Part shown: one piece after another, positions 1-64,000 of the stretch | Layout: each line of letters begins with the position of its first letter | Position numbering within the stretch: the first letter of the stretch is position 1 | Translations under genes and position numbers: made by a program | IMG/VR virus record: IMGVR_UViG_3300042339_000806 | Source: a virus | Lineage: Duplodnaviria; Heunggongvirae; Uroviricota; Caudoviricetes | DNA length: 64,000 nt | Direction: 5' to 3' (one strand) | Notes under the pieces: model-generated | Databases searched by the model: none | What the model was told of the DNA's origin: nothing | The model's input: only the letters and a program-made list of their open reading frames with translations

Positions 1-114
1 CAGCAACAATTCCAGGGGTAGCAACATTCTTATCAGCTAACATTAACAATACAACAGCAGCCAATTACTATCTTCTAGTATTAGGAGACGCAAACGGAAC
101 AGGACGCAACTAAT

Positions 115-846
115 ATGCTACGCTATATAATCATAGCACTGTTATCAATAAATTCACTCTATTCCCAGGTACAATTTCAAGTGCCTGGGATTACAGTGTC
201 TCCGTCTAATACCATAGATCTACCTGTAGCTATTCTAACAAATGGAAATGCAGTAGGGAGTTTAGAATTTGCTTTAAATTACGATCAAAGCATTTTACAA
301 TTCTCAGAAATAATTTTATCTGAAAAAGCACAAACCTGGTTAACCTATACAATGGATACCGGAAGTGGAAAAGTAAGATGGGGAGGATATGATAGAACAC
401 ATGGACAGCATACTGTAACAGCTCCAACAGAATTATTCATATTAAAATTTACAGTACTTAATCCTAACTGGACTACAACTCCTATAACCGTAGGAAGAAA
501 GACAGCTGGAAATGTACAAGGGTGGGATATCGCTGTAACTAATACAGATGGTTATATCAACTATAATAGGTATGCAGCTCCTTTAGATGAAGATGGAATT
601 CACGGAAAAGTATATCCAGTACCTACAGATGGAATTATAACAATGGAGATGTCTTTACCAGTGAGTGGAGATTATGAAATTGCAGTTTACGACATGGGAG
701 GAAATCAACTAAGTATAAAGAAAGAACGTTTTGCAAAAGGACCGAATACTACTTATGGAGATCTAACTGCTTACCCAAGTGGTAACTATTTATTAAATAT
801 AAGAAGTAAGAACTTCGCAAAAACATTTAAAGTAATAAAAAAATAA
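115..846 (+). CDS. secreted protein with T9SS (Por) C-terminal sorting domain and cohesin-like N-terminal region
   Basis: N-terminal signal-like hydrophobic segment MLRYIIIALLSINSLYSQ. C-terminal ~80 aa (GDYEIAVYDMGGN...YLLNIRSKNFAKTFKVI) resembles the Bacteroidetes type IX secretion CTD. Confidence 0.5.
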   Translation: MLRYIIIALLSINSLYSQVQFQVPGITVSPSNTIDLPVAILTNGNAVGSLEFALNYDQSILQFSEIILSEKAQTWLTYTMDTGSGKVRWGGYDRTHGQHTVTAPTELFILKFTVLNPNWTTTPITVGRKTAGNVQGWDIAVTNTDGYINYNRYAAPLDEDGIHGKVYPVPTDGIITMEMSLPVSGDYEIAVYDMGGNQLSIKKERFAKGPNTTYGDLTAYPSGNYLLNIRSKNFAKTFKVIKK

Positions 847-849
847 GCT

Positions 850-1173
850 ATGTCAGAAGAAACAAACAACGAAGGTGGATTATCAGGATTGAAAAAAACC
901 TTAATCGGAACTCTAACTACAGTAATCGGTGGAGCAGGTATTTGGGTATCAACAACTTTATTCGGAGGTCACTCAGAAGATAAAGAAGAAGTGAAAACAG
1001 AACAAGTAGCACCAGCACCAGCAGCAGCACCTGTCATTAATGTTAATTTGGAGAACAACAACACCAACCAACAAAAACAACAATCAAACAACTCTAATTC
1101 AGCTAAAGCCGCTCCTGCTCCAGTTCAACAAGCAGCACCAGCACCAGCTCCTGCTCAAAAAGAATCTTGGTAA
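850..1173 (+). CDS. hypothetical membrane protein, Ala/Pro/Gln-rich tail
   Basis: One TM helix (TLIGTLTTVIGGAGIWVSTTLFGG) and a low-complexity APAPA tail. Confidence 0.35.
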   Translation: MSEETNNEGGLSGLKKTLIGTLTTVIGGAGIWVSTTLFGGHSEDKEEVKTEQVAPAPAAAPVINVNLENNNTNQQKQQSNNSNSAKAAPAPVQQAAPAPAPAQKESW

Positions 1174-1176
1174 TAG

Positions 1177-1446
1177 ATGGAAGAGACAAAAGGGTTCATG
1201 GATACATTCCTGTCTAAACTAAAGGAACAGTCTTTTACTATAATAGTTATGGTAGGAATAATCTGGTACCAGGGAGTGATGATGGAAGAAAGAGTTGCCT
1301 ATTGGCAAAAACTCTATGAGGCTCAAAAGGCTTATATTGAGGAAACTACTAAAGAAGATAAAGCAATTTTATTAGAAAGAGTAAAAGATTTAACAGATCA
1401 AAGAGAAAAGTATATAGAAGATTTATTAATACAAAAAAATAAATAA
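1177..1446 (+). CDS. hypothetical small membrane protein
   Basis: ORF with one predicted TM segment, tightly packed with neighbours. Confidence 0.35.
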   Translation: MEETKGFMDTFLSKLKEQSFTIIVMVGIIWYQGVMMEERVAYWQKLYEAQKAYIEETTKEDKAILLERVKDLTDQREKYIEDLLIQKNK

Positions 1447-1448
1447 AA

Positions 1449-2432
1449 ATGGCAGACGAAACAATCGGAGTTGTAGTAGGTAACGAACAAGCAGGTGCAT
1501 CAGCAGAAGCACACGCGGGAACAGAAGTAACAGATACATCAGTATCAGCAAATGCCGGAGTATCAGCCGAGGCTCATGCCAATGTAGAAAATACAACCGA
1601 AGTTGTAGAAGGAGTAGATATTAATTCAGAAGCACACGCTACAGCAGAAGCATCAGTAGAAGCACAAGCACAAGCAGGATGGGATGGACATGACGCTTCA
1701 GCATCAGCTGGAGTAACAGCTGAAGTAAAAGTAGAGGTAGAAGCTTCAACAGAAGTAGAAACTGATTACGGAACAGCAGGAGTACATGCCGGAGCATATG
1801 CAGAAGCACATGCAGGAGTAGAAGCAAATGCTTCAATAGGAGAACATGGAGCTGAAGCTAACGCAGGAGCATCAGTGGGAACATCAGTAGGAGTAGAAGC
1901 AGGAGTAACAGCACAATCAGGTGATGTATCAGCAGAAGCAAATGCAGGAGTATCTGTAGGGGTACAAGCAGGAGCAGAAGTTGGAGGTGGAGCTACTTAC
2001 GATGATGGAGCTATCACATTAGGAGTTGAAGGTGAATTAGCACTTTTAGTTGGTGTAGATGTAGACGCATCAGTAACTATAGATGTATCGGATGAAGTAG
2101 AAGCAGCTAAAGCAGCGGCAGAAGAAGCGGCTAAAGCAGCAGCAGATTTATTAGCATCTCAAGAAGCAGCTGAAGCACAACGTGTAGCAGAAGAAACAGC
2201 AGCAGAAACAAAACGTGTAGCAGATGAAGCAGCTAGAGTATTAGCAGAACAAGCTGCAGCAACTGAGAGAAGATTAGCTGAAGAAGCAGCAGCAGCTCAA
2301 AGAGAATTAGAAAGACAAGCAAGAGAAGCTCAAGACGTACTTGATAGAAAAGCAAGAGAAGCTCAAGATGCACTTAATAATGCAGGTAAAGCAATAGAAA
2401 AAAGTAAAGCTAATCCAAGAAATTGGTTCTAA
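1449..2432 (+). CDS. repetitive Ala/Glu/Val/Gly-rich protein with C-terminal coiled coil
   Basis: Degenerate tandem peptide repeats (SAEAHAG/ EANAGVSVG) visible as nucleotide repeats (gcagaagcacacgc...). C-terminal AEEAAKAAADLLASQEAAEAQR coiled-coil-like segment. Confidence 0.4.
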   Translation: MADETIGVVVGNEQAGASAEAHAGTEVTDTSVSANAGVSAEAHANVENTTEVVEGVDINSEAHATAEASVEAQAQAGWDGHDASASAGVTAEVKVEVEASTEVETDYGTAGVHAGAYAEAHAGVEANASIGEHGAEANAGASVGTSVGVEAGVTAQSGDVSAEANAGVSVGVQAGAEVGGGATYDDGAITLGVEGELALLVGVDVDASVTIDVSDEVEAAKAAAEEAAKAAADLLASQEAAEAQRVAEETAAETKRVADEAARVLAEQAAATERRLAEEAAAAQRELERQAREAQDVLDRKAREAQDALNNAGKAIEKSKANPRNWF

Positions 2433-3145
2433 TGGTAAGAAAATTAATATTTATACTATTTTTATTAGCAAGCATAATAGGCTCTGCTCAAAAAGTAGGG
2501 TCTGTTAAAACTGAAGTCTACCAAGCCGATTTTGAAAAGAAGCAATCATTAGAGGTTGTATCTGATTATAGCGGAGACATAGTCATCCCTATTCAGATCC
2601 TTAAGATTGGTATCAATGAGGAATTATATGAAATGTACCCTGAACTAAAAGATAAAAGAGTTGGTTTAGGAGTATCAAATATAGTATTAGAGTATTTAGA
2701 GTCCACAAATAGATTTAAGTTTACAGAAGACAGAGAAGAAATAAAACAAAAAATGATTGCTCAACACATAGCTTCAGCTAAGGGTATATCAGAAAATAAA
2801 ATAGAAGTTAAAGGAAATGTTATATTAGCAAAGTATTTTGTTTATATAGAAGTCTATGATTTCAGCATAGGTGAGGATGAAGAAGTTTCAACCTCTGGAG
2901 CTGAGATAAGACAAAAAACAATATTAGGGTTACAAGTAAGATTTGTGGATGCACAGAGCGGTGAAATAATTACTGGATCAGGATCCGGTGAAGCAGTTAC
3001 AGTGAAGAAGGCAAGCTTATTAGATGGACTCGACGATATTAAATTTAATCAATCAACAATCGGAGTATCTACCAAAAAGTCATTAGAAACTGCCTCTTCA
3101 AGAGTAGTATCAAAAATGATTAAAAAGGGGATATTTCCGAACTAA
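2423..3145 (+). CDS. secreted/lipoprotein-like protein, possible CsgG-like fold
   Basis: Signal peptide MVRKLIFILFLLASIIGSAQ. GLGVSNIVLEYLESTNRFKFTEDRE resembles the CsgG-family motif (GLxDMLTTxLxxSGRFxVxER). Weak, by-eye call. Confidence 0.35.
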   Translation: MVLMVRKLIFILFLLASIIGSAQKVGSVKTEVYQADFEKKQSLEVVSDYSGDIVIPIQILKIGINEELYEMYPELKDKRVGLGVSNIVLEYLESTNRFKFTEDREEIKQKMIAQHIASAKGISENKIEVKGNVILAKYFVYIEVYDFSIGEDEEVSTSGAEIRQKTILGLQVRFVDAQSGEIITGSGSGEAVTVKKASLLDGLDDIKFNQSTIGVSTKKSLETASSRVVSKMIKKGIFPN

Positions 3146-4575
3146 TGAAAAAATGGATTTCTTTATTTATATTCTTTGCTTTCCTACAGGCTTCAGCCCA
3201 GTACAGCTACACCTATACAGATCCGTGTACACTACAATCCAAGAGCGTATTCGTACCTGCTGGGGGAAATGTAATGGTAAACTACTTTGATAACCATAAT
3301 ACATTTTCTGCAAATGACTTCTCCTCAGGAGTCTTCGATAACTGGATAACTCTAGTATCTCAACAAAATTCAAACTCACCTTGTGAATCAGTAACTACAG
3401 CTATTGTAAATAGTATAACCAATGTAACAGTTGCTAACACATTAACTGTTGTTACAAATGTAATATCAGTAACAAACGTAGCTCAATCCATAGCGACCAT
3501 AGGAGGATCTATGGGAAGCTCTATGACAGCTACAGCCGGAGGCGTAACAAACTCTTCACAAAGTGAAGGAGGTAGTACTAACCAAAACTCAAAAGATGAA
3601 AAAAAATCCGATTCAAATACCAATTCAGGAACAAATACAGGAACTACTGGAACAAGCCCAACAGGTAACCAAAGTCAAGGAGGCCAAACCACTTCTAACC
3701 CTTCTGGAGGAACACCTACAGGATCTTCAACAGGAACACCTCAACAAGGAGGAGAAACTACAAGTCCAAATCAACCAGCTTCAACAGGAGGTTCATCGTC
3801 TGAGTCGTCTGTAGAAGGTTCAAGCGGTGGAGGAAGTAATTTAGCTAACTCTTTATCCAACTCTGTAGATGGAGGATCATCTGACGGAGGAAGTTCAGGC
3901 GGTGGAGGAACATCAGGCGGTGGTAAAAAATCTAATAATGCAGCTAAAAGTGTAGGAAGTTTAATTGCCTCAGGAGATATAGTAGCTATTGCCAATACTG
4001 ATCAAACTCAGAACTTTAGATTTGTAGGAAGTATAACTCATGCCAATACTAGAGGAACTAGAATCAAAGGAGTATTATTCAATTATACCTCAGGAGTTAA
4101 TAACTTAAATGTTACTTTTTATAAATCCTGGATTAATAAATCTAAAAAATTAAACACAGTAGGAGCTCAATCCATTATGATGGATTTTGATAAAAATTTC
4201 TTTAGTACAACGACAGTATTAGAATCATATAAAGTAAGTAACAAACTAACAGGAATGTTTGGTGTCAATTTTACAGCAGGTAAAATGGGAGAAAGAGCTT
4301 TATTGAATCTATCAGCTGTAGGTGGAGCACATAGTAGTTTTAAACTAAGCGATAGAGTTAGTACTAGCGTACTTGTATTAGGAGTATACTCTCCATTCAC
4401 TCAGTTCTACGAAGGTAAATGGTGGGATGCTGGCATAATAGTAGTACCATTTAATTCATGGGATTTAAAAATAACTAAGACATTTAAGTTTAATGTAAGT
4501 TTTACAGGAGTATACGAAGCAGGTAAAGAATTTTTAAATTACCAAATATTAACAGGTGGTAAATTGACATTTTAA
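3145..4575 (+). CDS. secreted Ser/Thr/Gly-rich protein with C-terminal beta-rich, OMP-like domain ending in Phe
   Basis: Signal peptide MKKWISLFIFFAFLQASAQ, a long S/T/G/N linker, and a C-terminal alternating hydrophobic pattern with terminal ...LTGGKLTF typical of beta-barrel OMPs. Confidence 0.4.
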   Translation: MKKWISLFIFFAFLQASAQYSYTYTDPCTLQSKSVFVPAGGNVMVNYFDNHNTFSANDFSSGVFDNWITLVSQQNSNSPCESVTTAIVNSITNVTVANTLTVVTNVISVTNVAQSIATIGGSMGSSMTATAGGVTNSSQSEGGSTNQNSKDEKKSDSNTNSGTNTGTTGTSPTGNQSQGGQTTSNPSGGTPTGSSTGTPQQGGETTSPNQPASTGGSSSESSVEGSSGGGSNLANSLSNSVDGGSSDGGSSGGGGTSGGGKKSNNAAKSVGSLIASGDIVAIANTDQTQNFRFVGSITHANTRGTRIKGVLFNYTSGVNNLNVTFYKSWINKSKKLNTVGAQSIMMDFDKNFFSTTTVLESYKVSNKLTGMFGVNFTAGKMGERALLNLSAVGGAHSSFKLSDRVSTSVLVLGVYSPFTQFYEGKWWDAGIIVVPFNSWDLKITKTFKFNVSFTGVYEAGKEFLNYQILTGGKLTF

Positions 4576-4660
4576 TTATGAAAAAATTAAATCAATTATT
4601 TGAAAGGTTTTACGATAAGGTATCAAATTTCCTTTTTGGAAGATAAAACAGTTTAGTATT

Positions 4661-5116
4661 ATGAAAAAATTATTTTTATTATTAGCATTAGTATTTTTAG
4701 TATCAGCTGATACAACTACTAAGGAATGTTATAAAGTAACAAAAGTGTCTTCACAAGTTGAAGCACCTGAAATGAAAAAAGAAAGAGTTGTATTCGGAAT
4801 TAAACAAATGACAGAAGAAATTCTATCTGAAAAGCATGACATATGTGAAGATGGAACTCCAGTAGAAGTAGAAGTACTATCAGTTGAAGCACCTTCCACA
4901 AATACATCTTTAGGTCCATTCTCTAAAACTAAAAAAATTACTATTGTAAAATTAAGACTTATAATAGGAAAAGAGGAATACTGGGGTCAAGGAGAAGCAA
5001 ACGTAACAGTTCAATCAACATTCTTAGATTTGAACGACGATAACTTACCATTTAACAAGACTGCATTCTCAGGAGCAGTTAAAAAAGCTTTAGTAGAAGC
5101 TGTTGGAGAAATGTAA
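4661..5116 (+). CDS. small secreted protein
   Basis: Signal peptide MKKLFLLLALVFLVSA. Confidence 0.35.
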   Translation: MKKLFLLLALVFLVSADTTTKECYKVTKVSSQVEAPEMKKERVVFGIKQMTEEILSEKHDICEDGTPVEVEVLSVEAPSTNTSLGPFSKTKKITIVKLRLIIGKEEYWGQGEANVTVQSTFLDLNDDNLPFNKTAFSGAVKKALVEAVGEM

Positions 5117-5137
5117 AAAATTTCGTATCTTTAAGAT

Positions 5138-5341
5138 ATGGAAGAATTCACTTTTAAATTTAGAGGAAAGACATACCGACTTACAGACAAGTGGGAGGAA
5201 ACCTGTGTGAATGATTCTAAAGTTTTTCAGATACAGCAATTCAAATATGTAGACAAAGTAGGTGATTATGTTACTATGGAAAATAGAATAAATAATCAGA
5301 TAATGCTTGGATACCTGGAAGAAATTTCGTATATTAAATAA
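5138..5341 (+). CDS. hypothetical protein
   Basis: ORF directly downstream of a promoter-like motif (TTG-N20-TATCTTTA). Confidence 0.3.
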   Translation: MEEFTFKFRGKTYRLTDKWEETCVNDSKVFQIQQFKYVDKVGDYVTMENRINNQIMLGYLEEISYIK

Positions 5342-5495
5342 TAATCAAAAATCAAATTTATGTCTAAAAATTCAGCAAAGAGTATCTATACTCAACTAAT
5401 GGAATGGATTCCTACACTGAACCGTCCAAAACAAGCCGTAGAACAATCATCAACTAAATTCAGCAAAGCTGATCACTACAAATCAAAAGGAGCAT

Positions 5496-5762
5496 ATGGC
5501 AAAGCAGGTAATTAAATTTTTCGCCGATTGGTGTGGACCTTGTAAGATCTACGGACCATCTTTTACTCAAGTGAGAGAAGAATTAGAAAGTGATGAGATT
5601 ACTTTCTTAGAAATTAATGTTGAAAATGATCCTGAAAATTTAGCAGGTGAATACGGAGTAAGAGGAATTCCTCATACGGTAGTTGTACAAGAGGGAGTAG
5701 AACCAAAAGCTGCATCCGGAAGACTAGGAGTAGAAGAATTAAAAGAATTTATTTTAAACTAA
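5496..5762 (+). CDS. trxA: thioredoxin
   Basis: WCGPC active-site motif (FFADWCGPCK), 88 aa, thioredoxin fold size. Confidence 0.8.
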   Translation: MAKQVIKFFADWCGPCKIYGPSFTQVREELESDEITFLEINVENDPENLAGEYGVRGIPHTVVVQEGVEPKAASGRLGVEELKEFILN

Positions 5763-5774
5763 AAACTAAAACAA

Positions 5775-6083
5775 ATGTTACGTAATCCAAACACAATACC
5801 AGCAGGTGATACAGTTATCGAGGATCCAATCATGGAGCCATTCTTCATTACGCATTCTTCATCAGGAGGATATACAGTTTACGAAAGAGTAAACAGAGGT
5901 AAAGATGATAAAGCATATCTGAGAACTGTATGCTATCCAGCCACATTCAATTATGCATTGAGAGCTGTTTCAAAAGAGCTATTAAGTTTTAATAGTAACA
6001 AGCACTTTAAGACAATAAAGGAATATATTGAAACTTGGGACTCTATTGAGCAAAGTATGAAGACAATGACTACTATCGGATAA
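5775..6083 (+). CDS. hypothetical protein
   Basis: ORF only. Confidence 0.3.
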   Translation: MLRNPNTIPAGDTVIEDPIMEPFFITHSSSGGYTVYERVNRGKDDKAYLRTVCYPATFNYALRAVSKELLSFNSNKHFKTIKEYIETWDSIEQSMKTMTTIG

Positions 6084-6224
6084 GAAAGAGAATATGGTAG
6101 AGACATTTAGACATGCGATGGGACTATGTGGAGAGCATTGGCACCCTAATTTATTAAATATTTCTGCATTTTCTGTTGCCTTCGGAGGAAGTATTTCATA
6201 TATTAAGTATAAAATAAAATCATT

Positions 6225-6428
6225 ATGGAAGAAGCAGGATTAATATCGTTATACGATTATTTAGGTTATGCAGCCGGGGGTGAATTAGGTAAACAGGTAG
6301 CTACAGCTGCTGCTAAGTCTAAAGAGAAGATTGGCAAAAGAGCAATCAGCAATACTCGATATAAAGGAGAAGTATTGTTATACCGTAGAGAGTTCTTACA
6401 AGAGTATTTTAAAACTCAACAACTATAG
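6225..6428 (+). CDS. hypothetical protein
   Basis: ORF only. Confidence 0.3.
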   Translation: MEEAGLISLYDYLGYAAGGELGKQVATAAAKSKEKIGKRAISNTRYKGEVLLYRREFLQEYFKTQQL

Positions 6429-6476
6429 CGTTTGCCTATACGCTTAAAATACCTGGCTTATTTAAAATTATAAATT

Positions 6477-7367
6477 ATGTCTAAAAAACATGTTGTAGTA
6501 TCCTTAAGTGGAGGAATGGACTCAAGTACATTATTACTTAGATGTCTAAAAGAGTATGATAGTGTAACAGCTATCTCATTTGACTATGGTCAAAAACACA
6601 GAGTAGAGCTAGATAGAGCTCAATCATTGGTGAATTATATAAATTCAAACGATTCTATTGAAGCTAATGGAAGTAATTACATATTTTACCCAAAAGTAAA
6701 CTATCGCCAAATCAAACTAGACGGATTAGTTGACTTACTAGATTCAGCTTTAGTAACTGGAGGTGAAGATGTACCAGAAGGTCACTATGCAGAAGATAAT
6801 ATGAAAGCAACAGTTGTTCCTAACAGAAACAAAATATTTGCTTCTATTACTCAAGCAATAGCTTTATCAGTTGCTCAAAGAACAGGTGAATTTTGTAGTA
6901 TTGCTTTAGGTATTCACGCTGGAGATCATGCAATTTATCCTGATTGTAGACAAGAATTCCGTGATGCTGATGATTATGCATTTAGAATAGGAAATTGGGG
7001 AGCTGAAAATGTAGGGTATTTTACACCTTACTTGAAAGGAGATAAATTTACTATCTTACAAGACGGAGAAGTATTATGTGAAGAATTAGGATTAAATTTT
7101 GATGAAGTTTATAAAAGAACTAACACATCTTATAAACCAATTTGGATACCTGGACCTGAAAGTAACTCAAGAGTAGAAGAAACACTTAGAACTAAATTTG
7201 GAGAATGGTACTCAGATTATAAATCAGCTTCATCAGTTGAAAGAGTAGAAGCATTTATTAAATTAGGAAGAAAAGATCCAGCTCCTTATGCAGACGAAAC
7301 AGGACCAGTAACATGGGAACATGTGGTAGCAGAGGTAACAAAAGTATTAGATAACCATAACAATTAA
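6477..7367 (+). CDS. queC: QueC-like 7-cyano-7-deazaguanine synthase (PP-loop ATPase), atypical C-terminus
   Basis: N-terminus VVVSLSGGMDSSTLL...YDSVTAISFDYGQKHRVELDRA matches QueC SGGxDS PP-loop and DYGQRH. The YPDCRQEF motif is present. The canonical C-terminal Cys4 zinc cluster is not seen; it is replaced by a ~90 aa Cys-poor extension. Confidence 0.65.
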   Translation: MSKKHVVVSLSGGMDSSTLLLRCLKEYDSVTAISFDYGQKHRVELDRAQSLVNYINSNDSIEANGSNYIFYPKVNYRQIKLDGLVDLLDSALVTGGEDVPEGHYAEDNMKATVVPNRNKIFASITQAIALSVAQRTGEFCSIALGIHAGDHAIYPDCRQEFRDADDYAFRIGNWGAENVGYFTPYLKGDKFTILQDGEVLCEELGLNFDEVYKRTNTSYKPIWIPGPESNSRVEETLRTKFGEWYSDYKSASSVERVEAFIKLGRKDPAPYADETGPVTWEHVVAEVTKVLDNHNN

Positions 7368-7371
7368 GATT

Positions 7372-7842
7372 ATGAACGAAACAAACAGCAACTGGCTGAC
7401 AAACAATCCTTGTAATATAACTACAACAGGAATAACAACAGGAACATCCACTATAAACGGATACTCAGGAACAACAATATCCGGAAATTCTACAACACAT
7501 ATAAACGGAACAGTAGGAATGGGATGTATTAATCCTTCAGAAAAACTTACAATATCGGGAACAAACTTTAACCAAGGATTAACCCTACAAGGAAATTCAA
7601 CAATTAATTATTCAACAAATCAAATTCAAAATAACATGGCACCAAGACAAGTACAAGTAGCAGTATTCACAATCACAAGAGATGTAGATACAAATGAAAT
7701 CAATTCAACAACATTTGTAAAAGAATTATGGGTTGAGCAAAAAAACGGAACATCAATCGATTTAATTGTTGCAAAAAAATTAGATAAAGATTTTGATCCT
7801 GAATTTACAATTATTAAAGTACTTTCAACAGTATCTTTTTAA
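7372..7842 (+). CDS. hypothetical Asn/Thr/Gly-rich protein
   Basis: ORF, low-complexity N-terminal half. Confidence 0.3.
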   Translation: MNETNSNWLTNNPCNITTTGITTGTSTINGYSGTTISGNSTTHINGTVGMGCINPSEKLTISGTNFNQGLTLQGNSTINYSTNQIQNNMAPRQVQVAVFTITRDVDTNEINSTTFVKELWVEQKNGTSIDLIVAKKLDKDFDPEFTIIKVLSTVSF

Positions 7843-7910
7843 TAAAAAAGTTGCTCAATTGAATTAAAGTTCGTATCTTTAAGTATTATTAATAACAAAA
7901 GAAAGTAAAA

Positions 7911-8111
7911 ATGAAAAAAGTATTTTTAGTATTAGCATTAGTATCAGCAGTATTAGTGTCTTGTAAAAAAGTAGAAGCACCTGCAAGATTAACAACAGTA
8001 GACTCAACAGCAGTAGTAGTTGATTCAGCATCAGTTGATACAACAGAAGAAGGTGCAATCATTGAAACTGAAAAAGTTCAGGATTCAATCGACGCTGCAA
8101 CCACAAAGTAA
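7911..8111 (+). CDS. small lipoprotein
   Basis: MKKVFLVLALVSAVLVSCKK: signal peptide with a lipobox-like LVSC. Preceded by a promoter motif at 7851-7888. Confidence 0.4.
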   Translation: MKKVFLVLALVSAVLVSCKKVEAPARLTTVDSTAVVVDSASVDTTEEGAIIETEKVQDSIDAATTK

Positions 8112-8324
8112 AACACACCCCAGTAGATAGGTCCGCCAAGAAAGTCTTTAAACAACGTGGGAACTGCGGCTCTCCCAATGTGGCTGGAATGTTTTAAAAT
8201 TACCAATGCTCGCTGTTAATTGAGAAGTAGAGTGTATTAATTTCCGAACAAGGGTTTATAGTAGGAAGGCGTCACTTATTGCACTCAATCAGAAACCCTG
8301 AAAGACCAAGGTTGGTAAAAAAAG

Positions 8325-8409
8325 AATCGGTTAGTGTCAACGGGAAAGTTCCTGCTAGGGTTAACATGGACGATAAGTCTGGATGAGGGTTCGAATCCCT
8401 CACCGATTC
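8325..8409 (+). tRNA. tRNA-like element (class II length, anticodon unresolved)
   Basis: Perfect 7-bp acceptor aatcggt/accgatt, T-arm gaggg-TTCGAAT-ccctc, and a variable-arm hairpin ggac-gataa-gtct. The anticodon stem could not be folded by eye. Confidence 0.35.
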
Positions 8410-8431
8410 CAAATTTTAAGATTACCGTTCT

Positions 8432-8761
8432 TTGAATTTAAAAAACAAAACTATGGAACAAATTTTAGCATTTGTTTTAGGTGTTAGTATAGCTCTTCTT
8501 GTATGGGGAGTTGTGGTAGCGTTTAAGACAGTAAAGAAAGTAAAGCAGATTGAACAAAAGATTGCAGGACATCAAGAGTGGATTCAAAGAAACGATGAGA
8601 TGGTGAATCGTAGAATAGATCAAGAAGTTGATCGAACAAATAATGTCTTCAATGACTGTATCAGACATACAGATTCAAGAGTAGATAAATTAGAACAAAA
8701 ACTTACATCAATTGACAGAAACGGATGTGAGCCAGTTAAAGACAAGTTATTAAAAGGATAA
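8432..8761 (+). CDS. membrane-anchored coiled-coil protein
   Basis: N-terminal TM (ILAFVLGVSIALLVWGVVVAF) followed by a charged helical region. Confidence 0.35.
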   Translation: MNLKNKTMEQILAFVLGVSIALLVWGVVVAFKTVKKVKQIEQKIAGHQEWIQRNDEMVNRRIDQEVDRTNNVFNDCIRHTDSRVDKLEQKLTSIDRNGCEPVKDKLLKG

Positions 8762-8939
8762 ATTAACCCAAAGAACGGTAATTATTAAAAAACTATTATA
8801 CATAATATATTTCATCCCATTACTATGCTATTCTCAGAATATCATAATAGGAGACTCACAAACACCTTACATTGATAAAAATTCAAATAAGGTAGAAAAA
8901 GTAAGCTCTTTATGGAAGGGAGGGATAGGAGTTGATAAA

Positions 8940-9275
8940 TTGACCTCAATGGTTTCAAATTATAAAACATCTCCTAAAGTAAAAAATATAATTTTATGTA
9001 TAGGAACAAATAACAATTTCCGAACAGGAAATATTAAAGAATTATTCAAAGCAGTAAAGAAAACTTTTCCAAATGCTACCATTTATGTAATAAAAGGATC
9101 ATGGGGTTGGGGAGGAAACAAAAGAATAACAGAAGAAAAAGTAAATAATTATTACAAACAATACGAAAAAGAAGGAGGAATCATAATAAATCCAGCAATA
9201 GGAAGAAATGAACCTCACCAGAATTTAACAGTTTATAAAACAATAGGACAACAATTGGATAATATTTTAAAATAA
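8940..9275 (+). CDS. hypothetical protein (possible SGNH-hydrolase-like)
   Basis: IILCIGTNN resembles the SGNH block I. Weak. Confidence 0.25.
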   Translation: MTSMVSNYKTSPKVKNIILCIGTNNNFRTGNIKELFKAVKKTFPNATIYVIKGSWGWGGNKRITEEKVNNYYKQYEKEGGIIINPAIGRNEPHQNLTVYKTIGQQLDNILK

Positions 9276-9510
9276 TTTATTTAATAGTTGGTTTGGAAAG
9301 GAAAAGTTCATATATTTATATATAGAAACAAATAAAATGAAAGCACAACAAAACATACATCAACTTAATCTTACAGCGCAGAGAGCCATTAGTATATGGT
9401 CGGATTCGTTATGTGGAGATGTGATTGTAGGCTTTACGTATAATAACGAACCGAAAAAAGGCAAGACCGGGGTATGATATAATTAACTTATACATATAAA
9501 TTCTAATAAG

Positions 9511-9548
9511 AACCCGGATCAAATAAAAAAGATTCGGGTTTTTTATTT
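9511..9548 (+). terminator. rho-independent terminator
   Basis: 10-bp stem aacccggatc/gattcgggtt (one G-U) followed by TTTTATTT. Confidence 0.6.
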
Positions 9549-9556
9549 AAAAAAAG

Positions 9557-9595
9557 TTGCTAGAAAGAATTAAAGATCGTATCTTTAGGTATATA
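9557..9595 (+). promoter_or_regulatory. Bacteroidetes-type promoter (TTG-N20-TAtcTTTAGGTATA) driving the tRNA array
   Basis: TTG at 9557, box TATCTTTA at 9580, exact 20-nt spacer. Same module seen about 17 times in the window. First tRNA starts 43 nt downstream. Confidence 0.55.
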
Positions 9596-9637
9596 AATAA
9601 AGAATAAGAGTTCATTGACATATTGGATAAAGCATAA

Positions 9638-9721
9638 GGAAGGCGGCCGAATGGACGAGGAGCTTGTCTTGAAAACAAGTAGCGGGTAACACCGTTGTGG
9701 GTTCGATTCCCATGTCTTCCT
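9638..9721 (+). tRNA. tRNA-Ser (anticodon TGA)
   Basis: Acceptor ggaaggc/gtcttcc, D region GGCCGAATGG, anticodon stem cttgt/acaag with loop CTTGAAA, long variable arm, T-arm TTCGATT. Strongly Ser-like overall. Confidence 0.6.
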
Positions 9722-9726
9722 CAATA

Positions 9727-9800
9727 TTGGCTTATAGTGTAACGGTTAGCACAAAACACTTTGACTGTTTTAGTCTAGGTTCGAATCCTAGTAAGCCAAC
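9727..9800 (+). tRNA. tRNA-Gln (anticodon TTG)
   Basis: Acceptor ttggctt/aagccaa perfect. Anticodon stem aaaca/tgttt with loop CTTTGAC. T-arm ctagg-TTCGAAT-cctag. Confidence 0.6.
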
Positions 9801-9808
9801 AATAATTT

Positions 9809-9884
9809 CGGGTAGTAGAGGAGTCTGGTTTATCTCGCTGGCCTTGGACGCTAGAGCACGCAGGTTCGAATCCTGCTTACCCGA
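9809..9884 (+). tRNA. tRNA-Pro (anticodon TGG)
   Basis: C1-G72 start typical of Pro. Anticodon stem ctggc/gctag with loop CTTGGAC. T-arm gcagg-TTCGAAT-cctgc. Discriminator A. Confidence 0.55.
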
Positions 9885-9890
9885 CGAATT

Positions 9891-9962
9891 GCCCCTATAA
9901 CTTAACGGCTAAAGTACTATACTTTTAATATAGGAATCCAAGTTCGATTCTTGGTGGGGGTA
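9891..9962 (+). tRNA. tRNA-Lys (anticodon TTT)
   Basis: D-stem actt/aagt. Anticodon stem ctata/tatag with loop CTTTTAA. T-arm ccaag-TTCGATT-cttgg. Confidence 0.6.
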
Positions 9963-10063
9963 CAAAAGCTACATACACAACCTTACAATCTCTCAGTTAA
10001 AAGCTGTTGTAAGATCAAGTAATAAGCCAATATGCTTGTTAGTTGTGATCAGGTGTAGCACCA

Positions 10064-10134
10064 GCCTCGTTGGCGTAATGGGAGCGTATTTCTTTTACAT
10101 GGAAATGGCAGTAGTTCGATTCTACTACGAGGTA
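10064..10134 (+). tRNA. tRNA-Val (anticodon TAC)
   Basis: Acceptor gcctcgt/acgaggt, anticodon stem tttct/ggaaa with loop TTTACAT, T-arm agtag-TTCGATT-ctact. Compact 71 nt. Confidence 0.5.
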
Positions 10135-10233
10135 CAAAATTCTGGGTAGCAAGTAAAATACCGGCAAGTATTTTCAAGTCTATATGGAGTCTATTATGAG
10201 TTATTAATTTGCCGATGAAAGCTTGTTATAGTT

Positions 10234-10305
10234 TCGTTCTTGGTAGATTGGTGACTACGCTGCCCGCGGAGGGTGGAGAAGCAGGTTCGATTCCTGTAGA
10301 ATGAT
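10234..10305 (+). tRNA. atypical tRNA (anticodon CGG?, Pro-like, G at position 33)
   Basis: Acceptor tcgttct/agaatga, D-stem gtag/ctac, anticodon stem ctgcc/ggtgg (two G-U) with loop CGCGGAG, T-arm gcagg-TTCGATT-cctgt. The loop lacks the conserved U33. Confidence 0.35.
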
Positions 10306-10311
10306 CAAATT

Positions 10312-10392
10312 GGGATGCTTCAGTCACTGGTGTGATAAGCGGTCTGTAAAATCGTTCTGTAAGAAGGTGTGGTTCGATTCCACAGTGTCCCA
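10312..10392 (+). tRNA. tRNA-Tyr (anticodon GTA), class II
   Basis: Acceptor gggatgc/gtgtccc, anticodon stem gcggt/atcgt with loop CTGTAAA, long variable arm, T-arm tgtgg-TTCGATT-ccaca. Confidence 0.5.
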
Positions 10393-10454
10393 CAAATATG
10401 GAATAACATCGCTCCCGTAATGCCATGGCTTGTATACGAGTGACGGGAGACAAT

Positions 10455-10527
10455 GGACCTTTGGTATAGCTGGTGCGTACGCTAGTCTGAAGAACTAGAG
10501 GAGTAGGTTCGATTCCTACAGGGTCCA
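10455..10527 (+). tRNA. tRNA-Phe (anticodon GAA)
   Basis: Acceptor ggacctt/agggtcc, anticodon stem ctagt/actag with loop CTGAAGA, T-arm gtagg-TTCGATT-cctac. Confidence 0.6.
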
Positions 10528-10604
10528 CGAAGTAGAGAGGTATGGGTTCGAGTCCCATCCGGGCCGTTAGCGGCGCGGTAGTATAACGGTAGTAACGCTT
10601 TCTT

Positions 10605-10676
10605 GGGTTTGTCGTATAACGGCTATTACGGATGACTGTTAATCATCTTATGAAGGTTCGATTCCTTCCAGGCCCG
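10605..10676 (+). tRNA. tRNA-Asn (anticodon GTT)
   Basis: Acceptor gggtttg/caggccc (2 G-U), D-stem cgta/tacg, anticodon stem gatga/tcatc with loop CTGTTAA, T-arm gaagg-TTCGATT-ccttc. Confidence 0.55.
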
Positions 10677-10682
10677 CAAAAT

Positions 10683-10756
10683 AGGTAATTAGCTCAATTG
10701 GTTAGAGCACTCGCCTGATACGTGAGAGGTTATAGGTTCGATTCCTATATTACCTA
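10683..10756 (+). tRNA. tRNA-Ile (anticodon GAT)
   Basis: AGGTAAT-TA-GCTCAATTGGTTAGAGC...CTGATAC closely parallels bacterial tRNA-Ile(GAU). T-arm atagg-TTCGATT-cctat. Confidence 0.6.
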
Positions 10757-10761
10757 CAAAG

Positions 10762-10844
10762 GGAAAGTAAATCAACTAGGAGTTGAGACCGCTTGCTAAG
10801 CGTATCGTGCCTTCGGGCATGGGGTTCGATACCTCTGCTTTCCT
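10762..10844 (+). tRNA. class II tRNA, anticodon ambiguous (possibly GCT, Ser)
   Basis: Acceptor ggaaagt/gctttcc, variable-arm hairpin gtgcc-ttcg-ggcat, T-loop TTCGATA. The anticodon region cgcttgctaagcg folds ambiguously. Confidence 0.4.
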
Positions 10845-11161
10845 CAAAAAAACCTCCTCACCGTCCTCACAACGCATCTAAGGAATGCAGGAGAAGGAAG
10901 TACGAACGGGGCCCCGTGGTAAGACACATTAAAATCAGATAGTACAGCGATAGGGTAAGAGGTTCCCTATCAACTACCGACTTGATCTAGGATCGAGAAT
11001 ATCTCATAAGTATTCTCAGACAAGAGCGTAACTTGTAGTCGGTACTAAATTATATGGGTAGGTAGGAAGTTAAGAAACGTTTCTCAAAAAACGACTTAAT
11101 GAGGTAAAGCGTTAGAGTAGTAAAATTGAGTAAGCGTTATTAAAGTAGTATAATTTTATAT

Positions 11162-11233
11162 GGTGTTCGAAGCTTTTTAGTGAAGCGCAAGACTGTGAAT
11201 CTTGAGAAGACGGGGCGGTACCGTCCTTACACC
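11162..11233 (+). tRNA. tRNA-His-like (anticodon GTG), atypical T-loop and acceptor
   Basis: Anticodon arm caaga-CTGTGAA-tcttg perfect, with anticodon at the expected position 34-36. T-arm gacgg-ggcggta-ccgtc has a non-canonical loop. Acceptor pairing is imperfect. Confidence 0.3.
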
Positions 11234-11239
11234 CAACAT

Positions 11240-11319
11240 GCCTCTGTGGTGAAATAGGTAAACACACCAGGCTTAAAACTTGGCGCTCAGGCTTGCTGGT
11301 TCGACTCCAGTCAGGGGTA
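11240..11319 (+). tRNA. tRNA-Leu (anticodon TAA), class II
   Basis: Acceptor gcctctg/caggggt, anticodon stem ccagg/cttgg with loop CTTAAAA, long variable arm, T-arm gctgg-TTCGACT-ccagt. Confidence 0.55.
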
Positions 11320-11408
11320 CAAAAAAATCGCTGATGTCCTCTTTAATTGTTCGACATTGAAGATGTGTAATGATATAAACATCGTAGGTTAAGCGATATC
11401 CTACAACT

Positions 11409-11480
11409 GGTCTTATAGTTTAATTGGAAAAACTTATCGCTACGAACGATAGAACGTAGGTTCGACTCCTACTAAGACCT
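11409..11480 (+). tRNA. tRNA-Arg (anticodon ACG)
   Basis: Acceptor ggtctta/taagacc perfect, anticodon stem tatcg/cgata with loop CTACGAA, T-arm gtagg-TTCGACT-cctac. Confidence 0.6.
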
Positions 11481-11640
11481 CAAAATATAATTACAAAGCG
11501 TAGGTAAGAAGACGTGGAGAGACGTTGCGCAAGGGTACACACTAAGGATAAGTATTTATACTCAACTCTCTAAGGGTGTGTGAAGCACTAAGAAATTAGA
11601 TCCCAGATTCCTGATAAAACTTACTAATTATATTTTAACC

Positions 11641-11712
11641 GCCCTATTAGTTAAACGGATATAACGAATCTCTTCTAAAGATTAATTCTAGGTTCGATTC
11701 CTGGATGGGGTA
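11641..11712 (+). tRNA. tRNA-Arg (anticodon TCT)
   Basis: D-stem gtta/taac, anticodon stem aatct/agatt perfect with loop CTTCTAA, T-arm ctagg-TTCGATT-cctgg. Confidence 0.6.
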
Positions 11713-11718
11713 CAACAA

Positions 11719-11789
11719 GCGGGTCACAGACAAGGTGTCGGTACGGTCTCCAAAACTGCTACGGGTAGGTTCGATTCCTACGGTCTGCG
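11719..11789 (+). tRNA. tRNA-Trp (anticodon CCA)
   Basis: Anticodon loop CTCCAAA identical to the bacterial tRNA-Trp loop. T-arm gtagg-TTCGATT-cctac. Acceptor gcgggtc/ggtctgc with three G-U. Confidence 0.45.
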
Positions 11790-11847
11790 CAAAATTATTA
11801 ATTATGAAAAAGAAATTCGATGCTCATTAGGTTTATTAACCTAAAAT

Positions 11848-12039
11848 TTGAGCAAGATGAGAATCAAAAACTATACTCAGAAAGAGTATAAAAAAGAAAA
11901 AAGAAAACAATCCAAAGATGGTGGAATGTGGTTTGAAGACTATTGGAGTAAATGTAAATCCGGAATATGGGCCTTCAAGTACAGAGAGTACCGTACTTGG
12001 AAGTACAACAGAAAAACACAGTATAAACCTTTAAATTAA
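11848..12039 (+). CDS. small Lys/Arg/Tyr/Trp-rich basic protein
   Basis: 63-aa ORF immediately upstream of the HNH gene within the tRNA island. Confidence 0.3.
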   Translation: MSKMRIKNYTQKEYKKEKRKQSKDGGMWFEDYWSKCKSGIWAFKYREYRTWKYNRKTQYKPLN

Positions 12040-12044
12040 AAATC

Positions 12045-12551
12045 ATGAGTAAGTATCAAAAAGCACTAGTAGTGGATGCAAGCTTTACAGCAAGATCAGT
12101 TATAAGTACCGAACGAGCGTTCGTGATTTTTTATAAGGGTAATGCTGAAGTAGTAGCAGAGCATCCAGAAACATTTAGTTTAATTAATCCTGAACTAACC
12201 ATTTACAAACCTTCTATTATTAGAGTAGCTAAGTATGTAAAACAAAACATTCAAAAAGTACCTCTAACAAGAGAGAATATTTACCGAAGAGATAATTATG
12301 AATGTGTTTATTGTGGTAGTTCAAATCAAAGAATATTAACACTTGACCATGTTATCCCTCAATCAAAAGGAGGAAAAGATGCTTGGGATAATTTAGTAAC
12401 AGCTTGTAGACCATGTAATCATGAGAAAGCAGATTTAACATTAGAGGAATATGGTAAGGAAATTCCAGAACCAAAAAGACCTCATTATTTAATGTTAATG
12501 AGAAGTATGACATACATACCTAAAGAATGGGAAACATTTTTATTCTTTTAA
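12045..12551 (+). CDS. HNH homing endonuclease
   Basis: CVYCGSSNQRILTLDHVIPQSKGGKDAWDNLVTACRPCNHEK is the canonical HNH ββα-Me/zinc motif. It sits inside the tRNA array. Confidence 0.75.
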   Translation: MSKYQKALVVDASFTARSVISTERAFVIFYKGNAEVVAEHPETFSLINPELTIYKPSIIRVAKYVKQNIQKVPLTRENIYRRDNYECVYCGSSNQRILTLDHVIPQSKGGKDAWDNLVTACRPCNHEKADLTLEEYGKEIPEPKRPHYLMLMRSMTYIPKEWETFLFF

Positions 12552-12820
12552 ATAATGGAAGAGTGGAAGCCAGGATATTATGATAAATGGGAGAATTTTA
12601 TTCCTTATGATAAAAAATGGTATTGTAATGAAAATAAAAGAATCCATCAATCAGAAAAGGAAAAAAATAATTGTAAGTATTGCAATAAAGGTTTGGAAAA
12701 CCAGAAATAGTTTCATATATTAAGGTATAAGAAAGTAAAATATATCACCTACTACAAAACGGCGCGCGAAACAATAGAATCCCGACTTGTACTGTCTGGA
12801 AGGTCAGGCTAGGTGAAAAT

Positions 12821-12891
12821 GGGCAGTTGGCCGATTGGTTAGGCACAGGATTGCAAACTCTGTTAGGTTGGTTCGATTCCAACACTGCCCT
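12821..12891 (+). tRNA. tRNA-Cys (anticodon GCA)
   Basis: Acceptor gggcagt/actgccc perfect, anticodon loop TTGCAAA, T-arm gttgg-TTCGATT-ccaac. Confidence 0.55.
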
Positions 12892-12986
12892 CATTTAAGG
12901 TTCGACCCTCTACCAAATGTGTTACACCCACAAATGGACAACGAGAGGGAGCTACCGATTGATAAGTGGCCGCACATGCGGCAAAT

Positions 12987-13060
12987 GCCCGAGTGGTGGA
13001 ATTGGCAGACACGGCGGCCTTAGAAGTCGTAAACTGAGAGTTCGAGTCTCTCCTTGGGTA
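12987..13060 (+). tRNA. tRNA with anticodon TAG (Leu by anticodon) but class I short variable arm
   Basis: Acceptor gcccgag/cttgggt, anticodon stem gcggc/gtcgt with loop CTTAGAA, T-arm gagag-TTCGAGT-ctctc. It is 74 nt with a 5-nt variable loop, unusual for Leu. Confidence 0.4.
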
Positions 13061-13136
13061 CAAATTAGAGTTAGCTTATAGTAAAGCAGCAGGGGCTAAC
13101 CTGCAGAACGGATACGAAAACCGGCTCTAATTATCT

Positions 13137-13210
13137 GCTTCTGACGCACAAATGGTGGTGCACCGGATTTGTAACCCAGAATAGAGTCGGTTCGATCCCG
13201 TCCAGAAGCT
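13137..13210 (+). tRNA. tRNA, probable Thr (anticodon TGT), weak anticodon stem
   Basis: Acceptor gcttctg/cagaagc perfect and D-stem gcac/gtgc. The loop TTTGTAA sits in a poorly paired stem. Confidence 0.4.
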
Positions 13211-13215
13211 CAACT

Positions 13216-13287
13216 GCGACTATCGTATAATGGTCATTACTTCAGACTTCCAATCTGAAGATGAGAGTTCGATTCTCTCTAGTCGCT
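13216..13287 (+). tRNA. tRNA-Gly (anticodon TCC)
   Basis: Acceptor gcgacta/tagtcgc perfect, anticodon stem tcaga/tctga with loop CTTCCAA, T-arm gagag-TTCGATT-ctctc. Confidence 0.6.
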
Positions 13288-13338
13288 CAGGGGTGTGTAG
13301 GAGCCCAAGAGTATGTGATGAGCATACGCCTACAATTT

Positions 13339-13410
13339 GCTGCCATCGTCTAACGGCTAGGACCTATGGTTTTCATCCATAAAATCGGAGTTCGATTCTC
13401 CGTGGCAGTA
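13339..13410 (+). tRNA. tRNA-Glu (anticodon TTC)
   Basis: Anticodon stem tatgg/ccata perfect with loop TTTTCAT, T-arm cggag-TTCGATT-ctccg. Confidence 0.6.
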
Positions 13411-13415
13411 CAAAA

Positions 13416-13487
13416 GGGGCTATAGTGAAATTGGCATCACGATAGATTTGCATTCTGTTATTCCGGGTTCGAATCCCGGTAGCTCCA
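13416..13487 (+). tRNA. tRNA-Ala (anticodon TGC)
   Basis: Acceptor ggggcta/tagctcc with G3-U70, anticodon loop TTTGCAT, T-arm ccggg-TTCGAAT-cccgg. Confidence 0.6.
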
Positions 13488-13492
13488 CAAAA

Positions 13493-13564
13493 GGTCTATT
13501 CGTTCAACGGCTAGGATACTACCCTGTCACGGTAGGGATGAGAGTTCGATTCTCTCATAGACCG
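13493..13564 (+). tRNA. tRNA-Asp (anticodon GTC)
   Basis: Acceptor ggtctat/atagacc perfect, anticodon stem ctacc/ggtag with loop CTGTCAC, T-arm gagag-TTCGATT-ctctc. Confidence 0.6.
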
Positions 13565-13572
13565 CTTATAAA

Positions 13573-13643
13573 CTGCGTTAAAGTGTAAAGGTTGCATCCC
13601 GGTCTCATAAGCCGGGGGGGTGGTTCGAGTCCACGCTACGCTA
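13573..13643 (+). tRNA. tRNA-Met-like (anticodon CAT), possibly initiator-like; acceptor stem poorly paired
   Basis: GC-rich anticodon stem ccggt/gccgg with loop CTCATAA. T-arm gtgg-TTCGAGT-ccac. The 5' and 3' ends do not form a 7-bp acceptor by eye. Confidence 0.35.
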
Positions 13644-13649
13644 CAAATT

Positions 13650-13723
13650 GTCCTTTTAGCTCAGATGGTGAGAGCAGCTCGCTCATAACGAGAAGGTCAC
13701 AGGTTCGAGCCCTGTATAGGACA
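13650..13723 (+). tRNA. tRNA-Met elongator (anticodon CAT)
   Basis: TA-GCTCAGATGGTGAGAGC D-arm, loop CTCATAA, AGGTCACAGGTTCGAGCCCTGT closely resembles bacterial elongator Met. Confidence 0.55.
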
Positions 13724-13787
13724 CTAAATTTTATCCACTATGAGGTCAATTCCTTCGTCTCCAATGTAGGTTAGCTATTGCTAACTT

Positions 13788-14021
13788 ATGACTCAGAAAT
13801 TGAGAATTTGGAGAGTAGTCCCAACCAGCATGACTGGTGTTCAGGCTCCCACGTTTTTTGTAGAAACTACAGAAAATGGTAGAGAAGAAGCAGAAAAATC
13901 TGCAAACCTACAAGCAAGACAAAAATCTCGCTTGGGTAAGTTTAACAATTGGTATTTTGATTTAACAAGAATGAATGTCAGAGTAGACAGACATGGGAGG
14001 TATATCAAACATCACCAATAA
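13788..14021 (+). CDS. hypothetical protein
   Basis: First ORF after the tRNA island. Confidence 0.3.
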   Translation: MTQKLRIWRVVPTSMTGVQAPTFFVETTENGREEAEKSANLQARQKSRLGKFNNWYFDLTRMNVRVDRHGRYIKHHQ

Positions 14022-14088
14022 GAAATATTCGGAGAAAGGTTTGGAAACCTGAACCTTTCTTCTTATATTAAATAAAAATAAAGGTAAT

Positions 14089-14304
14089 ATGGTCTGGTCT
14101 GTATTTAGTATTGAAGTAAAAGAGCAATTAGCATGGACAATACATACTAGACTATTTATGGGCGATCTATCTAATATAGATCTTACAACAGATTGGAGAT
14201 TTTGTGATGTTAAAGGAAAAAGAAGGAATTGTATATTCTTAGGTTTTATTGACAACCCAGAATTTCCATTAAAAGAACCAATAAAAACATATAGAAATAA
14301 TTAA
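14089..14304 (+). CDS. hypothetical small protein
   Basis: ORF fills an otherwise empty 300-nt gap. Confidence 0.25.
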   Translation: MVWSVFSIEVKEQLAWTIHTRLFMGDLSNIDLTTDWRFCDVKGKRRNCIFLGFIDNPEFPLKEPIKTYRNN

Positions 14305-14319
14305 ATAAAAATCATAGTT

Positions 14320-15231
14320 ATGAAAAATTCGTTATCTACAAAAGGGTTATCAATGTCTCAAGCACAATCAATCTCAAACTTGTGCAATCAACGTTCAAAA
14401 GATATTACAGCGAAATTGGCTGATATCAATAACGTTTCTAAAGAACTAGTAATAGGTTCAGAAACCTATGTAGAGACTAATGGGAATCCTATCCCAGTAA
14501 ACGTAGTTGAGCTATTAACTGCTAAGGCAAGATTATCTGCCACTCAAGCTTTCTTGATGGAGAATATCAAAGCAAAGGATGAATTGATTACTAAAATCAA
14601 ATTTGAAAAGTATAACTACGAGGTTGAATCTCCAGAGAGACCAAAACTAATCTCAGAAGTAATTCCAACAGAAGTGGATGAAGATTTTGGTTGGGATACT
14701 TTATCTACAGCCGAATACAACGAATACCTAGAGGCAGAAGCTTATGCTTCACATATCGGACAATTCATCCATAAAGGAGGAAAATTGGATAAGTTGAGAG
14801 GAGAACTTCCTACCATTAAAACTTTAGAGTTTATGGAAATAGAAGTAGGAAAGAAAACTCCTATGAAAGTATCTATTCACCATACAGCAGAACAATTGCT
14901 TTCAGTTCATGAACAATTAGCAGCTCTTCATAGAGGATTTGAACAAAGAGTAAATTACTTTAAATCTAAAGTAAAAAATGCTACTACTTCTGAGAATGCT
15001 AGAATTCAGAAAGAGAGAGGTATCATTCAAGCAAGAGTGAATAACGAGAATGCAGAAGCTGCAAACAATTATAAGTTAGCTTATGATAAGTGGTCTGGAG
15101 AGGAACGTCAAGCACAACACGAGTTTGAAGAAAAACGTCAAGCAAGAATCCAAGAAGCTGTCAATTTAAAAATTGAAGTAGCAGAAAGATTCCAGGACGT
15201 AGTAGATGAATTCTTGAATCAACTAAAATAA
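14320..15231 (+). CDS. hypothetical protein
   Basis: 303-aa ORF with a helical, charged C-terminus. Confidence 0.35.
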   Translation: MKNSLSTKGLSMSQAQSISNLCNQRSKDITAKLADINNVSKELVIGSETYVETNGNPIPVNVVELLTAKARLSATQAFLMENIKAKDELITKIKFEKYNYEVESPERPKLISEVIPTEVDEDFGWDTLSTAEYNEYLEAEAYASHIGQFIHKGGKLDKLRGELPTIKTLEFMEIEVGKKTPMKVSIHHTAEQLLSVHEQLAALHRGFEQRVNYFKSKVKNATTSENARIQKERGIIQARVNNENAEAANNYKLAYDKWSGEERQAQHEFEEKRQARIQEAVNLKIEVAERFQDVVDEFLNQLK

Positions 15232-15572
15232 TTTGGTGCTAAGGAGGTAAGCACAAGCCGATCCTCCAAAGCTTTATGCTGGGATAGTAGAGTTTTAAAT
15301 ATAAACTATATGATATATGTAATCATCTACAGACTAAACGGCCATGGGCCCTTTAAAACTCGCTTCCCTACAACTTAAACCAAACTGAGATAGAACTCAA
15401 CAGCTAGACATGTTACTCTTGAGGGAGACTAAAAGTGGCTAGCGACTCTAAGACTTAGTTTTTGTCCTTGCCCTTGTGGTAGTGGAAGGTTTTTGACTTT
15501 GATTTTGCATTTGACCTAGGCTATATGCTTTACATCCCAGCAACATTTTTTTAAAAATAATTAACAAAAAGC

Positions 15573-15611
15573 TTGCTTAGGCAGGCTTTTATTCGTATAT
15601 TTAGGTATAGA
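15573..15611 (+). promoter_or_regulatory. promoter module (TTG-N20-TATATTTAGGTATAGA) preceded by a weak hairpin
   Basis: Exact 20-nt spacer. Lies inside the computed ORF 15573-15863, arguing the real start is ATG 15621. Confidence 0.5.
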
Positions 15612-15620
15612 AAAAAGATT

Positions 15621-15863
15621 ATGAAAGATGCATTAGGAATAGAGATTCAAATAGGACAGCGATACGGATACTCCAGAAATGAAAATGGATTTACTTATGT
15701 ACGAATAGGTACTATAAGTAAGGTAAATGAAAAGACAGTAACAATGGATGTAGAGATTACAAAGAGAGCATTATACAGTGCAGACTTGGTAATAGATTCT
15801 ACATCAAGTAAAAAAATATCAATAAAAGGAAATATGTTATTCCCAGTTAATACAATAGATTAA
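15621..15863 (+). CDS. hypothetical protein (start trimmed to internal Met downstream of promoter)
   Basis: MKDALGIEIQ... begins 10 nt after the GGTATAGA box. Confidence 0.35.
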   Translation: MKDALGIEIQIGQRYGYSRNENGFTYVRIGTISKVNEKTVTMDVEITKRALYSADLVIDSTSSKKISIKGNMLFPVNTID

Positions 15864-15864
15864 A

Positions 15865-16515
15865 ATGAAACTAGTATTAGAAAAAGGACAGCAATTGTTC
15901 TTTACATCAGACACACATTACTCACACTCAAACATTTGTAGTGCTACTACAAACTGGTCAGTGAATGATGGATATGCTCGTAAGTTTGATTCATTGGAAG
16001 ATATGAACCAAAGACTAGTTGATAACATTAACAACATGGTCGGTGAAGATGATATCTTAATCCATTTAGGTGACTGGTCATTTGGAGGATTTGATAAGAT
16101 TGAAGAATTCAGAAGTCAAATCAACTGTAAAAACATTCACTTGACATTTGGAAACCATGATCATCACATCGAAAGAAACAAAGAGGGAGTACAAAAACTA
16201 TTCTCTTCAGTACAAAACTATTTGAGATTAGAAGTACAAAGACCAATCAATAAAGCAACAACTGAAAAGTTTATTTTCGTTTGTATGCACTATCCAATAG
16301 CGTCATGGCATGATATGAACCAAGGAGTAATTCACTTGCATGGCCACGTTCATTTACCTTCACACCTAAGAATAGCAGAAGGTAAGGCAATGGATGTTGG
16401 AGTAGATGGAAATGGTTTAGAGCCTTTATCATTAGATGAAATAGTAGAATTGATGAAAGATCGTCCAGTTAAAAAATTAGCTTTACCAAAGGATCATCAC
16501 GAAAAGAGAATTTAA
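15865..16515 (+). CDS. calcineurin-like metallophosphoesterase (RNA end-healing phosphatase candidate)
   Basis: SDTHYSH, LGDWSFGG (GDxx), GNHDHH, HGHVH motifs of the metallophosphatase fold. Confidence 0.7.
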   Translation: MKLVLEKGQQLFFTSDTHYSHSNICSATTNWSVNDGYARKFDSLEDMNQRLVDNINNMVGEDDILIHLGDWSFGGFDKIEEFRSQINCKNIHLTFGNHDHHIERNKEGVQKLFSSVQNYLRLEVQRPINKATTEKFIFVCMHYPIASWHDMNQGVIHLHGHVHLPSHLRIAEGKAMDVGVDGNGLEPLSLDEIVELMKDRPVKKLALPKDHHEKRI

Positions 16516-16516
16516 T

Positions 16517-16732
16517 ATGAATATAATATACTCATACAGTCCACAAAAGGTTAAAGAACCTCAATGGTATAAATTTTATAATACTGAAGAGTTTAACATA
16601 ACTACTCAGAGAGATTATACAGCAAGAGCTGCATCTAGGTTAGATCTAATACCAGAACCTAAATGTTTTACTCAAGAGTTTTTACGTAAACATGGAGACC
16701 ATAGTAATATGATGTTAAAAAAGAAAATATGA
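16517..16732 (+). CDS. hypothetical protein
   Basis: ORF, ATGA-overlapped with the next gene. Confidence 0.3.
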   Translation: MNIIYSYSPQKVKEPQWYKFYNTEEFNITTQRDYTARAASRLDLIPEPKCFTQEFLRKHGDHSNMMLKKKI

Positions 16733-17136
16733 AAGAGTTATTTTTATTAAGAGGATTACCTGGATCAGGTAAATCAACATTAGCAGAATCTTTAACAGGA
16801 GGATCTTTTTTTGAAGCAGATCTTTTTTTCTTAGATGAGAAAGGAGAGTATAGATTTGATGCTTCTAAATTAAAAGACGCTCATAAGTGGTGCCAAGATC
16901 GTGTAGAAGCTATTATGAAAGGATTTGGAGCACATATACACCCAGCAAACAGGATTGTAGTGTCGAATACATTCACTCAGGAATGGGAAATGCAACCATA
17001 CTTTGATCTAGCAGAAAAATACAGATACAGAGTTTATTCTTTGATTGTAGAAAATAGACATGGAGGAGTAAACGAGCATGGAGTCCCAGAAGAAAAATTA
17101 GTACAAATGAAAAATAGATTCGAAATAAAATTATAA
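16729..17136 (+). CDS. P-loop kinase, polynucleotide-kinase-like
   Basis: Walker A LRGLPGSGKSTLAESL in a 135-aa protein. Resembles the kinase domain of Pnk/Pnkp-type enzymes. Confidence 0.55.
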   Translation: MKELFLLRGLPGSGKSTLAESLTGGSFFEADLFFLDEKGEYRFDASKLKDAHKWCQDRVEAIMKGFGAHIHPANRIVVSNTFTQEWEMQPYFDLAEKYRYRVYSLIVENRHGGVNEHGVPEEKLVQMKNRFEIKL

Positions 17137-17235
17137 GAAATGGAATTTTGGAAAGTATGGTTAATAGTAGTGTCTTTATGGTACATAGGTTTTAAATTGC
17201 ATGATATTTTAAATGAACTTAAAAAGAAATAAAAA

Positions 17236-18363
17236 ATGGAAAATCAAAATAGTGTTTGCTTTGTAGCAACAATCAAAGAAGTAAAAGCAATCGAAGGAGC
17301 TGACAACATCGAACAAGTAGTTGTTGGAGGATGGAATGCTATTACCAAAAAAGGTGAATTTAAAGAAGGTGACTTAACAGTTATTGCAACTACGGATGCA
17401 GTAATTCCAGAAGCATTTTCTGAAAAAATGGGAGTTACTTCTTATCTAAGAAAAGGAGGTAGAGTAAGAACTGTAAAATTAAGAGGAGTTTATTCTGAAT
17501 GTCTAATCATTCCAACCAAATACATTCCAGGATATGGAGACAGATACCAAGATGGAGATGACATGATGGAAAAATTTGGTATTGTAAAATACGAACCACC
17601 AGTTAAGCAAATTCAACTTGCTTCAGGTAGAAAAATTAAATGGAGAGACAATCAAAACTTCCATATCTACTACAAATTCCCAAACCTTAAAAACGTAGCA
17701 GGAATGTTTACTGAAGAAGATTTAGTAGAAATTACTAGAAAGGTTCACGGTACAAATGCTAGATACGGTATTGTAAAGAAAGGTAAATTATCATTCTGGG
17801 ATAAAGTAAAAAAATTCTTTAGACTAGCTGATGAATGGATTGACTATGAATACATTTATGGATCTCATAACTGTGAAAAAGGAAGTGACTCTCAAGGATT
17901 CTATTCAACTGATGTTTGGAGAACAATCGCTGAAAAGTATAACATCAAAGAAAAACTTTGGAGTTATATTAAAAACAGAAATATTGAAATAGGTGAAGGT
18001 ATTATCCTATACGGAGAGATTTACGGAGCAGGTATTCAGAAAAACTATGACTATGGTTTGACTGATATTGAGTTTGCAGGGTTTGATGTGAAACTTAAAG
18101 GAGAATACGTAAGTACATATGATGCTTGGGTTTTAATTGAAAACCATTTAAAATTACCTTATGTAGAGGTTTTACATTATGGGGATTGGACACAAGAAAT
18201 CCAAGATAAATTTACATTCAACAACTTCATTGAAGGAACTAAAGTACCACATGAAGGAATTGTAATTAAATACTTCACCGGTGAACGTCAAAAGGTAGCA
18301 AAGGTAATCAATCCAGACTATTTGATCTACGGAGAGAAGAATGATGTAGGAGATTCTCACTAA
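17236..18363 (+). CDS. ATP-dependent RNA ligase, Rnl2-like nucleotidyltransferase
   Basis: Motif I KVHGTNARY (KxHGxN as in T4 Rnl2), EGIILYGEIYGAG (motif IV-like), KVAKVINP (motif V K-x-K). An ~120-aa N-terminal extra domain is present. Confidence 0.55.
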   Translation: MENQNSVCFVATIKEVKAIEGADNIEQVVVGGWNAITKKGEFKEGDLTVIATTDAVIPEAFSEKMGVTSYLRKGGRVRTVKLRGVYSECLIIPTKYIPGYGDRYQDGDDMMEKFGIVKYEPPVKQIQLASGRKIKWRDNQNFHIYYKFPNLKNVAGMFTEEDLVEITRKVHGTNARYGIVKKGKLSFWDKVKKFFRLADEWIDYEYIYGSHNCEKGSDSQGFYSTDVWRTIAEKYNIKEKLWSYIKNRNIEIGEGIILYGEIYGAGIQKNYDYGLTDIEFAGFDVKLKGEYVSTYDAWVLIENHLKLPYVEVLHYGDWTQEIQDKFTFNNFIEGTKVPHEGIVIKYFTGERQKVAKVINPDYLIYGEKNDVGDSH

Positions 18364-18375
18364 AATAATTGTTAA

Positions 18376-18401
18376 AAGAGTTGCTAGTTCAACTCTTTTT
18401 T
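18376..18401 (+). terminator. rho-independent terminator
   Basis: Stem agagttg/caactct followed by TTTTTT. Immediately followed by promoter 18381-18417. Confidence 0.55.
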
Positions 18402-18436
18402 CATATATTTAGGTATAATAATTAAACAAAAAGGTT

Positions 18437-18997
18437 ATGTATTACAAATTTAATGAACAGACACTGTTACCAGAAAAAGTTAAATTGACCAACAAGTCAT
18501 TACTAGGATTCGGAGCAGCAGTAGGATTACTATTAGTATTTGGATTTACATCTAATCCAGCTAATGAAGTACAGAATCTTTCTCAGGAAGAGAAATTGAT
18601 TGTAGTTAGAGAATATAACGAGTTTAGTGAGACTAAACTAATTGAAAAGATTACAGAGTTAAATTTTAAGTATCCTTATATTATTTTAGCACAAGCTAAA
18701 TTAGAATCAGGGCATTTTAAATCAACTATCTTTCTAGAGAACAATAACATGTTCGGTATGAAAGAAGCTAAGTTAAGAGCTAATTTAGCAAAAGGAACAA
18801 ATAGAGGTCATGCCTATTATGAAACATGGCAAGAATCAGTTATCGATTATGCTTTATACTATTCATCTTACTTAAGAAGTATTAAAACTGAAGGAGAGTA
18901 TTTTGAATACTTAAGACAGAATTATGCTGAGGATTTAACTTACGTTCAGAGATTAAAAGAGATAATTAAAAAAGAAGAATTAAAAAATAAATTCTAG
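18437..18997 (+). CDS. membrane-anchored peptidoglycan hydrolase, FlgJ-type glucosaminidase domain
   Basis: N-terminal TM (LLGFGAAVGLLLVFGF). YIILAQAKLESGHFKSTIFLENNNMFGMK matches the glucosaminidase (PF01832) signature AQAxLESGWG...NNLFGIK. Confidence 0.6.
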   Translation: MYYKFNEQTLLPEKVKLTNKSLLGFGAAVGLLLVFGFTSNPANEVQNLSQEEKLIVVREYNEFSETKLIEKITELNFKYPYIILAQAKLESGHFKSTIFLENNNMFGMKEAKLRANLAKGTNRGHAYYETWQESVIDYALYYSSYLRSIKTEGEYFEYLRQNYAEDLTYVQRLKEIIKKEELKNKF

Positions 18998-18998
18998 T

Positions 18999-19616
18999 AT
19001 GGAAGATTTTTTTGAAGATTTAAAAAACCAACCAAGACCAAACTTCTTTAGAAGAATATGGCTGTGGTGGGAGCATGACGGAAAGTATTATCACAAATAC
19101 TTCATACAAGGAGTAAAGAACATTGTCTATTGGTTTCCAATCATCTGGAAAGACAGAAATTGGGATGGACATTACATCTATGAAATAATGAAGCATAAAT
19201 TGAAAGCTCAAGCCAATTATATCGGTAGAAGAGATTTTCATACAAGAGCACAACAAGACGCTCGTAGAATGAGACTATGTGTTAAATTAATTAAAGCATG
19301 TCAGGAAGAGCCTTACTCAATGGAGTATATGGATTACCATAAAGACAGAGTTTGGTTTACTGATTGTGAAGACAGACCAGGATCATCTTTATATAATTCA
19401 GAAGAGGTATGGGAAAATTATGATGAGTTCTTTAAAAAGTATCCTTTAGTTTATAAAAGAGTATTAAAAGGTGAAGGGCCATTTACTCTAGATGGTAGAG
19501 ATGAATCTGAAATGAAAAGAATCATTGCAATGAGCATTGCACATATAAATCAAGATAGGGCAAGAAAATTGCTATTTAAAATAATGGAAGAAAATATTGA
19601 AGGATGGTGGGATTAG
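18999..19616 (+). CDS. hypothetical protein
   Basis: ORF only. Confidence 0.35.
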   Translation: MEDFFEDLKNQPRPNFFRRIWLWWEHDGKYYHKYFIQGVKNIVYWFPIIWKDRNWDGHYIYEIMKHKLKAQANYIGRRDFHTRAQQDARRMRLCVKLIKACQEEPYSMEYMDYHKDRVWFTDCEDRPGSSLYNSEEVWENYDEFFKKYPLVYKRVLKGEGPFTLDGRDESEMKRIIAMSIAHINQDRARKLLFKIMEENIEGWWD

Positions 19617-19742
19617 TAATAGTATCAGTAGTAGCAGCAGCTTTTATAATAGCAGTAGGACTGTGGGTAGAAGGAATTGATTACATGAATACAAATCATC
19701 CAGACTACAAAGGAGAAGATTTATTTAACGAAGAAAAAGAAG

Positions 19743-20153
19743 ATGCTAAGACATAGAATATACTTAGACGACGTAAGAACACCAGTTGATCCAACTTGGA
19801 TCGTGGTAAGAAATTACGAAGAGTTTGTACAAAAGGTACAAGACTTAGGACTGGAAAACATTGATATAATTTCATTAGATCACGATTTAGGACCTTCGGC
19901 AATGGCTGAATGGCACTCAAACGTGTATCACAATTATGAATTAAATTATGATAACATTGAAGAGAAAACTGGAATGGATTGCACTAAATGGCTGGTGGAT
20001 AAATGGTTGGACGGAGCTCCTGTTGTTGATGTTGTAATACATTCTGCAAATGCTGTGGGGAGTGCTAACATGATGGGGTACATAAACAACTACAGACATA
20101 TCCACAGATTACCTCAGAATTGTGTAAGAGTACAAATTGAACATACAGTATAA
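19743..20153 (+). CDS. hypothetical protein
   Basis: ORF only. Confidence 0.35.
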   Translation: MLRHRIYLDDVRTPVDPTWIVVRNYEEFVQKVQDLGLENIDIISLDHDLGPSAMAEWHSNVYHNYELNYDNIEEKTGMDCTKWLVDKWLDGAPVVDVVIHSANAVGSANMMGYINNYRHIHRLPQNCVRVQIEHTV

Positions 20154-20156
20154 GTT

Positions 20157-20513
20157 ATGATAGGAGGAGCACAACCAAAAGTATTACTAACTCAAACTGA
20201 GGAAGGTACATTTGATCTAGATGAAGCATTTAAGTCCATATTTGGTAAAGAATTAAAACCAAACTACAAATTAGTAAGAGAAAGAGACGGTCTAACTAAA
20301 ACATCAGTAGGAGTAAAATGGTTAGAGTTTAACGAGGAAGGAAGGTATAAAGCAGACTTTGAAGACATTGCTGTTGGAAGAAGTTTATTAATGTCTCCAT
20401 TCGGACCTTCATTTACTTGGCAAACAACTCTAGTAACAGAGATTGTAGAGCAAAGAGAAGATTATATTAAATTTAATACAGAAAATAGTAACTACGAATT
20501 ATTTAAAATATAG
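20157..20513 (+). CDS. hypothetical protein
   Basis: ORF only. Confidence 0.35.
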   Translation: MIGGAQPKVLLTQTEEGTFDLDEAFKSIFGKELKPNYKLVRERDGLTKTSVGVKWLEFNEEGRYKADFEDIAVGRSLLMSPFGPSFTWQTTLVTEIVEQREDYIKFNTENSNYELFKI

Positions 20514-20516
20514 ATT

Positions 20517-20747
20517 ATGATTTGGATATTATTACTTTACGTTTTACCACTAGTACTTAGTATGTTAGTGGCATATTTCCTAATAAAAAAAGAAGGAGGG
20601 TCAGTAAAAGACTTTTTAGAACCACTTCCTTTTTTATTCATTCCTATAATGAACATTGCAGCCTTAGGAGCAGGGTTAGTTATTTTTATTGAGAAATTTT
20701 TAGAAGAAGATGAATCTTGGCAAAACTTTAAAAACAAAAAACTATAA
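20517..20747 (+). CDS. small membrane protein (2 TM)
   Basis: Two hydrophobic helices. Confidence 0.3.
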   Translation: MIWILLLYVLPLVLSMLVAYFLIKKEGGSVKDFLEPLPFLFIPIMNIAALGAGLVIFIEKFLEEDESWQNFKNKKL

Positions 20748-21463
20748 TGAGAATAACAGTACTATCAGACACACATACAAGACATGGATTGATTCCTATG
20801 GAAGATTTACCTGGAGGTGATCTTCTTATTCATGCTGGAGACATAATGAATTCAGGGTACAACAAGAACGACATCTGGGATTTCTGTCATTGGTTCCAAT
20901 CTCTAAAGCAATACCAAGACAAAGTATTCATAGCAGGTAACCACGATCGAATGTTTGAAAATCATCCTGAGGATGTAAAGGAATGGGTAGACAAGTTTGG
21001 AGATATAATCTATCTTCAAGATGATGACTTAGTACTATACGGAGATGGTCCAAATGGAGATTCTCCTCAAGACAATATTCGCATTTACGGATCACCTTGG
21101 CAACCGGAATTCTATTCTTGGGCATTCAATTTACCAAAAAATGGAATTGAAATAGCAGGTAAGTGGGAAGGTATTCCTGACAACACAGACATCTTGGTTA
21201 CACATGGTCCTTCATTTGGAACTCTAGATACAGTAGCAGGAAGACCTTGGGACGGATTAGGATGCGAATTGTTAGCTCAAAGAATTGAAATTATTAAACC
21301 AAAGATCCATGTATGTGGACATATTCATTCAGGATATGGTTATGAGTTTAAAAATGGTACTCACTTCTTTAATGCATCAGTATTGGATGAGGCTTACGAG
21401 TACACTCAAAAGCCAATGACGTTTGATTGGGACAAGGAAACAAATACAGTAAAATTTATTTAA
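20747..21463 (+). CDS. calcineurin-like metallophosphoesterase (second copy)
   Basis: VLSDTHTRHG, IHAGDIMNSG, AGNHD, THGPSFG, CGHIHSG metallophosphatase motifs. Confidence 0.65.
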   Translation: MRITVLSDTHTRHGLIPMEDLPGGDLLIHAGDIMNSGYNKNDIWDFCHWFQSLKQYQDKVFIAGNHDRMFENHPEDVKEWVDKFGDIIYLQDDDLVLYGDGPNGDSPQDNIRIYGSPWQPEFYSWAFNLPKNGIEIAGKWEGIPDNTDILVTHGPSFGTLDTVAGRPWDGLGCELLAQRIEIIKPKIHVCGHIHSGYGYEFKNGTHFFNASVLDEAYEYTQKPMTFDWDKETNTVKFI

Positions 21464-21471
21464 GAAAAGTT

Positions 21472-21490
21472 GGCTCTTCGGAGCCTTTTT
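21472..21490 (+). terminator. rho-independent terminator
   Basis: ggctc-ttcg-gagcc hairpin plus TTTTT. A promoter box TATCTTTAAGTATA follows at 21493. Confidence 0.55.
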
Positions 21491-21518
21491 CTTATCTTTA
21501 AGTATAATTAAAAAGGTT

Positions 21519-21755
21519 ATGGAAGATCAAGGTACATTATTAGAACAAGCATCATTTATATTCTCACAAGATGCTAATTGTTTATCAGACAGGGATGAGT
21601 ATGAATCTTTAGAGATAGAAGCACGTTCAAGTATAGGAATTGATAGAGACGAGGATTGTTTCTTTATACTAAAAACAGACAAATGGTCAGTAGGTTCAAT
21701 AGAGGAACTAGAAACATTATTTGATAGAATAAAACAAGTAGTAATTAAAAAATAA
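21519..21755 (+). CDS. hypothetical acidic protein
   Basis: ORF only. Confidence 0.3.
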   Translation: MEDQGTLLEQASFIFSQDANCLSDRDEYESLEIEARSSIGIDRDEDCFFILKTDKWSVGSIEELETLFDRIKQVVIKK

Positions 21756-21760
21756 AGGTT

Positions 21761-22108
21761 ATGATATTCAAAAGATTTTTCAAGTACACACCAACACAGC
21801 AAGAGCAACAATTCATAGATATTGTTACTAAATTATTAGCACATCCTAAAACATCTTTAAGGATGACACCTCTAACAGATAAGTATTTTCTTATCAATGA
21901 GCAGAAACATTACTATGTTTTGCTAAAAGAGAATGGAATTCAGATTACTAACTCTAAGTTTTCTTTTGCAAAGTCTTTGCATTCAAAAGCTTATGATATG
22001 ATCATAAAAATAATTCATGCTCACATGGAAGAGAATAGACAAGCCTTAGAAGACAAACTATTTGTAAATGAAACAAATATGCTGGATACAGTATTAACAA
22101 GCTTATAG
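21761..22108 (+). CDS. hypothetical protein
   Basis: ORF only. Confidence 0.3.
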   Translation: MIFKRFFKYTPTQQEQQFIDIVTKLLAHPKTSLRMTPLTDKYFLINEQKHYYVLLKENGIQITNSKFSFAKSLHSKAYDMIIKIIHAHMEENRQALEDKLFVNETNMLDTVLTSL

Positions 22109-22110
22109 TA

Positions 22111-22440
22111 ATGCAAAGACTTGAAAAATATTCTGAGAGATTTGATAATGATAAATCTCCAATAGGCAACTCAGATACTTGGGGTAAGAGGTTAGTTGAA
22201 GATAAAAATCCTTACATAGGATCATTTCTTCTTAAGAATGGATTTTCAAAAGATGTACTTGATAACAATGTATACCATAATCTAGAATGCATTATAACAG
22301 TTCTAGATGAATGCTATCAGATTGACTTTGATCATCCAGAGTATGGAGCTGTTTCAACCTACACAGACTCCTATTCAATTATACATTTAGTAGGAATTTT
22401 AACCTGGAATGATTTAATAGATAGAAATTATATAAAATGA
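22111..22440 (+). CDS. hypothetical protein
   Basis: ORF only. Confidence 0.3.
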   Translation: MQRLEKYSERFDNDKSPIGNSDTWGKRLVEDKNPYIGSFLLKNGFSKDVLDNNVYHNLECIITVLDECYQIDFDHPEYGAVSTYTDSYSIIHLVGILTWNDLIDRNYIK

Positions 22441-22655
22441 AAAAAACATTATTGACAGTGACGGTGAATGGAAATGAAATTGCATTTGTAAAAGATAGAG
22501 AACATTATTTTATTCATTGGGGAGAACAAGGAAAGCCTAGAGCAGTAAAGAAGATAACAACTCCAACTGGAAGAAAGCCTTCACAAAAATCAGCACACAG
22601 ACAGTTCCTAGAAGCAGTAAAAGCGACTAAAGTATTAAAATTCAGCAGACTATAA
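22437..22655 (+). CDS. hypothetical basic protein
   Basis: ATGA overlap with the upstream gene. Confidence 0.3.
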   Translation: MKKTLLTVTVNGNEIAFVKDREHYFIHWGEQGKPRAVKKITTPTGRKPSQKSAHRQFLEAVKATKVLKFSRL

Positions 22656-22849
22656 TGGCAGCACTAACAGATAATAAGTACGATGTATACAATTGGATAG
22701 AAAAAGTAATTGATTCTTGTACTACTTATTTTCATTTTAAGAGTGTAGATGCTCTTATAACAAACTTCGATAGAGTATATGATGATTGGGAATTAACAGG
22801 AAAATTATTAGTTTACTCAAGTCATAAATACTATAAAACAAAAAGATAA
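22655..22849 (+). CDS. hypothetical protein
   Basis: ORF only. Confidence 0.3.
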   Translation: MAALTDNKYDVYNWIEKVIDSCTTYFHFKSVDALITNFDRVYDDWELTGKLLVYSSHKYYKTKR

Positions 22850-23164
22850 ATGAGAGCACAGAAGATAAAAGTAAATAAGATTATCAAGGAGTATAAAGAA
22901 GCAACCAATAGAGAAATTTGGGAAGGAGTTAGAGATAATTTTACTTTTGGATTCATAGGAGCAACTCTAGTAGTATTCATTGCAACAAAGACAGACCTTG
23001 CAGTATTGCTAGGATATCTAGCCTACTACTTCTTTGTAGGTAAAATAGTTAACCGTCCAAAGTACGTAACAGATTTAGGAAAGCTAATAGTATTTCCATT
23101 CCCTTCAGCACTTGGAGCATTTACCGGGTATAAATTAAGTTACATTTTATTACAGTACATATGA
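22850..23164 (+). CDS. membrane protein
   Basis: 2-3 TM helices. Confidence 0.3.
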   Translation: MRAQKIKVNKIIKEYKEATNREIWEGVRDNFTFGFIGATLVVFIATKTDLAVLLGYLAYYFFVGKIVNRPKYVTDLGKLIVFPFPSALGAFTGYKLSYILLQYI

Positions 23165-23499
23165 ATTTTATAATAGGTTTTAGCTTTGGAGTACTAGCAC
23201 AAATACTTACATTTGTTCAACTACAGGGACAATTCAGATGGGAATGGTTCAAGCAACATCCATGGGCAGTTTCATTGATGGGAGTACCAATCTCATTTCT
23301 TTATATTATGTCTGTAAAGTATATGGTATCACATTTTGGAGGAGAGTTATGGCCTTCAAGACTAATGGGATTCTCAATCGGAGCAATAGTATTTAGTTAC
23401 ATGGCACATTTATGGTTTCAAGAACCATTCACCCTTAAGACACTTATATGTCTTGGATTAGCTTTTGCAATAATGATGGTTCAATTATTTTGGAAATGA
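23161..23499 (+). CDS. membrane protein
   Basis: 3 TM helices. Confidence 0.3.
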   Translation: MNFIIGFSFGVLAQILTFVQLQGQFRWEWFKQHPWAVSLMGVPISFLYIMSVKYMVSHFGGELWPSRLMGFSIGAIVFSYMAHLWFQEPFTLKTLICLGLAFAIMMVQLFWK

Positions 23500-23726
23500 T
23501 ACAACTTAAATCTACAGACAGAATACATGGAGTATATGAGGTGTATTTTAGTGAAAAAAGAATAGGTACCTTCCTTATACAGGAGGATGGATACTACGGA
23601 TTCTATACAGAAAGTGACTCTGGATACTGGAGTTCATATGCTTTAAGGCTTATAGCAGATAAGTTAGATGAAATGAATAAAAAGTGGGATGATCAAGTAA
23701 AAAAAGATATAGGTAATGGAAAGTAA
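23496..23726 (+). CDS. hypothetical protein (start trimmed to ATGA-overlap Met)
   Basis: Internal Met gives a classic ATGA junction with the upstream stop. Confidence 0.3.
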   Translation: MIQLKSTDRIHGVYEVYFSEKRIGTFLIQEDGYYGFYTESDSGYWSSYALRLIADKLDEMNKKWDDQVKKDIGNGK

Positions 23727-24165
23727 ATTAGAAACATGTCATCACTGCGGTGAAGAAAAAGAAAATTGCTATCACGGATTTATAACAATGTGTATCCCTA
23801 TTCCTGAAATGGAAGAAAAGATTAATAAGTGGAATCTGATTGATGCTTATAAAAGCTACGAAAAGGAATGGATGTTAGAAAATCCTCCATTTGCTGGTCC
23901 TTATACTGATACTTGCCTAACTCAGGAAGAATTTAATAGTAAAATAAAAACAGACTCAGAATTTTCACTGGAATGGTTTACCAATAAATGGTTTAACAAT
24001 TTAGAAAGAGAAGATCTTACTGAGGAAGAACTAGAAGAACTAGATAAGCTTTCTTTATATGATCAGATGTTAAACAGTATTGGAAGAGGAGTTCAATGTA
24101 ATGACTGCGGAAAGAAAGAATCAGAGCTTTATGAAAAATATTACCCAAAACATTTGGTACCTTAA
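23716..24165 (+). CDS. hypothetical Cys-containing protein (possible zinc ribbon)
   Basis: CHHCGEEKENCYH ... CNDCGKKE Cys pairs at both ends. Confidence 0.3.
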   Translation: MESKLETCHHCGEEKENCYHGFITMCIPIPEMEEKINKWNLIDAYKSYEKEWMLENPPFAGPYTDTCLTQEEFNSKIKTDSEFSLEWFTNKWFNNLEREDLTEEELEELDKLSLYDQMLNSIGRGVQCNDCGKKESELYEKYYPKHLVP

Positions 24166-24189
24166 AATAAATTTACTATATTAAAAACT

Positions 24190-25860
24190 ATGAATAATAA
24201 ATTTACATTCCACGTATTAGGACTTCCTCATACAATCACTAATAGAGAATTTGTAGCATGTGCTTATACACAAAAGGCTTGGAAATTCTGTAAGATGATG
24301 GGGGAAAGAGGGCATACTATCTACCATTACGGACATGAGGAGAGCGACGCTCCATATGCGGAAAACGTAACAGTTATCACCAATAAGGTATGGAAAAAAG
24401 TATACGGTACTCATGACTATAAATCTAAATTCTTTAAATATAATGTAGAGGATGAAGCCTATCAAACCTTCTATAAAAATGCTATAAAGGAAATAGGAAA
24501 GAGAAAACAGAAGAATGATTTCATTTTACCATTCTGGGGGTCAGGAGTAAGGCCGGTATGTGACGGACATCCAGATTTAATAACTGTTGAACCAGGAATA
24601 GGCTATGCAGGAGGGCATTGGGCAAATTGGAAAGTATTTGAATCTTATGCAATCTACCATGCATACTACGGACTGATGGGAGTGAATTATTGCGATATGA
24701 AAAACTACGAAGTAGTAATTCCAAACTACTTCGACCTCTCTGATTTTGAATTTAGCGATAAAAAAGAAGATTACTTTCTTTATTTAGGAAGAGTCTTTGA
24801 CGGAAAAGGAGTTAATATAGCAATCCAGGTTACTGAACACTTAGGGTATAAATTAAAGATAGCAGGACAGATTGACGCCGATGGACCTTATAAGGATGGA
24901 AAGTTTCCTCCTCATGTAGAGTTTGTAGGGTATGCTGGAACCGAAAAGAGAAAAGAACTGATGAAGAGTGCAAAAGGATGCTTCCTACCTTCACAATATG
25001 TTGAACCATTTGGAGGAGTTCAAATAGAAAATTTACTATCAGGAACACCAACAATTACCTCAGACTGGGGAGCCTTTGCAGAGAATAATATAAACGGAGT
25101 AACTGGTTACAGATGTAGAACGTTTGATGATTACTTGCAGGCAACTATAAAAATTAACAACGGAGAAATAGATTACAAGACTTGTAGAGAGTATGGAGAA
25201 AAGTTTTCATTAGAGAATGTAGCTCCTATGTACGAAAAATATTTTAAAGATATTTTAAATGTTTATGAAGGAGAAGGATGGTATCAAACAGATATTCCTA
25301 GAGGGAAGACTGATGCTTTCAATTATACAAATATGGAGGAAGAAGAAAAGCCATTTGCAGATAATCTAGCTAAGTGGATTAAAAAGTATTACAATCCTAA
25401 AAAAGTAGTCGATGTAGGTTGCGGGAGTGGGACTTATGTAAGGTCCTTAAGAAAAGAAAAAATTGATGCTATTGGGTACGATATTAACGATGTAGTAGAA
25501 GATCAGGACTTTCTCTTTAAAAAGAGTATCTTTGACCTAAACCATAAATCAGAACTAATTATCTGCCTGGAAGTAGCCGAGCACATAGAGACAGAACACA
25601 ACGACAGTATTGTTGAAAAGTTATACGAAAACCTTAAACCAGGAGGTACTTTAATCTTCACAGCAGCACATCCAGGACAGCAAGGAATAGGTCATATAAA
25701 CTGTCAAACAAAAGACTACTGGTGGGAGAAGTTTGCAGAAAAAGGATTAGTCCGAGATTTAAAAGCAGAGAAGGATTGGGAAGATTATTTTGATCAAGGA
25801 AGAGAGTACATGGGATGGTTCCGTATGAACAAGCTCTTTTTAACTAGAGTAGGATCATAA
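24190..25860 (+). CDS. bifunctional glycosyltransferase (GT-B/GT4-like) - class I SAM methyltransferase fusion
   Basis: N-terminal/central EPFGGVQIENLLSGTPTITSDWGAF resembles the GT4 E-x7-E/PVI region. C-terminal VVDVGCGSGTYV is SAM-MTase motif I, with DAIGYDIN / LIICLEV motifs II/III. Confidence 0.5.
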   Translation: MNNKFTFHVLGLPHTITNREFVACAYTQKAWKFCKMMGERGHTIYHYGHEESDAPYAENVTVITNKVWKKVYGTHDYKSKFFKYNVEDEAYQTFYKNAIKEIGKRKQKNDFILPFWGSGVRPVCDGHPDLITVEPGIGYAGGHWANWKVFESYAIYHAYYGLMGVNYCDMKNYEVVIPNYFDLSDFEFSDKKEDYFLYLGRVFDGKGVNIAIQVTEHLGYKLKIAGQIDADGPYKDGKFPPHVEFVGYAGTEKRKELMKSAKGCFLPSQYVEPFGGVQIENLLSGTPTITSDWGAFAENNINGVTGYRCRTFDDYLQATIKINNGEIDYKTCREYGEKFSLENVAPMYEKYFKDILNVYEGEGWYQTDIPRGKTDAFNYTNMEEEEKPFADNLAKWIKKYYNPKKVVDVGCGSGTYVRSLRKEKIDAIGYDINDVVEDQDFLFKKSIFDLNHKSELIICLEVAEHIETEHNDSIVEKLYENLKPGGTLIFTAAHPGQQGIGHINCQTKDYWWEKFAEKGLVRDLKAEKDWEDYFDQGREYMGWFRMNKLFLTRVGS

Positions 25861-25927
25861 AAAGATATTTCTTATATTTATTAACATATAACAACAGTGT
25901 CGTAGCACCACTTTAAAAACACACCTT

Positions 25928-26251
25928 ATGGCAACATATTTTAAGAAGCCTTCCATAGAGAAAGCAGAACAATCGGTTATAATGGATAGAGTTCTAGAAC
26001 AAAAAAAGAAAGAACTCTCACCAGGAGATTTCAAAACCTATGCAAACTTTACTACTCAGCAAGAACTGCTTGAAGAAGCAACTAGAAGAAATCTATTAGC
26101 AATTCCAGATCCAAAACTACATCAACAAATTTCATTTATCAAATCCGGTATAAGAATACTTGGATACTTTCTATTACCTTTTAATCTTTTATTAGGAGCT
26201 GGAGTATTAATTTTAAGTGAAATAGTTGGAATTTACGAAGAATTAGTTTAA
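25928..26251 (+). CDS. hypothetical protein with C-terminal TM
   Basis: ORF only. Confidence 0.3.
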   Translation: MATYFKKPSIEKAEQSVIMDRVLEQKKKELSPGDFKTYANFTTQQELLEEATRRNLLAIPDPKLHQQISFIKSGIRILGYFLLPFNLLLGAGVLILSEIVGIYEELV

Positions 26252-26413
26252 ATTAGAGTTATGAGAGAGGTGAACGATCACGTAAAAGAAGCTTTAGGTA
26301 TAAAGCCTAAGAAGAGATTTAAGAAAGACTACACAAAAGCATTTGTATGGATAGGGCTTGCTCTAATCACAATTGCTATATGGACAACAATTTACAATTT
26401 AATATTTTAACAA

Positions 26414-26875
26414 ATGAAATTTCAAGCAACAAAACTATTTGACGGCTACTCAGCATGCTTTCGACAATGGAAAGCAGAGGGTACACATTGCAGATTTCTT
26501 CACGGCTATGCCGTATCATTCCGAGTATGGTTCGAAGGAGAACTAGACGAAAGAAACTGGGTATGGGACTTCGGAGGAATGAAAAGAGCTAAAGGAAACA
26601 TCGAAGGATATTCTCCAAAAGCATTTTTCGATTACCTATTAGATCATACAACTATTGTAGCAGAGGATGATCCTTATATGGATACATTTAAACAAATGCA
26701 TAACGACGGCGTTATACAGTTAAGAATACTTCCTGCTACAGGATGTGAACGATTTGCAGAATACTTACATTTAAAAATCAATACATTTTTACTTGAAGAA
26801 ACAAACAGTAGAGTAAGAGCTACTAAGGTAGAAGTTTACGAACATGAAAGGAACTCAGCATCTTATGGTGAGTAA
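26414..26875 (+). CDS. queD: QueD-like 6-carboxy-5,6,7,8-tetrahydropterin synthase (PTPS fold), divergent metal ligands
   Basis: GTHCRFLHGYAVSFRVWFEGE aligns with QueD CGRLHGHSFMVRLEITGE. The HGH is HGY here and the upstream His is Cys. Confidence 0.55.
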   Translation: MKFQATKLFDGYSACFRQWKAEGTHCRFLHGYAVSFRVWFEGELDERNWVWDFGGMKRAKGNIEGYSPKAFFDYLLDHTTIVAEDDPYMDTFKQMHNDGVIQLRILPATGCERFAEYLHLKINTFLLEETNSRVRATKVEVYEHERNSASYGE

Positions 26876-26992
26876 GCCTAACTTAACAATGGACGAGTTT
26901 CATCAGTACTTACAAAATGTAATAGACTCTAAATTAGATCTAAGACAGAAAGTAGTAGCGGTAGAAAGGTATATAAAACAAATAACAGGAAG

Positions 26993-27187
26993 ATGAAACT
27001 GAGTGAAATAATTTACCTAGCAACAAAAGCATTCGATAAAGGATGGGACTTTGAAACTCTAAAGTACGGAGATGATTTGTATGGAAAGGAAAAATATGCT
27101 TCTGAAGTATGGGAGTATGTAGAAGAGCTGCAAGAAATAGGAAGAACTGAATTTTACATAAAATATTGTCAATACAATTTATATTAA
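26993..27187 (+). CDS. hypothetical small protein
   Basis: ORF between queD and queE. Confidence 0.3.
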   Translation: MKLSEIIYLATKAFDKGWDFETLKYGDDLYGKEKYASEVWEYVEELQEIGRTEFYIKYCQYNLY

Positions 27188-27188
27188 G

Positions 27189-27962
27189 ATGAAAAGAATA
27201 GAAGATTATAACAAAACACTTCCCATTGTAGAGCTTTATACAGCAGTACAATCAGAAGGAAGTAGAGCAGGTTATCCAACCGTAGTAATCAGAACAACAG
27301 GCTGTACTCACAGATGTTGGTTTGGTGATGGTGGATGGTGCGATTCTTGGTACACAAGTATACATCCTGAAAAAGGACATATCAGTTTTCAAGATATTAT
27401 TAACATGTATGATGCCAATCCCCACATCACAGAGATGATGCTAACAGGAGGATCACCAACAATGCATCCAGCATTAGTAAACGAATTAACACATTTTGCA
27501 CATGAAAGAAATATTTTCATTACGATTGAGACCGAAGGAAGTCATTTTCTTGAGACAGATTACCCAATTAATCTATTATCAATCTCCCCTAAGTTCAGTA
27601 ATTCTGTCCCTAAGGTTGGCATTGCAACACCTCAAGGAGACATTACAGATGAGAAAATGATTAAACAGCATAACAAGCTAAGATTAAACTACGATGCAAT
27701 ATCCAAATCAATCTCTTATCATTCAGACTACCATTTAAAACCGGTATGGGATGGAGAGGATCAAGAAGCATTAAAAGAGATTATGAATTGTATTAAAATG
27801 CTAGACATACCAGAAGATAAAGTATGGTTCATGCCAGCAGGAGATTCAAGAGAAGCTTTATTCAAATCATATCCAAAAATGTTTGATTGGGTTAGAGATA
27901 ACGGTTATAGATTGACCTGGAGACCTCACATCATTGCATTTGAAGACCAAAGAGAAGTGTAA
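27189..27962 (+). CDS. queE: QueE-like radical-SAM 7-carboxy-7-deazaguanine synthase
   Basis: Cys triad in TTGCTHRCWFGDGGWCDSW (C-x3-C-x7-C variant of the radical SAM cluster). Size and context fit QueE. Confidence 0.55.
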   Translation: MKRIEDYNKTLPIVELYTAVQSEGSRAGYPTVVIRTTGCTHRCWFGDGGWCDSWYTSIHPEKGHISFQDIINMYDANPHITEMMLTGGSPTMHPALVNELTHFAHERNIFITIETEGSHFLETDYPINLLSISPKFSNSVPKVGIATPQGDITDEKMIKQHNKLRLNYDAISKSISYHSDYHLKPVWDGEDQEALKEIMNCIKMLDIPEDKVWFMPAGDSREALFKSYPKMFDWVRDNGYRLTWRPHIIAFEDQREV

Positions 27963-27963
27963 G

Positions 27964-28155
27964 ATGGCAGTAAAAAGAGCAACAGAGTTTGAAGTACTAA
28001 CAGTATTTCATACACTATGGAAAAGTAGAGGGCTTGAAGCAGCAACAGTAAAAAGACTTTTAAAGGAAGAGTTTGATTTAGAACTAACAGTTCTAGCAAA
28101 CGGAGAAATATCAGCACAATCACCAGACGGAAAAACTAAATATACAATTAAATAA
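27964..28155 (+). CDS. hypothetical protein (start trimmed)
   Basis: Met right after the queE stop. Confidence 0.3.
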   Translation: MAVKRATEFEVLTVFHTLWKSRGLEAATVKRLLKEEFDLELTVLANGEISAQSPDGKTKYTIK

Positions 28156-28167
28156 AAAAACAAAGTT

Positions 28168-28461
28168 ATGACATTAAAAGATCTAATCGATTTAGCAGGG
28201 GATAGAGAACTATCAAAATCATATCCAAAAGCAGATGGCCTTTACATCTGGGATTATAAGTTACAATTCAATCAAGACCTTAATTTAGAGCTAGTATTAA
28301 TACCAAGTGACTCAGGTAAGACAGGATTTAAAGATAAAGTATCTATCGAAGAATTAGTAAATTACGTATTGGAGTCAACAGATCCAGAAGTATCAGGAGA
28401 CGAAGTTATCTCACAACTACAAATTGTAGACGTGGAAGGAATTACAATCGCAAAGGTATAG
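28168..28461 (+). CDS. hypothetical acidic protein
   Basis: ORF only. Confidence 0.3.
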   Translation: MTLKDLIDLAGDRELSKSYPKADGLYIWDYKLQFNQDLNLELVLIPSDSGKTGFKDKVSIEELVNYVLESTDPEVSGDEVISQLQIVDVEGITIAKV

Positions 28462-28462
28462 T

Positions 28463-29047
28463 ATGAAGAAGTTTTTATTATTACTCTTACTTCCGTTATT
28501 AGGGTTTGGACAGTTAAGAGATAGCGTTTATGTAAAGACAGACATATACGAGGTAATGTATTCAGAGACATTAGAGCAACCATTGTGGGTAAAGTACCAA
28601 GTACTGTGCACTGGAGTAGGAGCATCTAGAAAAGGAATGGATTTCTATAAAGATAAAACAATTCATACCTCAGATGAAAAAGACTATGCATTCAATATCT
28701 ACGACAAAGGACATTGTGCACCAGCAGCTGACTTTAACTGTACTAGAGAAATGTTATTTAAAACATTCTCATACCTAAACTGTACTCTTCAAAATGAAAG
28801 ACTAAATAGAGTTCATTGGAGACTATTAGAAGACTATGAAAGACTTTTAGCCTTTTCAGAAGGACCAGTCAACGTTGAAATAAAAATAGTATTTGATAAA
28901 AATCCCAGACGAGTTCCGGCAGGTGCAGCTATTCCTACGGCTTTCTATAAGATTATCAAAACTAAGAGTAAGACAATTGCTTTTTACTTTCTAAATGAAG
29001 CACCAAAGAAAGCAACGTTTGTAGATTATCAAGTAAAAATTAAATAG
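28463..29047 (+). CDS. secreted DNA/RNA non-specific endonuclease (ββα-Me, Serratia-nuclease-like)
   Basis: Signal peptide MKKFLLLLLLPLLGFGQ. YDKGHCAPAADF matches the DRGH[LM]AP active-site motif. Confidence 0.55.
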   Translation: MKKFLLLLLLPLLGFGQLRDSVYVKTDIYEVMYSETLEQPLWVKYQVLCTGVGASRKGMDFYKDKTIHTSDEKDYAFNIYDKGHCAPAADFNCTREMLFKTFSYLNCTLQNERLNRVHWRLLEDYERLLAFSEGPVNVEIKIVFDKNPRRVPAGAAIPTAFYKIIKTKSKTIAFYFLNEAPKKATFVDYQVKIK

Positions 29048-29049
29048 TT

Positions 29050-29445
29050 ATGGCACTAAAAATAGGAAATAAAGTTTATTTAAGCTGGGATGATATCAAC
29101 ATCTTAGTAGAAGATTTAGCAAATACAATAGCAGCATCAGGAGCAGAGATTAAATCGATAACAGGTATTCAAAGAGGAGGATTAATACCAGCAGTAATGA
29201 TCTCCCACAAGCTCCACATACCTTACGTTAGTAGAATAAATAAAGATACTTTGGTAGTAGATGATATTTGTGATACAGGAGAGACGTTAAAAAATACTAT
29301 TGGAATGTATACTGCAACGCTTCATTACAAACCAACAGCAATCTTTACTCCAGACTTCTACTCAAAAGAAGTAGGAACAGAGTGGATTGTATACCCTTGG
29401 GAAAGAAATGACTCAGAAACTATTCAAGATTATTTGAAAAAATAG
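29050..29445 (+). CDS. Gpt-like xanthine/guanine phosphoribosyltransferase
   Basis: SWDDINILVEDLA...ITGIQRGGLIPAVMISHKL...LVVDDICDTGETL aligns along its length with E. coli Gpt, including the PRPP motif VVDDxxDTG. Confidence 0.6.
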   Translation: MALKIGNKVYLSWDDINILVEDLANTIAASGAEIKSITGIQRGGLIPAVMISHKLHIPYVSRINKDTLVVDDICDTGETLKNTIGMYTATLHYKPTAIFTPDFYSKEVGTEWIVYPWERNDSETIQDYLKK

Positions 29446-29516
29446 TTGCAGGATAAAGTAAAAAATGTTATATTAAATAAAACGGAGTCGTAGAACCTCC
29501 ATAAAAACAATCTTAT

Positions 29517-30224
29517 ATGTCAAATAAAAAATTTATCGACGGTACAGAATTAGTACAAGCCGGATTCGCTAATGGTATTTCCTCTCAATTGGCAAAAAAA
29601 CAACTAACAGAAGGTCCAGAAGCAAGATTAACTGAAGTAGAAAAGCAACACATCATTGAAGATGCAGCAGAAGCTTTCGGACAATTCCTTTCAGCTTTAG
29701 GATGTGATTGGCAGAATGATCCAAATTCATCTGATACTCCTAAAAGAGTTGCAAAAGCATACGTAAACGATTTATGGGCAGGTCGATTTGAACCACTAAC
29801 AAGAATTACAGCATTCCCTTCTGATGGTTATGATGGAATAGTACAAGAGAGTAATATACCAGTTACCTCAATGTGCTCACATCACCACCAAACAATTTCA
29901 GGAGAGGTAAGTATAGCTTATGTTCCTTCAGCAGATGGAAAGGTAGTTGGGCTTTCAAAATTAAATCGAATTGTAGAGCAGTTTGCTAGACGTGGAGCTA
30001 TTCAAGAGCAGTTAACAGTTGCAATTCATAATGCAGTAGATAAAATCTGTGAAGGTAATCTAGGAGTAGCAGTAGCAATTTCAGCAACACATAACTGTGT
30101 ATCGTGTAGAGGGATTAAACATCAGGGAGCTTCAATGCAAACAGCAAAGTTAACAGGGTGTTTCTTAGATGAAGCATCAGCAAGAGCAGAATTCTATACA
30201 AATATTAAACTTGGAAAAAAATAA
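29517..30224 (+). CDS. folE: GTP cyclohydrolase I
   Basis: CSHHHQTISGEV (CEHH-type zinc motif), QEQLTVAIHNA (QERLT), ~230 aa. Confidence 0.8.
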   Translation: MSNKKFIDGTELVQAGFANGISSQLAKKQLTEGPEARLTEVEKQHIIEDAAEAFGQFLSALGCDWQNDPNSSDTPKRVAKAYVNDLWAGRFEPLTRITAFPSDGYDGIVQESNIPVTSMCSHHHQTISGEVSIAYVPSADGKVVGLSKLNRIVEQFARRGAIQEQLTVAIHNAVDKICEGNLGVAVAISATHNCVSCRGIKHQGASMQTAKLTGCFLDEASARAEFYTNIKLGKK

Positions 30225-30239
30225 CTAAAACCAAACATT

Positions 30240-30437
30240 ATGAATTATTGGCAAGTAACTGTGCAATTGGAGCACGAAAATGACCGAGGTCGTATTCAAA
30301 GAGTAAAAGAACTTTATTTAGTAGATGCAATTTCAGCAACAGAAGCTGAAGCAAAGATCTATACAGAGTTCGAAGGAGAGTCTAACTTCGCAGTAGTAGG
30401 AGTTAATCAATCTAAAATTATTAAAGTAATTGAATAA
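30240..30437 (+). CDS. hypothetical protein
   Basis: ORF only. Confidence 0.3.
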   Translation: MNYWQVTVQLEHENDRGRIQRVKELYLVDAISATEAEAKIYTEFEGESNFAVVGVNQSKIIKVIE

Positions 30438-30441
30438 TAAG

Positions 30442-30465
30442 TTGGCTCTTCGGAGCCAATTTCTT
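30442..30465 (+). terminator. rho-independent terminator
   Basis: ttggctc-ttcg-gagccaa hairpin plus TTT. A degenerate promoter box follows. Confidence 0.5.
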
Positions 30466-30489
30466 ATATTAATAAAAAAGTAAAAAGTT

Positions 30490-31002
30490 ATGATTACAGA
30501 TCCAAAAGTACCTTTTATTGATGAGGTAGAGGAATTTAATGCCGTAATGGGTAAACCTAATAACTATGAACCAACTATCCCCGAAAGAAAAGAATGGGAA
30601 TTTGTATACAATTTCATCCTTGAGGAATTGGAAGAATATAGAGAAGCTTGCGAAGCAGGAGACATCGTTGAGGTTCTGGATGCTTTGTGCGATATTACTT
30701 ATGTTGCCACTGGGAACGGTACTATGTTACATGGCCTTAAGGATAAGATATGGCCAGCATATCAAGAAGTTCAAGCTTCAAATCTATCAAAAGCTTGCCA
30801 AACAGAAGAAGACGCTAAAGCAACTGTCATTCAGAGATCGAGTGAGCAAGGTGAGGAGTGTCATTACGAAAAAGTTGGAGAGTATTACGTTGTTTATAGA
30901 ACAAGAGATAGAAAAGTAATGAAGAATGTAAATTACTTCCGACCAGATCTTTCTCAGTTTTTTACTCAAGAGCAGTTAAGTAAATTTAATAGAATTAAAT
31001 AA
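30490..31002 (+). CDS. MazG-like nucleoside triphosphate pyrophosphohydrolase
   Basis: EFNAVMG...ILEELEEYREACEAGDIVEVLDALCDITYV carries the MazG/HisE E-x2-E-x12-E-x3-D acidic helix pattern. Confidence 0.5.
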   Translation: MITDPKVPFIDEVEEFNAVMGKPNNYEPTIPERKEWEFVYNFILEELEEYREACEAGDIVEVLDALCDITYVATGNGTMLHGLKDKIWPAYQEVQASNLSKACQTEEDAKATVIQRSSEQGEECHYEKVGEYYVVYRTRDRKVMKNVNYFRPDLSQFFTQEQLSKFNRIK

Positions 31003-31205
31003 TGCAAGCAGCACTAGACCATTTAGAAAAGCATAAAGTGTTTATTGATACTTTAGGTATAGATATGATTCCTTTATCAGAGGCATATAAAGCAGTTGAG
31101 AAGTCTATCGATAGTCAACTGGCAGAAGTTATGGAAACATTACAAGCACAGTTAGGAGGATTAGTAGAAGATTTACAAGATATAACACCAGAAGATAATG
31201 ATTAA
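31002..31205 (+). CDS. hypothetical protein
   Basis: ORF only. Confidence 0.3.
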   Translation: MQAALDHLEKHKVFIDTLGIDMIPLSEAYKAVEKSIDSQLAEVMETLQAQLGGLVEDLQDITPEDND

Positions 31206-31992
31206 GATAGCACACGAATCACCGAAGAGTATCTTTAAAGAAGTACAGAAGTATACTGACTATGATTATGCATTAGTGCATTTATTTGAAGAAGATCCAG
31301 AATACTTAAAACAGTTTCAAGATGCTAAAGAAGCAGGTAGAGAAATTATTTTAGATAATTCTATCTTTGAATTAGAAGAAGCTTTTGATGCAGAGAAGTT
31401 TGCAGGCTGGGTATTAGAATTAAAGCCAGATTGGTATATAGTTCCGGATGCTTTAGAGGATGCAAAGAAGACTGTACAGCAAATGACAGAATGGAATAAC
31501 AAGTATAAAAATCTTCCAGGAAAGAAAATAGGAGTTGTTCAAGGAAAGACTTACAGTCAAATTAAGACTTGTTATGAGTATATGGATAAGATTGCAAATG
31601 TAGATATGATTGCAATTTCATTCGACTACTCGTACTATACAAATACTATTTCACATCCTAACAAGTATGTTAGTTGGATGCTAGGAAGGGTTAAGCTACT
31701 AGGAGATCTATTGAGAGACGGTGTTATAAACGAAGAGAAGAAGCATCACCTATTGGGATGTGGATTACCTCAAGAGTTTTCTTTCTACTCAGACTATAAA
31801 TGGATCTATTCTTTAGATACTTCTAATCCAGTTGTACATGGTATAAAAGGAGTTGAGTATAGAGCAGATGGATTATGGTCAAAAGAGTCTCAAAAGTTAT
31901 TTGAATTAATCAACTACGTACCGGAAGATACGAATATGATTCTTCAGAACATTCATAAATTCAGATGGTTTGCAAATGGACGCAAAGTATAA
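31198..31992 (+). CDS. tRNA-guanine-transglycosylase-family protein, DpdA-like 7-deazaguanine DNA transglycosylase candidate
   Basis: KKIGVVQGKTYSQIK resembles the TGT LFGIVQGG motif. HHLLGCGLPQEF resembles the TGT RYLMGVG(K/T)P motif. No Cys-x-Cys-x2-Cys zinc site is seen. Confidence 0.5.
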   Translation: MIKIAHESPKSIFKEVQKYTDYDYALVHLFEEDPEYLKQFQDAKEAGREIILDNSIFELEEAFDAEKFAGWVLELKPDWYIVPDALEDAKKTVQQMTEWNNKYKNLPGKKIGVVQGKTYSQIKTCYEYMDKIANVDMIAISFDYSYYTNTISHPNKYVSWMLGRVKLLGDLLRDGVINEEKKHHLLGCGLPQEFSFYSDYKWIYSLDTSNPVVHGIKGVEYRADGLWSKESQKLFELINYVPEDTNMILQNIHKFRWFANGRKV

Positions 31993-32158
31993 GATAGGGG
32001 AAATGGTTATTATAAATCTCGATAATGAGATTATAGATGCCGAAGTATTTGGAATAGTAGACAGTAATTCAGGAGGAAAACCTTCGTACAGTTTAAGAGT
32101 GAAAGGAAATTTTATCTTTATGAATGAGGATAGAATAATAAGTATATCACATGAATAG
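31970..32158 (+). CDS. hypothetical small protein
   Basis: ORF only. Confidence 0.3.
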   Translation: MQMDAKYKIGEMVIINLDNEIIDAEVFGIVDSNSGGKPSYSLRVKGNFIFMNEDRIISISHE

Positions 32159-32678
32159 ACCTTGGATAGCATTCTTTAGTCAAACAGGATCAGAGATCGT
32201 AGAAGTATCAAAGCTACTAGGAAGATGGCCTGACCTTATTATTACAAACGAAAGACCAGAACATCTTAGAAAGATTCATCCTGCTTTAGAAAATAAGCAC
32301 TTAATCTTCGTAGACAATAAGCCTTCAGAAGAAGAACTATTTCCTCTATTGGCTCAGTATGATAATGCTTTAGTAACTCTTCATGGATGGTTAAGGATTA
32401 TGCCACCAGGTATTTGTAATCGATTTGAAATCTATAATGGACATCCAGGACTTATAACTCAGTATCCAGAACTAAAAGGAAAAGATCCTCAGCAAAAAGC
32501 TTTTGACTTAGGATTAGAACATTCTGGATGTGTTATTCATAGAGTAACAGAAGGAGTGGATGAAGGAGCTATACTTTTACAGAGACAAGTTTCTATAAAA
32601 GGGTTGGAAATAGGAGAATTATTTCATATCTTACATAGTATATCAGTAAGTCTTTGGGTAGACTTTTTAAAAAATTAG
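32151..32678 (+). CDS. formyltransferase-fold protein (PurN/Fmt N-domain-like); candidate preQ1 N-formyltransferase
   Basis: EIYNGHPGLITQYPELKG resembles the N-x-H-P-S-L-L-P-x-x-R-G formyltransferase loop. HSGCVIHRVTEGVDEGAIL resembles SG(C/A)TVH-x-V-x-x-x-D-x-G-x-I. Confidence 0.55.
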   Translation: MNRPWIAFFSQTGSEIVEVSKLLGRWPDLIITNERPEHLRKIHPALENKHLIFVDNKPSEEELFPLLAQYDNALVTLHGWLRIMPPGICNRFEIYNGHPGLITQYPELKGKDPQQKAFDLGLEHSGCVIHRVTEGVDEGAILLQRQVSIKGLEIGELFHILHSISVSLWVDFLKN

Positions 32679-32680
32679 TT

Positions 32681-33205
32681 ATGAAAAGAATAGCATTAGT
32701 AGGAGCATCATCAGTAGGGAAGACTACAGTATACGAATTACTTAAAAGTAAATTACCTGAGTATGATTTTATAAATGAATCAACAAGAACGGTTGGTAGT
32801 TATGGATTTCCTATTAATGAAGCAGGAACTTCTGAAACACAGCTTGCTATTTCTTCTTTCCATTTAGAGGCATTATTAGCTACTAAAGATGTAATACTTG
32901 ATAGATGTTATTTAGATCTATTAGTTTATTCTACTTATATGGATAATTTATCCGATAGTGCTTATACATACATCTTAGATACTTGGTTAAGAGTTAAAGA
33001 TCAATATACACATTTTATTTATTTCCCTATTGAATTTGCTTCTGTAGATGATGGAGTAAGGAGTGTAAATGAAGGATGGAGAGAAGCAATTGATAAGCAG
33101 TTTGAAATTAACTTAAAGTCAATTAAGTTTGCTGGAGGAGATTACTTAACAGTAACAGGAAGTCCTAATCAAAGAGTTGAACAAATATTAAACTATATAA
33201 AATAA
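32681..33205 (+). CDS. AAA_28/NadR-like P-loop nucleoside kinase
   Basis: IALVGASSVGKTTVYELL...INESTRTV resembles the NadR ribosylnicotinamide-kinase-type P-loop (GxxxxGKTTL...E.aR). Start trimmed to the TAGTTATG junction. Confidence 0.45.
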   Translation: MKRIALVGASSVGKTTVYELLKSKLPEYDFINESTRTVGSYGFPINEAGTSETQLAISSFHLEALLATKDVILDRCYLDLLVYSTYMDNLSDSAYTYILDTWLRVKDQYTHFIYFPIEFASVDDGVRSVNEGWREAIDKQFEINLKSIKFAGGDYLTVTGSPNQRVEQILNYIK

Positions 33206-33206
33206 A

Positions 33207-34133
33207 ATGACACAAGAATTAAATCAAGCAGAAGTTGTAAAGATTGCAGGAAAGCATCTAGGACAAGTAGGTGGAGCAGGATATAGCGATACTTACGATC
33301 CAAGTCTATTGGTAGAAATTCCACGTTACTTGAATAGAGAAGCGTATGGAATTGACGATAATAACCTTCCATTTGTTGGAGGAGATGTTTGGAATGCATA
33401 CGAAGTATCTGCAATCACTACAAAAGGATTACCAGTAGTAGGAATGTTAAAGATTTGGTATCCAGCCGATTCAAAACTTCACGTAGAGTCTAAATCAATT
33501 AAATTGTATTTGAATTCATTCAATATGACTCAATTGGGAGATACAGATCATGAATGTATTAAGTTACTAAAAGAAAGAGTAAAGAAAGACCTATCTGACT
33601 TACTACAGACAAAAGTACAGGTAGAGATGTTTACATCAGAGCATTCTCCAAGCTATGCCTTTAAAGGATATGCACCATTGGATGCTTTGGTTGACTTAAA
33701 CAAAATTGAATTTACTTCTTACCATTCAGACGCTACACAGTTACAGTCAGAAGAAGTATCTGAAGACTTTGAAATTGGAGAAATAAAAATACAGTCTAAT
33801 CTTTTAAGATCAAATTGTAGAGTAACAAACCAACCAGACTGGGGTGATGTATTTATTCATATTAAACCAACAGCAGGAGTTGTTCCTGATTTAGAATCAT
33901 TAGCAAAATATATTGTAAGTCACAGACAAGTAAGTCACTTCCACGAAGAGATTTGTGAAATGATCTACATGCACTTAAAAGAAGCTTACAATCCAGAAGA
34001 ATTAATGGTAGCTTGTCTTTATACTCGTAGAGGAGGATTGGATATTAATCCAATTAGAGCTTCCCATAAGAAATTAATCCCAGGATTCTTTACAGATATT
34101 ACTTGTAGAATGGCTAAAACATTACGTCAGTAA
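33207..34133 (+). CDS. queF: NADPH-dependent 7-cyano-7-deazaguanine reductase QueF (two-domain/type II)
   Basis: QueF motif ESKSIKLYLNSF (E(S/L)K(S/A)hK(L/Y)(Y/F/W)) and catalytic Cys in NCRVTNQPDWGDV (cf. CPVTGQPDW). Confidence 0.8.
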   Translation: MTQELNQAEVVKIAGKHLGQVGGAGYSDTYDPSLLVEIPRYLNREAYGIDDNNLPFVGGDVWNAYEVSAITTKGLPVVGMLKIWYPADSKLHVESKSIKLYLNSFNMTQLGDTDHECIKLLKERVKKDLSDLLQTKVQVEMFTSEHSPSYAFKGYAPLDALVDLNKIEFTSYHSDATQLQSEEVSEDFEIGEIKIQSNLLRSNCRVTNQPDWGDVFIHIKPTAGVVPDLESLAKYIVSHRQVSHFHEEICEMIYMHLKEAYNPEELMVACLYTRRGGLDINPIRASHKKLIPGFFTDITCRMAKTLRQ

Positions 34134-34402
34134 TGGAAGCTAACTCAAGACAAGAAGAAGTATTAGAGCTTATTGCCTTAAGAACACCACCAGGAGATAA
34201 CTGGAAAGGACAATGGCCATCAGCACCCTTACATACAATTGAAGGACTGGTACCAACTCTATCAGCTTATATGAGAGCGACAGAGTTTAAAGGAGCTTAC
34301 AGGTTAGAACCTCTAAAAGGAGAACTATACGCCATAAGAACTCAGACAGTTACCTGGACACCTCCAGAGCCAGAAAAATTTGACCTTTACGGGGAATTTT
34401 AG
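34133..34402 (+). CDS. hypothetical protein
   Basis: ATGA overlap with queF. Confidence 0.3.
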   Translation: MEANSRQEEVLELIALRTPPGDNWKGQWPSAPLHTIEGLVPTLSAYMRATEFKGAYRLEPLKGELYAIRTQTVTWTPPEPEKFDLYGEF

Positions 34403-34408
34403 TATAAA

Positions 34409-34434
34409 AGAGTTGCTTAACCGCAGCTCTTTTC
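34409..34434 (+). terminator. rho-independent terminator
   Basis: agagttgc-ttaacc-gcagctct hairpin plus TTTT. A promoter box TATCTTTA follows at 34436. Confidence 0.5.
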
Positions 34435-34466
34435 TTATCTTTACATAATATAAAAACAAAAAGGTT

Positions 34467-34922
34467 ATGACAGATTTCGAATTACTACTTAAGAAAGGGC
34501 AAGTTGGAGAACAGGTCGCATTAAAATACTTCAGTAAGATAACTGAAGTAAAAGATCGCACAGATTATACTGAGCATAAATTCTACCAGAAGAAAGGATT
34601 TGATTTCGAATTTCTAAATAGAAAAACACAGACTTGGGATAGAGCAGAAGTAAAAACTAATATAAGAGAGAATAATTTAACGTTTTTTGAACTGTATAAT
34701 AAGAAGCAGGAACTAGGATGGTTTAATACCTCTACTGCAGATATATTAGTTCTATTCAGCGTATATAGTAAGAAGCTGTACTACTGCAACTTAAAAGAGA
34801 TGAGAAATTATATCAATAGTAGAATTGAGAGTAAGTCTATAAACTTTAGTACAGTTAAGGACGGAAGTGTTGGAGTATGGATTCCTGTAAATAAGAATAA
34901 TTTAATTATAGAACTTGACTAA
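34467..34922 (+). CDS. hypothetical protein
   Basis: ORF only. Confidence 0.35.
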   Translation: MTDFELLLKKGQVGEQVALKYFSKITEVKDRTDYTEHKFYQKKGFDFEFLNRKTQTWDRAEVKTNIRENNLTFFELYNKKQELGWFNTSTADILVLFSVYSKKLYYCNLKEMRNYINSRIESKSINFSTVKDGSVGVWIPVNKNNLIIELD

Positions 34923-34925
34923 GTT

Positions 34926-37259
34926 ATGCAAATAGAAAAAAAGTATTACCACGTCGATAGTATCGAGACTATCAACCTTCTTATCGAGCATATTAATCAG
35001 TCAGAAGTTCTTGCTTACGATACTGAGACAACTGGACTGAATGTAAGAAGGGATCAAGTTGTAGGATGGTCCGTATCAGGAGAAGAAGGAATAGGATTCT
35101 ATCTTCCAACTCAGAAATGGAATACAGAATTAAATCAATTAGAGGAATGTATCATTGGCGGAAAAGGAGCACATGACATTACTAAAAAGTTACTCCCGCT
35201 GCTTAAGGGTAAGAGACTAGTAATGCACAATGCTTCTTTTGACTGCCGAATTACTAAGAACTATTACGGAGTATCTTTATTAGAAGATCTTTGGGTAGAT
35301 ACAGCTCTCCTTGTTCATACAGTACAGGAAGAAGGAGCTGGTATGGGAGTGTTTGGACTAAAGGCATTAGCTATCTCTATTCAGAAAGAGATCGGACTAA
35401 ATGTAGAAGAAGCAGCTAACAAAGAGCAAGTAGAGCTAAAAGAATCTATTAAAGCAAATGGAGGATCAACTACAAAAGATCTTTACGAGATCTTTAAAGC
35501 AGATATGGCAATTCTTTCCAAATATGCTGCAGCCGATACGGATTTAACCCTTAGAGTTTGTAATCACTTCTTAAAAGTATTAAAGGAAGAAGGACTAGAG
35601 AAATTCTTCTTTGAAGAAGAAGTAATGCCTCTTTACAAAGAAGTAACTGTTCCAATGGAAGAGATAGGAGTAGCATTAAATCTTCCGTTACTAGAAAAGA
35701 CTAGAGATGATATTACAAATGACCTACAATCGAATAAAAAGATAGTAATTGACAGTATACTAAGCATTCCAGAGGCAAAGGAATGGGTAGTTGATACAGC
35801 ACTTTATACTTACCCTCCTTCACACAAAGGTAACTGGGCACAGAATTTAATTATGCTTCACTCTCTTCCTTTAGAGAGAAGCGAAAAGACTGGAAAGTAT
35901 TCTTTAACTAAAAAAGCTATTGACGAATTAGAAGAGAGTAATATAAAACAATTTCTACTAACAGGAGACTTAAACCTACTAGACGAAATGGAAGTTGTTA
36001 GAATTTCTATGTCGATGTGGAAGGAAGAGAATGAAGGAGACTATTTGAATATTCAATCTAAGAAACACTTAGGTGAGATTGCATTCAAGTATATGGGAAT
36101 CAAACCTCTTACTCAGACTAAAAAAGGTCAAGATCAATTTGACATGGATATGTTAGAGGAGTTATCTAAGACTTATGAATGGGCAAATAACCTTAGAACA
36201 TATAATAAGTTACTAAAAATTAAATCAACTTACATCGATAGATTCCTAGACGGTCAAGAGGACGGAAGATACTACTTTTACTACAAGCAGCATGGTACGG
36301 TATCAGGAAGGTATGGATCAGATGCTCAGCAATTACCAAAGCCTAAAGAAGAAGGAGAAGATACCCCGCTACTTGTAAAGTATACAAATGTAGTAAGAGA
36401 GTTCTTAATTGCAGGAGAAGGAAGAAAGTTAATCGATAATGACTATACTTCTCTAGAACCTCACTGCTTTGCTTCTGTAGCAGGTGATATTAATCTTCAA
36501 GAGATTTTTAACAACGGATGGGATTTCTATTCTACTGTTGCTATTAGAACTGAGAAGCTTGATCAAGATAAAGTAAAATATCCAGACGGTGTTTCACCTG
36601 ATACTAAATCTCCTATCTTCTTAAAGAAATTAGATCCAGTAAAAAGAAATCAAGCTAAGGCTTACTCTCTAGGAATTGCATACGGAATGGAAGCATATGC
36701 TCTGGCAAAGACTTTAAATATATCTCAGAAAGAAGCTGATACTCTTGTAGCAGGTTACCTAGATGGTTTTCCTCAATTAAAAGAGTGGAGAGTTAACTCT
36801 AGAGAGCAAGTAAAAAGGCTAGGGTATATCCAAAATAAAGTAGGACGAATCAGACACTTACCAAAAGTGAAATTGATCTTTGAAAAGTTTGGAGATCAAG
36901 TATTGGATTGGAGATTTAGAAAGAGTCTTGAACAGCAGTACGGAAAAGATCCTGTAATGCAGATGTATAGAGATTATCGAAATGGATTAAACAACTGCTT
37001 GAACTACCAGTTACAGTCTTTAGCGGCAGCGGTTGTGAATAGAGCAGCAATTCAGATTAATAGAAAAGCAAAAGAGTTAGGAATAGACGGTAGAGTACAA
37101 GCTCAGATTCATGACCAGTTGATCATAAATGTAAGAGAAGATCAAGCAGAAATGTTTATGCCTTACGTTCAAGAGTTGATGGAATTAACAACACAACTAC
37201 CGGGAGTAACTCTAAAGGCACCACCACAGATAGCAAATAACTTTGCAGAAGGTCATTAG
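34926..37259 (+). CDS. polA: family A DNA polymerase (Pol I-like) with 3'-5' exonuclease domain
   Basis: Exo I LAYDTETTGL. Motif A DYTSLEPHCFA (DYSQIELR-like). Motif B RNQAKAYSLGIAYGM. Motif C QIHDQLI. Confidence 0.9.
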   Translation: MQIEKKYYHVDSIETINLLIEHINQSEVLAYDTETTGLNVRRDQVVGWSVSGEEGIGFYLPTQKWNTELNQLEECIIGGKGAHDITKKLLPLLKGKRLVMHNASFDCRITKNYYGVSLLEDLWVDTALLVHTVQEEGAGMGVFGLKALAISIQKEIGLNVEEAANKEQVELKESIKANGGSTTKDLYEIFKADMAILSKYAAADTDLTLRVCNHFLKVLKEEGLEKFFFEEEVMPLYKEVTVPMEEIGVALNLPLLEKTRDDITNDLQSNKKIVIDSILSIPEAKEWVVDTALYTYPPSHKGNWAQNLIMLHSLPLERSEKTGKYSLTKKAIDELEESNIKQFLLTGDLNLLDEMEVVRISMSMWKEENEGDYLNIQSKKHLGEIAFKYMGIKPLTQTKKGQDQFDMDMLEELSKTYEWANNLRTYNKLLKIKSTYIDRFLDGQEDGRYYFYYKQHGTVSGRYGSDAQQLPKPKEEGEDTPLLVKYTNVVREFLIAGEGRKLIDNDYTSLEPHCFASVAGDINLQEIFNNGWDFYSTVAIRTEKLDQDKVKYPDGVSPDTKSPIFLKKLDPVKRNQAKAYSLGIAYGMEAYALAKTLNISQKEADTLVAGYLDGFPQLKEWRVNSREQVKRLGYIQNKVGRIRHLPKVKLIFEKFGDQVLDWRFRKSLEQQYGKDPVMQMYRDYRNGLNNCLNYQLQSLAAAVVNRAAIQINRKAKELGIDGRVQAQIHDQLIINVREDQAEMFMPYVQELMELTTQLPGVTLKAPPQIANNFAEGH

Positions 37260-37322
37260 AAGTTGTTTCCTTAGATATTTATTCATATATTATTAAAATA
37301 AGTTATTAACCAAATCAAGTTT

Positions 37323-37628
37323 ATGTCACAAGAGTTATCAGCTAACAGCGACAGAGTTATTGTAAAGCCTGTTGAATCAGGAGAAGAAAGATTCGGAAGT
37401 ATTATCATTCCGGATATGGGGAAAGAAAAGCCAGAAATGGGTGAAGTAGTTTCCGTAGGTCCAGGACGCCAGTCTGAATTTGGACAATTTATTAGAGTAG
37501 AAGCCAGTGTAGGAGATGTGGTATTGATTCCTAAGATAGGAACAATCCGTATTGACTTTGAAGGTCAAGAATACTTTATACTTCCAGACAGAGAAATTTT
37601 AGCAACAATCAGAAAATCACAAGAGTAG
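37323..37628 (+). CDS. groS: co-chaperonin GroES
   Basis: 101 aa with IVKPVE...GSIIIPD mobile-loop region; immediately upstream of GroEL. Confidence 0.85.
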   Translation: MSQELSANSDRVIVKPVESGEERFGSIIIPDMGKEKPEMGEVVSVGPGRQSEFGQFIRVEASVGDVVLIPKIGTIRIDFEGQEYFILPDREILATIRKSQE

Positions 37629-37630
37629 TT

Positions 37631-39265
37631 ATGTCAAAACAAATTAGTTTTTCAAAAGAAGCTAGAGAGAAATTACTATCAGGAGTAAACCAACTAGCAG
37701 ACGCAGTAGTATGTACATTGGGACCGTCAGGTAGGAATGTATTTATTCAACAACAAGGAGGTAATCCAACCTCAACAAAGGATGGTGTAACAGTAGCCAA
37801 AGAAGTAGAATTGGAAGATCCAATTGAGAATACTGGAGCACAAGCTGTAAAACAAGTAGCAATCGAATCAGCTAGATTGGCTGGAGATGGTACTACAACA
37901 GCAACATTACTTGCAAGAGAAATTTATAGCCAAGGATTATCTGAGCTACAAAATGCAAATGCAGTAGAAGTAAAAAGAGGAATCGATATTGCCACTAAAG
38001 CAGTAGTCGAATACTTAAGAGAGAAGTACTCTAAAGAAGTTACAGAAGAAGAACAAATCAAACAAGTAGCAACAATCTCAGGTAATAATGACCCAGAAGT
38101 AGGAAATCTTATTGCAACAGCAATGGATAAAGTTGGTAGAGATGGATTAGTAACTATTGAAGAATCTAAAACAGGAGAGACTTATCTCGAAACTGTAGAG
38201 GGTATGCAATTCAACAGAGGATACAAGTCACCTTACTTCGTTACAGATAACAATACTATGACTTCAGTATTGAACAATCCTTTAATCCTTATCACAGATA
38301 AAAGAATCCAGCACGTAAAAGAGATGCTTCCTTTATTGGAATCAGTATCACAACAAAATAAAGACTTACTTATCATTGCAGATGATATTGACGGAGAGGC
38401 TTTATCGACATTGGTTGTAAATAAGATGAGAGGAATTCTTAGAGTAGTAGCAGTTAAAGCTCCTGAATTTGGAGATAAGAAGAAAGCTATGCTTGAAGAC
38501 ATTGCAGCTCTTACTGGGGGTACAGTTGTATCTGAGGAGAAAGGAATGAAGCTAGACAAATTCGATTTACAGTGGTTTGGTAATTCAAGAAAAGTAACAG
38601 TAGGTAAAGATGATACTACCATTGTAGATGGTAAAGGAACTGAAGAAGCTATTGCAGAGAGAATTGAGCAATTAAAAGAACAAATCGAGAATACAGTTTC
38701 ACCTTACGAGATTGAAATCTTACAAGACAGATTAGCAAAACTTATCGGAGGAGTAGCTATGATTCATGTTGGAGGTCATACAGAGGTTGAAATGAGAGAG
38801 AAAAAAGATAGAGTAGATGATGCTCTTCATGCAACTAAAGCAGCTTTACAAGAAGGTATTTTACCTGGAGGAGGAATTGCTTTACTAAATGCTTCTTTCC
38901 ACTTAACAGAGCATCCATTAGTAGCTCAACATCCAGATCAAGAAAAAGGATTTGACATTATAATCAAAGCACTTCAGAAGCCATTCAAACAGATCTTAGC
39001 AAATGCAGGAGAGACTTCAGAAGTAATTGAAGAGAGAGTAAACTACATCTTTGACAATCACAAATGGATTGGATTTAATCCAAGAACAGGGGAGTATGTT
39101 GATATGTTAGAGGAAGGTATTATTGATCCAACTAAAGTAACAAGACTAGCTTTAGAGAATGCAGCATCAGTTGCAGGAACAATGTTAATCACAGAGTGTG
39201 TTATCACAAGTATAAAACCAAAAGATGAACAAGGAGCAGGAATCGATCCTTCTCAGTTCATGTAA
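37631..39265 (+). CDS. groL: chaperonin GroEL
   Basis: 544 aa with [20 protein letters not shown] and GGGIALL motifs. Lacks the GGM C-terminal tail. Confidence 0.95.
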
Positions 39266-39287
39266 TATTAATTAAAAAGAAAAAAAG

Positions 39288-39455
39288 ATGAACAAGCAAG
39301 AATTATTCGAACAAATCGATGAATTGTATCAAAGTTTTGTAGCAAGCCATAACGGAACTACTAAAAAATCGCAAGCACAAGCAAGAAAGTCTATCGGAGA
39401 GGTTAAGAAATTAATCACAGATTATAGAAAAGCTTCAACAGCAGAGAGCAAGTAA
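39288..39455 (+). CDS. small ORF (55 aa) ending immediately before the conserved GC-rich element
   Basis: ATG 39288 to TAA 39453-39455. Below the ORF-track cutoff. Confidence 0.25.
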   Translation: MNKQELFEQIDELYQSFVASHNGTTKKSQAQARKSIGEVKKLITDYRKASTAESK

Positions 39456-39466
39456 GCAAGGACCGA

Positions 39467-39517
39467 GAGGGGAGGGGGCGTCAAAACCTCCTCACCGAAG
39501 GTGTCACGCGCAAATTT
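39467..39517. repeat. conserved GC-rich element copy A (GGGGAGGGGGCG...CACCGAAGGTGTCACGCGCAA)
   Basis: Near-identical to 61418-61465. Contains the hairpin cacc-gaa-ggtg. GC-rich island in an AT-rich genome. Confidence 0.5.
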
Positions 39518-39534
39518 AACAAATAAACAAACAT

Positions 39535-39900
39535 ATGACAATTTTAACATCAATTATTTTAGTGTTAGTTATAGTAGCAGGAACAGCATTCCTTGCATAC
39601 TATATGCAAAGAGGAACAAAGCCCTTAAAAGAATTTAAAATGGACTTTGACAACAACAAAGAAGCTCAAGAGTTAGTAGAGTTATCTAAAGAATTGTACA
39701 ATAAAGACTTACGTCCTATTGTAGCAAAGAAAGCACCTAAGAAAGACAAAGTAACAGAGCAGGTAGAGTCTATGAAAAAAGTAGTAGAAGCACACGATAC
39801 TTTGGTAGAAGAGATTAACAAAATATCTCCAGAAGTAACAGCAGTAGTAGAAGCAGCAAAGCCAAAGAAAAAAAGAAAGTACTACCCTAAGAAAAAATAA
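39535..39900 (+). CDS. membrane-anchored Lys-rich protein
   Basis: N-terminal TM followed by a basic K-rich tail. Confidence 0.35.
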   Translation: MTILTSIILVLVIVAGTAFLAYYMQRGTKPLKEFKMDFDNNKEAQELVELSKELYNKDLRPIVAKKAPKKDKVTEQVESMKKVVEAHDTLVEEINKISPEVTAVVEAAKPKKKRKYYPKKK

Positions 39901-39912
39901 TACGTAAAGTGT

Positions 39913-40191
39913 ATGTCAGACTCAATAAAAAAATATCAAGAGTTACTAGAAGAAGGTAGAACGTTTACCGTTACAGCACATCAGAGAAGTACTATGACCA
40001 TCATAGAGATACTTCGTGCTTCCGATTGTGCCGGTAATATGAAAACACTTCTAGAGAAAGCAACAGACATATGCAAAAAAAGTCCGAACCTTACCCCGGC
40101 CACTGTATTTCAAATTGCAGGTGATGAGGTAAAGGTAGACGAGTTATGTGGTAAAGAAAAACAAGAACAATGGAACAACAACCAAGAATGA
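39913..40191 (+). CDS. hypothetical protein
   Basis: ORF only. Confidence 0.3.
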   Translation: MSDSIKKYQELLEEGRTFTVTAHQRSTMTIIEILRASDCAGNMKTLLEKATDICKKSPNLTPATVFQIAGDEVKVDELCGKEKQEQWNNNQE

Positions 40192-40406
40192 ATCTATCGA
40201 TTGATCAAACACTTCCGGTAGAGTGCGAAAAATGTAACCATACATTTTTTGAAGAAGCTCTTCACATTAGAAAGGCAAGTGGAATCCTTACAGGAACAGG
40301 TCAAACAACCTACATGCCTATTCCGGTATTTGCGTGCAAGGCCTGCGGCCATGTCAATACTGAGTTCCTTCCAAAGGAATTAAAGCACATGAATATAGGA
40401 GAGTAA
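40170..40406 (+). CDS. zinc-ribbon protein
   Basis: CEKCNH ... CKACGH paired CxxC. Confidence 0.35.
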   Translation: MEQQPRMNLSIDQTLPVECEKCNHTFFEEALHIRKASGILTGTGQTTYMPIPVFACKACGHVNTEFLPKELKHMNIGE

Positions 40407-40428
40407 GAGAGACTTTACTTAAACATCA

Positions 40429-40453
40429 AAGAGGCCTTGTGCCTCTTTTTTTT
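40429..40453 (+). terminator. rho-independent terminator
   Basis: aagaggc-cttgt-gcctctt hairpin followed by TTTTTTTT. Confidence 0.6.
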
Positions 40454-40484
40454 GTGCTATTTATTAGAAATTAAACCAGTTACT

Positions 40485-40793
40485 ATGAAAAATTTGTTAT
40501 TACCAATTAGTTACATCTTAACTAAACTAAATAATTATTTTATGGGATTTTTCAGTATCTTTAAAAAATCAAATGATTACAACGAGAAAGTTGTAATTGG
40601 ATTCATGTCGTTCATGGTAATGGTAATTGCAATTGCAGTAGACCTTGTAACAGGTTACCTAGGTAAAGCGTTAGAATTAAACGAGTACATCTTTGATGCA
40701 TTTATGTACATCACATTAGGTTCATTCCTTCCAGATGTATTAGAGAAGTTTGCAGCAATGAAAAACGGAAACAAATCAAATAACGAAGAATAA
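40485..40793 (+). CDS. holin-like small membrane protein (start trimmed)
   Basis: 2 TM helices (FFSIF...; VVIGFMSFMVMVIAIAVDLV). Immediately upstream of the endolysin. The computed ORF start 40437 overlaps the terminator. Confidence 0.4.
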   Translation: MKNLLLPISYILTKLNNYFMGFFSIFKKSNDYNEKVVIGFMSFMVMVIAIAVDLVTGYLGKALELNEYIFDAFMYITLGSFLPDVLEKFAAMKNGNKSNNEE

Positions 40794-40803
40794 AAATTAG
40801 ATT

Positions 40804-41415
40804 ATGAGCTTAAAAAGTTTACAAGAAAAGATCGGAGTAGCTGCAGATGGAGCTTTCGGTCCTGGAACAATGAAAAAAGCAATGGAGTTTTACAAACTAA
40901 CACCAGTTAGAGCGGCTCACTTCTTTGCTCAAACGTCACACGAATCAGGAGGATTTAAAGCATTCTCTGAAAACTTAAACTACTCAGCACAAGGACTTCA
41001 AGGTATCTTTGGAAAATACTTTCCAGGTAACTTAGAAGAGTCTTACGCTAGAAATCCAGAGAAGATTGCCAATAGAGTTTACGCATCTAGAATGGGTAAC
41101 GGTGATGAAAAATCAGGAGATGGTTTCAAATTTAGAGGAAGAGGTGCTCTTCAATTAACTGGTAAAGAAAACTACGCAGCATTTGCTAAGTATTTAAACA
41201 AGCCAGAAATTATGACTAATCCAGACTTAGTAGCAACAACTTATTCATTTGAATCAGCAATGTTCTTCTTTGACAAAAATAAATTGTGGGAGATATGCGA
41301 CAAAGGAATTAATGATGCAGCCATATTAGCTCTTACAAAAAGAATTAACGGGGGTACTCACGGATTAGCAGATCGTTCAGAGAAAACTAAAAAGTATTAC
41401 GAATACGTTAAATAG
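40804..41415 (+). CDS. endolysin, glycoside hydrolase family 19 (chitinase/lysozyme-like)
   Basis: AAHFFAQTSHESGGF matches the GH19 catalytic-region signature FLAQTSHETTGG. Confidence 0.6.
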   Translation: MSLKSLQEKIGVAADGAFGPGTMKKAMEFYKLTPVRAAHFFAQTSHESGGFKAFSENLNYSAQGLQGIFGKYFPGNLEESYARNPEKIANRVYASRMGNGDEKSGDGFKFRGRGALQLTGKENYAAFAKYLNKPEIMTNPDLVATTYSFESAMFFFDKNKLWEICDKGINDAAILALTKRINGGTHGLADRSEKTKKYYEYVK

Positions 41416-41426
41416 GTAAATATAAG

Positions 41427-41852
41427 ATGAAAACTTCACTATTAATTACATTATCATTGACAACAGCATTAGCATTTATTGGTACATATTTTATGCACCT
41501 AACAGCCGATAACATCGAGCAATTCCTAGCAGTAGGATTGGTTGTCTTTGCTGATGGCTTCTTTGGCATATGGGCCGGAGTTAAGAGAGAAGGATTTCAG
41601 ACTTGTAAAGCATTAAGTGTATTAAAGACATTTGGTTTCTGGACAGTAATGCTGGCAGCCATCTTATCAATAGAAAAAGGATTTACTGGAACATCTTGGT
41701 TGAGTGAAACCATTATGGCTCCTTTCTTAGTGTTCCAGTTAGTCTCTATATTGAAAAATGCCTCAATGGTAGGTATAGTTAAAAACGAACTAGTAACACA
41801 AATACTAGACAGATTAGATAAACACAAAGGAGACAGAGATGTTACAAAATAA
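41427..41852 (+). CDS. polytopic membrane protein (4 TM), lysis-cassette member
   Basis: Four hydrophobic helices; adjacent to the endolysin. Confidence 0.35.
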   Translation: MKTSLLITLSLTTALAFIGTYFMHLTADNIEQFLAVGLVVFADGFFGIWAGVKREGFQTCKALSVLKTFGFWTVMLAAILSIEKGFTGTSWLSETIMAPFLVFQLVSILKNASMVGIVKNELVTQILDRLDKHKGDRDVTK

Positions 41853-42192
41853 GCAAAACTTATTATTGGTTATAGTAATTGTATTAATAGGTTATAATAT
41901 ATTTACTACAAACAGTATTAGAACAGACGTTAAAGGATATGAAGCCAGAATAGATTCAGTCCAAACTAAAATTGATTCAGCACAAGTAATCAATAAACAA
42001 ATCGATGTTAAGATCGATTCAGTAAAAGAAAATGTAATTTCTATTACAAAAGAAATACACCACATAGATAATACCATAACAATTGTAAAAAAACAAACAG
42101 ATGAAAAAATTAATACTGTTGATAAGTTTTCTAATGCTGAGCTTGAATTCTTTTTCACAAACAGATACCACCAAGGTAACACTGCCAACTAA
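41839..42192 (+). CDS. i-spanin-like protein (N-terminal TM plus periplasmic coiled coil)
   Basis: LLLVIVIVLIGYNIF TM followed by heptad-like repeats. Overlaps the next ORF out of frame. Confidence 0.3.
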   Translation: MLQNKQNLLLVIVIVLIGYNIFTTNSIRTDVKGYEARIDSVQTKIDSAQVINKQIDVKIDSVKENVISITKEIHHIDNTITIVKKQTDEKINTVDKFSNAELEFFFTNRYHQGNTAN

Positions 42193-42499
42193 GGTAGTAA
42201 GACTAGCAGCAAAAGATTTAGTTCGCTATGATGGATGTAAGGTAGAATTAAAACTTACTCAAGATAAAGTAATTAAATTACAGGAAAGAGAAGTACAAAA
42301 AGATACTATCATCAACTTCTTAACTGTTAAAGATAAGAACAATCAGTTCATCATTGGACAGAAAGATGTTCAAATTGGAGAGTACAAAGGAATGACTGAT
42401 GACTTAAAGAAAGAATTAAAAGGTCAAAGGAATAAAACATTCTGGTATAAAGTGTTAGCTTTTGTAAGCATATCCACAACACTATACTTCGCAAAATAA
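42101..42499 (+). CDS. secreted protein with C-terminal TM, overlapping the previous ORF (o-spanin-like arrangement?)
   Basis: Signal peptide MKKLILLISFLMLSLNSFSQ. Begins 92 nt inside the 41839-42192 ORF in another frame. Confidence 0.3.
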   Translation: MKKLILLISFLMLSLNSFSQTDTTKVTLPTKVVRLAAKDLVRYDGCKVELKLTQDKVIKLQEREVQKDTIINFLTVKDKNNQFIIGQKDVQIGEYKGMTDDLKKELKGQRNKTFWYKVLAFVSISTTLYFAK

Positions 42500-42507
42500 A
42501 TTAAATA

Positions 42508-42532
42508 AGGCTTGTTTTTACAGGCCTTTTTT
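42508..42532 (+). terminator. rho-independent terminator
   Basis: aggcttg-ttttta-caggcct hairpin followed by TTTTTT. Confidence 0.5.
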
Positions 42533-42562
42533 CTTATATTATAGTTATATAAAAATGTTATT

Positions 42563-42832
42563 ATGAACGACAGAGAAGCGATCTTTACTATTGACGAGCC
42601 AAGTCAAAAGAAAGAACTAGTAAACCATCCAAACCATTACGGAGGAAAAGATAATCCCTACGAAGCCATAAAAGTTATTGAAGCCTGGAATTTAGGTTTC
42701 TGTTTAGGAAATACCGTTAAGTATATTGCCAGAGCTGGAAAGAAAGATGCTACAGTTCAAGAGCTTGAAAAAGCTTTATGGTACTTAGAAAGAGAAATCA
42801 AAAAACTAAAGGATGGTAAAAAAAACTCTTAA
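42563..42832 (+). CDS. DUF3310-like phage protein
   Basis: HPNHYGG...AWNLGFCLGNTVKYIARAGKK resembles a conserved phage family of unknown function. Confidence 0.3.
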   Translation: MNDREAIFTIDEPSQKKELVNHPNHYGGKDNPYEAIKVIEAWNLGFCLGNTVKYIARAGKKDATVQELEKALWYLEREIKKLKDGKKNS

Positions 42833-43754
42833 ACAGGTAAGCCTGATAAGAGACTTCTGTAATCCAGTTATAGATTACAATATCAGCAAATCCATATCGT
42901 ATAGTCAGACCTTAGCATACAATACTTGTCCACACCAATGGGCATTGAAATATGTTAAAGGATTGCAAGAGTATAAGCCTTCCATTCATACAGTCTTTGG
43001 CACAGCAGTACATGAAGTAATGCAGGAATGGTTAACAGAACTCTATGAAGGAACAGTAAAGAAGTCAAATGAAATGAATTTGAATGCTCTTCTACTGGAG
43101 AAAATGCACACAATTTATGCTCACGAGAAAGAAAAGTACGGAAAACATTTCTCTACCTCTCAAGAGCTTTCTGAGTTTCATAATGATGGTATTGAAATTC
43201 TAGAGTACGTTCGTAAGAAACGCTCTGTTTACTTCGGTACCAAGTACTATAAGCTGGTTGGAGTAGAAATTCCTCTTATACATAAAATATCTGACAATGT
43301 TTTCTTCAAAGGGTATATCGATATTGTTCTCTACGATGACCAAGACGATAAGTATATCATTTTAGATATCAAAACATCAACTTCAGGATGGAATGACTAC
43401 GCAAAGAAAGATGATAAAAAGCTAGCACAGTTACTTCTTTATAAAGAATTCCTAGCAAGACAATTTGATATAGATGTTGATAAGGTAGATGTAAAATATT
43501 TTATTGTAAAGAGAAAGGTTCCTAAAGATCCAGAATTTGCAGCAATGGGTAGAAGAGTTCAAGAGTTTGTACCTCCATCAGGAAAGATTAAAAGAGGTCA
43601 AGCCACTACAGCACTTACAAAATTTATTAACGATGCTTTTGATAGTCATGGACAGTACATCGATAAAGAGTACGACAAGACTCCTTCAAGATCAAATTGT
43701 ATGTTCTGTGAATTTAAAGGAACAGAGCACTGTCATGCAGGTGTTTTAGGATAA
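42813..43754 (+). CDS. PD-(D/E)xK nuclease, Cas4/RecB-family exonuclease-like
   Basis: GYIDIVLYDD...YIILDIKTS (D...D/ExK core). C-terminal CMFCEFKGTEHCHAG Cys cluster typical of the Cas4/AddB Fe-S module. Confidence 0.5.
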   Translation: MVKKTLKQVSLIRDFCNPVIDYNISKSISYSQTLAYNTCPHQWALKYVKGLQEYKPSIHTVFGTAVHEVMQEWLTELYEGTVKKSNEMNLNALLLEKMHTIYAHEKEKYGKHFSTSQELSEFHNDGIEILEYVRKKRSVYFGTKYYKLVGVEIPLIHKISDNVFFKGYIDIVLYDDQDDKYIILDIKTSTSGWNDYAKKDDKKLAQLLLYKEFLARQFDIDVDKVDVKYFIVKRKVPKDPEFAAMGRRVQEFVPPSGKIKRGQATTALTKFINDAFDSHGQYIDKEYDKTPSRSNCMFCEFKGTEHCHAGVLG

Positions 43755-43789
43755 GGGTATATTTATATATACATATAATTATATAAACA

Positions 43790-43972
43790 ATGAACACTAA
43801 AAAATTAACATCGGTTAAGGTAGAAGAAGATCTTCTACAGGAATTTAAAGAACAGTGCGTAAGGCATAAATTTTCTCTACAAAAGCTTGTAGACAGAGCA
43901 ATTTTTTTATATCTTACAGAAGATAACTTCAAGCAAAAGTTACACACACAAACAAATATTAAATTAAAATAG
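43790..43972 (+). CDS. hypothetical small protein
   Basis: ORF only. Confidence 0.3.
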   Translation: MNTKKLTSVKVEEDLLQEFKEQCVRHKFSLQKLVDRAIFLYLTEDNFKQKLHTQTNIKLK

Positions 43973-43976
43973 TTAC

Positions 43977-45419
43977 ATGAAAGAAAAATTTCGTTATGTT
44001 AAGAAGGAGGATCGTAAAAAGATTCTCTTGTTATGCGATGATATTAGGATGCATTCCGGTATCGCAACTATGGCCAGAGAGATTGTTGTAGGAACATCTC
44101 ACCACTTTAATTGGGTCAATTTAGGAGCAGCTATCAATCATCCAGAAGCAGGTAAAGCATTTAATATCTCAGCTGAGGTAGGAAAGTTAAACGGTATAGA
44201 AGATGCTGATGTAAAGGTAATTCCTAACAATGGTTATGGAGATGCTATGCAAATAAGAAATTTAATTGCTCAAGAAAAACCAGACGCTATTTTTATATTT
44301 ACTGATCCAAGATACTGGACTTGGTTGTTTGAAATAGAAAGAGAGATTAGAAATGAAATTCCTTTAATGTATTTAAACATTTGGGATGACTATCCAGCAC
44401 CTCTGTATAATAAACCTTACTACGAGTCATGTGACTTATTGATGGCAATCTCAAAACAAACTAAAAATATTAATGAAATAGTTTTAGGAGAAGCAGCTAA
44501 GGGTAAGCTACTTAAGTATGTTCCTCATGGAATAAACGATAAGCATTTCTTTCCTATGACTTCAGTAGATGAATTAGAAACACTAGGTAAATTTAAGAAA
44601 GACTTATTCCAAGGAAAAGATATCGAGTTCGTAGCATTCTTCAACTCTAGAAACATTAGAAGAAAATCTCCAGGAGATGTAATTCTTTCTTATAGAATGT
44701 TCTGTGATTTGATCGGAGAAGAGAAAGCTAAGAAATGTGCCCTTGTAATGCATACACAAGCTGTAGATGAAAATGGTACAGATCTTTATGCAGTAAGAGA
44801 AGCAATTTGTGATGACAGTTATGTAAATGTATTCTTCTCACAAGAGAGATTAGATACTCCACATATGAACTTACTGTATAATATAGCAGACGTTGGAATG
44901 CTTATCACTTCAAATGAAGGATGGGGGTTGTCTTTAACTGAAACTATGATGGCTGGTAAGATGATTATTGCCAACGTAACAGGTGGTATGCAAGATCAAA
45001 TGAGATTTACAGATGAGAACGGTAAGTGGATTGACTTCACTTCAGACTTCCCTTCTAATCATAGAGGAACATATAAGGAGTGTGGTGAGTGGGCAGTCCC
45101 TGTATTCCCTTCAAACATTTCAATGGTAGGCTCAGTTCCAACTCCTTATATCTTTGATGATAGATGTCGACCAGAAGATGTAGCTAAAGCTTTAGAAGAA
45201 GTTTACAACATGGGTAAAGAGGAAAGAAACAGAAGAGGAGCACTAGCAAGAGAATGGGTAACATCAGATGAATCAGGAATGTCAGCACGTCAGATGTGTG
45301 AGAATGTACTTGATTCAATGGATGAAACATTTGAGAAGTTTGTTCCTAGAACTAGATTTGATCTTTACAAAATAGAGGACCGACCAAAAAAATATATCAC
45401 ACATAAATTAATATACTAG
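43977..45419 (+). CDS. glycosyltransferase, GT-B fold (GT4-like)
   Basis: DVGMLITSNEGWGLSLTETMMAGKMIIANVTGG matches the GT4 EGFGL...EAMAxGxPVI region. Confidence 0.5.
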   Translation: MKEKFRYVKKEDRKKILLLCDDIRMHSGIATMAREIVVGTSHHFNWVNLGAAINHPEAGKAFNISAEVGKLNGIEDADVKVIPNNGYGDAMQIRNLIAQEKPDAIFIFTDPRYWTWLFEIEREIRNEIPLMYLNIWDDYPAPLYNKPYYESCDLLMAISKQTKNINEIVLGEAAKGKLLKYVPHGINDKHFFPMTSVDELETLGKFKKDLFQGKDIEFVAFFNSRNIRRKSPGDVILSYRMFCDLIGEEKAKKCALVMHTQAVDENGTDLYAVREAICDDSYVNVFFSQERLDTPHMNLLYNIADVGMLITSNEGWGLSLTETMMAGKMIIANVTGGMQDQMRFTDENGKWIDFTSDFPSNHRGTYKECGEWAVPVFPSNISMVGSVPTPYIFDDRCRPEDVAKALEEVYNMGKEERNRRGALAREWVTSDESGMSARQMCENVLDSMDETFEKFVPRTRFDLYKIEDRPKKYITHKLIY

Positions 45420-45421
45420 TT

Positions 45422-46735
45422 ATGAGTAAACCTACATTAGTAGTAAGCTGCCCTATCGATACATATTCAGGATACGGAGCAAGAGCCAGAGACTTTGTAC
45501 AATCGATTATCGATACAGATAAGTATGATGTTAGAATATTATCACAGAGATGGGGTAATACTAGATTTGGATACTTAAAAGATCACGGAAATGAATCTCT
45601 ACACTCTAGAGTTATTACACAACTAACACAACAACCAGACATCTGGATTCAAATTACAGTACCGAATGAATTCCAAAAGGTCGGTAAATATAATATTGGA
45701 GTAACAGCTGGTATTGAGACTACACTTTGTGATCCTTCCTGGGTACAGGGATGTAACAATATGGACTTAGTTATTGTATCAGCACAACATGCTAAGAAAG
45801 TATTTGAAGAAAGTAAATTCAATATACAAGATGAAAAAACAGGTCAAGTAACAGGAGTAGTTGAATTAAAAACTAAAGTTGAAGTAGTATTTGAAGGAGC
45901 TAATATAGAGAAGTATATGCCATTGGCATGGCCAGTAAAACTAGACTTAGATAGTATCGATGAAATGTTTTGCTTTTTAGTAGTAGGACATTGGCTACCG
46001 GGAGTACTTGGAGAGGATAGAAAGAATATTGGATACACTATCAAAGCATTCCTTGAAACATTTAAGAATAAGAAATCAGCACCAGCACTTCTTTTAAAAG
46101 TACAAGCAGGATCAGGAACATCTATTATGGATAGAGAAGCTGTATTGGATAAAATTGATGAAATAAAAAAAACTGTAAAAGGAAAGTTACCAAACATACA
46201 TCTTCTACATGGAGAGCTATCTGATGCTGAGATGAATGAGCTATACAATCACGGTAAAGTAAAAGCAATGATCTCTCTAACAAAAGGAGAAGGATTTGGA
46301 AGACCTTTATTAGAGTTTAGTTTAGTAAACAAACCAATTATAGTATCAGGATGGTCAGGTCATACAGACTTCTTAGATAATAAATTTACAAAACAAATAG
46401 GAGGTCAACTCACAAACGTACATCCTTCAGCTGCAATTGATAAGATGATACTAAGAGAAAGTCAATGGTTTACACCGGATGATATGCTAGTAGGCAAGGC
46501 ATTAAAAGATGTCTTTGAAGATTATAAACCATATAAGGAATTAGCAAAGAGACAGGGTCATAAGAGCAGAACTGAGTTCTCTTATGAGAAGATGAGAGAG
46601 ACGCTAGATAACCTTCTAACACAGTACATTCCTGAGTTCCCTAAGCAAGTACAGTTAAAGCTACCTACGCTTAAGAAAATAGAATTACCACAGGCTAATA
46701 AAGTTGAAATACCAAGGCTTAAAAAAATAGAATAA
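45422..46735 (+). CDS. glycosyltransferase, GT-B fold (GT4-like)
   Basis: ISLTKGEGFGRPLLEFSLVNKPIIVSGWSG matches the GT4 signature. Confidence 0.5.
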   Translation: MSKPTLVVSCPIDTYSGYGARARDFVQSIIDTDKYDVRILSQRWGNTRFGYLKDHGNESLHSRVITQLTQQPDIWIQITVPNEFQKVGKYNIGVTAGIETTLCDPSWVQGCNNMDLVIVSAQHAKKVFEESKFNIQDEKTGQVTGVVELKTKVEVVFEGANIEKYMPLAWPVKLDLDSIDEMFCFLVVGHWLPGVLGEDRKNIGYTIKAFLETFKNKKSAPALLLKVQAGSGTSIMDREAVLDKIDEIKKTVKGKLPNIHLLHGELSDAEMNELYNHGKVKAMISLTKGEGFGRPLLEFSLVNKPIIVSGWSGHTDFLDNKFTKQIGGQLTNVHPSAAIDKMILRESQWFTPDDMLVGKALKDVFEDYKPYKELAKRQGHKSRTEFSYEKMRETLDNLLTQYIPEFPKQVQLKLPTLKKIELPQANKVEIPRLKKIE

Positions 46736-47193
46736 TGGAAGAAAAAATGTCAATCTGTCCACACTGTGGAGGAAATGCTTGCTATGAACAAGCAGTAACA
46801 GAAGAAGTAACAACAAGCTTTTGCTTTGGTTGTGGATATTCAACTTCAACTCTAATGGTTGAAGGAGGAGATCTAGTAGCAAAAACACTAGAAGCATCAC
46901 CAGAACTTTATAAAGATCTTATGTTTATTGACGAAGATAAGAGAGTATGGTTCCCTTCAACAGTTACTCTTCCTGGTAAGGGAATGGTATTCTTAGATGG
47001 TACAGCAAAAGAGAATTGGAAATGGGCTGCAGTAAACTCTATAGAGATTTTAGAAGAAGAGAAATCTAAGTTCCCAAAAGGTCAAACAACTAAAATGGAT
47101 ATGAAAAATATTAAACATTTTGAGAAAGAAGACTTCATGGAAGCATTAGATGCTATAAACTTCTTTGATGTAGAAGTTGCAGAATCAAAATAG
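46735..47193 (+). CDS. zinc-ribbon-containing hypothetical protein
   Basis: CPHCGGNACY ... CFGCGY. Confidence 0.3.
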   Translation: MEEKMSICPHCGGNACYEQAVTEEVTTSFCFGCGYSTSTLMVEGGDLVAKTLEASPELYKDLMFIDEDKRVWFPSTVTLPGKGMVFLDGTAKENWKWAAVNSIEILEEEKSKFPKGQTTKMDMKNIKHFEKEDFMEALDAINFFDVEVAESK

Positions 47194-47211
47194 ATTTCGT
47201 ATATTTACAGT

Positions 47212-47826
47212 ATGAAAATAAGTTATGCAATAACAGTTTGTAATGAATTGGAGGAAGTGAAAAGACTAGTCAACTTCCTCCTTTCACATAAACGAAAAGA
47301 AGACGAGATAGTAATCTTGTTTGATGAGAAGAACGGAACAGATGAAGTATTTGATTATATAGAATCTCAAGTACACGACTGTGAAGTCTTCTGTGAAAAA
47401 TTCGAAGGACACTTTGCCGATTGGAAGAACTTACTGACTTCACATTGTACAGGAAATTATATCTTCCAAATAGATGCTGATGAGATTCCTCATCTCAATT
47501 TAATTCAAAACCTACCTACACTGTTAGAGACTAACGATGTTGATATGCTCAGAATACCTAGAGTAAATACTGTAGAAGGACTAACTCAAGAACATATTCA
47601 GAAGTGGGGATGGAATGTAAATGAAAAAGGATGGGTGAACTGGGCTGATTGGCAAATGAGAATCTATAAGAATGTTCCTTACATTAAATGGGTTAATAAG
47701 GTACATGAAGTACTAGAAGGATTTAAGATCCATGGCATGCTTCCAGTAGAAGAGGAATGGGCTTTGTACCATCCAAAGACAATTGACAGACAAGAGAAAC
47801 AAAACAACTACTACGATACATTATGA
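47212..47826 (+). CDS. glycosyltransferase family 2-like
   Basis: ISYAITVCNELEEV (GT2 N-terminal) and QIDADEIP (DxD). Confidence 0.45.
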   Translation: MKISYAITVCNELEEVKRLVNFLLSHKRKEDEIVILFDEKNGTDEVFDYIESQVHDCEVFCEKFEGHFADWKNLLTSHCTGNYIFQIDADEIPHLNLIQNLPTLLETNDVDMLRIPRVNTVEGLTQEHIQKWGWNVNEKGWVNWADWQMRIYKNVPYIKWVNKVHEVLEGFKIHGMLPVEEEWALYHPKTIDRQEKQNNYYDTL

Positions 47827-49022
47827 AAAAAATAAACAAACAAATTGATCTGTTTAAAGTATTTATGTCACCAACAGCAGCAGCAGAAGTGGGTGAAGTA
47901 CTTAATAGCGGTTTTATCGGACAGGGACCTAAAGTTAATGAGCTTGAAAAGAAATTACAAAACTTCCTTAAAGTAGATAACTCAGAGGTAATTACTTACA
48001 ATTCAGCAACATCAGCAGAACATTTAGCATACCATTTATTAAAAAAGCCTTCTAAAATATCAATAGGATTTGATGGAGCGGCTATGGTAACAGAGAACTG
48101 GCCAGGACTTGAAGAAGGGGATGAAGTATTAACAACAGCGTTGACTTGTACAGCAACCAATTGGCCTATTTTAGCAAATGGATTAAAGATCAAATGGGTA
48201 GATGTGGAACCTACTACAATGAATATTTGCTTAAAGGATTTAGAGAGTAAATTAACAGAGAAGACTAAAATTGTAGCCGTAGTACACTGGGGAGGATATC
48301 CAGTAGACTTAGTAGAACTTCAAGCTATTCAAAAAAGATATAGAGAGAAGTACGGCTTTCCTTTTATGATTATGGATGATGCTGCTCATGCTATGGGAAG
48401 TAAATTAGATGGAAAGAACATCGGCACATTCGAAACTATTACTACATTCTCATTACAAGCAATTAAACATATAACATCTGTAGATGGAGGATTCTGGACA
48501 TCACCTTTCATAGAATTAAACAAAAGAGCAAAACTAACTAGATGGTACGGTATTGATAGAGAAGGTCCTAGATCAGACTTTAGATGTGAATCAGATATTC
48601 CTGAGTGGGGTTTTAAATTCCATATGAATGATATCTGTGCAACAGTAGGACTCTCAAATCTAAATCATGCAGAAGAGATTATATCAAAGCATAAAGCAAA
48701 TGGAGCTTTCTATAATAAAGAATTGCAAGGAGTAAAAGGAGTTACTCTATTGGAGAATGATCCTAGAAAAGAATCAGCTTACTGGCTATATACTATGAGA
48801 GTAGAGAACAGAGATGCTTTTATGAAGTATATGTCTGAGAACGGAGTGGCTACTTCTAGAGTTCATGAAAGAAATGATAAGCATACTTGTACAAGAGAAT
48901 TCTTAGCTCCTCTTCCTAATGTAGATTTAGTATCAAAAGATATGATATGCATACCAGTAGGGTGGTGGGTAACAGAGGAAGAGAGACAGTACATAGTAGA
49001 TTTAATTAAACAAGGATGGTAG
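47823..49022 (+). CDS. DegT/DnrJ/EryC1-family PLP-dependent sugar aminotransferase
   Basis: MDDAAHAMGSKLDGKNIGTF...FSLQAIKHITSVDGG (active-site Lys region). 399 aa. Confidence 0.7.
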   Translation: MKKINKQIDLFKVFMSPTAAAEVGEVLNSGFIGQGPKVNELEKKLQNFLKVDNSEVITYNSATSAEHLAYHLLKKPSKISIGFDGAAMVTENWPGLEEGDEVLTTALTCTATNWPILANGLKIKWVDVEPTTMNICLKDLESKLTEKTKIVAVVHWGGYPVDLVELQAIQKRYREKYGFPFMIMDDAAHAMGSKLDGKNIGTFETITTFSLQAIKHITSVDGGFWTSPFIELNKRAKLTRWYGIDREGPRSDFRCESDIPEWGFKFHMNDICATVGLSNLNHAEEIISKHKANGAFYNKELQGVKGVTLLENDPRKESAYWLYTMRVENRDAFMKYMSENGVATSRVHERNDKHTCTREFLAPLPNVDLVSKDMICIPVGWWVTEEERQYIVDLIKQGW

Positions 49023-49240
49023 ATACTAAAGTAGATTTAAAATCATCAGTTACAGAAGCAGTAGGAGAATTAACAACTCAGATTATACACTTTGTAGGAG
49101 GAGAGAAGAGAACATTTACAGATGTAGTATCTACGTCAATCAGGCAAGGACAGTTCACAAAGTTTAAACAAAAGGACGGTACTTGGATTATGATAAATGA
49201 TAAGAATGTTTTATGTATAGAAGTTTTTAAACAAGAGTAG
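49016..49240 (+). CDS. hypothetical protein
   Basis: ORF only. Confidence 0.3.
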   Translation: MVDTKVDLKSSVTEAVGELTTQIIHFVGGEKRTFTDVVSTSIRQGQFTKFKQKDGTWIMINDKNVLCIEVFKQE

Positions 49241-49246
49241 ACAGAT

Positions 49247-49849
49247 ATGAAATATGCAAATATATTACCGCAACACAAATATCCTTGGCTGGAGACGTTG
49301 TACAGTATGGTACTTGATATAAAGCCTAAGGTAGTCATAGAGTACGGAACAGAGCATGCAGGCACGGCTATAGTAATGGGACTTGCATTGAAAGAGTTGT
49401 ACGAACAGGAACAGCATCAAGGAATTGTATTCACATATGATACTTTTGAAAAACAAAGTAAAGGGGAAATAGGCTCATCACCGAACTATAAAGTAGCAGT
49501 GGATAATATAGCTCACTACGGATTACAAGACTATGTAAAAGTGGACTATGGGGACTTTTTTAAATTTTGTGACGACCCTAGTAAAGAGTTTGATTTACTG
49601 TACTTTGACATAGACAATGATGGAGATAAGGTACTGGAAATGTATAACGGATGCAAGAGTAATATTGAAAAAGGCTCAGTAGTAATCTTTGAAGGAGGTT
49701 CACAAGTAAGAGACGATGTTGAATGGATGAATAATCTAAACAAAGTAAAAATTACAGACATTAAAGAACAAGTAGGGTACCAACTACTCACACCTAATCA
49801 AAAATACTCTTGTAGTATAATCTTTAACACCAAAAAATATAGTTTATGA
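49247..49849 (+). CDS. class I SAM-dependent methyltransferase (TylF/CmcI-like O-MTase?)
   Basis: VVIEYGTEHAGTAIVM (motif I-like) and LLYFDIDNDGD. Confidence 0.4.
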   Translation: MKYANILPQHKYPWLETLYSMVLDIKPKVVIEYGTEHAGTAIVMGLALKELYEQEQHQGIVFTYDTFEKQSKGEIGSSPNYKVAVDNIAHYGLQDYVKVDYGDFFKFCDDPSKEFDLLYFDIDNDGDKVLEMYNGCKSNIEKGSVVIFEGGSQVRDDVEWMNNLNKVKITDIKEQVGYQLLTPNQKYSCSIIFNTKKYSL

Positions 49850-50547
49850 TACAGTTTATAATAGTAGGGTGGCACTTTGACCTATACCCGGAATTAGTAC
49901 AGGAATTAATTGAATTGCAAGAGGCAAATAAAGATTCAATAAACATCTTTTGGTCATGTCATAGAGAGCCTTCAGAGTCAGTTAAAGCTAACTTCGAATA
50001 TAAAGTGTTTCCTAACTTAGGACTAGAGGATGGAGCTTATCAACAAGCATTAGATTACCTAGATATTGCTGACGATACTATTTTGTTCTTAATGCATGAC
50101 GATATCATAGTTAAGGATTGGGGATTCATTAATGAATGCATAGGAAGGTTAGAGCAAGGAGCTGCCTTCGTAGGTAATGGAATGAATTACCCAGACTATA
50201 TGTCTCCAACTAGAATCTACGATGAGGAGTTCTTTCCACGTACAGTACTAGAAGTATCACGTCCGGAGAGTCTTCACTACTTCCAGAAAGAAGGAATGGC
50301 CTATACCTTTAGAGAAAGCTTCCTATGTACAGTAAGAAAATATCTAAGAGATATAAATGACTTTGAAGTAGTATGGGAAGAGCCAGGAGAGAATATGCCA
50401 ATAGGTCCTATGGGTAATATGCAACAATCAATGCTGGGGTGGAAAATTACACAGACATATGGAGTAGAACGTATGAGCTATCTTTCAAATACTTACATGG
50501 ATTCCGATTGGTTATACGAATGTGAAAGAGGTCTAGTTAAAAACTAA
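49846..50547 (+). CDS. hypothetical protein (possible GT-A-like, HDD motif)
   Basis: ILFLMHDDIIV. Weak. Confidence 0.3.
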   Translation: MIQFIIVGWHFDLYPELVQELIELQEANKDSINIFWSCHREPSESVKANFEYKVFPNLGLEDGAYQQALDYLDIADDTILFLMHDDIIVKDWGFINECIGRLEQGAAFVGNGMNYPDYMSPTRIYDEEFFPRTVLEVSRPESLHYFQKEGMAYTFRESFLCTVRKYLRDINDFEVVWEEPGENMPIGPMGNMQQSMLGWKITQTYGVERMSYLSNTYMDSDWLYECERGLVKN

Positions 50548-50563
50548 TATAATAAAACAAGTT

Positions 50564-51556
50564 ATGGATAAAAAAGTATACTACATAAGTGATTGGCATG
50601 TAAGCCCAGGGCATTACAGTTACGAACGTCATCGCTTTCCACAAGCATACATAGAGCTAGCTCCTTGGTATATCTTAAACTGGAGAGATATTCCTAATGT
50701 AATAAAAGGTACTGGAAATATTATCGTAATAAACACTCCTGTTCACGATGAGTTGGCTAAGTTAAAGATTGCCGATAGTCTTACAGAAGGTAATGAAGTG
50801 TATATTGTACAGGAAGGATCCGTATGGGACTGGTTAGATTGGTCAGCTCCAGAACAAGAAATGTATATAAAGATACTGTCTAAAGCAAAAGCATACCTAT
50901 GCTCTAATGAATACGAAAAACGTATGATGAAAGTGTTTATAGAAAATAGTATAAAGGTACCGCCCTGCACTAGGCATTTCGCAGAATCAGCTAGAGAACA
51001 TTTAGGGAACTATGTGTTTATAGTTAATCCCTGTAAGGGATATCAGAGAGGTATGATCTCTCACAAGTTAGTATACGATAGTGTTCCTAAAGAATTAGAA
51101 GTGTATACTATGCATTATGATAGAACTCCTCACATTGGAAGAATGTTACCACTACCAGACTCGTACTCTATGCCAGGTTTTAAAAAATTAAACTATATGC
51201 AGCATGATGAGTTTTTATCCACTGCTTATACTTCAAGATTTGGAGTAGATATTCATAGGGACTTTTCAGCAGGACAAACAGCAGTAGACTTTGGATCACT
51301 CGGAGTACCTATGGTAGGTAATATTCAACTAGATGCTCAGAGAAATATATTTCCAGACACTTCTTTCGAATGGGACGACTACGAAGGATTTAAGAAATGT
51401 ATTAAAACACTTTCTACTGATGATGAATTCTGTAAAGAAGTCGGAAGAAAAGCTTTAGAGAATGTACAGAAAACACATTTAAGTACTATAGTTGTAGAAA
51501 CTTTTAAAAACGAATTTAATACATTAAGAGAATGTCAAACGGAATCTATAAAATAA
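50564..51556 (+). CDS. hypothetical protein
   Basis: 330-aa ORF inside the sugar island. Confidence 0.35.
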   Translation: MDKKVYYISDWHVSPGHYSYERHRFPQAYIELAPWYILNWRDIPNVIKGTGNIIVINTPVHDELAKLKIADSLTEGNEVYIVQEGSVWDWLDWSAPEQEMYIKILSKAKAYLCSNEYEKRMMKVFIENSIKVPPCTRHFAESAREHLGNYVFIVNPCKGYQRGMISHKLVYDSVPKELEVYTMHYDRTPHIGRMLPLPDSYSMPGFKKLNYMQHDEFLSTAYTSRFGVDIHRDFSAGQTAVDFGSLGVPMVGNIQLDAQRNIFPDTSFEWDDYEGFKKCIKTLSTDDEFCKEVGRKALENVQKTHLSTIVVETFKNEFNTLRECQTESIK

Positions 51557-52176
51557 CAGAAGACTTTGAAAAAGCCTTAGGAGATTATACAGGAGCAAAG
51601 TATGTAATTACTTTAGATAATATGAGTAACGGACTTTTCTTAGCACTATATTACGAGAACTATGTAAAAAAGAGCATAACATCTCCTACAATAAAAATAC
51701 CAAACAGAACATACCCTTCAGTACCATGTGAGATTATTCATGCTGGATTAAGAGTAGAGTTTGAAATAGTAGAGGGAAGAACTATTAAAGGAGCTTATAA
51801 TCTAAAAGGAAGTAATGTATGGGACTCTGCTTTATCGTTTACAGCAGACATGTATAAGCAAGGAACTCATATGTGTATATCTTTTACAGGACCTTATAAG
51901 CATTTTAAATTATCTAAAGGAGGAGCAATACTGACAGATAGCGAAGAGGCTTACTTGTGGTTTAAGAGAGCTAGGTATAGTGGAAGAAGAGAATGTTCGT
52001 ACCACGAAGATGATTTGGATATGTTAGGATGGAATTTCTATATGATGCCAGAGTTAGCAGCAAGAGGAATGTTATTAATGAATCAATTCTACACACTAGA
52101 CGGTACTAAGAAACATAATGCTGATTTAGAATTACCTTACCCAGACTTATCTAAGTTCGAGATATACACACGATGA
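51532..52176 (+). CDS. short DegT-like domain protein
   Basis: N-terminus ITEDFEKALGDYTGAKYVITLDNMSNGLFLAL and KLSKGGAILTDSEEAY resemble DegT N- and GEGG regions, but the protein is only 214 aa. Confidence 0.35.
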   Translation: MSNGIYKITEDFEKALGDYTGAKYVITLDNMSNGLFLALYYENYVKKSITSPTIKIPNRTYPSVPCEIIHAGLRVEFEIVEGRTIKGAYNLKGSNVWDSALSFTADMYKQGTHMCISFTGPYKHFKLSKGGAILTDSEEAYLWFKRARYSGRRECSYHEDDLDMLGWNFYMMPELAARGMLLMNQFYTLDGTKKHNADLELPYPDLSKFEIYTR

Positions 52177-52745
52177 AAAAAGCTTTAATAGGATTTGGGG
52201 GACATGCTAGAGAGGTCTTAGCTCAAATGGGAGAAGATCTTATATGCTTTGTAGATAATCAATATGTAGTAGAGGGTACATTACCTATCTCTTCTTTTGA
52301 TCCTACAGAGTATGAAGTAATGGTAGCAGTAGGAGACTCTAAGGACAGGTACGACATAGTTCAGAAGCTTCCAAAAGAGACTAAATACTTTACCTTCATA
52401 CATCCTACAGCTCTTATAATGAATAATGTGGAGATAGGAGAGGGTAGTTTTATTGGTGCTTATTCAATACTTACTACTAATATTAAAATAGGTAAACATG
52501 CATTACTGAATAGAGGTAATCAAATAGGGCATGACTGCATCATCGGAGATTACTTCAGTGCAATGCCAGGAGCTATTGTATCAGGTAATGTAACAATTTA
52601 CAGCTGCGTGTATATGGGAACTAACTCAACAATTAGAGAAAAACTATCAGTACATAGCTTTGCTACAATCGGACTTAATGCCGGAGTTGTAAAATCAACA
52701 GAAGGTCCTTATACTTATATAGGAACACCAGCTAAAATACTATAA
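52173..52745 (+). CDS. NeuD/PglD-family sugar N-acetyltransferase (left-handed beta-helix)
   Basis: N-terminal MKKALIGFGGHAREV Rossmann-like NeuD start plus hexapeptide repeats (IGDYFSAMPGAIVSGNVTIYSCVYMGTNSTI). Confidence 0.65.
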   Translation: MKKALIGFGGHAREVLAQMGEDLICFVDNQYVVEGTLPISSFDPTEYEVMVAVGDSKDRYDIVQKLPKETKYFTFIHPTALIMNNVEIGEGSFIGAYSILTTNIKIGKHALLNRGNQIGHDCIIGDYFSAMPGAIVSGNVTIYSCVYMGTNSTIREKLSVHSFATIGLNAGVVKSTEGPYTYIGTPAKIL

Positions 52746-52755
52746 ACAAAATAGA

Positions 52756-53607
52756 ATGAAAGTACTAGTAACAGGAGGAGCAGGATTTGTAGGAACAAAT
52801 CTAATCAAAAGACTTCTAGAGGAAGGACATGAAGTTGTATCGGTTGATAACTACAACACAGGATTGAAAAGCAATCATCAAGAAGGATGCTTATATGTTG
52901 AACAAGACATAAGAAACATATCTGATTATTCTGCATGGGGTAAATTTGATATTGTATATCATTTAGCAGCAATTGCTAGAATACAGCCATCCTTTATCAA
53001 TCCGGAAGAGTACTTTATAACTAATGCTTATGCTACTATGAAGATAGCTAAGTATTGTTCCGATAAGAACATACCACTTGTATATGCAGGAAGTAGTTCA
53101 CATCATTCAGGTAAGTTTAAAAATCCATATACATTTAGTAAGGATGTAGGAGAAGAAGTAATCCAGTTATTTGAACAACATTACAATTTAAAAGCTACCA
53201 TAGTACGATTTTATAATGTATACGGACCATATCATTTAAAAGAAGGAGGATATACTACTCTAATAGGAGCATGGGAGAAGAGAGTTGAAGAAGGTAAGTC
53301 ACTAATCATTTACGGAGATGGAACAAAGCGTAGAGACTTCACACACGTTGATGATATTATAGAAGGATTAGTATTAGTGAATACTAAACAAGCTTGGGGG
53401 ATTATATTTGAATTAGGAAAAGGACATAACTATTCAGTTAATGAAATAGCAGATGCTTTTGGAATAGAGGTAGAATATAAAGAGAACAAGCCAGGTGAAG
53501 CAGAGATAACTCTATGTACAGATACAGCAGCAAGAGACATCCTAGGTTGGAATCCTGAGAAAGATATCATAGATTACATAAAAGAATACTTATCATGCAA
53601 AAAATAA
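52756..53607 (+). CDS. NAD-dependent epimerase/dehydratase (SDR)
   Basis: VLVTGGAGFVGTNLIKRLLEEGHEVVSVDN Rossmann motif. YxxxK region present. Confidence 0.7.
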   Translation: MKVLVTGGAGFVGTNLIKRLLEEGHEVVSVDNYNTGLKSNHQEGCLYVEQDIRNISDYSAWGKFDIVYHLAAIARIQPSFINPEEYFITNAYATMKIAKYCSDKNIPLVYAGSSSHHSGKFKNPYTFSKDVGEEVIQLFEQHYNLKATIVRFYNVYGPYHLKEGGYTTLIGAWEKRVEEGKSLIIYGDGTKRRDFTHVDDIIEGLVLVNTKQAWGIIFELGKGHNYSVNEIADAFGIEVEYKENKPGEAEITLCTDTAARDILGWNPEKDIIDYIKEYLSCKK

Positions 53608-54785
53608 CATTCGTAATACCTTCCAGAAACAATCTAGAGTTTTTACAATTAGCTTATAAATCAATTCGAAATCTTAGAACCAAGCATGAAGTCTTAGTAC
53701 TTGATGATGCTTCTACAGATGGAACAGCAGAATGGATTACATCTCTTAACGATGAAGATCTTATCACACATGTCAATCCAGGTCCAGAAAGGATAGGAAT
53801 TGTAGGAATGTTTGACAAAGGAATTGAGATGGCAAGAACAGAGATCATATTTGCCTTCCATGCCGATATGATTGCAGGTCCTAATCTAGATAAGAATATA
53901 TTAAAGCATTTAAAAAGAGGAACAGTTGTAAGTGCAACTAGAATAGAACCTTCTCTTCATCCACCAGGACCGGAGAAGATTACTCAAGATTGGGGAATAG
54001 AAGTAGAAGAGATAGACTTCAACGGAGTAATAAATGCTATAGGTCATTTTGAGAATCAAAATAAGGATAAAACAACTGAGGGTATATTTGCTCCTTGGTG
54101 TATGTATAAAGAAGACTTCCAGGCAGTAGGAGGACATGACGAAGTATTTGCACCTCAATCAAAAGAAGACTCAGATCTATTTAACAGATTTGTATTAAAT
54201 GGTTACAAAGTAATTCAATCATGGGATGGATTAGTATATCATTTTACTTCTAGAGGAAGTAGATTTAATAAACATGCCGGAGGAGGAGCTGGAAAGAATA
54301 GTGAGGAGTGGTTATACACAACTACTAAGAATGGTAGAGAGTTTATTCGTAAGTGGGGATCGTTTATAAAGCATGATTCATTAATGAAGCCAATCGTACC
54401 TCCAAAGTATAATGTAGCATTTGTAGTTAACAATTGTAACTCTGAGATGTTAGAAGCATTTGAACCTTGGTGCGATAGAATCTATATTAACGATGAACTG
54501 GGAATATTGTTTGCAGCCTACTATGAAACTGAACATAAAAATACATCATACGATTTAAAGAAACGAGTACTTAATACGAAGTGGAACGATCCTCAAGGAG
54601 AAAATGATATCGTAGTAGAGTTTGATGGAAAGCAGATCACACAACAGTCCTTCAGCGTTATACAACAACTGGCAGAGATTATAAAAGAGAGTGGAGAAGT
54701 AGGAGAGTTTGAATTAGATGTATTTAAAATAACTATTAACTCTCTTATAGAATATCAGAACGATCTAATAGTATGTAAAAATTAA
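53595..54785 (+). CDS. glycosyltransferase family 2
   Basis: ITFVIPSRNNLEFL...VLDDASTDGT (GT2 motifs). Confidence 0.55.
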   Translation: MQKITFVIPSRNNLEFLQLAYKSIRNLRTKHEVLVLDDASTDGTAEWITSLNDEDLITHVNPGPERIGIVGMFDKGIEMARTEIIFAFHADMIAGPNLDKNILKHLKRGTVVSATRIEPSLHPPGPEKITQDWGIEVEEIDFNGVINAIGHFENQNKDKTTEGIFAPWCMYKEDFQAVGGHDEVFAPQSKEDSDLFNRFVLNGYKVIQSWDGLVYHFTSRGSRFNKHAGGGAGKNSEEWLYTTTKNGREFIRKWGSFIKHDSLMKPIVPPKYNVAFVVNNCNSEMLEAFEPWCDRIYINDELGILFAAYYETEHKNTSYDLKKRVLNTKWNDPQGENDIVVEFDGKQITQQSFSVIQQLAEIIKESGEVGEFELDVFKITINSLIEYQNDLIVCKN

Positions 54786-54804
54786 CTATTTATAACAAAA
54801 ACAT

Positions 54805-55158
54805 ATGAGCTTAATCAACGAAATAAAAGAGATGCTATCTGAAGTTACAAAGGTAAACTTCAAAGGAAACAAATTTGTCCTTAAGATAGATGTAAACGAA
54901 GATCCAAATAAGAAAGGAATCAAAGTACAATTCCTTCCAACTACATTTGCAGGTATGTCTAAGCAACAACAAGACGACATCGCTATGGAGTTAGGAGCTA
55001 AATTGAATCAAGGACTATCGGCTCTAGGCTTAACAGTTGAGAGAGACAGAGAATTAAAGGATAAGACGATTGTAGGCTTCTTTATATACATCGAATACCT
55101 AGATAAGATTATTATCAATGCTTTAAATCAAGCAGCACAAGAACCAAGTAACAACTAA
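54805..55158 (+). CDS. hypothetical protein
   Basis: ORF only. Confidence 0.3.
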   Translation: MSLINEIKEMLSEVTKVNFKGNKFVLKIDVNEDPNKKGIKVQFLPTTFAGMSKQQQDDIAMELGAKLNQGLSALGLTVERDRELKDKTIVGFFIYIEYLDKIIINALNQAAQEPSNN

Positions 55159-55168
55159 TTAGAGAGAT

Positions 55169-55381
55169 ATGCCACAGTTTTGTTTTTATTCAAAAAATAA
55201 CCCTACACAAGAACCAGTAGGAGTATTACATGCAGCAAGTAGAGAAGAAGCAATAAAATTCTTCTCATTATCAAAACAGTTACCAGTAAACGATTTTCTA
55301 ACAATTTTTGAAGTAAAGAACTACACGTATGGTACACAAGAAGGACTTAAGGAAAACACTAAACAGCTTCTTAAAGGCTAG
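55169..55381 (+). CDS. hypothetical protein
   Basis: ORF only. Confidence 0.3.
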   Translation: MPQFCFYSKNNPTQEPVGVLHAASREEAIKFFSLSKQLPVNDFLTIFEVKNYTYGTQEGLKENTKQLLKG

Positions 55382-55403
55382 TATTAGTATAAAGGAAAAG
55401 GGT

Positions 55404-55739
55404 ATGGCTAGAGAGGTAATCGAAAAGAAACTCTTCATAGAAAATATTATCCTTTTAAGAGAGATAGAGGATAGGAGAGACTTCATGGAAGAAGAGATCG
55501 GAGTAGATATGTCTATCTACGAAGAGAAGTTCCTACAAATAATAGAAAATCTATTCAAGATACACTTCAGCAAAGAACAATTTGCATTAATACAGTACTA
55601 CCTTTACCAAGTCCCTACAATAGATAATTGGGATGGAAAGATAGATCTCTCAGATGGAAAGAAAATGATTACAGTTGACTTTGAAACACCTGAGCAGGTT
55701 TGGAATGTAATAACTAGCTTAAAAGAAGTAAAGAAATAG
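55404..55739 (+). CDS. hypothetical protein (start trimmed)
   Basis: Internal Met after the upstream stop. Confidence 0.3.
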   Translation: MAREVIEKKLFIENIILLREIEDRRDFMEEEIGVDMSIYEEKFLQIIENLFKIHFSKEQFALIQYYLYQVPTIDNWDGKIDLSDGKKMITVDFETPEQVWNVITSLKEVKK

Positions 55740-55778
55740 TTGCTAGAACGAATCTTTATTCTTATATTTAGGTATAAT
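55740..55778 (+). promoter_or_regulatory. promoter module TTGCTAG-N-TATATTTAGGTATAAT
   Basis: TTG 55740, TATATTTA 55763, 20-nt spacer. Confidence 0.5.
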
Positions 55779-55796
55779 TAATAAACAAAAACGGTT

Positions 55797-56198
55797 ATGA
55801 ATTTAGAAATGATTCCTTGTACAAGATGTGGCAATGATATGCCAAAGCTCCGATTAGACAGTTACGGATACGACTTCTGTGTTAACTGCTCAGATGTAAA
55901 GCCTAAGGTAGGACGTATTAGAGTAGTAGGAGAAGGAGACTATACAGTAACAGAGCTTGATATCTTAGATCAAGACACTGCTAGAAGACTTCAAGAGATG
56001 GAAAATACTTCAAGAGGAGTAAGAAATGTTCCATTAGAGATCTTAAACTATGACGAAGATGAAGTAACAGATGATGCTAAAGCATTAGATGCTGTTATTG
56101 AAAAGGCCTTAGATGATGATTTAGAAATCGAAGAGGTAGAAGAAGACTTAGAAGATCTAGAAGATATAGATGATCTAGAAGACGAAGATGAAGACTAA
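55797..56198 (+). CDS. zinc-ribbon protein with highly acidic C-terminal tail
   Basis: CTRCGN...CVNCSD. Tail DDLEIEEVEEDLEDLEDIDDLEDEDED. Confidence 0.35.
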   Translation: MNLEMIPCTRCGNDMPKLRLDSYGYDFCVNCSDVKPKVGRIRVVGEGDYTVTELDILDQDTARRLQEMENTSRGVRNVPLEILNYDEDEVTDDAKALDAVIEKALDDDLEIEEVEEDLEDLEDIDDLEDEDED

Positions 56199-56852
56199 AT
56201 GCCAGCAGCTAAATTTATATCTAAAGATGATTGCCTCAGAGCAATGGACAATACTAAGAGTAATAGAGGAGCAGCTCGATTTCTTCGTTGCAGCTTTGTC
56301 CATTATAAGAAGTATGCCAGAACTTATGTAAACGAAGAAGGAATAACTCTATGGGAGGTTCATAAGAATCCAGCCGGAATAGGTATTCCTAAATATCTTC
56401 CTAACAAAGGCAAACAAGCACCCCTTAAGGAATTAATAGAAGGAAAGATATCAGTAGCTTCTTTTGAGCCGGCTAAGATCAAACAGAGACTAATCTTTGA
56501 AGGGTACTTGAAAGAGGAATGCAATCGATGTGGCTTTCATGAAGAGAGAGTAACAGATCATAAAATACCTTTGATACTTCAATTCAAGGATAAGAATAAA
56601 GTCAACTATGAGCTTACTAATATAGAGCTTATGTGTTACAATTGTTCTTTCCTGTACTCGGTATCACCTATTACCGACAAGCAAGTAGCAGCAGCAGAAG
56701 ATTCTGTAGACAGACAAGTAAGAGATTTTGATTGGGAGGTAGATGATGCAATGAAAGAGCATCTAGAATCATTAGGACTTTGGAATGAAGTACCAACAGA
56801 TGGTTCACAATACATCTCAGAAAACTTTAAGAGGAATGAAAAAGAAGACTAA
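56199..56852 (+). CDS. HNH-like nuclease domain protein
   Basis: ECNRCGFHEERVTDHKIPLI ... CYNCSF (C..C..DH..P..C..C pattern). Confidence 0.35.
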   Translation: MPAAKFISKDDCLRAMDNTKSNRGAARFLRCSFVHYKKYARTYVNEEGITLWEVHKNPAGIGIPKYLPNKGKQAPLKELIEGKISVASFEPAKIKQRLIFEGYLKEECNRCGFHEERVTDHKIPLILQFKDKNKVNYELTNIELMCYNCSFLYSVSPITDKQVAAAEDSVDRQVRDFDWEVDDAMKEHLESLGLWNEVPTDGSQYISENFKRNEKED

Positions 56853-56964
56853 ACCTACCAGAGAAAGAATTGTAGCCAACAAGCTTGTAAAGCAATCAGA
56901 GCAGAATGAAAAGCTGAGAGAGAAAACAATCAGTAATTCTTTTTGGAAATTGTTTGGAAAATAG

Positions 56965-57004
56965 TTGCTAGTACGAATCTTTGTTCGTATATTTAGGTAT
57001 AGAA
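56965..57004 (+). promoter_or_regulatory. promoter module
   Basis: TTG 56965, TATATTTAGGTATAGA from 56988, 20-nt spacer. Confidence 0.5.
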
Positions 57005-57018
57005 ATTAAAAAAAGGTT

Positions 57019-57348
57019 ATGGCAGAAAAGACAGGCGCTACAGTCAAAAAGATTCACGATTTTAATACCTCAGGTGTATTAGAAGTATGTATCAAAGGAA
57101 ATTGGTATAGAACTACTTGTAATGAATTCAGATCATTCGATGGTAAGAGAAGAATAACTGAGCCTTTAAAGCAGCCAGGTATTGGAGATAGCTTTAATGA
57201 TATAGAATTTAGAACGTATGACTATAACGGCCCAGTTTATATCCTTCAGACTAATCTAGAGGTAATTAGAATGGATACAGAGACTATTGTAACTAATCCA
57301 AAAATGCCAGTCAATCAAAAATCAGAAGCAAATAGTAATCGTATATGA
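57019..57348 (+). CDS. hypothetical protein
   Basis: ORF only. Confidence 0.3.
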   Translation: MAEKTGATVKKIHDFNTSGVLEVCIKGNWYRTTCNEFRSFDGKRRITEPLKQPGIGDSFNDIEFRTYDYNGPVYILQTNLEVIRMDTETIVTNPKMPVNQKSEANSNRI

Positions 57349-57638
57349 GAAAATTAGAAATAGAATCTCTAGAAGAATTAGAATCTATCTTCAGAGAAAG
57401 ATCAGTCGATATGACAAACAATATCAGAGAAGGTATTGAAGAAGCTATGAAGAGTAAGAAGAGGACAGCTATCTTATTTGAAATATTTATGGATGGAATG
57501 GAGACTTCTTTTGAAATATCACTTTCAAAAAGAGAATGGATTACAGCTCTAGAGAATTGCTTGAAGCATTACAGCGAGTGGGAGATGGGAGATGAAGCAA
57601 TTGATACTTATTTACTAATCAAAGAACTGAAAGCATGA
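57345..57638 (+). CDS. hypothetical protein
   Basis: ATGA overlap. Confidence 0.3.
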   Translation: MRKLEIESLEELESIFRERSVDMTNNIREGIEEAMKSKKRTAILFEIFMDGMETSFEISLSKREWITALENCLKHYSEWEMGDEAIDTYLLIKELKA

Positions 57639-57889
57639 TAAAGCCTTATGTGAAAGTATTTGTATGTGAGAAGACTGGAATTAAGTCAACTTATACATAT
57701 AACGGTGCAAGTATTGTAAATGGAATGATAAAAGCTGAGTTCGAATATCCTAAAGAATACTTAGATGAGTTCAATAAAAAGGAAAAAATTAAGAATAATC
57801 TTCCGAAAACAAAACAAATGTTCTTAAATCCTGCAACAGGAAAAGAAGTAGGATATTACAGAGCTAAGAATTTAGGCCTTGTAAAATAA
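57635..57889 (+). CDS. hypothetical protein
   Basis: ATGA overlap. Confidence 0.3.
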   Translation: MIKPYVKVFVCEKTGIKSTYTYNGASIVNGMIKAEFEYPKEYLDEFNKKEKIKNNLPKTKQMFLNPATGKEVGYYRAKNLGLVK

Positions 57890-57912
57890 ATTAAAAAAAG
57901 TTTGTGAATTAG

Positions 57913-57951
57913 TTGCTAGTTACGAAGTTAGTTCGTATATTTAGGTATAGA
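57913..57951 (+). promoter_or_regulatory. promoter module
   Basis: TTG 57913, TATATTTAGGTATAGA from 57936, 20-nt spacer. Confidence 0.5.
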
Positions 57952-57973
57952 AATCAATTAAAAACAAAAAGTT

Positions 57974-58798
57974 ATGTTATCAAAATTCACTACAGGTTTA
58001 GATTCTTACCTTACAAAAGATCAAGTAAAAGCTTTAGCACCAGTAGCATTTGCTACAGAGCCAACAAGCGATAAAGTAAGTAGTAAATACTTACATGTTA
58101 ATACTGAGACTATCATCGATGACTTAGAAAAGTTAGGATGGCTTCCAGTAACAGCCTCTCAAAGAAAGGCTAGAAAGTCTGATAAGACTACAATCTTCTC
58201 AAAGCACATGGTATCATTTCAGAATCCAGACCTTATGATTAAAGGTAAGAATGGTGATGATGCTTTTCCAAGAATCATTTTAACGAACTCTCATGATGGA
58301 TTTAATTCTTTTCAGTTTAGAATTGGAATCTACAGATTGGTATGTTCAAATGGATTGGTAGTAGCTGATGAGGAATTCTCAGCATTCAGAATACGTCACA
58401 CAGGATATACCTTCGAAGAATTAAGAGGAGTAGTAGCACAAGCAGTAGCTGATCTTCCTAATAAGGTAATGATTTTAAATCAAATGCAGTTGAGAGAATT
58501 GTCTCCGGTAGAGCAAAGACAATTGGCTATCGATGCAATGCAATTGAGAACAAATAGAATCGATGCTGAATGGGATGAAGAGACTATCCAGGACGTTTTA
58601 ACTCCTACAAGAGATGCTGATAAAGGAAATGACCTTTGGAAAGTATTTAATGTAATCCAAGAGAAGATTACTCAAGGAGGATATTCAGCAGCATTGAATG
58701 GTGCTAAAGTAAGAAAGGTTAGAAAGATTAAATCATTCGAGAAAGATCTAGAGGTTAATCAAAAGCTATTCAAATTAGCTACAGCATTGATCAACTAA
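57974..58798 (+). CDS. hypothetical protein
   Basis: 274-aa ORF. Confidence 0.35.
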   Translation: MLSKFTTGLDSYLTKDQVKALAPVAFATEPTSDKVSSKYLHVNTETIIDDLEKLGWLPVTASQRKARKSDKTTIFSKHMVSFQNPDLMIKGKNGDDAFPRIILTNSHDGFNSFQFRIGIYRLVCSNGLVVADEEFSAFRIRHTGYTFEELRGVVAQAVADLPNKVMILNQMQLRELSPVEQRQLAIDAMQLRTNRIDAEWDEETIQDVLTPTRDADKGNDLWKVFNVIQEKITQGGYSAALNGAKVRKVRKIKSFEKDLEVNQKLFKLATALIN

Positions 58799-59037
58799 TG
58801 GATAGAGAGAAATATCTACAGATGAGAAGAACTGGCCAATATGACCTTGGCTGGTTCTATCAATACTACCTAGAGCATAAGGATAAGGATAGAATGACTC
58901 CTCCCTTTGAAGCTTTTCATCAGGCCTTTAATATGTACTTCCAAATGCATGGAGGTTTTATTCTAGACTATATGGATAAGAAAATGGAAGTAACTAAAAT
59001 AGAAAACGAACAAGGAAATTTAATTTATATAAACTAA
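58798..59037 (+). CDS. hypothetical protein
   Basis: ORF only. Confidence 0.3.
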   Translation: MDREKYLQMRRTGQYDLGWFYQYYLEHKDKDRMTPPFEAFHQAFNMYFQMHGGFILDYMDKKMEVTKIENEQGNLIYIN

Positions 59038-59038
59038 A

Positions 59039-59281
59039 ATGGCAGAAGGCAAAGTAAAAACACCAAAGGAATTGATGGCAGACTTAAAAGGAAATTACAT
59101 TCAAGTAATTAAAAAGAACGGAAAGACTCATGATAAGCTCTATAAAGATCCTCAGAGAGCGATTAGAGGAGTAGGAGGAGTTGATAATGTAAAATACCTT
59201 AGAGAGGTTCTTAAAGAGCAAGTCAATTCAAGATACGTAGAAGTAGATTCATTAACCGGAACACCAGAAAACGAATTATAG
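59039..59281 (+). CDS. hypothetical protein
   Basis: ORF only. Confidence 0.3.
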   Translation: MAEGKVKTPKELMADLKGNYIQVIKKNGKTHDKLYKDPQRAIRGVGGVDNVKYLREVLKEQVNSRYVEVDSLTGTPENEL

Positions 59282-59283
59282 TT

Positions 59284-59487
59284 ATGGAAAAATTAGGAAT
59301 AGTATTAGCAGCATTTGGAATGCTAGTTGTAGTAGCGATTTTATTAGCATGGCCAACACAATGGCTTTGGAATAACGCTTTAGTAGGAGCAGCAGATGGA
59401 TTTAATCCAATTGGCTTTTGGCAAGCATTAGGAATTAATATCCTATGTGGAATTTTATTTAGAAATAATAACTCAAGTTCAAAGTAA
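59284..59487 (+). CDS. small membrane protein
   Basis: 2 TM. Confidence 0.3.
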   Translation: MEKLGIVLAAFGMLVVVAILLAWPTQWLWNNALVGAADGFNPIGFWQALGINILCGILFRNNNSSSK

Positions 59488-59720
59488 TGAAGACAGTTAT
59501 TAAAGTTTTAGTAGGATTTTTCCTAGGATTAGGATTAGTTCAGTTAGTAGATCTAGGAATGTATCTGCTGAATAGGCCAGATAGTTATCTATTCAACTTA
59601 GGAGTATTGATACTTGGAATAGTATTTGTAGCATTTGGATTCTTAGGATTGTATATAATGAAAATAATCAAGCCTGAGGAAGAAGTAAAAGAAGAGGTTA
59701 AACAGGAAAAAGAAGAATAG
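59487..59720 (+). CDS. small membrane protein
   Basis: 2 TM with a KEE-rich tail. Confidence 0.3.
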   Translation: MKTVIKVLVGFFLGLGLVQLVDLGMYLLNRPDSYLFNLGVLILGIVFVAFGFLGLYIMKIIKPEEEVKEEVKQEKEE

Positions 59721-59722
59721 TT

Positions 59723-60112
59723 ATGGTAGTATTATTAGTAATATTAATTGTAGGCTTATTAGTTTTAGGAATTATAGAAACTGTTACAGCATTTGATTTA
59801 GGATCTCCAATCTCAGACAAAGACATCTCAGATTATTTAGATAGAATTGAAAATGAAAATCTTATAAATGGAATAACTTTAAGATGGAATGACAAATATG
59901 TTCTTAATGTAAAAGGGTATACAATTAGACATCATAGTAATCCTTCCATTTATCAAACACAGTACTCTATTATATTTCCATATTATATCACTGATGTAGG
60001 AGTAATTCCAATATGGAGTAAATCTTATAGTAGAGTTAAGAAGTTATTTAAAGATAACATTGAAAATTCTAGTTATAGAACAGATAAAAGAAAAAAATTA
60101 GGGCTAGAATAG
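59723..60112 (+). CDS. membrane-anchored hypothetical protein
   Basis: N-terminal TM. Confidence 0.3.
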   Translation: MVVLLVILIVGLLVLGIIETVTAFDLGSPISDKDISDYLDRIENENLINGITLRWNDKYVLNVKGYTIRHHSNPSIYQTQYSIIFPYYITDVGVIPIWSKSYSRVKKLFKDNIENSSYRTDKRKKLGLE

Positions 60113-60151
60113 TTGCCTCCTAAGAATATATTTCATATATTTAGGTATAAT
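60113..60151 (+). promoter_or_regulatory. promoter module
   Basis: TTG 60113, TATATTTAGGTATAAT from 60136, 20-nt spacer. Confidence 0.5.
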
Positions 60152-60192
60152 AATAAACAATTAATTATAAATCAAATTTAAACAAAGAAGTT

Positions 60193-61029
60193 ATGAACAG
60201 AATTTTAGTAGCAGTAGGATTAATCCTAGTAGTTTTTGCAGTAACCATGTCATGTGAGAACATTGACTCAGGTAACATTGGTATCAAAGTAAACAAGTTT
60301 GGTACAGGAAGAGGGGTAAGTGGAGTAACAGAGTGTACAGGTACAGTCTTTTATAATCCAATCACAACAAACATCTTTGAATTTCCAATCAATATTCGTC
60401 ATAAAGAGTATACTGACGAAGGATCATTTGTAGTGAATAGTAAAGATGGATCAGAGTTTCATGTTAGTCCAATTGTCAACTATAGAATTAATCCAGATAA
60501 AGCCACACAGATCTTTGCAAAATATAGAAAAGACTTAGATGGTATTGAGAATGGATTCCTTAAGACAGCAGTAACAGAAGCATTTAGAATCGTTACCAAT
60601 GGCTATACAGCTGATCAATTAATCTCAAGTAGAGAAGCATTTGATAATAAAGTAAAAGCTACATTAAGAAAACAATTAGAGCCAGAAGGATTTGTATTGG
60701 ATCAATTTACAACTAATCTAGAATATCCTACATCATTCAAGAATGCTATTAATGCTAAGAATAATGCAGTACAGAAGGCTTTAATGGCTGAGAATAGAGT
60801 TAAACAAGCAGAGGCTGAAGCAAAGATTAAAGTAGCAGAAGCAGAAGGAGATGCTCAATCAACACTTACAAGAGCAAGAGCTGAATCAGAAGCAAATACT
60901 TTAAAGCAGAGAACATTAACTCCAATGCTATTGCAACAACAATGGATTGAAGCATGGAGAAAAGGTGGATCTAAAGTACCTCAGTATATTACAAGCGGTG
61001 GAGGAAACTTCATGATGACTATAAAATAG
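60193..61029 (+). CDS. SPFH/band-7 (stomatin/prohibitin/HflK-like) membrane protein
   Basis: N-terminal TM, central band-7-like region, C-terminal AEAEAKIKVAEAEGDAQ...RARAESEA coiled coil typical of HflK/C and YqiK proteins. Confidence 0.45.
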   Translation: MNRILVAVGLILVVFAVTMSCENIDSGNIGIKVNKFGTGRGVSGVTECTGTVFYNPITTNIFEFPINIRHKEYTDEGSFVVNSKDGSEFHVSPIVNYRINPDKATQIFAKYRKDLDGIENGFLKTAVTEAFRIVTNGYTADQLISSREAFDNKVKATLRKQLEPEGFVLDQFTTNLEYPTSFKNAINAKNNAVQKALMAENRVKQAEAEAKIKVAEAEGDAQSTLTRARAESEANTLKQRTLTPMLLQQQWIEAWRKGGSKVPQYITSGGGNFMMTIK

Positions 61030-61056
61030 TAAAATATATTAAAAATAATTGATAAA

Positions 61057-61082
61057 AGAGTTGCTAGCGCAGCTCTTTTTTC
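61057..61082 (+). terminator. rho-independent terminator
   Basis: agagttgc-tagc-gcagctct hairpin plus TTTTTT, followed by promoter 61061-61100. Confidence 0.55.
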
Positions 61083-61117
61083 GTATATTTAGGTATAGAA
61101 ATCAATTAAAAATAAAG

Positions 61118-61297
61118 GTTATGAAAGTACAAGATTTAAAAGCAGGTGATAAGTTTAAGATGAATGGACTATCAGTAAGCGGTAAGCAGACTAAGGTTAA
61201 ATGTGAAATGATCCGATACAATGGAATGGATAAGTACGTTGTAGTATGCCAGGGTATTAGTATACTGGTAGATGGTACTGATGAAGTATTTGTATAA
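61118..61297 (+). CDS. hypothetical protein (start trimmed downstream of promoter)
   Basis: MKVQDLKAGDKF... The computed ORF start 61049 spans the terminator and promoter. Confidence 0.3.
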   Translation, partial: VMKVQDLKAGDKFKMNGLSVSGKQTKVKCEMIRYNGMDKYVVVCQGISILVDGTDEVFV

Positions 61298-61417
61298 CTA
61301 GAGGATAAGAGCTATGACAGAAGAAGAATTACAAGTACTGCTTGATGAGGAAGAGACTTACATCAACGAATGGAGAGATAGTTTAACGCAAGAGCAGATT
61401 GATTCGATTTAAGAACG

Positions 61418-61491
61418 AAGGGGAGGGGGCGCAAGACTACTCACCGAAGGTGTCACGCGCAATTTCTCCCAACCCTCCAGGTTGTTGGAGG
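61418..61491. repeat. conserved GC-rich element copy B plus adjacent hairpin cctcca/tggagg
   Basis: GGGGAGGGGGCG...CTCACCGAAGGTGTCACGCGCAATTT is nearly identical to 39467-39517. Confidence 0.5.
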
Positions 61492-61512
61492 TAAAATCTA
61501 AATAAAAACTAT

Positions 61513-61767
61513 ATGAAAACAATTTACAAGTACGAATTAAGATCACAAGATGCTAGTATGAAGCTTCCAAAAGGGGCAGAGATACTTACAGTACAGATTC
61601 AAGATGGGAGACCAATGCTATGGGCTTTAGTAGATCCAGAGAATGTATTAGAGGATAGATTTATATCCACTGTTGGTACAGGATGGGAAGTGGAAGACAA
61701 TATGAAATACATTTGTACATACATGGAAGGATATTTTGTGTGGCATGTATTTGAAATGATACAATAG
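61513..61767 (+). CDS. hypothetical protein
   Basis: ORF only. Confidence 0.3.
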   Translation: MKTIYKYELRSQDASMKLPKGAEILTVQIQDGRPMLWALVDPENVLEDRFISTVGTGWEVEDNMKYICTYMEGYFVWHVFEMIQ

Positions 61768-61904
61768 TATGAAAGTAATATACATGGAACAGACCATTGC
61801 TCTTATGTCTCATGGAAGAGCCAGAGAGGTAGAGGAATTAATAGCCTCAGGAGAGGTTAAGAAATCAGAACAAGGAGTTAATTACTTACTAACAATTATA
61901 GAGG

Positions 61905-62099
61905 ATGAAGATACAGGAAGTTGAATTGTATAAGAAAAAGTATAAGGGAGTTAAAATAGCTTTCAACTCTAGAAAAGGTGTAGGAAGGATTATAGAAGGA
62001 ATAGCCGTACAGGTGGTAGAATCTCAGGGCCTTGTTATACTCAGAGACTATGATAACTTCCCTCATTGTATATCAATAATGACATTGGAAGAGATATGA
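61905..62099 (+). CDS. hypothetical protein
   Basis: ORF only. Confidence 0.3.
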   Translation: MKIQEVELYKKKYKGVKIAFNSRKGVGRIIEGIAVQVVESQGLVILRDYDNFPHCISIMTLEEI

Positions 62100-62284
62100 A
62101 AAAGTTTTTAGAAATTTATTTAGGGTTCTTTATAGCCTTGCCATTAGCACTTTGTATAGTATTATATGCAATAGGATGTTTTATGACATGGAGTATTCTT
62201 GAACCAAATATTGAATGGGCCTATGTTAGGTTGTATATGGTAATGGCTCTTATAGTATCAATATTTTTAGCAGCGGATGAATAA
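62096..62284 (+). CDS. small membrane protein (start trimmed to ATGA overlap)
   Basis: 2 TM. Confidence 0.3.
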   Translation: MKKFLEIYLGFFIALPLALCIVLYAIGCFMTWSILEPNIEWAYVRLYMVMALIVSIFLAADE

Positions 62285-62492
62285 TATGAAAAAGCTAATA
62301 GGAAATCTTTATTGGAGAATATGTAGAAGGATAGGTTATATTATTACCCTTAGAGACTATTATGATCCAAAGACATTCACTCTAGTAAAAAAGAATAGTC
62401 ATATGGCCTTATTAAAACATATAGGTAAGGTAGATGAACATGGACATATAAAGGTAAAAGAAGTTTGGCAAATACAAATTAAAAAGATATGA
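62277..62492 (+). CDS. hypothetical basic protein
   Basis: ORF only. Confidence 0.3.
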   Translation: MNNMKKLIGNLYWRICRRIGYIITLRDYYDPKTFTLVKKNSHMALLKHIGKVDEHGHIKVKEVWQIQIKKI

Positions 62493-62740
62493 CCGTAAAA
62501 GAACTAATTGAAAGTCTAAGTAAGATAGAAGACCAAGACATAAAGGTAATGACAAAAGGATATGAAGGAGGAGTAAATGATATGGTAATAGGAAATGGTA
62601 TAGATAATAATACTCCAGCAATCATACATGTAGCCTTAGATGTAAATACAGAATGGTATTACGGTACACATGAAAGAGTAGATGATATGTACGGCAGTAC
62701 TAATAGTGATTATCATATAGTAAAGGCAATTATTCTATAG
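62489..62740 (+). CDS. hypothetical protein
   Basis: ATGA overlap. Confidence 0.3.
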   Translation: MTVKELIESLSKIEDQDIKVMTKGYEGGVNDMVIGNGIDNNTPAIIHVALDVNTEWYYGTHERVDDMYGSTNSDYHIVKAIIL

Positions 62741-62741
62741 T

Positions 62742-62933
62742 ATGGAAGTATGGGGAATAAATAAGTTAAAGGATCCTAATTCAAATCATATAATACGAAA
62801 GGTAGTAAAGAGGAGAGAACAATTAAAGGAAAGAGAACAGACACCTAAGGTAATAAAGGAATTAAAGGGCCTAGAAGACAGGATGAAGATAGGAGAAATG
62901 CTATTGGAAAGATGGCGAGAGACCCATTCATAG
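62742..62933 (+). CDS. hypothetical charged protein
   Basis: ORF only. Confidence 0.3.
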   Translation: MEVWGINKLKDPNSNHIIRKVVKRREQLKEREQTPKVIKELKGLEDRMKIGEMLLERWRETHS

Positions 62934-62985
62934 ACCCATTCCATACCCGTTTCTCTACCCGTTCGATACCCGTTTATACATACGT
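62921..62985. repeat. iteron array, left cluster (GACCCATT/TACCCGTT x5 at 11-12 bp spacing)
   Basis: Octamer starts at 62921, 62933, 62944, 62956 and 62967. Confidence 0.6.
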
Positions 62986-63248
62986 ATCACGTACGGGAGA
63001 TATAAGGAGAGACATAGAGAGAACTACTGAGATACATAGTAAAAGGTGAAGGACTTTGATTAAACATAAAGGGTAGAAAAACCATACAAAGAGTATAAAG
63101 ACATAGAGTACTAGGTAAGAAAAGGTACTGTACAGTATATACGATGTGTAAGAAAGAGGATAAGGCTAGGTAAAATAAGGATAGGAAAAATGTGGCGGGT
63201 GTGTCTCCTTAATAGTTTTTTTCTATAATAAGGAAAACCTATAGTAGA

Positions 63249-63384
63249 TACCCGTTCTATAGCCCCGTTTCACTCTCTAGTAACCCGATTGGTTACCCGT
63301 TACAAACCCGTTCTAGCTACCCGTTTTGTTACCCGTCTAGTGACCCAATTGAGACCCGTTCTCTTTACCTGTTTGGAACCCGTT
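63249..63384. repeat. iteron array, right cluster (about 11 copies of (T/A/G)ACCCGTT at 10-14 bp spacing)
   Basis: Octamer starts at 63249, 63262, 63283, 63295, 63305, 63319, 63330, 63342, 63353, 63366 and 63377. A ccccttcggggg hairpin follows at 63408-63425. Confidence 0.6.
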
Positions 63385-63444
63385 TCTTTCCCCGGTAGAA
63401 ACCAGGTACTTATCCCCTTCGGGGGTAAAAAGCCTATAAAAGAG

Positions 63445-63481
63445 TTGCTTATATGGCCTATGGTTCTTATCTTTAGGTATA
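63445..63481 (+). promoter_or_regulatory. promoter module
   Basis: TTG 63445, TATCTTTAGGTATATA from 63468, 20-nt spacer. Confidence 0.5.
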
Positions 63482-63498
63482 TAAAAACAAATAATCAT

Positions 63499-63708
63499 AT
63501 GGTAAAGGAATTAAATAAGGTAATAGGAAAGGATTGTTCATGTAATAATTCTCCTACACTGAGGGCTAAATTGCTTACGGTAACTTCTCTTTGGTGCTTA
63601 CTTGAAGTAACTCCTACTATGTATAATAGGAACCAATGGAGTAATATCTCAGTGGGTAAGAAATTTAAGCTTCCTATTCAGACGGTTCACAATATGTATT
63701 TTTATTAA
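63499..63708 (+). CDS. hypothetical protein (start trimmed; upstream part of the computed ORF runs through the iterons)
   Basis: MVKELNKVIGKD... begins 17 nt after the promoter box. Confidence 0.35.
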   Translation: MVKELNKVIGKDCSCNNSPTLRAKLLTVTSLWCLLEVTPTMYNRNQWSNISVGKKFKLPIQTVHNMYFY

Positions 63709-64000
63709 ACCTATACCTATGAAACAGATTCAGATTACAATGCAAGAGCGATGGGCAGCCTCACGGCATACCATTCAGAAGTCTAAGAAGACCTACACCA
63801 GGAAGGAGAAGCACTCCTCTTCCAAGCAGGGGCCTCACAAGGGCCCTTTCCTTTTATCTAAAGCTTTCCTTTAAGTAAAATATTCAGTTAAAGCATCACT
63901 TTAAGTTAAAGTAACAGTTTAAGTTAAAGCTTTGCTTTAAGTAACGAACATGGCGTACCGGCCCGTCTACTCTTCCGACTCTCTTTCAAAGCCAGGCCCC

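Follow-up and report, generated by a model that had tools for sequence, protein, structure and literature searches.

In the 64-kb window, the whole stretch of viral DNA analyzed here, ARAGORN at its default threshold places 20 tRNA genes, every one on the + strand and within positions 9638-13724; the rest of the window yields no further tRNA gene. The Rfam tRNA model (RF00005) returned 19 genes at its gathering score, including Thr-UGU (13137-13210), which is missing from the ARAGORN default set, and omitting two ARAGORN calls, 'Pro-CGG' at 10234 and Tyr at 10312. Taken together, the two scans give 21 genes. Five more (Ser-GCU, His, Trp and two CAU tRNAs) emerge only at relaxed thresholds with ARAGORN or low-threshold Rfam, as does an odd 86-nt element at 8325-8410. 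The array totals 26 tRNA-type genes on one strand of 4.09 kb, or 6.4 genes per kb, in addition to the element at 8325 (Table 1).

These scans bear out the original prediction, made by folding the sequence by eye, of about 26 tRNA genes on the + strand: every anticodon that had been named was recovered, including those queried for His, Leu-TAG and Thr. Three CAU tRNAs are present where two had been claimed. Judged from sequence, 25 of the array genes are probably decoding tRNAs. Each of the 20 amino acids is served by one or more of them, making the set complete and not, as proposed, near-complete. A spacing of mostly 5-60 nt describes 15 of the 25 intergene gaps (≤61 nt); the others measure 75-159 nt, with 1031 nt across the block containing an HNH endonuclease gene.

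Table 1. Features of the tRNA array and its flanks, all on the + strand
Feature	Position	Basis or remark
tRNA-like element (TLE)	8324..8410	relaxed ARAGORN only, called 'Pro-AGG'
Intrinsic-terminator-like hairpin and T-run	9508..9549	fold -16.2 kcal/mol (hairpin 9508-9543)
Candidate Bacteroidetes-type promoter	9557..9587	TTG (-33; 9557-9559), 20-nt spacer, TATCTTTA (-7; 9580-9587)
Near-invariant box AGTTCATTGACATATTGGATAAA	9609..9631	directly 5′ of first tRNA
tRNA-Ser (UGA), class II	9638..9722	ARAGORN; Rfam tRNA 33.2 bits
tRNA-Gln (UUG)	9728..9800	ARAGORN; Rfam 68.4 bits
tRNA-Pro (UGG)	9809..9885	ARAGORN; Rfam 53.5 bits
tRNA-Lys (UUU)	9891..9963	ARAGORN; Rfam 62 bits
Structured spacer, three-way fold, closing stem, ACCA end	9964..10063	fold z-score -3.77
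tRNA-Val (UAC)	10064..10135	ARAGORN; Rfam 58.2 bits
'X-slot' tRNA-like gene	10234..10306	ARAGORN default, called Pro-CGG
tRNA-Tyr (GUA), class II	10312..10393	ARAGORN; best Rfam match tRNA-Sec model, 37.9 bits
tRNA-Phe (GAA)	10455..10528	ARAGORN; Rfam 61.7 bits
tRNA gene debris	10529..10604	read from sequence
tRNA-Asn (GUU)	10605..10677	ARAGORN; Rfam 58.6 bits
tRNA-Ile (GAU)	10683..10757	ARAGORN; Rfam 72.4 bits
tRNA-Ser (GCU), class II, low-scoring	10762..10845	relaxed ARAGORN only
Module M1, several covarying helices	10846..10975	25-sequence alignment
CAU tRNA 'a', non-canonical cloverleaf	10976..11045	relaxed ARAGORN
tRNA-His (GUG)	11163..11234	relaxed ARAGORN; five orthologs aligned
tRNA-Leu (UAA)	11240..11320	ARAGORN; Rfam 54.5 bits
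tRNA-Arg (ACG)	11409..11481	ARAGORN; Rfam 64.5 bits
Conserved spacer M2, 159 nt	11482..11640	conservation in relatives
tRNA-Arg (UCU)	11641..11713	ARAGORN; Rfam 58.9 bits
tRNA-Trp (CCA), low-scoring	11719..11789 (true limits)	Rfam Sec-model 29 bits; ARAGORN -ps80
Small basic ORF, 60 aa from ATG, pI 10.0	11857..12039	only in some relatives
HNH endonuclease gene, 168 aa	12045..12551	Pfam HNH_5 2.7e-15, HNH 2.2e-14
Small ORF, 51 aa	12555..12710	poorly conserved; gene status uncertain
Y-shaped RNA module M3, closing stem CACCTA/TAGGTG	12745..12820	fold and covariation
tRNA-Cys (GCA)	12821..12892	ARAGORN; Rfam 52.8 bits
Highly conserved structured RNA module M4	12893..12986	17-sequence covariation
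tRNA-Leu (UAG), short variable loop, only 75 nt	12987..13061	ARAGORN; Rfam 57 bits
Cloverleaf-shaped RNA module M5	13062..13136	covariation, fold z-score -3.54
tRNA-Thr (UGU)	13137..13211	Rfam 35.9 bits; relaxed ARAGORN; orthologs aligned
tRNA-Gly (UCC)	13216..13288	ARAGORN; Rfam 67.8 bits
tRNA-Glu (UUC)	13339..13411	ARAGORN; Rfam 57.2 bits
tRNA-Ala (UGC)	13416..13488	ARAGORN; Rfam 63.5 bits
tRNA-Asp (GUC)	13493..13565	ARAGORN; Rfam 56.4 bits
CAU tRNA 'b'	13574..13646	Rfam 25 bits, sub-gathering; ARAGORN -ps80
CAU tRNA 'c', canonical	13650..13724	ARAGORN; Rfam 62.7 bits
Small conserved ORF, 77 aa	13788..14021	directly 3′ of array; tblastn 85-100% identity in relatives
Terminator-like hairpin, 14 bp, T-rich tail	14031..14070	-18.5 kcal/mol

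Low-scoring and tRNA-shaped members of the array

Seven of the 26 array genes fall below the Rfam tRNA gathering score, and four of these (the X-slot gene, Ser-GCU, His and CAU 'a') yield no Rfam tRNA match even at E ≤ 10. The stems of the low-scoring members are nevertheless maintained by compensatory changes across orthologs in related phage contigs. Such changes occur in the D and variable arms of Ser-GCU, some orthologs of which exceed the ARAGORN default threshold, in the acceptor and anticodon stems of Trp (nine orthologs), and in the anticodon stem of CAU 'b' (twelve orthologs), a gene kept even in distant contigs. CAU 'a' combines a D loop of 3-4 nt with an 8-bp anticodon stem and lacks a TTCGA T loop; among 13 sequences, 98.1% of alignment cells are paired and ten pairs have changed on both sides, which none of 500 shuffles matched, and its orthologs in three related loci (L023, L025 and L027) score above the ARAGORN default. 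The His gene encodes G-1 (at 11162) and C73 and departs from the canonical form in both its D loop and its T loop. Unusual D or T loops recur in several array genes, some of which may be inactive or non-decoding in role.

Two elements counted as tRNAs in the original prediction are probably tRNA-shaped, non-decoding RNAs. The X-slot gene has canonical acceptor, D and T arms, and its anticodon arm is a 6-bp stem under a GNNRA pentaloop that occupies the place of the anticodon loop. Position 33 is a G, as against the T found in nearly all of about 1000 other tRNA genes of the same loci. X-slot orthologs share a common body and carry the loops CGCGGAG, CGTGGAG, CGTTGAG, CGTAGAG, TGCGGAA, TGTGAAA and GTAAAGG, in which positions 32 and 38 co-vary from C-G to T-A. 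The TLE at 8324-8410, preceded by the invariant leader GACCAAGGTTGGT at 8304-8316, combines an acceptor-type stem of 8 bp (G-1:C73 type) with a T arm whose loop reads TTCGAAT; its two inner hairpins are variable in both sequence and loop size, and ortholog alignment reveals no conserved anticodon arm. Across 18 sequences, 11 of its 19 pairs stay paired through changes on both sides, and the orthologs are variously labelled Leu-CAG, Pro-AGG, '???' or, in the annotation of phage immuto, tRNA-Cys. The stretch at 10529-10604 holds tRNA fragments only: a T arm and 3′ acceptor strand, then a 5′ acceptor strand and D arm, in a slot occupied in relatives by a duplicated Asn or Phe gene.

Structured spacers and the HNH gene

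At least four of the spacers are conserved, covarying non-tRNA RNAs without an Rfam match. M4 carries, on a covarying stem, a 7-nt loop (TTACACC) that is invariant, as is its single strand GAGGGAGCTACCGATTGATAAGTG; the 3′ hairpin covaries. Of the cells in an alignment of 17 sequences, 98.6% are paired, and six pairs have changed on both sides, a result that none of 500 shuffles reached. Array-poor relatives, including phage immuto, retain M4; its motif was found in 33 IMG/VR contigs, and a search of 185,579 species genomes gave no occurrence. M5, present in 95 loci, is closed by an 8-bp stem and contains three hairpins, with neither a 7-nt anticodon loop nor a TTCGA loop. Its 23 sequences are 97% paired, with eight pairs changed on both sides and no match among 500 shuffles, as compared with 19-47% paired in slid controls. 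In M3, the inner stem changes from TACAA/TTGTA to TACGT/ACGTA, and CACCTA in the closing stem becomes CATCTA with the partner strand changing too. Six of the 18 predicted pairs of M1 have changed on both sides among 25 sequences, a further GTAC/GTAC to GTGC/GCAC change is visible by eye, and a pseudoknot is possible; searches of Rfam with M1 and M5 gave no match. Homologs of the spacer at 9964-10063 are confined to a few relatives (seven loci). The M2 slot holds a permuted tmRNA instead in two related loci, L041 and L046; the L041 sequence matches the tmRNA_permuted model at 53.7 bits and shows no homology with the window sequence.

The HNH gene and small basic ORF predicted mid-array are both there, and the HNH domain is confirmed, with a match to PHROG 16726 over nearly the full length of the protein (3.4e-33). 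The view of this gene as a sporadic insertion splitting the array does not stand: relatives share the slot, and purifying selection on the gene is strong. Essentially all related contigs spanning the position carry the gene after Arg-UCU/Trp; 46 distinct orthologs contain no stop codon, 45 of them with dN/dS values of 0.05-0.18 and the other, an outlier of 70% identity, with 0.45. More distant homologs (about 40% identity), found in other phage contigs, adjoin tRNA arrays as well. The HNH gene is best read as having resided in the array for a long time under selection, and not as a recent insertion. The small basic ORF is found by tblastn in about 13 loci (46-98% identity) and is absent from many others; the 51-aa ORF has no tblastn homolog in related loci.

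Expression, codon usage and relation to known arrays

The interval 9557-14070 is in all likelihood a phage tRNA operon. The terminator and promoter predicted upstream of the array were found as described, and both are kept in relatives. The terminator hairpin, with a 13-bp stem, ends the preceding gene block; it is absent from a consensus terminator scan only because its loop measures 10 nt, and it persists in 10 relatives with a compensatory change from CCCGG/TCGGG to CTCGG/TCGAG. For the candidate promoter, relatives keep the TTG and GTAT(C/A)TTTA, the -7 box ending in A where the consensus has G. Its 20-nt motif GAATTAAAGnTCGTATCTTT recurs at 7861-7880 (0.02 chance matches expected), and the strict promoter motif has four and five matches per strand in the window versus about two expected, an enrichment that is not clear. 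The AGTTCATTGACATATTGGATAAA box, invariant or near-invariant at most positions in 11 aligned sequences, could act as a leader or in processing.

Transcription would probably start from this host-type (Bacteroidetes sigma-A) promoter just 3′ of the terminator, continue through the 77-aa ORF, which is probably co-transcribed, and end at the likely 3′ boundary formed by the 14031-14070 hairpin. Host tRNA-processing enzymes would then cut the transcript, probably freeing several structured spacers along with the tRNAs. None of the 26 genes encodes CCA: position 74 is C in all of them and an A-rich trailer comes next, so that a CCA-adding enzyme would be needed. The product, once aminoacylated, would be about 25 decoding tRNAs, at least one per amino acid.

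The phage has a GC content of 34.7% (GC3 0.245). Within each four-codon box it uses the NNA codon most often, and ATA accounts for 34% of Ile codons, so that an Ile2-type CAU tRNA is called for. The array supplies U34 tRNAs for every four-codon box and G34 tRNAs for pyrimidine-ending two-codon boxes, and is completed by Arg-ACG, Arg-UCU, Trp-CCA and the three CAU tRNAs, presumably initiator, elongator Met and lysidine-modified Ile2. CAU 'b', with a 1:72 mismatch and weak acceptor stem, is a candidate initiator; CAU 'c' is the elongator Met tRNA or else Ile2. The set matches the strong A-ending codon preference of the phage itself, which would make phage translation largely independent of the host tRNA pool: under standard wobble the set covers 86% of phage codons, the other 14% still depending on host tRNAs, and with U34 reading all four bases it would cover 100%.

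The original prediction attributed so large a set to codon compensation in a host of different GC content. This explanation is unsupported: 34.7% lies within the ordinary GC range of Flavobacteriia, the host class of the nearest named relative; the set is a complete minimal one and not a pick of rare-codon tRNAs; and close relatives with the same neighboring genes manage with only 1-5 tRNAs, so that the array is dispensable in some settings. A more likely benefit is protection of the phage when host tRNAs are lost or cleaved during infection. Phage tRNAs able to counter anticodon nucleases, PARIS and retron effectors are described in published work (PMC10264068, PMC11464382, PMC11555353). A metallophosphoesterase, a P-loop kinase and an Rnl5-type RNA ligase, encoded 2-4 kb downstream, form an RNA-repair-like cassette that fits a link between the array and host attack on tRNAs; relatives have this cassette whatever their array size, and it thus gives no specific tie of the array to defence.

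The same ordered array occurs in dozens of IMG/VR and metagenome contigs, with gene order kept while genes are duplicated, lost, fragmented or replaced. The array appears to be an old trait, passed on vertically yet fluid, in a clade of phages that are related to Flavobacterium phage immuto, measure about 150-170 kb and come mostly from lake and brackish/marine metagenomes. The window represents a probable virus of Flavobacteria with a dense, complete tRNA operon. Large tRNA arrays are a known kind of feature in phages, including Cellulophaga phi4:1, T4 and T5, and the tRNA-Glu of this array is 92% identical to that of phi4:1. The locus also contains several conserved structured RNAs without an Rfam match and a permanently resident nuclease gene.

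tRNA genes of the array and the codons they read

With ARAGORN at its default setting, the 64-kb window yields 20 tRNA genes, all on the + strand and within 9638-13724. The Rfam tRNA model (RF00005, curated gathering score 29 bits) returns 19 genes in the same stretch, with scores of 33-72 bits, gaining Thr-UGU and missing Tyr and the gene that ARAGORN calls 'Pro-CGG' at 10234, here termed the X-slot gene. Relaxed ARAGORN and low-threshold Rfam scans supply the weaker genes marked in the table. Since the three approaches together give 26 genes, the original prediction of about 26 tRNAs was essentially right in count, strand, anticodons and coordinates, except that it listed two CAU tRNAs where three are found (CAU-a, CAU-b and CAU-c).

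Features of the tRNA array, its embedded RNAs and neighbouring genes in the window
Feature	Coordinates	Strand	Remarks
QueC	6477-7367
Palindromic leader	8304-8316		invariant; ahead of the 8324 element
8324 element (tRNA-like)	8324-8410	+	relaxed scans: 86-nt object, 8325-8410
Predicted terminator	9508-9543
Candidate promoter	9557-9587
Leader box, 23 nt	9609-9631		between promoter and first tRNA, abutting the tRNA
X-slot gene	10234-10306	+	ARAGORN 'Pro-CGG'
tRNA gene fragments	10529-10604
Ser-GCU	10762-10845	+	relaxed ARAGORN/low-threshold Rfam scans
M1 spacer	10846-10975		6 covarying pairs; one further covarying helix would form a pseudoknot
CAU-a tRNA	10976-11045	+	relaxed scans
His-GUG	11163-11234	+	relaxed scans
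M2 spacer	11482-11640		between Arg-ACG and Arg-UCU
Trp-CCA	11719-11789	+	relaxed scans; limits set by ortholog alignment
HNH gene	12045-12551
M3 spacer	12745-12820		Y-shaped; compensatory changes in alignment
M4 spacer	12893-12986		98.6% paired, double changes in 6 pairs; loop TTACACC and a 24-nt single strand both invariant
tRNA-Leu(UAG)	12987-13061	+
M5 spacer	13062-13136		cloverleaf with 8-bp closing stem; anticodon and T-loop signatures absent
Thr-UGU	13137-13210	+	above the Rfam gathering score
CAU-b tRNA	13574-13646	+	weak; relaxed scans
CAU-c tRNA	13650-13724	+
Next convincing terminator	14031-14062		past a conserved 77-aa ORF
Metallophosphoesterase, P-loop kinase, RNA ligase	15865-16515, 16729-17136, 17236-18363 (also 20747-21463)		downstream of the array
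Radical-SAM protein	27189-27962		possibly QueE
DNA/RNA non-specific endonuclease	28463-29047
GTP cyclohydrolase I	29517-30224
QueF	33207-34133
GroEL-type chaperonin	37631-39265

The 26 genes occupy 4087 nt, a density of 6.4 per kb, and the array has a GC content of 41% compared with 34.7% for the window. By these figures it belongs to the tRNA array units, which Tran et al. (2015; PMC4758250) define as 20 or more tRNA genes packed at no fewer than 2 per kb. None of the 26 genes encodes CCA at its 3′ end; in each, position 74 is C and the trailer that follows is A-rich, usually AA(A), and this uniform N73-C-A-A trailer (for example at 9721-9727 and 10134-10140) may be a processing signal. The tRNA-Leu(UAG) gene is only 75 nt long, with a variable loop of 5 nt; a long variable arm is normal for bacterial tRNA-Leu.

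Seven of the 26 genes fall below the Rfam gathering score. CAU-b reaches 25 bits; Tyr and Trp are sub-threshold with RF00005, their match being to the related Sec model. No Rfam tRNA match, even at E ≤ 10, is obtained for the X-slot gene, Ser-GCU, His and CAU-a. Such scores could be taken as signs of a decaying relic, in which a handful of functional tRNAs persist among pseudogenes left by an ancestral acquisition, as could the weak acceptor stems or atypical loops of some genes, the presence of tRNA fragments and the loss of most of the array in relatives. The comparative evidence makes this reading highly improbable. Relatives were gathered as 80 IMG/VR contigs via a downstream 303-aa protein, 8 more via an upstream 109-aa protein, and a further 80 metagenome contigs via the HNH protein encoded within the array. 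Many of these contigs carry the same array in a stable order, which runs Ser, Gln, Pro, Lys, Val, [X], Tyr, Phe, Asn, Ile, [Ser-GCU], [CAU] in the 5′ part and His, Leu, Arg, Arg, [Trp], HNH, Cys, Leu, Thr, Gly, Glu, Ala, Asp, CAU, CAU in the 3′ part.

Orthologs of the window's weak tRNA genes pass the default ARAGORN threshold in several relatives, and alignments of orthologs reveal compensatory stem changes in Ser-GCU, His, Trp, Thr and CAU-b. For CAU-a, 98.1% of the cells are paired across 13 distinct sequences and 10 pairs have changes on both sides; none of 500 shuffles reaches the observed pairing, and slid controls are 24-46% paired. The structure of this tRNA is clearly maintained among relatives, and with a D loop of 3-4 nt and no TTCGA T loop it is structurally unusual. 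The tRNA-His gene encodes both G-1 and C73, which define tRNA-His identity. Within each family the 7-nt anticodon loop is near-invariant, a single loop being present in 47 of 47 distinct Gly genes and in 36 of 36 distinct Tyr genes. Helices of low-scoring genes that are kept by compensatory substitution in many relatives, essentially invariant anticodon loops and stable gene order all argue against a relic. On the strength of the compensatory changes in the weak genes and the near-invariant anticodon loops, we accept 25 genes of the array as predicted decoding tRNAs.

The fragments lying between intact genes of the array comprise a T arm and 3′ acceptor strand followed by a 5′ acceptor strand and D arm; in relatives, this slot holds a duplicated Asn or Phe gene. 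Four related contigs (L004:8686-8764, L017:5366-5444, L020:211-289 and L021:7566-7644) have, after tRNA-Asp, a tRNA-like gene that is not present in the window. Its apparent anticodon loop is 8 nt long (CCTCT-GAATCTAA-AGGAG), and ARAGORN calls it Phe-AAA.

Between them the 25 genes carry 23 different anticodons, with every one of the 20 amino acids represented. U34 is found in the tRNAs for every four-codon box (Ser, Pro, Val, Leu, Thr, Gly, Ala) and in those for Gln, Lys, Glu, Leu-UUR and Arg-AGR, and G34 in those for Tyr, Phe, Asn, Ile, His, Cys, Asp and Ser-AGY; the set is completed by Arg-ACG, Trp-CCA and the three CAU tRNAs. We regard the array as a genuine phage tRNA operon whose decoding set is both minimal and complete and suits the codon usage of the phage itself. 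Across 68 long ORFs of the window GC3 is 0.245, and in each four-codon box the codon ending in A is used most often; ATA accounts for 34% of Ile codons, so one of the CAU tRNAs is expected to be of the lysidine-modified Ile2 type. Exactly cognate phage tRNAs exist for 55.5% of phage codons, and 86.3% can be read by standard wobble. The figure rises to 100% only if U34 reads all four bases, a mode of decoding used in Mycoplasma and organelles.

The array had been described as consistent with codon-usage compensation in a host of different GC content, with phage tRNAs serving codons that are common in the phage and poorly served by the host pool. The strong preference for A/T-ending codons, the Watson-Crick match of the U34 tRNAs to the preferred NNA codons and the proportion of exactly cognate codons are in keeping with this proposal, which we nevertheless consider unlikely. 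The set is complete and minimal and not a sample of rare-codon tRNAs, and it includes tRNAs for codons that are barely used: CGT accounts for 7% of Arg codons, and each remaining CGN codon for even less. Furthermore, relatives that share the neighbouring genes have 1-5 tRNAs. The phage itself is 34.7% GC and its nearest named relative infects a Flavobacterium, a member of a low-GC group, so that nothing points to a GC gap. As a driver of the array, a GC mismatch with the host has the least support.

Candidate transcription signals and structured RNAs of the operon

Ahead of the array lies a hairpin with a 13-bp stem (-16.2 kcal/mol) followed by the T-run TTTTTTATTT, an arrangement that has the form of an intrinsic terminator. 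The stem covaries in relatives, with a compensatory change, and the terminator originally proposed to precede the array is upheld to this extent, termination itself being predicted from sequence. The proposed TTG-N20 box is also present, as TTG, 20 nt and TATCTTTA, its last base being A and not G; it is conserved in relatives, and we regard it as a candidate promoter. The sigma-A consensus of Bacteroidetes consists of -33 TTTG and -7 TAnnTTTG with a spacing of ~19 nt. Strict matches to the Bacteroidetes motif in the window are at most about two-fold over expectation, which represents no clear enrichment, and scans for sigma-70-type promoters and for terminators gave counts no different from those in shuffled sequence. 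A 20-nt motif of the promoter region, GAATTAAAGnTCGTATCTTT, occurs twice, at 9567-9586 and 7861-7880, with 0.02 matches expected by chance, and the leader box, AGTTCATTGACATATTGGATAAA, is near-invariant in 11 aligned sequences. From the positions of the candidate promoter and of the next convincing terminator, one transcription unit extending from ~9590 to ~14070 can reasonably be inferred.

Five spacers between tRNA genes of this putative operon (M1-M5) are conserved in many related phage contigs, several of them to the same degree as the tRNAs, and covarying helices are found in four of the five. M5, which occurs in 95 loci, is 97% paired, with 8 pairs showing double changes and none of 500 shuffles reaching this level. 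M4 is retained in Flavobacterium phage vB_FspM_immuto (immuto) and in other array-poor relatives, where nearly all tRNAs have been lost, and its motif is present in 33 IMG/VR contigs. A bacterial origin of M4 was considered and rejected, the exact motif occurring in none of 185,579 species genomes. A search of 7800-14400 against Rfam at E ≤ 10 produced only chance-level matches between the spacers and known RNA families. Taken together, it is very likely that the operon harbours conserved structured RNAs.

No tmRNA reaches the Rfam gathering score in the window, where weak matches fall on T arms only. Relaxed ARAGORN tmRNA matches there reuse the arms of real tRNAs, and none of M1, M2 and the 8324 element qualified as a tmRNA, whether standard or permuted. 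Among the relatives, a permuted tmRNA in two pieces, whose tag ends in AFAA, occupies the slot between Arg-ACG and Arg-UCU in contigs L041 (7077-7229, 53.7 bits) and L046 (6805-6971). A standard tmRNA (L206:3815-4174, 83.9 bits) directly follows the 8324-element homolog of a contig that is binned with a Lake Mendota Flavobacteriales MAG. No homology was detected between the tmRNAs of relatives and the spacers of the window. The tmRNAs in relatives, together with the conserved spacer RNAs, therefore mark the array as a general home of small RNA genes in this clade.

Two further RNAs are shaped like tRNAs and appear to lack a usable anticodon. The X-slot gene has normal acceptor, D and T arms, with G at position 33, and G33 is present in 9 of the 10 versions examined. 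In place of the 7-nt loop with U33 and a fixed anticodon that characterizes a decoding tRNA, its orthologs display the loops CGCGGAG, CGTGGAG, CGTTGAG, CGTAGAG, TGCGGAA, TGTGAAA and GTAAAGG on a shared body, such that the apparent anticodon varies among CGG, TGG, TTG, TAG and TGA. Positions 32 and 38 pair and covary (C-G to T-A), so that the arm forms a 6-bp stem capped by a GNNRA pentaloop, with no anticodon loop. Kinship with the tRNA-Ile(UAU) found in the same slot of contigs L045 and L046 was rejected, as the sequences are unrelated, and an exact-pattern search of IMG/VR for the X-slot gene recovered only two new sequences.

The 8324 element is situated two genes upstream of the array, behind the palindromic leader ACCAAGGTTGGT. 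Its 8-bp acceptor-type stem (G-1:C73, in the style of tRNA-His) and canonical T arm are both conserved and covarying, and 11 of 19 pairs are compensatory in an alignment of 18 sequences. In a decoding tRNA, the D and T arms would flank an anticodon arm that is conserved; the interior of the element instead consists of two hairpins that vary in sequence among relatives and have loops of 3-9 nt. Its apparent identity shifts from one relative to the next, with ARAGORN calling Pro-AGG, Leu-CAG or '???', and the annotation of immuto listing an 86-nt tRNA-Cys. The X-slot gene and the 8324 element are thus probably non-decoding. The possibility that the latter is a mini-tmRNA was dismissed, as the 10-codon tag frame seen in the window is not conserved in immuto. 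A search for a bacterial tRNA matching its 3′ half gave a sole match, on a contig of 4.9 kb that belongs to a Flavobacteriales MAG from Lake Mendota and resembles a further phage fragment.

The HNH gene, neighbouring enzymes and the possible role of the array

The ORF within the array matches the Pfam families HNH_5 (PF14279, 56.5 bits, cut-off 27.5) and HNH (PF01844, 53.8 bits, cut-off 21.4) with E ~1e-15, and PHROG 16726 over nearly its full length (3.4e-33), confirming the HNH endonuclease gene that had been proposed there. The accompanying view of this gene as an insertion that splits the array did not hold. Where relatives cover the position, rearranged or array-poor ones such as L016 included, the gene is in essentially every case found in the same slot, and it is absent only from the more distant arrays L047, L049 and L053, a distribution at odds with the sporadic presence expected of a free-standing homing endonuclease. 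Its dN/dS relative to the window copy is low, at 0.05-0.18 with one 70%-identity outlier excepted, and no stop codons occur in 46 distinct full-length orthologs. The sporadic element among relatives is the small basic ORF (pI 10.0) upstream of it.

The identity of the HNH protein is out of step with that of the neighbouring 303-aa protein: in L040-L044 the two are 80-93% (91-93% in 4 of 5) versus 61-62% identical to their counterparts in the window, and in L002 the values are 81% versus 88%. This mismatch would fit either exchange between phages or different evolutionary rates. A second group of HNH homologs, with ~40% identity, is encoded in a different set of phage contigs (metagenome contigs L149-L177), where the genes border tRNA arrays and have the opposite orientation to the tRNAs. 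To judge from these genomic contexts, the HNH family is tied to tRNA arrays beyond the clade of the window.

Downstream of the array the window encodes a metallophosphoesterase, a P-loop kinase (AAA_33) and an RNA ligase of the Rnl5/DraRnl type with an N-terminal OB domain, which could plausibly constitute an RNA (tRNA) repair trio. The kinase had no match among solved structures, and its assignment is to the generic AAA_33 family only. A link between array size and this cassette was considered and discarded: the cassette is found with 1-2 tRNAs and is missing from some contigs with 20 tRNAs.

The window also contains genes of a 7-deazaguanine (preQ0/preQ1) pathway, namely QueC, a radical-SAM protein, GTP cyclohydrolase I and QueF. 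The pathway might be used to modify DNA or to form queuosine in G34 tRNAs. A DNA/RNA non-specific endonuclease and a GroEL-type chaperonin are encoded as well.

One account of the array is that it provides insurance during counter-defence or host shut-off, replacing host tRNAs that anticodon nucleases of the host cleave or that disappear as the phage degrades host nucleic acids. The RNA-repair-like enzymes and the non-decoding tRNA-shaped RNAs would share that strategy, and the account differs from the best explanation of the operon only by naming the selective driver. Full independence from host tRNAs would need a complete replacement set such as that observed, and the polymorphic array content of close relatives is typical of arms-race loci. 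The nick-sealing Rnl5-type ligase, the phosphoesterase and the kinase lie just downstream; anticodon-nuclease breaks are repaired by activities of this kind, as exemplified by T4 Pnk and Rnl1 and by bacterial Pnkp. The non-specific endonuclease also speaks for this account. On the other side, the repair-like cassette occurs both with and without large arrays, and the kinase is known only through its generic family. Published precedent for such a role is given by PMC10264068, PMC11464382 and PMC11555353. Insulation from host tRNA loss or cleavage fits the completeness of the set, its polymorphism, the RNA-repair-like genes and this literature, and we regard it as a tentative proposal with somewhat less than an even chance of being correct.

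A broader scheme, which we consider distinctly doubtful, is that the operon also produces conserved non-decoding RNAs that are co-processed with the tRNAs, that the tRNA-shaped ones among them serve as decoys or competitive inhibitors, and that the HNH protein has a role tied to the array. The tRNA-shaped RNAs are the 8324 element, with its tRNA-His-like G-1:C73, the X-slot gene, with its GNRA-like pentaloop, and the M5 cloverleaf; at least three others (M1, M3 and M4) have different folds. That all of these exist as conserved structured RNAs is very likely. Targets of the decoys would be host enzymes that recognize the tRNA body, including anticodon nucleases, other tRNA-targeting defence effectors, and modification or processing enzymes. 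The fixed HNH gene, with distant homologs beside tRNA arrays, would have an array-tied role and be no passenger. The decoy or inhibitor function in particular is speculative.

Relation to known phage tRNA arrays

Large phage tRNA arrays, including those with embedded endonuclease genes and unexplained stable RNAs, are already well known from phages phi4:1, T4 and T5. The array alone is therefore a further example of a long-known feature of large phages and leaves the field unchanged. It is a clean case, however, since its complete minimal set could in principle free phage translation from host tRNAs. The array-bearing clade comprises uncultured but abundant phages of freshwater and marine Flavobacteriia, and natural relatives with 1 to ~25 tRNAs at one site offer a ready comparison for the benefit of a large tRNA set. 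The conserved non-tRNA RNAs, the anticodon-less tRNA look-alikes and the fixed array-associated HNH family are worth following, and the comparative data presented here suffice to define the structures of the embedded RNAs and to design experiments.

The T4 cluster contains 8 tRNAs together with rnaC/rnaD, the stable 'species 1 and 2' RNAs, and has the gene of the homing endonuclease SegB embedded in it. Species 1 and 2 are small, stable non-tRNA RNAs derived from the tRNA transcripts, and their function has gone unexplained for decades; SegB is a GIY-YIG enzyme of sporadic occurrence among T-even phages. Like the window, T4 thus has a tRNA operon with extra small RNAs and an embedded endonuclease gene, although its tRNAs are far fewer and its sporadic GIY-YIG gene differs from the fixed HNH gene described here. 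In T5, a large tRNA block is interspersed with HNH endonuclease genes (F-TflI/II/IV) and small ORFs. According to PMC11464382 and PMC11555353, the T5 tRNAs rescue infection from the tRNA-cleaving defences PARIS and retron/PtuAB. The large tRNA block and HNH genes are shared with the window, whereas the T5 host belongs to a different phylum, and for the window the connection to defence is a proposed one. The tRNA array units described in PMC4758250 reside in bacterial chromosomes, whereas the present array resides in a phage genome.

The nearest named relative is immuto (Immutovirus), in which QueC, a small lipoprotein-like ORF, an 8324-type element, a homolog of the 109-aa protein and M4 are syntenic with the window, followed by tRNAs and then by a calcineurin-like phosphoesterase and a glucosaminidase. 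Unlike the window, immuto has only 3-4 tRNAs at the site and no counterpart of the HNH gene, 303-aa protein, kinase or RNA ligase, and its DNA is ~80% identical over only ~10% of the region. Cellulophaga phage phi4:1 (Lightbulbvirus), which is cultured on a marine flavobacterium, belongs to another phage genus and has another gene order; its array contains no annotated HNH gene, and its DNA is not similar to that of the window beyond a few tRNAs. Like the window, however, it has about two dozen tRNA genes on one strand in less than 4 kb, with a few tiny ORFs and annotated pseudo-tRNAs between them; 24 tRNA features are annotated, including 2 'tRNA-Pseudo', its tRNA-Glu is 92% identical to that of the window, and the class of the host is shared.

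Follow-up and report, generated by a model that had tools for sequence, protein, structure and literature searches.

We found that a TTG-N20-TAnnTTTA element recurs between the genes of the window, by which we mean the whole 64,000-nt stretch of phage DNA that was analysed. Judged from its geometry, placement and conservation, each copy (below, a cassette) is likely to be an early or middle promoter for the host RNA polymerase, followed by a fixed leader and, in some copies, combined with a built-in terminator. None of the papers searched contains this motif or deals with promoters of flavobacterial phages.

The pattern search gave 17 exact matches to TTG-N20-TAnnTTTA in the window, 15 of them on the plus strand, compared to 2.75 +/- 1.62 matches (maximum 7) in shuffled windows. 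Therefore, the recurrent motif of fixed geometry reported by an earlier sequence-only reading of this DNA is real. Only the 20-nt spacing was enriched, with the 15 plus-strand copies against 0-3 at each other spacing from N15 to N25. For the host, Chen et al. in 2007 reportedly found the best spacer to be 19 bp, versus 20 in the cassettes. The sequence-only reading had proposed a motif search over the whole genome as a check; a 52-nt weight matrix produced 19 plus-strand matches above 15 bits and none on the minus strand (top score 1.0), while 100 locally shuffled windows had no match above this threshold (top score 10.9). We also observed that 19 of the 21 boxes lie outside ORFs and tRNAs in a window that is 90.8% coding (P about 4e-18). 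The host-type sequence TTG-N20-TAnnTTTG did not occur in the window, and no recurrent host-type promoter was found there when the spacing was relaxed (TTG-N19-21-TAnnTTTG). The cassette search pattern with the 20-nt geometry was TTG-N16-TTCNTATMTTTAGGTAT.

The conserved positions form two blocks. All 15 window copies, and all 30 copies compared in immuto (Flavobacterium phages vB_FspM_immuto, the only cultured relatives), carry TAT(A/C)TTT, that is T-12, A-11, T-8, T-7 and T-6. Positions -10/-9 are TA or TC in every copy, with no G at either, and position -5 is A in 45/45 copies (15 in the window and 30 in immuto). Upstream, an invariant TTG ends at -33, ahead of a strict 20-nt spacer; the base preceding it is mostly G, so that the -33 element is GTTG(C/G) rather than TTTG. 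Two further stretches are conserved as strongly as the host-type positions: TTC at -16 to -14 and GGTAT at -4 to +1. Two fixed blocks flanking a free spacer are a signature of recognition by a sigma-type factor.

Conservation beyond the blocks was weaker and subfamily-specific in the leader, although in immuto it runs past the predicted start as GGTAT(A/C)AATAATTAAAAC. Most leaders reach the next ATG after 13-26 nt. Among the first genes after a cassette (n=11), the start codon was preceded by T at -1 in 100%, by T at -2 in 91% and by G at -3 in 64%; for the other genes, the respective values were 54%, 39% and 25%. A Shine-Dalgarno sequence was absent from the window genes (3% vs 4% in the control), as expected for a Bacteroidetes host (PMC6847099). 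Together with the Flavobacterium hosts of the cultured relatives, this bears out the Flavobacteriia-type host that had been suggested.

The copies are collected in the Table. An Rfam search of 9400-14400, the region around the tRNA array, detected tRNAs only.

Table. Cassette copies and associated elements in the 64-kb window (coordinates in the window; dG in kcal/mol; bits, weight-matrix score).
Feature	Coordinates	Strand	Sequence and fold	Position relative to genes	Counterpart in immuto
Medium cassette	5103..5138	+	exact match; 26.5 bits	overlaps 3' end of ORF 4661-5116; ATG 5137-5139, 5 nt past box	orthologue 16396
Weak variant	5307..5342	+	box TATATTAA; 16.1 bits		orthologue 16600
Strong cassette, no hairpin	7851..7886	+	50.3 bits; dG 0	ahead of small ORF 7911-8111	orthologue 19829
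Cassette	9288..9323	+	exact match; 34.9 bits; box TATATTTATATATA, hybrid with late-type box; TATTTATA octamer begins 9313	ahead of ORF 9337-9477	
Separate intrinsic terminator, read from sequence	9512..9545	+	9-bp stem ACCCGGATC / GATTCGGGT, 10-nt loop, T5 run	directly upstream of 9557 promoter	
Cassette, no hairpin in spacer	9557..9592	+	TTG 9557-9559, box TATCTTTA 9580-9587, GGTAT 9588-9592; exact match; 53.3 bits; dG 0; predicted start ~9592-9593	predicted promoter of 20-tRNA array, 45 nt ahead; first tRNA begins 9638	
Weak variant	12693..12728	+	box TATATTAAGGTATAAG; 17.4 bits; repeat family D15	within tRNA region, before second tRNA block 12821-13724	
Hairpin with overlapping weak variant	14031..14076	+	hairpin 14031-14062, dG -16.9; TTG 14041, box TATATTAA; repeat family D15; terminator scan and fold	hairpin closes tRNA block	
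Built-in-terminator cassette	15567..15608	+	hairpin 15567-15590, dG -12.3, z -4.8; TTG 15573, box TATATTTAGGTATAG; 48.7 bits	first gene 15621-15863; leader ~13 nt	
Built-in-terminator cassette	18374..18416	+	hairpin 18374-18399, dG -9.6, z -4.7; TTG 18381; 57.3 bits	predicted to drive endolysin homologue 18437-18997	orthologue 22069
Built-in-terminator cassette	21464..21505	+	GGCTC-TTCG-GAGCC and T5 run; TTG 21470; 47.5 bits; terminator scan		orthologue 25489: different hairpin, register unchanged
Very weak copy, doubtful as promoter	25850..25885	+	TAG replaces TTG; 9.4 bits	overlaps 3' end of ORF 24190-25860	
Degenerate copy (30442)	30439..30477	+	hairpin 30439-30462 (GGCTC-TTCG-GAGCC), dG -12.5; box TATATTAA, no GGTAT; 25.0 bits	ahead of 30490-31002	
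Built-in-terminator cassette	34406..34448	+	stem AGAGTTGC / GCAGCTCT, 34406-34433; TTG 34413; 46.8 bits; terminator scan	heads unit: 34467-34922, then family-A DNA polymerase, GroES, GroEL	
Non-member	40428..40467	+	terminator 40428-40448, then late-type box variant CTATTTATTA		orthologue CTATTTATA
Degenerate copy (42512)	42503..42547	+	hairpin 42503-42532, dG -12.3; box TATATTAT; 19.7 bits; terminator scan	ahead of 42563-42832	
Medium cassette	47177..47212	+	36.9 bits	within 3' end of ORF 46735-47193; glycosyltransferase ATG (47212) ~5 nt past box	orthologue 52372
Strong cassette, no hairpin	55740..55775	+	54.4 bits	directly after TAG stop of upstream ORF; predicted to drive 55797-56198 (zinc-finger protein) and HNH endonuclease (Pfam, PHROGs)	identical to 60931
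Strong cassette, no hairpin	56965..57000	+	60.9 bits	ahead of 57019-57348	orthologue 62173: boxes kept, spacer different
Strong cassette, no hairpin	57913..57948	+	52.3 bits	ahead of DUF932 gene 57974-58798 (Pfam)	identical to 63128
Strong cassette	60113..60148	+	50.8 bits	inside window-specific insertion; ahead of SPFH/Band-7 gene 60193-61029 (Pfam Band_7)	
Built-in-terminator cassette	61051..61096	+	hairpin 61051-61082, dG -14.6, z -5.4; TTG 61061; 60.9 bits	ahead of 61121-61297	92% identity to 64483-64582
Strong cassette, no hairpin	63445..63480	+	51.2 bits	ATG ~10 nt on opens small ORF ending 63708	orthologue 66953

The sequence-only reading had listed 17 copies, 13 of which were placed exactly (5103, 7851, 9557, 15573, 18381, 21470, 34413, 55740, 56965, 57913, 60113, 61061 and 63445). 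The copy listed at 47175 is real and starts at 47177, two nucleotides further on, while those at 30442 and 42512 are members with degenerate boxes. The copy claimed at 40437 had to be dropped; it has no weight-matrix match and consists of a terminator followed by a different box. Conversely, the copy at 9288 and the weak ones at 5307, 12693, 14041 and 25850 had been left out. It was also correct that three computed ORFs with TTG starts (15573, 40437 and 61049) run through these elements, and trimming them is reasonable, since in-frame ATGs follow at 15621, 40485 and 61121.

The fold energies of the window copies were bimodal: 8 of the 21 had dG values of -9 to -17 kcal/mol, and the rest fell between -5 and 0. 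In these eight copies, the hairpin spans the TTG and the spacer, with a T-run after the stem. The hairpin and T-run that the sequence-only reading had described thus hold for a subset only; one more copy, 9557, has a separate terminator just ahead of it. The fold z-scores of the hairpins ranged from -2.7 to -6.5, and folding of the immuto copies revealed a stem-loop in 10 of 31.

The stems are maintained in relatives. For example, in 18 orthologues of the 34413 stem, 97% of the cells were paired, two pairs had changed on both sides and many G·U pairs were present. For the 30442 stem (10 relatives), 94% of the cells were paired and three pairs had compensatory changes. In slid controls, only 29-67% of the cells were paired. 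Similarly, the 18381 stem is kept in immuto 22069, where one G-C pair has become C-G and one A-U pair G·U. Since the stems in relatives show compensatory changes as well as frequent G·U pairs, the latter working only in plus-strand RNA, a terminator acting in the RNA of the plus strand is indicated. These observations support a predicted intrinsic terminator in the hairpin-bearing copies. A standard terminator scanner missed three of the cassette terminators because pairing between the A-run and the T-run extends the stem.

The cassette is not confined to the window: over 114 IMG/VR stretches have it, the densest with as many as 11 copies within 11-13 kb. In 2.29 Mb of sequence from relatives there were 589 sites at N20, compared to 33 at N19 and 9 at N21. 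In the 80 loci of relatives defined by DpdA (65-98% identical), all of the 156 weight-matrix matches fell on the gene strand. The relatives carry TTGG as often as TTGC. In the complete genome of immuto, 24 of the ~37 copies are situated at 60.9-76.2 kb, before small hypothetical ORFs, and just two copies, both weak, are in the structural half (78-160 kb). The structural genes of immuto are instead preceded, 15-30 nt ahead of the ATG, by a second, single-box element, (A/C)TATTTATA, which also precedes three window genes. As had been proposed, the cassettes are almost certainly promoters and mark the starts of transcription units, but they make up one class of such starts only.

The same 17-nt block recurs in a sister family of marine viruses, where it follows a perfect TTGACA placed one nucleotide further upstream (N21 to TA) and the whole reads TTGAC(A/T)-N18-TATATT; the genes of this family use Shine-Dalgarno sequences. 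The cassette was absent from both strands of the Microcystis phage Mel-JY01. As a separate observation, the Mel-JY01 terminase is as close to that of the marine family as the immuto terminase is.

The following picture would account for these observations. A cassette would begin at its 5' end with an A-rich tract, followed by AG-TTG(C/G) (-37 to -32), 15 nt of variable spacer, TTC (-16 to -14), TAT(A/C)TTTA (-12 to -5) and GGTAT, which reaches to the start site; an A-rich leader of 13-26 nt that ends in (G)GTTATG would complete it. Host RNA polymerase with its primary sigma factor would bind the two fixed blocks. By the host rule, transcription starts 4-5 nt past the -7 element (PMC6847099), which would place the start 5-6 nt past the box and not about 7 nt after it, as the sequence-only reading had it. 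The mRNAs from 5103 and 47177 may be leaderless, because the ATG begins at the fifth nucleotide past the box, exactly at the predicted start. The genes served would be small host-takeover genes, the tRNA array, and genes of nucleotide metabolism, DNA modification and replication; the suggested early timing is drawn from this gene content and from genome position. In about one third of the copies, the TTG and the spacer would also make up the arms of a G+C-rich hairpin that has an A-run on one side and a T-run on the other, and in RNA arriving from upstream this hairpin would act as an intrinsic terminator. As the hairpin doubles as a part of the promoter, one 45-nt element could end one transcription unit and start the next, while the hairpin-free copies would allow read-through.

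The alternative that fares best, though we consider it unlikely, is that the unaided host holoenzyme does not read these promoters and that a phage sigma factor or a MotA/AsiA-style activator recognises TTGC, TTC, the -5 A and GGTAT, which would make the cassettes a middle class. The strong conservation outside the host consensus would fit such a factor, and so would the systematic avoidance of G at -5. Among 557 distinct sites of relatives, this position was A in 497 (89%), T in 31, C in 19 and G in only 10 (1.8%), whereas G at -5 was described as nearly invariant in 241 promoters of F. johnsoniae (PMC6847099). A small control with 72 kb of chromosomal DNA from Bacteroidota showed a 4.5-fold enrichment of the G-ended box upstream of genes, and 1.4-fold for the A-ended box. 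The marine family points the same way with its identical 17-nt block next to a different -35 element and different translation signals. A T4-style single-box late class is present as well, and therefore the phage reprogrammes transcription at some stage. On the other hand, no sigma, anti-sigma, activator or other transcription protein family was detected among 40 window proteins (PHROGs; 10 also Pfam), a search that small sigma-like or sigma-binding proteins often escape, and the annotation of immuto lists none either. For immuto gp165, the label 'DnaK suppressor' was not confirmed, Pfam giving a zinc finger only; this annotation and 'RNA polymerase subunit N' were not confirmed for the window orthologues. 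Moreover, the promoters of the first genes must suit the unmodified host enzyme, and the cassettes are the sole candidate found. They also precede the ORFan cluster, a region expressed immediate-early in other large phages.

The lack of G at -5 may also be connected with the chemistry of the phage DNA. In immuto DNA, every G is 7-(formylamino)methyl-7-deazaguanine, fdPreQ1 (PMC10516641), and the window encodes the whole pathway: QueC, QueD, QueE, FolE, QueF, DpdA (96% identical) and the formyltransferase DpdN. Because every G is replaced, a host sigma factor would meet the modified base wherever a promoter has G. We offer as a speculation, of low probability, that this chemistry shaped the promoter consensus. 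By avoiding G at -5 and adding compensating contacts (TTC, GGTAT), the promoters could have adapted to being read by the host polymerase in hypermodified DNA; alternatively, these features could let a phage factor tell phage from host DNA. The marine family keeps the 17-nt block despite its other -35 element and its Shine-Dalgarno sequences, as would be expected if the constraint lay with the phage and not with the host. A comparison of two Cellulophaga phages of one host, phiST (all G replaced) and phiSM (almost unmodified), was set aside since phiST's own RNA polymerase confounds it.

Still less probable is a mainly evolutionary role, with the cassettes providing, like the PeSLs (promoter-early stem-loops) of T4-type phages, short homologies for gene insertion, deletion and swapping and regulation being secondary. 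We did observe near-identical subfamilies (e.g. 21470/30442, 34413/61061 and 57913/61061, the last with 80% over 88 nt) and, in immuto, runs of copies identical through a 20-nt leader. Two window-specific segments end at cassettes (16517-18363 at 18381 and 59284-61044 at 61061), and a gene replacement lies directly downstream of 34413. However, synteny breakpoints with immuto fell at 5/21 cassette junctions compared to 32/99 others (Fisher p = 0.6), and the two best insertions carry a cassette on the right only, with no left remnant. Besides, two conserved blocks with a free spacer point to recognition by a protein and not to length of homology.

Finally, it is very improbable that the cassettes are not promoters at all but operators bound by a protein of the phage, signals for replication or packaging, or 5'-UTR or RNA-processing sites: the conservation that passes the predicted start into the leader and the TTATG context could act in RNA, but it is the weaker and subfamily-specific part, while the blocks are strictly spaced at the canonical -35/-33 and -12/-7 distances, are co-oriented with the genes, and are dispersed before dozens of unrelated genes and a tRNA array with no origin-like or pac-like clustering seen.

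The general picture of phage gene control is unchanged by these results. What the promoter reading would provide is a ready-made predicted transcription map of aquatic Flavobacterium-type phages, a large group that is mostly uncultured: early and metabolic genes would follow one promoter class and structural genes a second box, and some of the promoters would have a terminator built in. Since few genetic tools exist for Flavobacteriia, the cassettes could also be of use there as small promoter and terminator parts, probably strong ones. With the -5 G replaced throughout the clade, in DNA without ordinary G, it becomes directly testable how a bacterial polymerase reads promoters fully substituted with 7-deazaguanine.

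Among known promoters, the Bacteroidetes sigma-ABfr type (-33 TTTG / -7 TAnnTTTG, revised to TAHHTTTG, PMC6847099) shares with the cassettes T-12, A-11, T-8, T-7 and T-6, the lack of G at -10/-9, the TTG ending at -33 and an A/T-rich upstream region and spacer, and the relatives of the phage infect Flavobacterium. The cassettes differ in having A and not G at -5, GTTG(C/G) and not TTTG, and the additional TTC (-16 to -14) and GGTAT (-4 to +1); also, T-6 is replaced by A in a quarter of the 557 sites of relatives (T 409, A 148). The claim that the motif matches a Bacteroidetes rather than a Proteobacterial promoter is only partly right. The motif does not discriminate between the two types, and it also reads as a good sigma-70-type promoter: TTGCTA-N17-TATATT has 9/12 matches to TTGACA-N17-TATAAT at the optimal spacing. 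The Bacteroidetes host phylum does not use sigma-70-type promoters (PMC6847099), and sigma-70-like sites as a class were not enriched in the window (60-67 per 20 kb vs 69-80 in shuffles).

This phage has T4-like portal and capsid genes, and several T4 systems can be compared. The MotA middle promoter, used by MotA with AsiA, has a MotA box TGCTTtA centred at -30 that takes the place of the -35 element; TTGCTTA occurs in three copies only, the cassettes conserve no more of it than TTGC at -35 to -32, and no MotA/AsiA PHROG or Pfam family was found among the 40 window proteins scanned. The early promoters of T4 (reviewed in PMC2988021) are of the host sigma-70 type, with a consensus that the phage has extended in its own way. 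Like them, the cassette would be an over-determined phage version of a host promoter; an A-rich tract lies upstream, and conservation goes further than the core hexamers. Both are repeated many times before early genes, alongside a late class with a single box, but they differ in host phylum and sigma type.

The hairpins resemble Rho-independent terminators in that 4-6 U follow a G+C-rich stem of 7-11 bp, often capped by a UUCG tetraloop, but the putative cassette terminator overlaps the next promoter base for base.

By analogy of design, the closest known counterparts are the PeSL cassettes that have been described in T4-type phages (Arbiol et al. 2010, PMC2839356; Comeau et al. 2014, PMC4122927). 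In each case, a terminator and a promoter are combined in a small element that recurs in intergenic spaces. The element comprises an AT-rich tract at its upstream end, a stem-loop, a promoter of early type and a conserved region around the translation start. The two kinds of cassette are found mainly before small ORFans of variable regions and seldom among structural genes, and their sequences are lineage-specific. Conversely, the promoter in the cassettes of this phage has Bacteroidetes geometry and not the sigma-70 consensus, and its stem-loop is optional (~1/3 of copies) and located inside the promoter (the TTG in the 5' arm, the T-run as spacer) rather than upstream of it. The cassettes have no Shine-Dalgarno sequence and a fixed start context, (G)GTTATG, and the indel association that defines PeSL was tested and not found (5/21 vs 32/99, as above). 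The cassettes are an ordinary kind of phage control signal, and their distinctive part is a clade-wide sequence almost without the -5 G of the host.

Exact matches to TTG-N20-TAnnTTTA, the core of the repeated predicted promoter (the cassette), numbered 17 in the window compared to 2.75 expected, and 15 of the 17 were on the + strand, which is the gene strand. Enrichment was seen at the 20-nt spacing only (15 copies compared to 0-3 for the other spacings from N15 to N25), and the G-ended host version of the motif had no match in the window at this spacing. Scanning with a weight matrix derived from the 15 window copies, at a cut-off of 15 bits, we found 19 sites above the cut-off on the + strand, none on the - strand and none in 100 shuffles. 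The boxes, TAT(A/C)TTTA, were intergenic in 19 of 21 cases, though 90.8% of the window is coding. The sequence-only reading had listed 17 cassettes, named here by the coordinate of the TTG: 13 were recovered exactly and one within 2 nt, two were degenerate, and the one at 40437 was rejected as a variant late-type box following a terminator (see the table). A good copy at 9288 had been missed in that list.

At the DNA level, the only cultured relatives of the window were the Flavobacterium phages vB_FspM_immuto (immuto), 160-kb myoviruses of the genus Immutovirus with the host Flavobacterium sp. LMO8. When the whole immuto genome was compared, its synteny with the window ran from about 12.6 to 67.5 kb of immuto, with 70-90% DNA identity and many small indels. 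All substantial window ORFs are on the + strand, the GC skew is positive along the whole length and the GC content is about 35%. The matrix located about 37 cassette copies in immuto, of which just one was on the strand opposite to the genes. Twenty-four of them were at 60.9-76.2 kb, one upstream of almost every small hypothetical ORF, while others preceded tRNAs, an endolysin homologue, the family-A DNA polymerase/GroES/GroEL unit and a glycosyltransferase cluster. In the structural half of the genome (78-160 kb) there were just two copies, both weak. Among cultured phages, the cassette was found in immuto only.

The consensus of 15 window and 30 immuto copies was aaAAnAG-TTG(C)-N15-TTC-n-TAT(a/c)TTTA-GGTAT. 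We numbered its positions on the scale of the F. johnsoniae promoter rule, T-12 A-11 .. G-5 followed by 4-5 nt to the start site (PMC6847099); TTG then occupies -35 to -33, TTC -16 to -14 and the box -12 to -5, with GGTAT ending at the predicted start. The leader from the cassette to the next ATG was mostly 13-26 nt long. The first gene past a cassette had the start context AAAAA(G)GTTATG, with T at -1 of the ATG in 100% and at -2 in 91% of such genes compared to 54% and 39% in the others. Therefore, the repeat unit spans the A-tract through the start codon. In copies 5103 and 47177 the ATG (at 5137 and 47212) is at the 5th nt past the box, in agreement with the predicted transcription start, which hints at candidate leaderless mRNAs.

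Folding of the span from -12 to +22 around each TTG produced bimodal energies: strong hairpins of -9 to -17 kcal/mol in 8 of 21 window and 10 of 31 immuto copies (z-scores from -2.4 to -6.5 against shuffles) and about 0 to -5 kcal/mol in the remaining copies. In the hairpin copies, the TTG is in the 5' arm, the promoter spacer is formed by the T-run after the stem, and the upstream A-run lengthens the stem. A standard terminator scanner detected part of these hairpins and missed others because the A/T stem extension takes up the T-run. Copy 9557 had no internal hairpin and a separate terminator at 9512-9545.

The orthologous hairpins at window 18381 and immuto 22069 differed by a compensatory change, and between window 21470 and immuto 25489 the hairpin was wholly replaced with the register unchanged. 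For covariation, we aligned orthologous cassettes from 80 IMG/VR loci whose DpdA, a 7-deazaguanine DNA-modification enzyme, was 65-98% identical to that of the window. In the 34413 and 30442 groups alike (see the table), the covariation score was higher than in any of 500 shuffles. The aligned stems contained numerous G·U pairs, for which pairing is possible in the + strand RNA only; this argues that the structure acts in the sense transcript and fits an intrinsic terminator.

A search of IMG/VR with the N20 pattern gave more than 114 stretches among the matches listed, many with 3-11 copies; the source contigs were as long as 168 kb. In the 80 DpdA-anchored loci, all 156 matrix matches were on the gene strand. 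Spacing in the relatives' sites was N20 in 589 cases, N19 in 33 and N21 in 9, and 139 of 557 sites had a strong hairpin.

The motif had been taken as a Bacteroidetes sigma-A promoter marking a Flavobacteriia-type host. Of the near-invariant host positions, six in number, four (T-12, A-11, T-8 and T-7) were present in every site, and T-6 in most. The host G at -5 was not kept, A being found there in all 45 window and immuto copies. The 557 distinct sites, collected from 194 relatives' loci by a pattern with -5 left free, had A in 497, T in 31, C in 19 and G in 10, an A bias that is partly built in, as 114 of the 194 loci each had at least one site selected for A; the remaining sites, which are independent, gave the same picture. 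In a small Bacteroidota control (72 kb of chromosomal DNA), enrichment upstream of genes was 4.5-fold for the G-ended box and 1.4-fold for the A-ended one. The cassette can also be read in sigma-70 terms, as TTGCTA-N17-TATATT, so the motif alone is no proof of a Bacteroidetes host. What does point to such a host is the relatives and the missing Shine-Dalgarno sequences (3% of window genes compared to 4% in the control).

An N21-spaced pattern retrieved one large sister family of uncultured viral contigs (loci L005-L011 and L032-L151), 7 of them from IMG/VR and more than 120 from metagenomes, mostly marine ones; some had up to 5 copies in 3 kb. In the genome collection, the same pattern gave 20 singletons, each from a different genome, across many taxa. 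The sister consensus was AAAAAAAnnC-TTGAC(a/t)nnGTATnG..TTtn-TTCGTATaTTTAGGTAT (in short, AAAAAAAnnC-TTGACw-N14-TTCGTATaTTTAGGTAT), its -35 element being one nt further upstream than that of the window. Among 127 distinct sister sites, defined by the 17-nt block alone, 119 had TTG at the N21 position and 98 had TTGAC. The family shares with immuto and the window genes for terminase (58% amino-acid identity), thioredoxin, HNH endonuclease, an EmrE-like protein, PhoH and glycosyltransferases. Shine-Dalgarno sequences were present in 38% of its genes compared to 8% in the control and to 2-3% in the window and immuto; therefore, the sister hosts are probably not Bacteroidetes. Against this, an in silico study did place one Far-T4-like genome of marine origin with Bacteroidetes (PMC7198788).

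Besides the cassettes, we observed a second promoter-like class, the late-type box. Immuto structural genes carried a single box, (A/C)TATTTATA(A/T), 15-30 nt upstream of the ATG, and no upstream element accompanied it. The genes concerned are terminase, portal, capsid-proximal genes, sheath, tube, tape measure and further structural genes (78-160 kb); with its prefix, the box occurred 28 times on the + strand compared to 3 on the - strand. It resembles in architecture the T4 late promoter, TATAAATA, and looks like a late promoter of the T4 style. The TATTTA core is common to both box classes, and hybrids occur at window 9313 and immuto 128572. The two distinct box classes, together with the gene distribution, suggest that the cassettes are the early or middle class.

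The cassettes are likely, by our prediction, to be recognized by the unmodified host holoenzyme, since no recurrent host-consensus promoter was found in the window as an alternative immediate-early class and none of the 40 window proteins scanned matched a sigma, anti-sigma or activator family. Given the same results, the main rival, that a phage factor is required to read the cassettes, appears rather improbable.

Immuto DNA is without ordinary G, every G being the modified base fdPreQ1 (PMC10516641). The window codes for the full 7-deazaguanine pathway (QueC, QueD, QueE, FolE, DpdA, the formyltransferase DpdN and QueF), with proteins 61-96% identical to those of immuto, and full G substitution is probable for the window phage DNA too. 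Each G conserved in the cassette, and likewise the avoidance of G at -5, may have to be viewed in this light. A comparison of the Cellulophaga phages phiST and phiSM is uninformative, as phiST has an RNA polymerase of its own.

The window has 20 tRNA genes (9638-13724) compared to 4 in immuto; further features of this array and other genes are collected in the table. The only opposite-strand cassette of immuto, 67555, has a predicted ORF-less transcript of about 185 nt (17330-17560 of the immuto piece L002, minus strand), a candidate small RNA. Its 3' part corresponds to window positions about 63825-64000, minus strand. Repeated CTTTAACTTAAA motifs occur within the transcript, and the strong terminator at its end is the complement of window 63828-63848. 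No Rfam family was assigned to it, the best match, ctRNA_p42d (E = 0.044), being below threshold. Comparable lone divergent cassettes were seen in the IMG/VR relatives L244 and L295.

Features of the window by position
Feature	Position	Remarks
Late-type box	43760-43767	before a gene
Late-type box	54787-54794	before a gene
Late-type box, variant	about 40458-40467	after terminator 40428-40448; before a gene
Cassette 34413, orthologues	34413	18 sequences; 97% of cells paired, slid controls 45-67%; 2 pairs changed on both sides
Cassette 30442, orthologues	30442	10 sequences; 94% of cells paired, slid controls 29-63%; 3 pairs changed on both sides
7-deazaguanine pathway genes	6477-7367, 26414-26875, 27189-27962, 29517-30224, 31198-31992, 32151-32678, 33207-34133	
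Insertion absent from immuto	16729-18363	adjoins the enlarged tRNA array; polynucleotide-kinase-like ATPase (PHROG 2071/505) and RNA ligase (Pfam RNA_ligase); resembles a tRNA-repair module (T4 Pnk/Rnl type)
HNH endonuclease gene	12045-12551	within the tRNA array; PHROG 16726, E = 3e-33
Second HNH gene	56199-56852	homologues adjoin cassettes in 13 marine loci
Extra tRNA	13137-13210	Rfam, 35.9 bits; absent from ARAGORN output
tRNA-Pro(cgg)	10234-10306	ARAGORN; below Rfam threshold
tRNA-Tyr	10312-10393	ARAGORN; below Rfam threshold
Repeat ORF, 327 aa	1449-2432	degenerate tandem repeats, GCAGAAGCA-rich (Ala/Glu/Gly); nearest match elsewhere in immuto, 45.0-45.6 kb, 55% amino-acid identity
Orthologue of immuto gp165	55797-56198	gp165 is annotated 'DnaK suppressor protein'; DksA-like annotation unsupported, the sole match being to a short zinc-finger model (zf-FPG_IleRS, 21.9 bits), with PHROGs giving none

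Overall, the cassette is a real signal, well defined and coherent in function; it is ordinary in kind, with a lineage-specific twist. The closest described system is the promoter-early stem-loop (PeSL) of T4-type phages, which joins terminator, early promoter and translation start in one composite cassette, recurs before ORFans and is lineage-specific (PMC4122927). A recombination role of the PeSL style was unsupported: immuto breakpoints were at 5 of 21 cassette junctions compared to 32 of 99 others (p = 0.6), and the left-hand cassette copy was missing at insertions. In its anatomy and distribution, the cassette is like PeSL. Unlike PeSL, it goes without a Shine-Dalgarno sequence, its stem-loop is optional and embedded within the promoter, and the promoter itself has the Bacteroidetes geometry.
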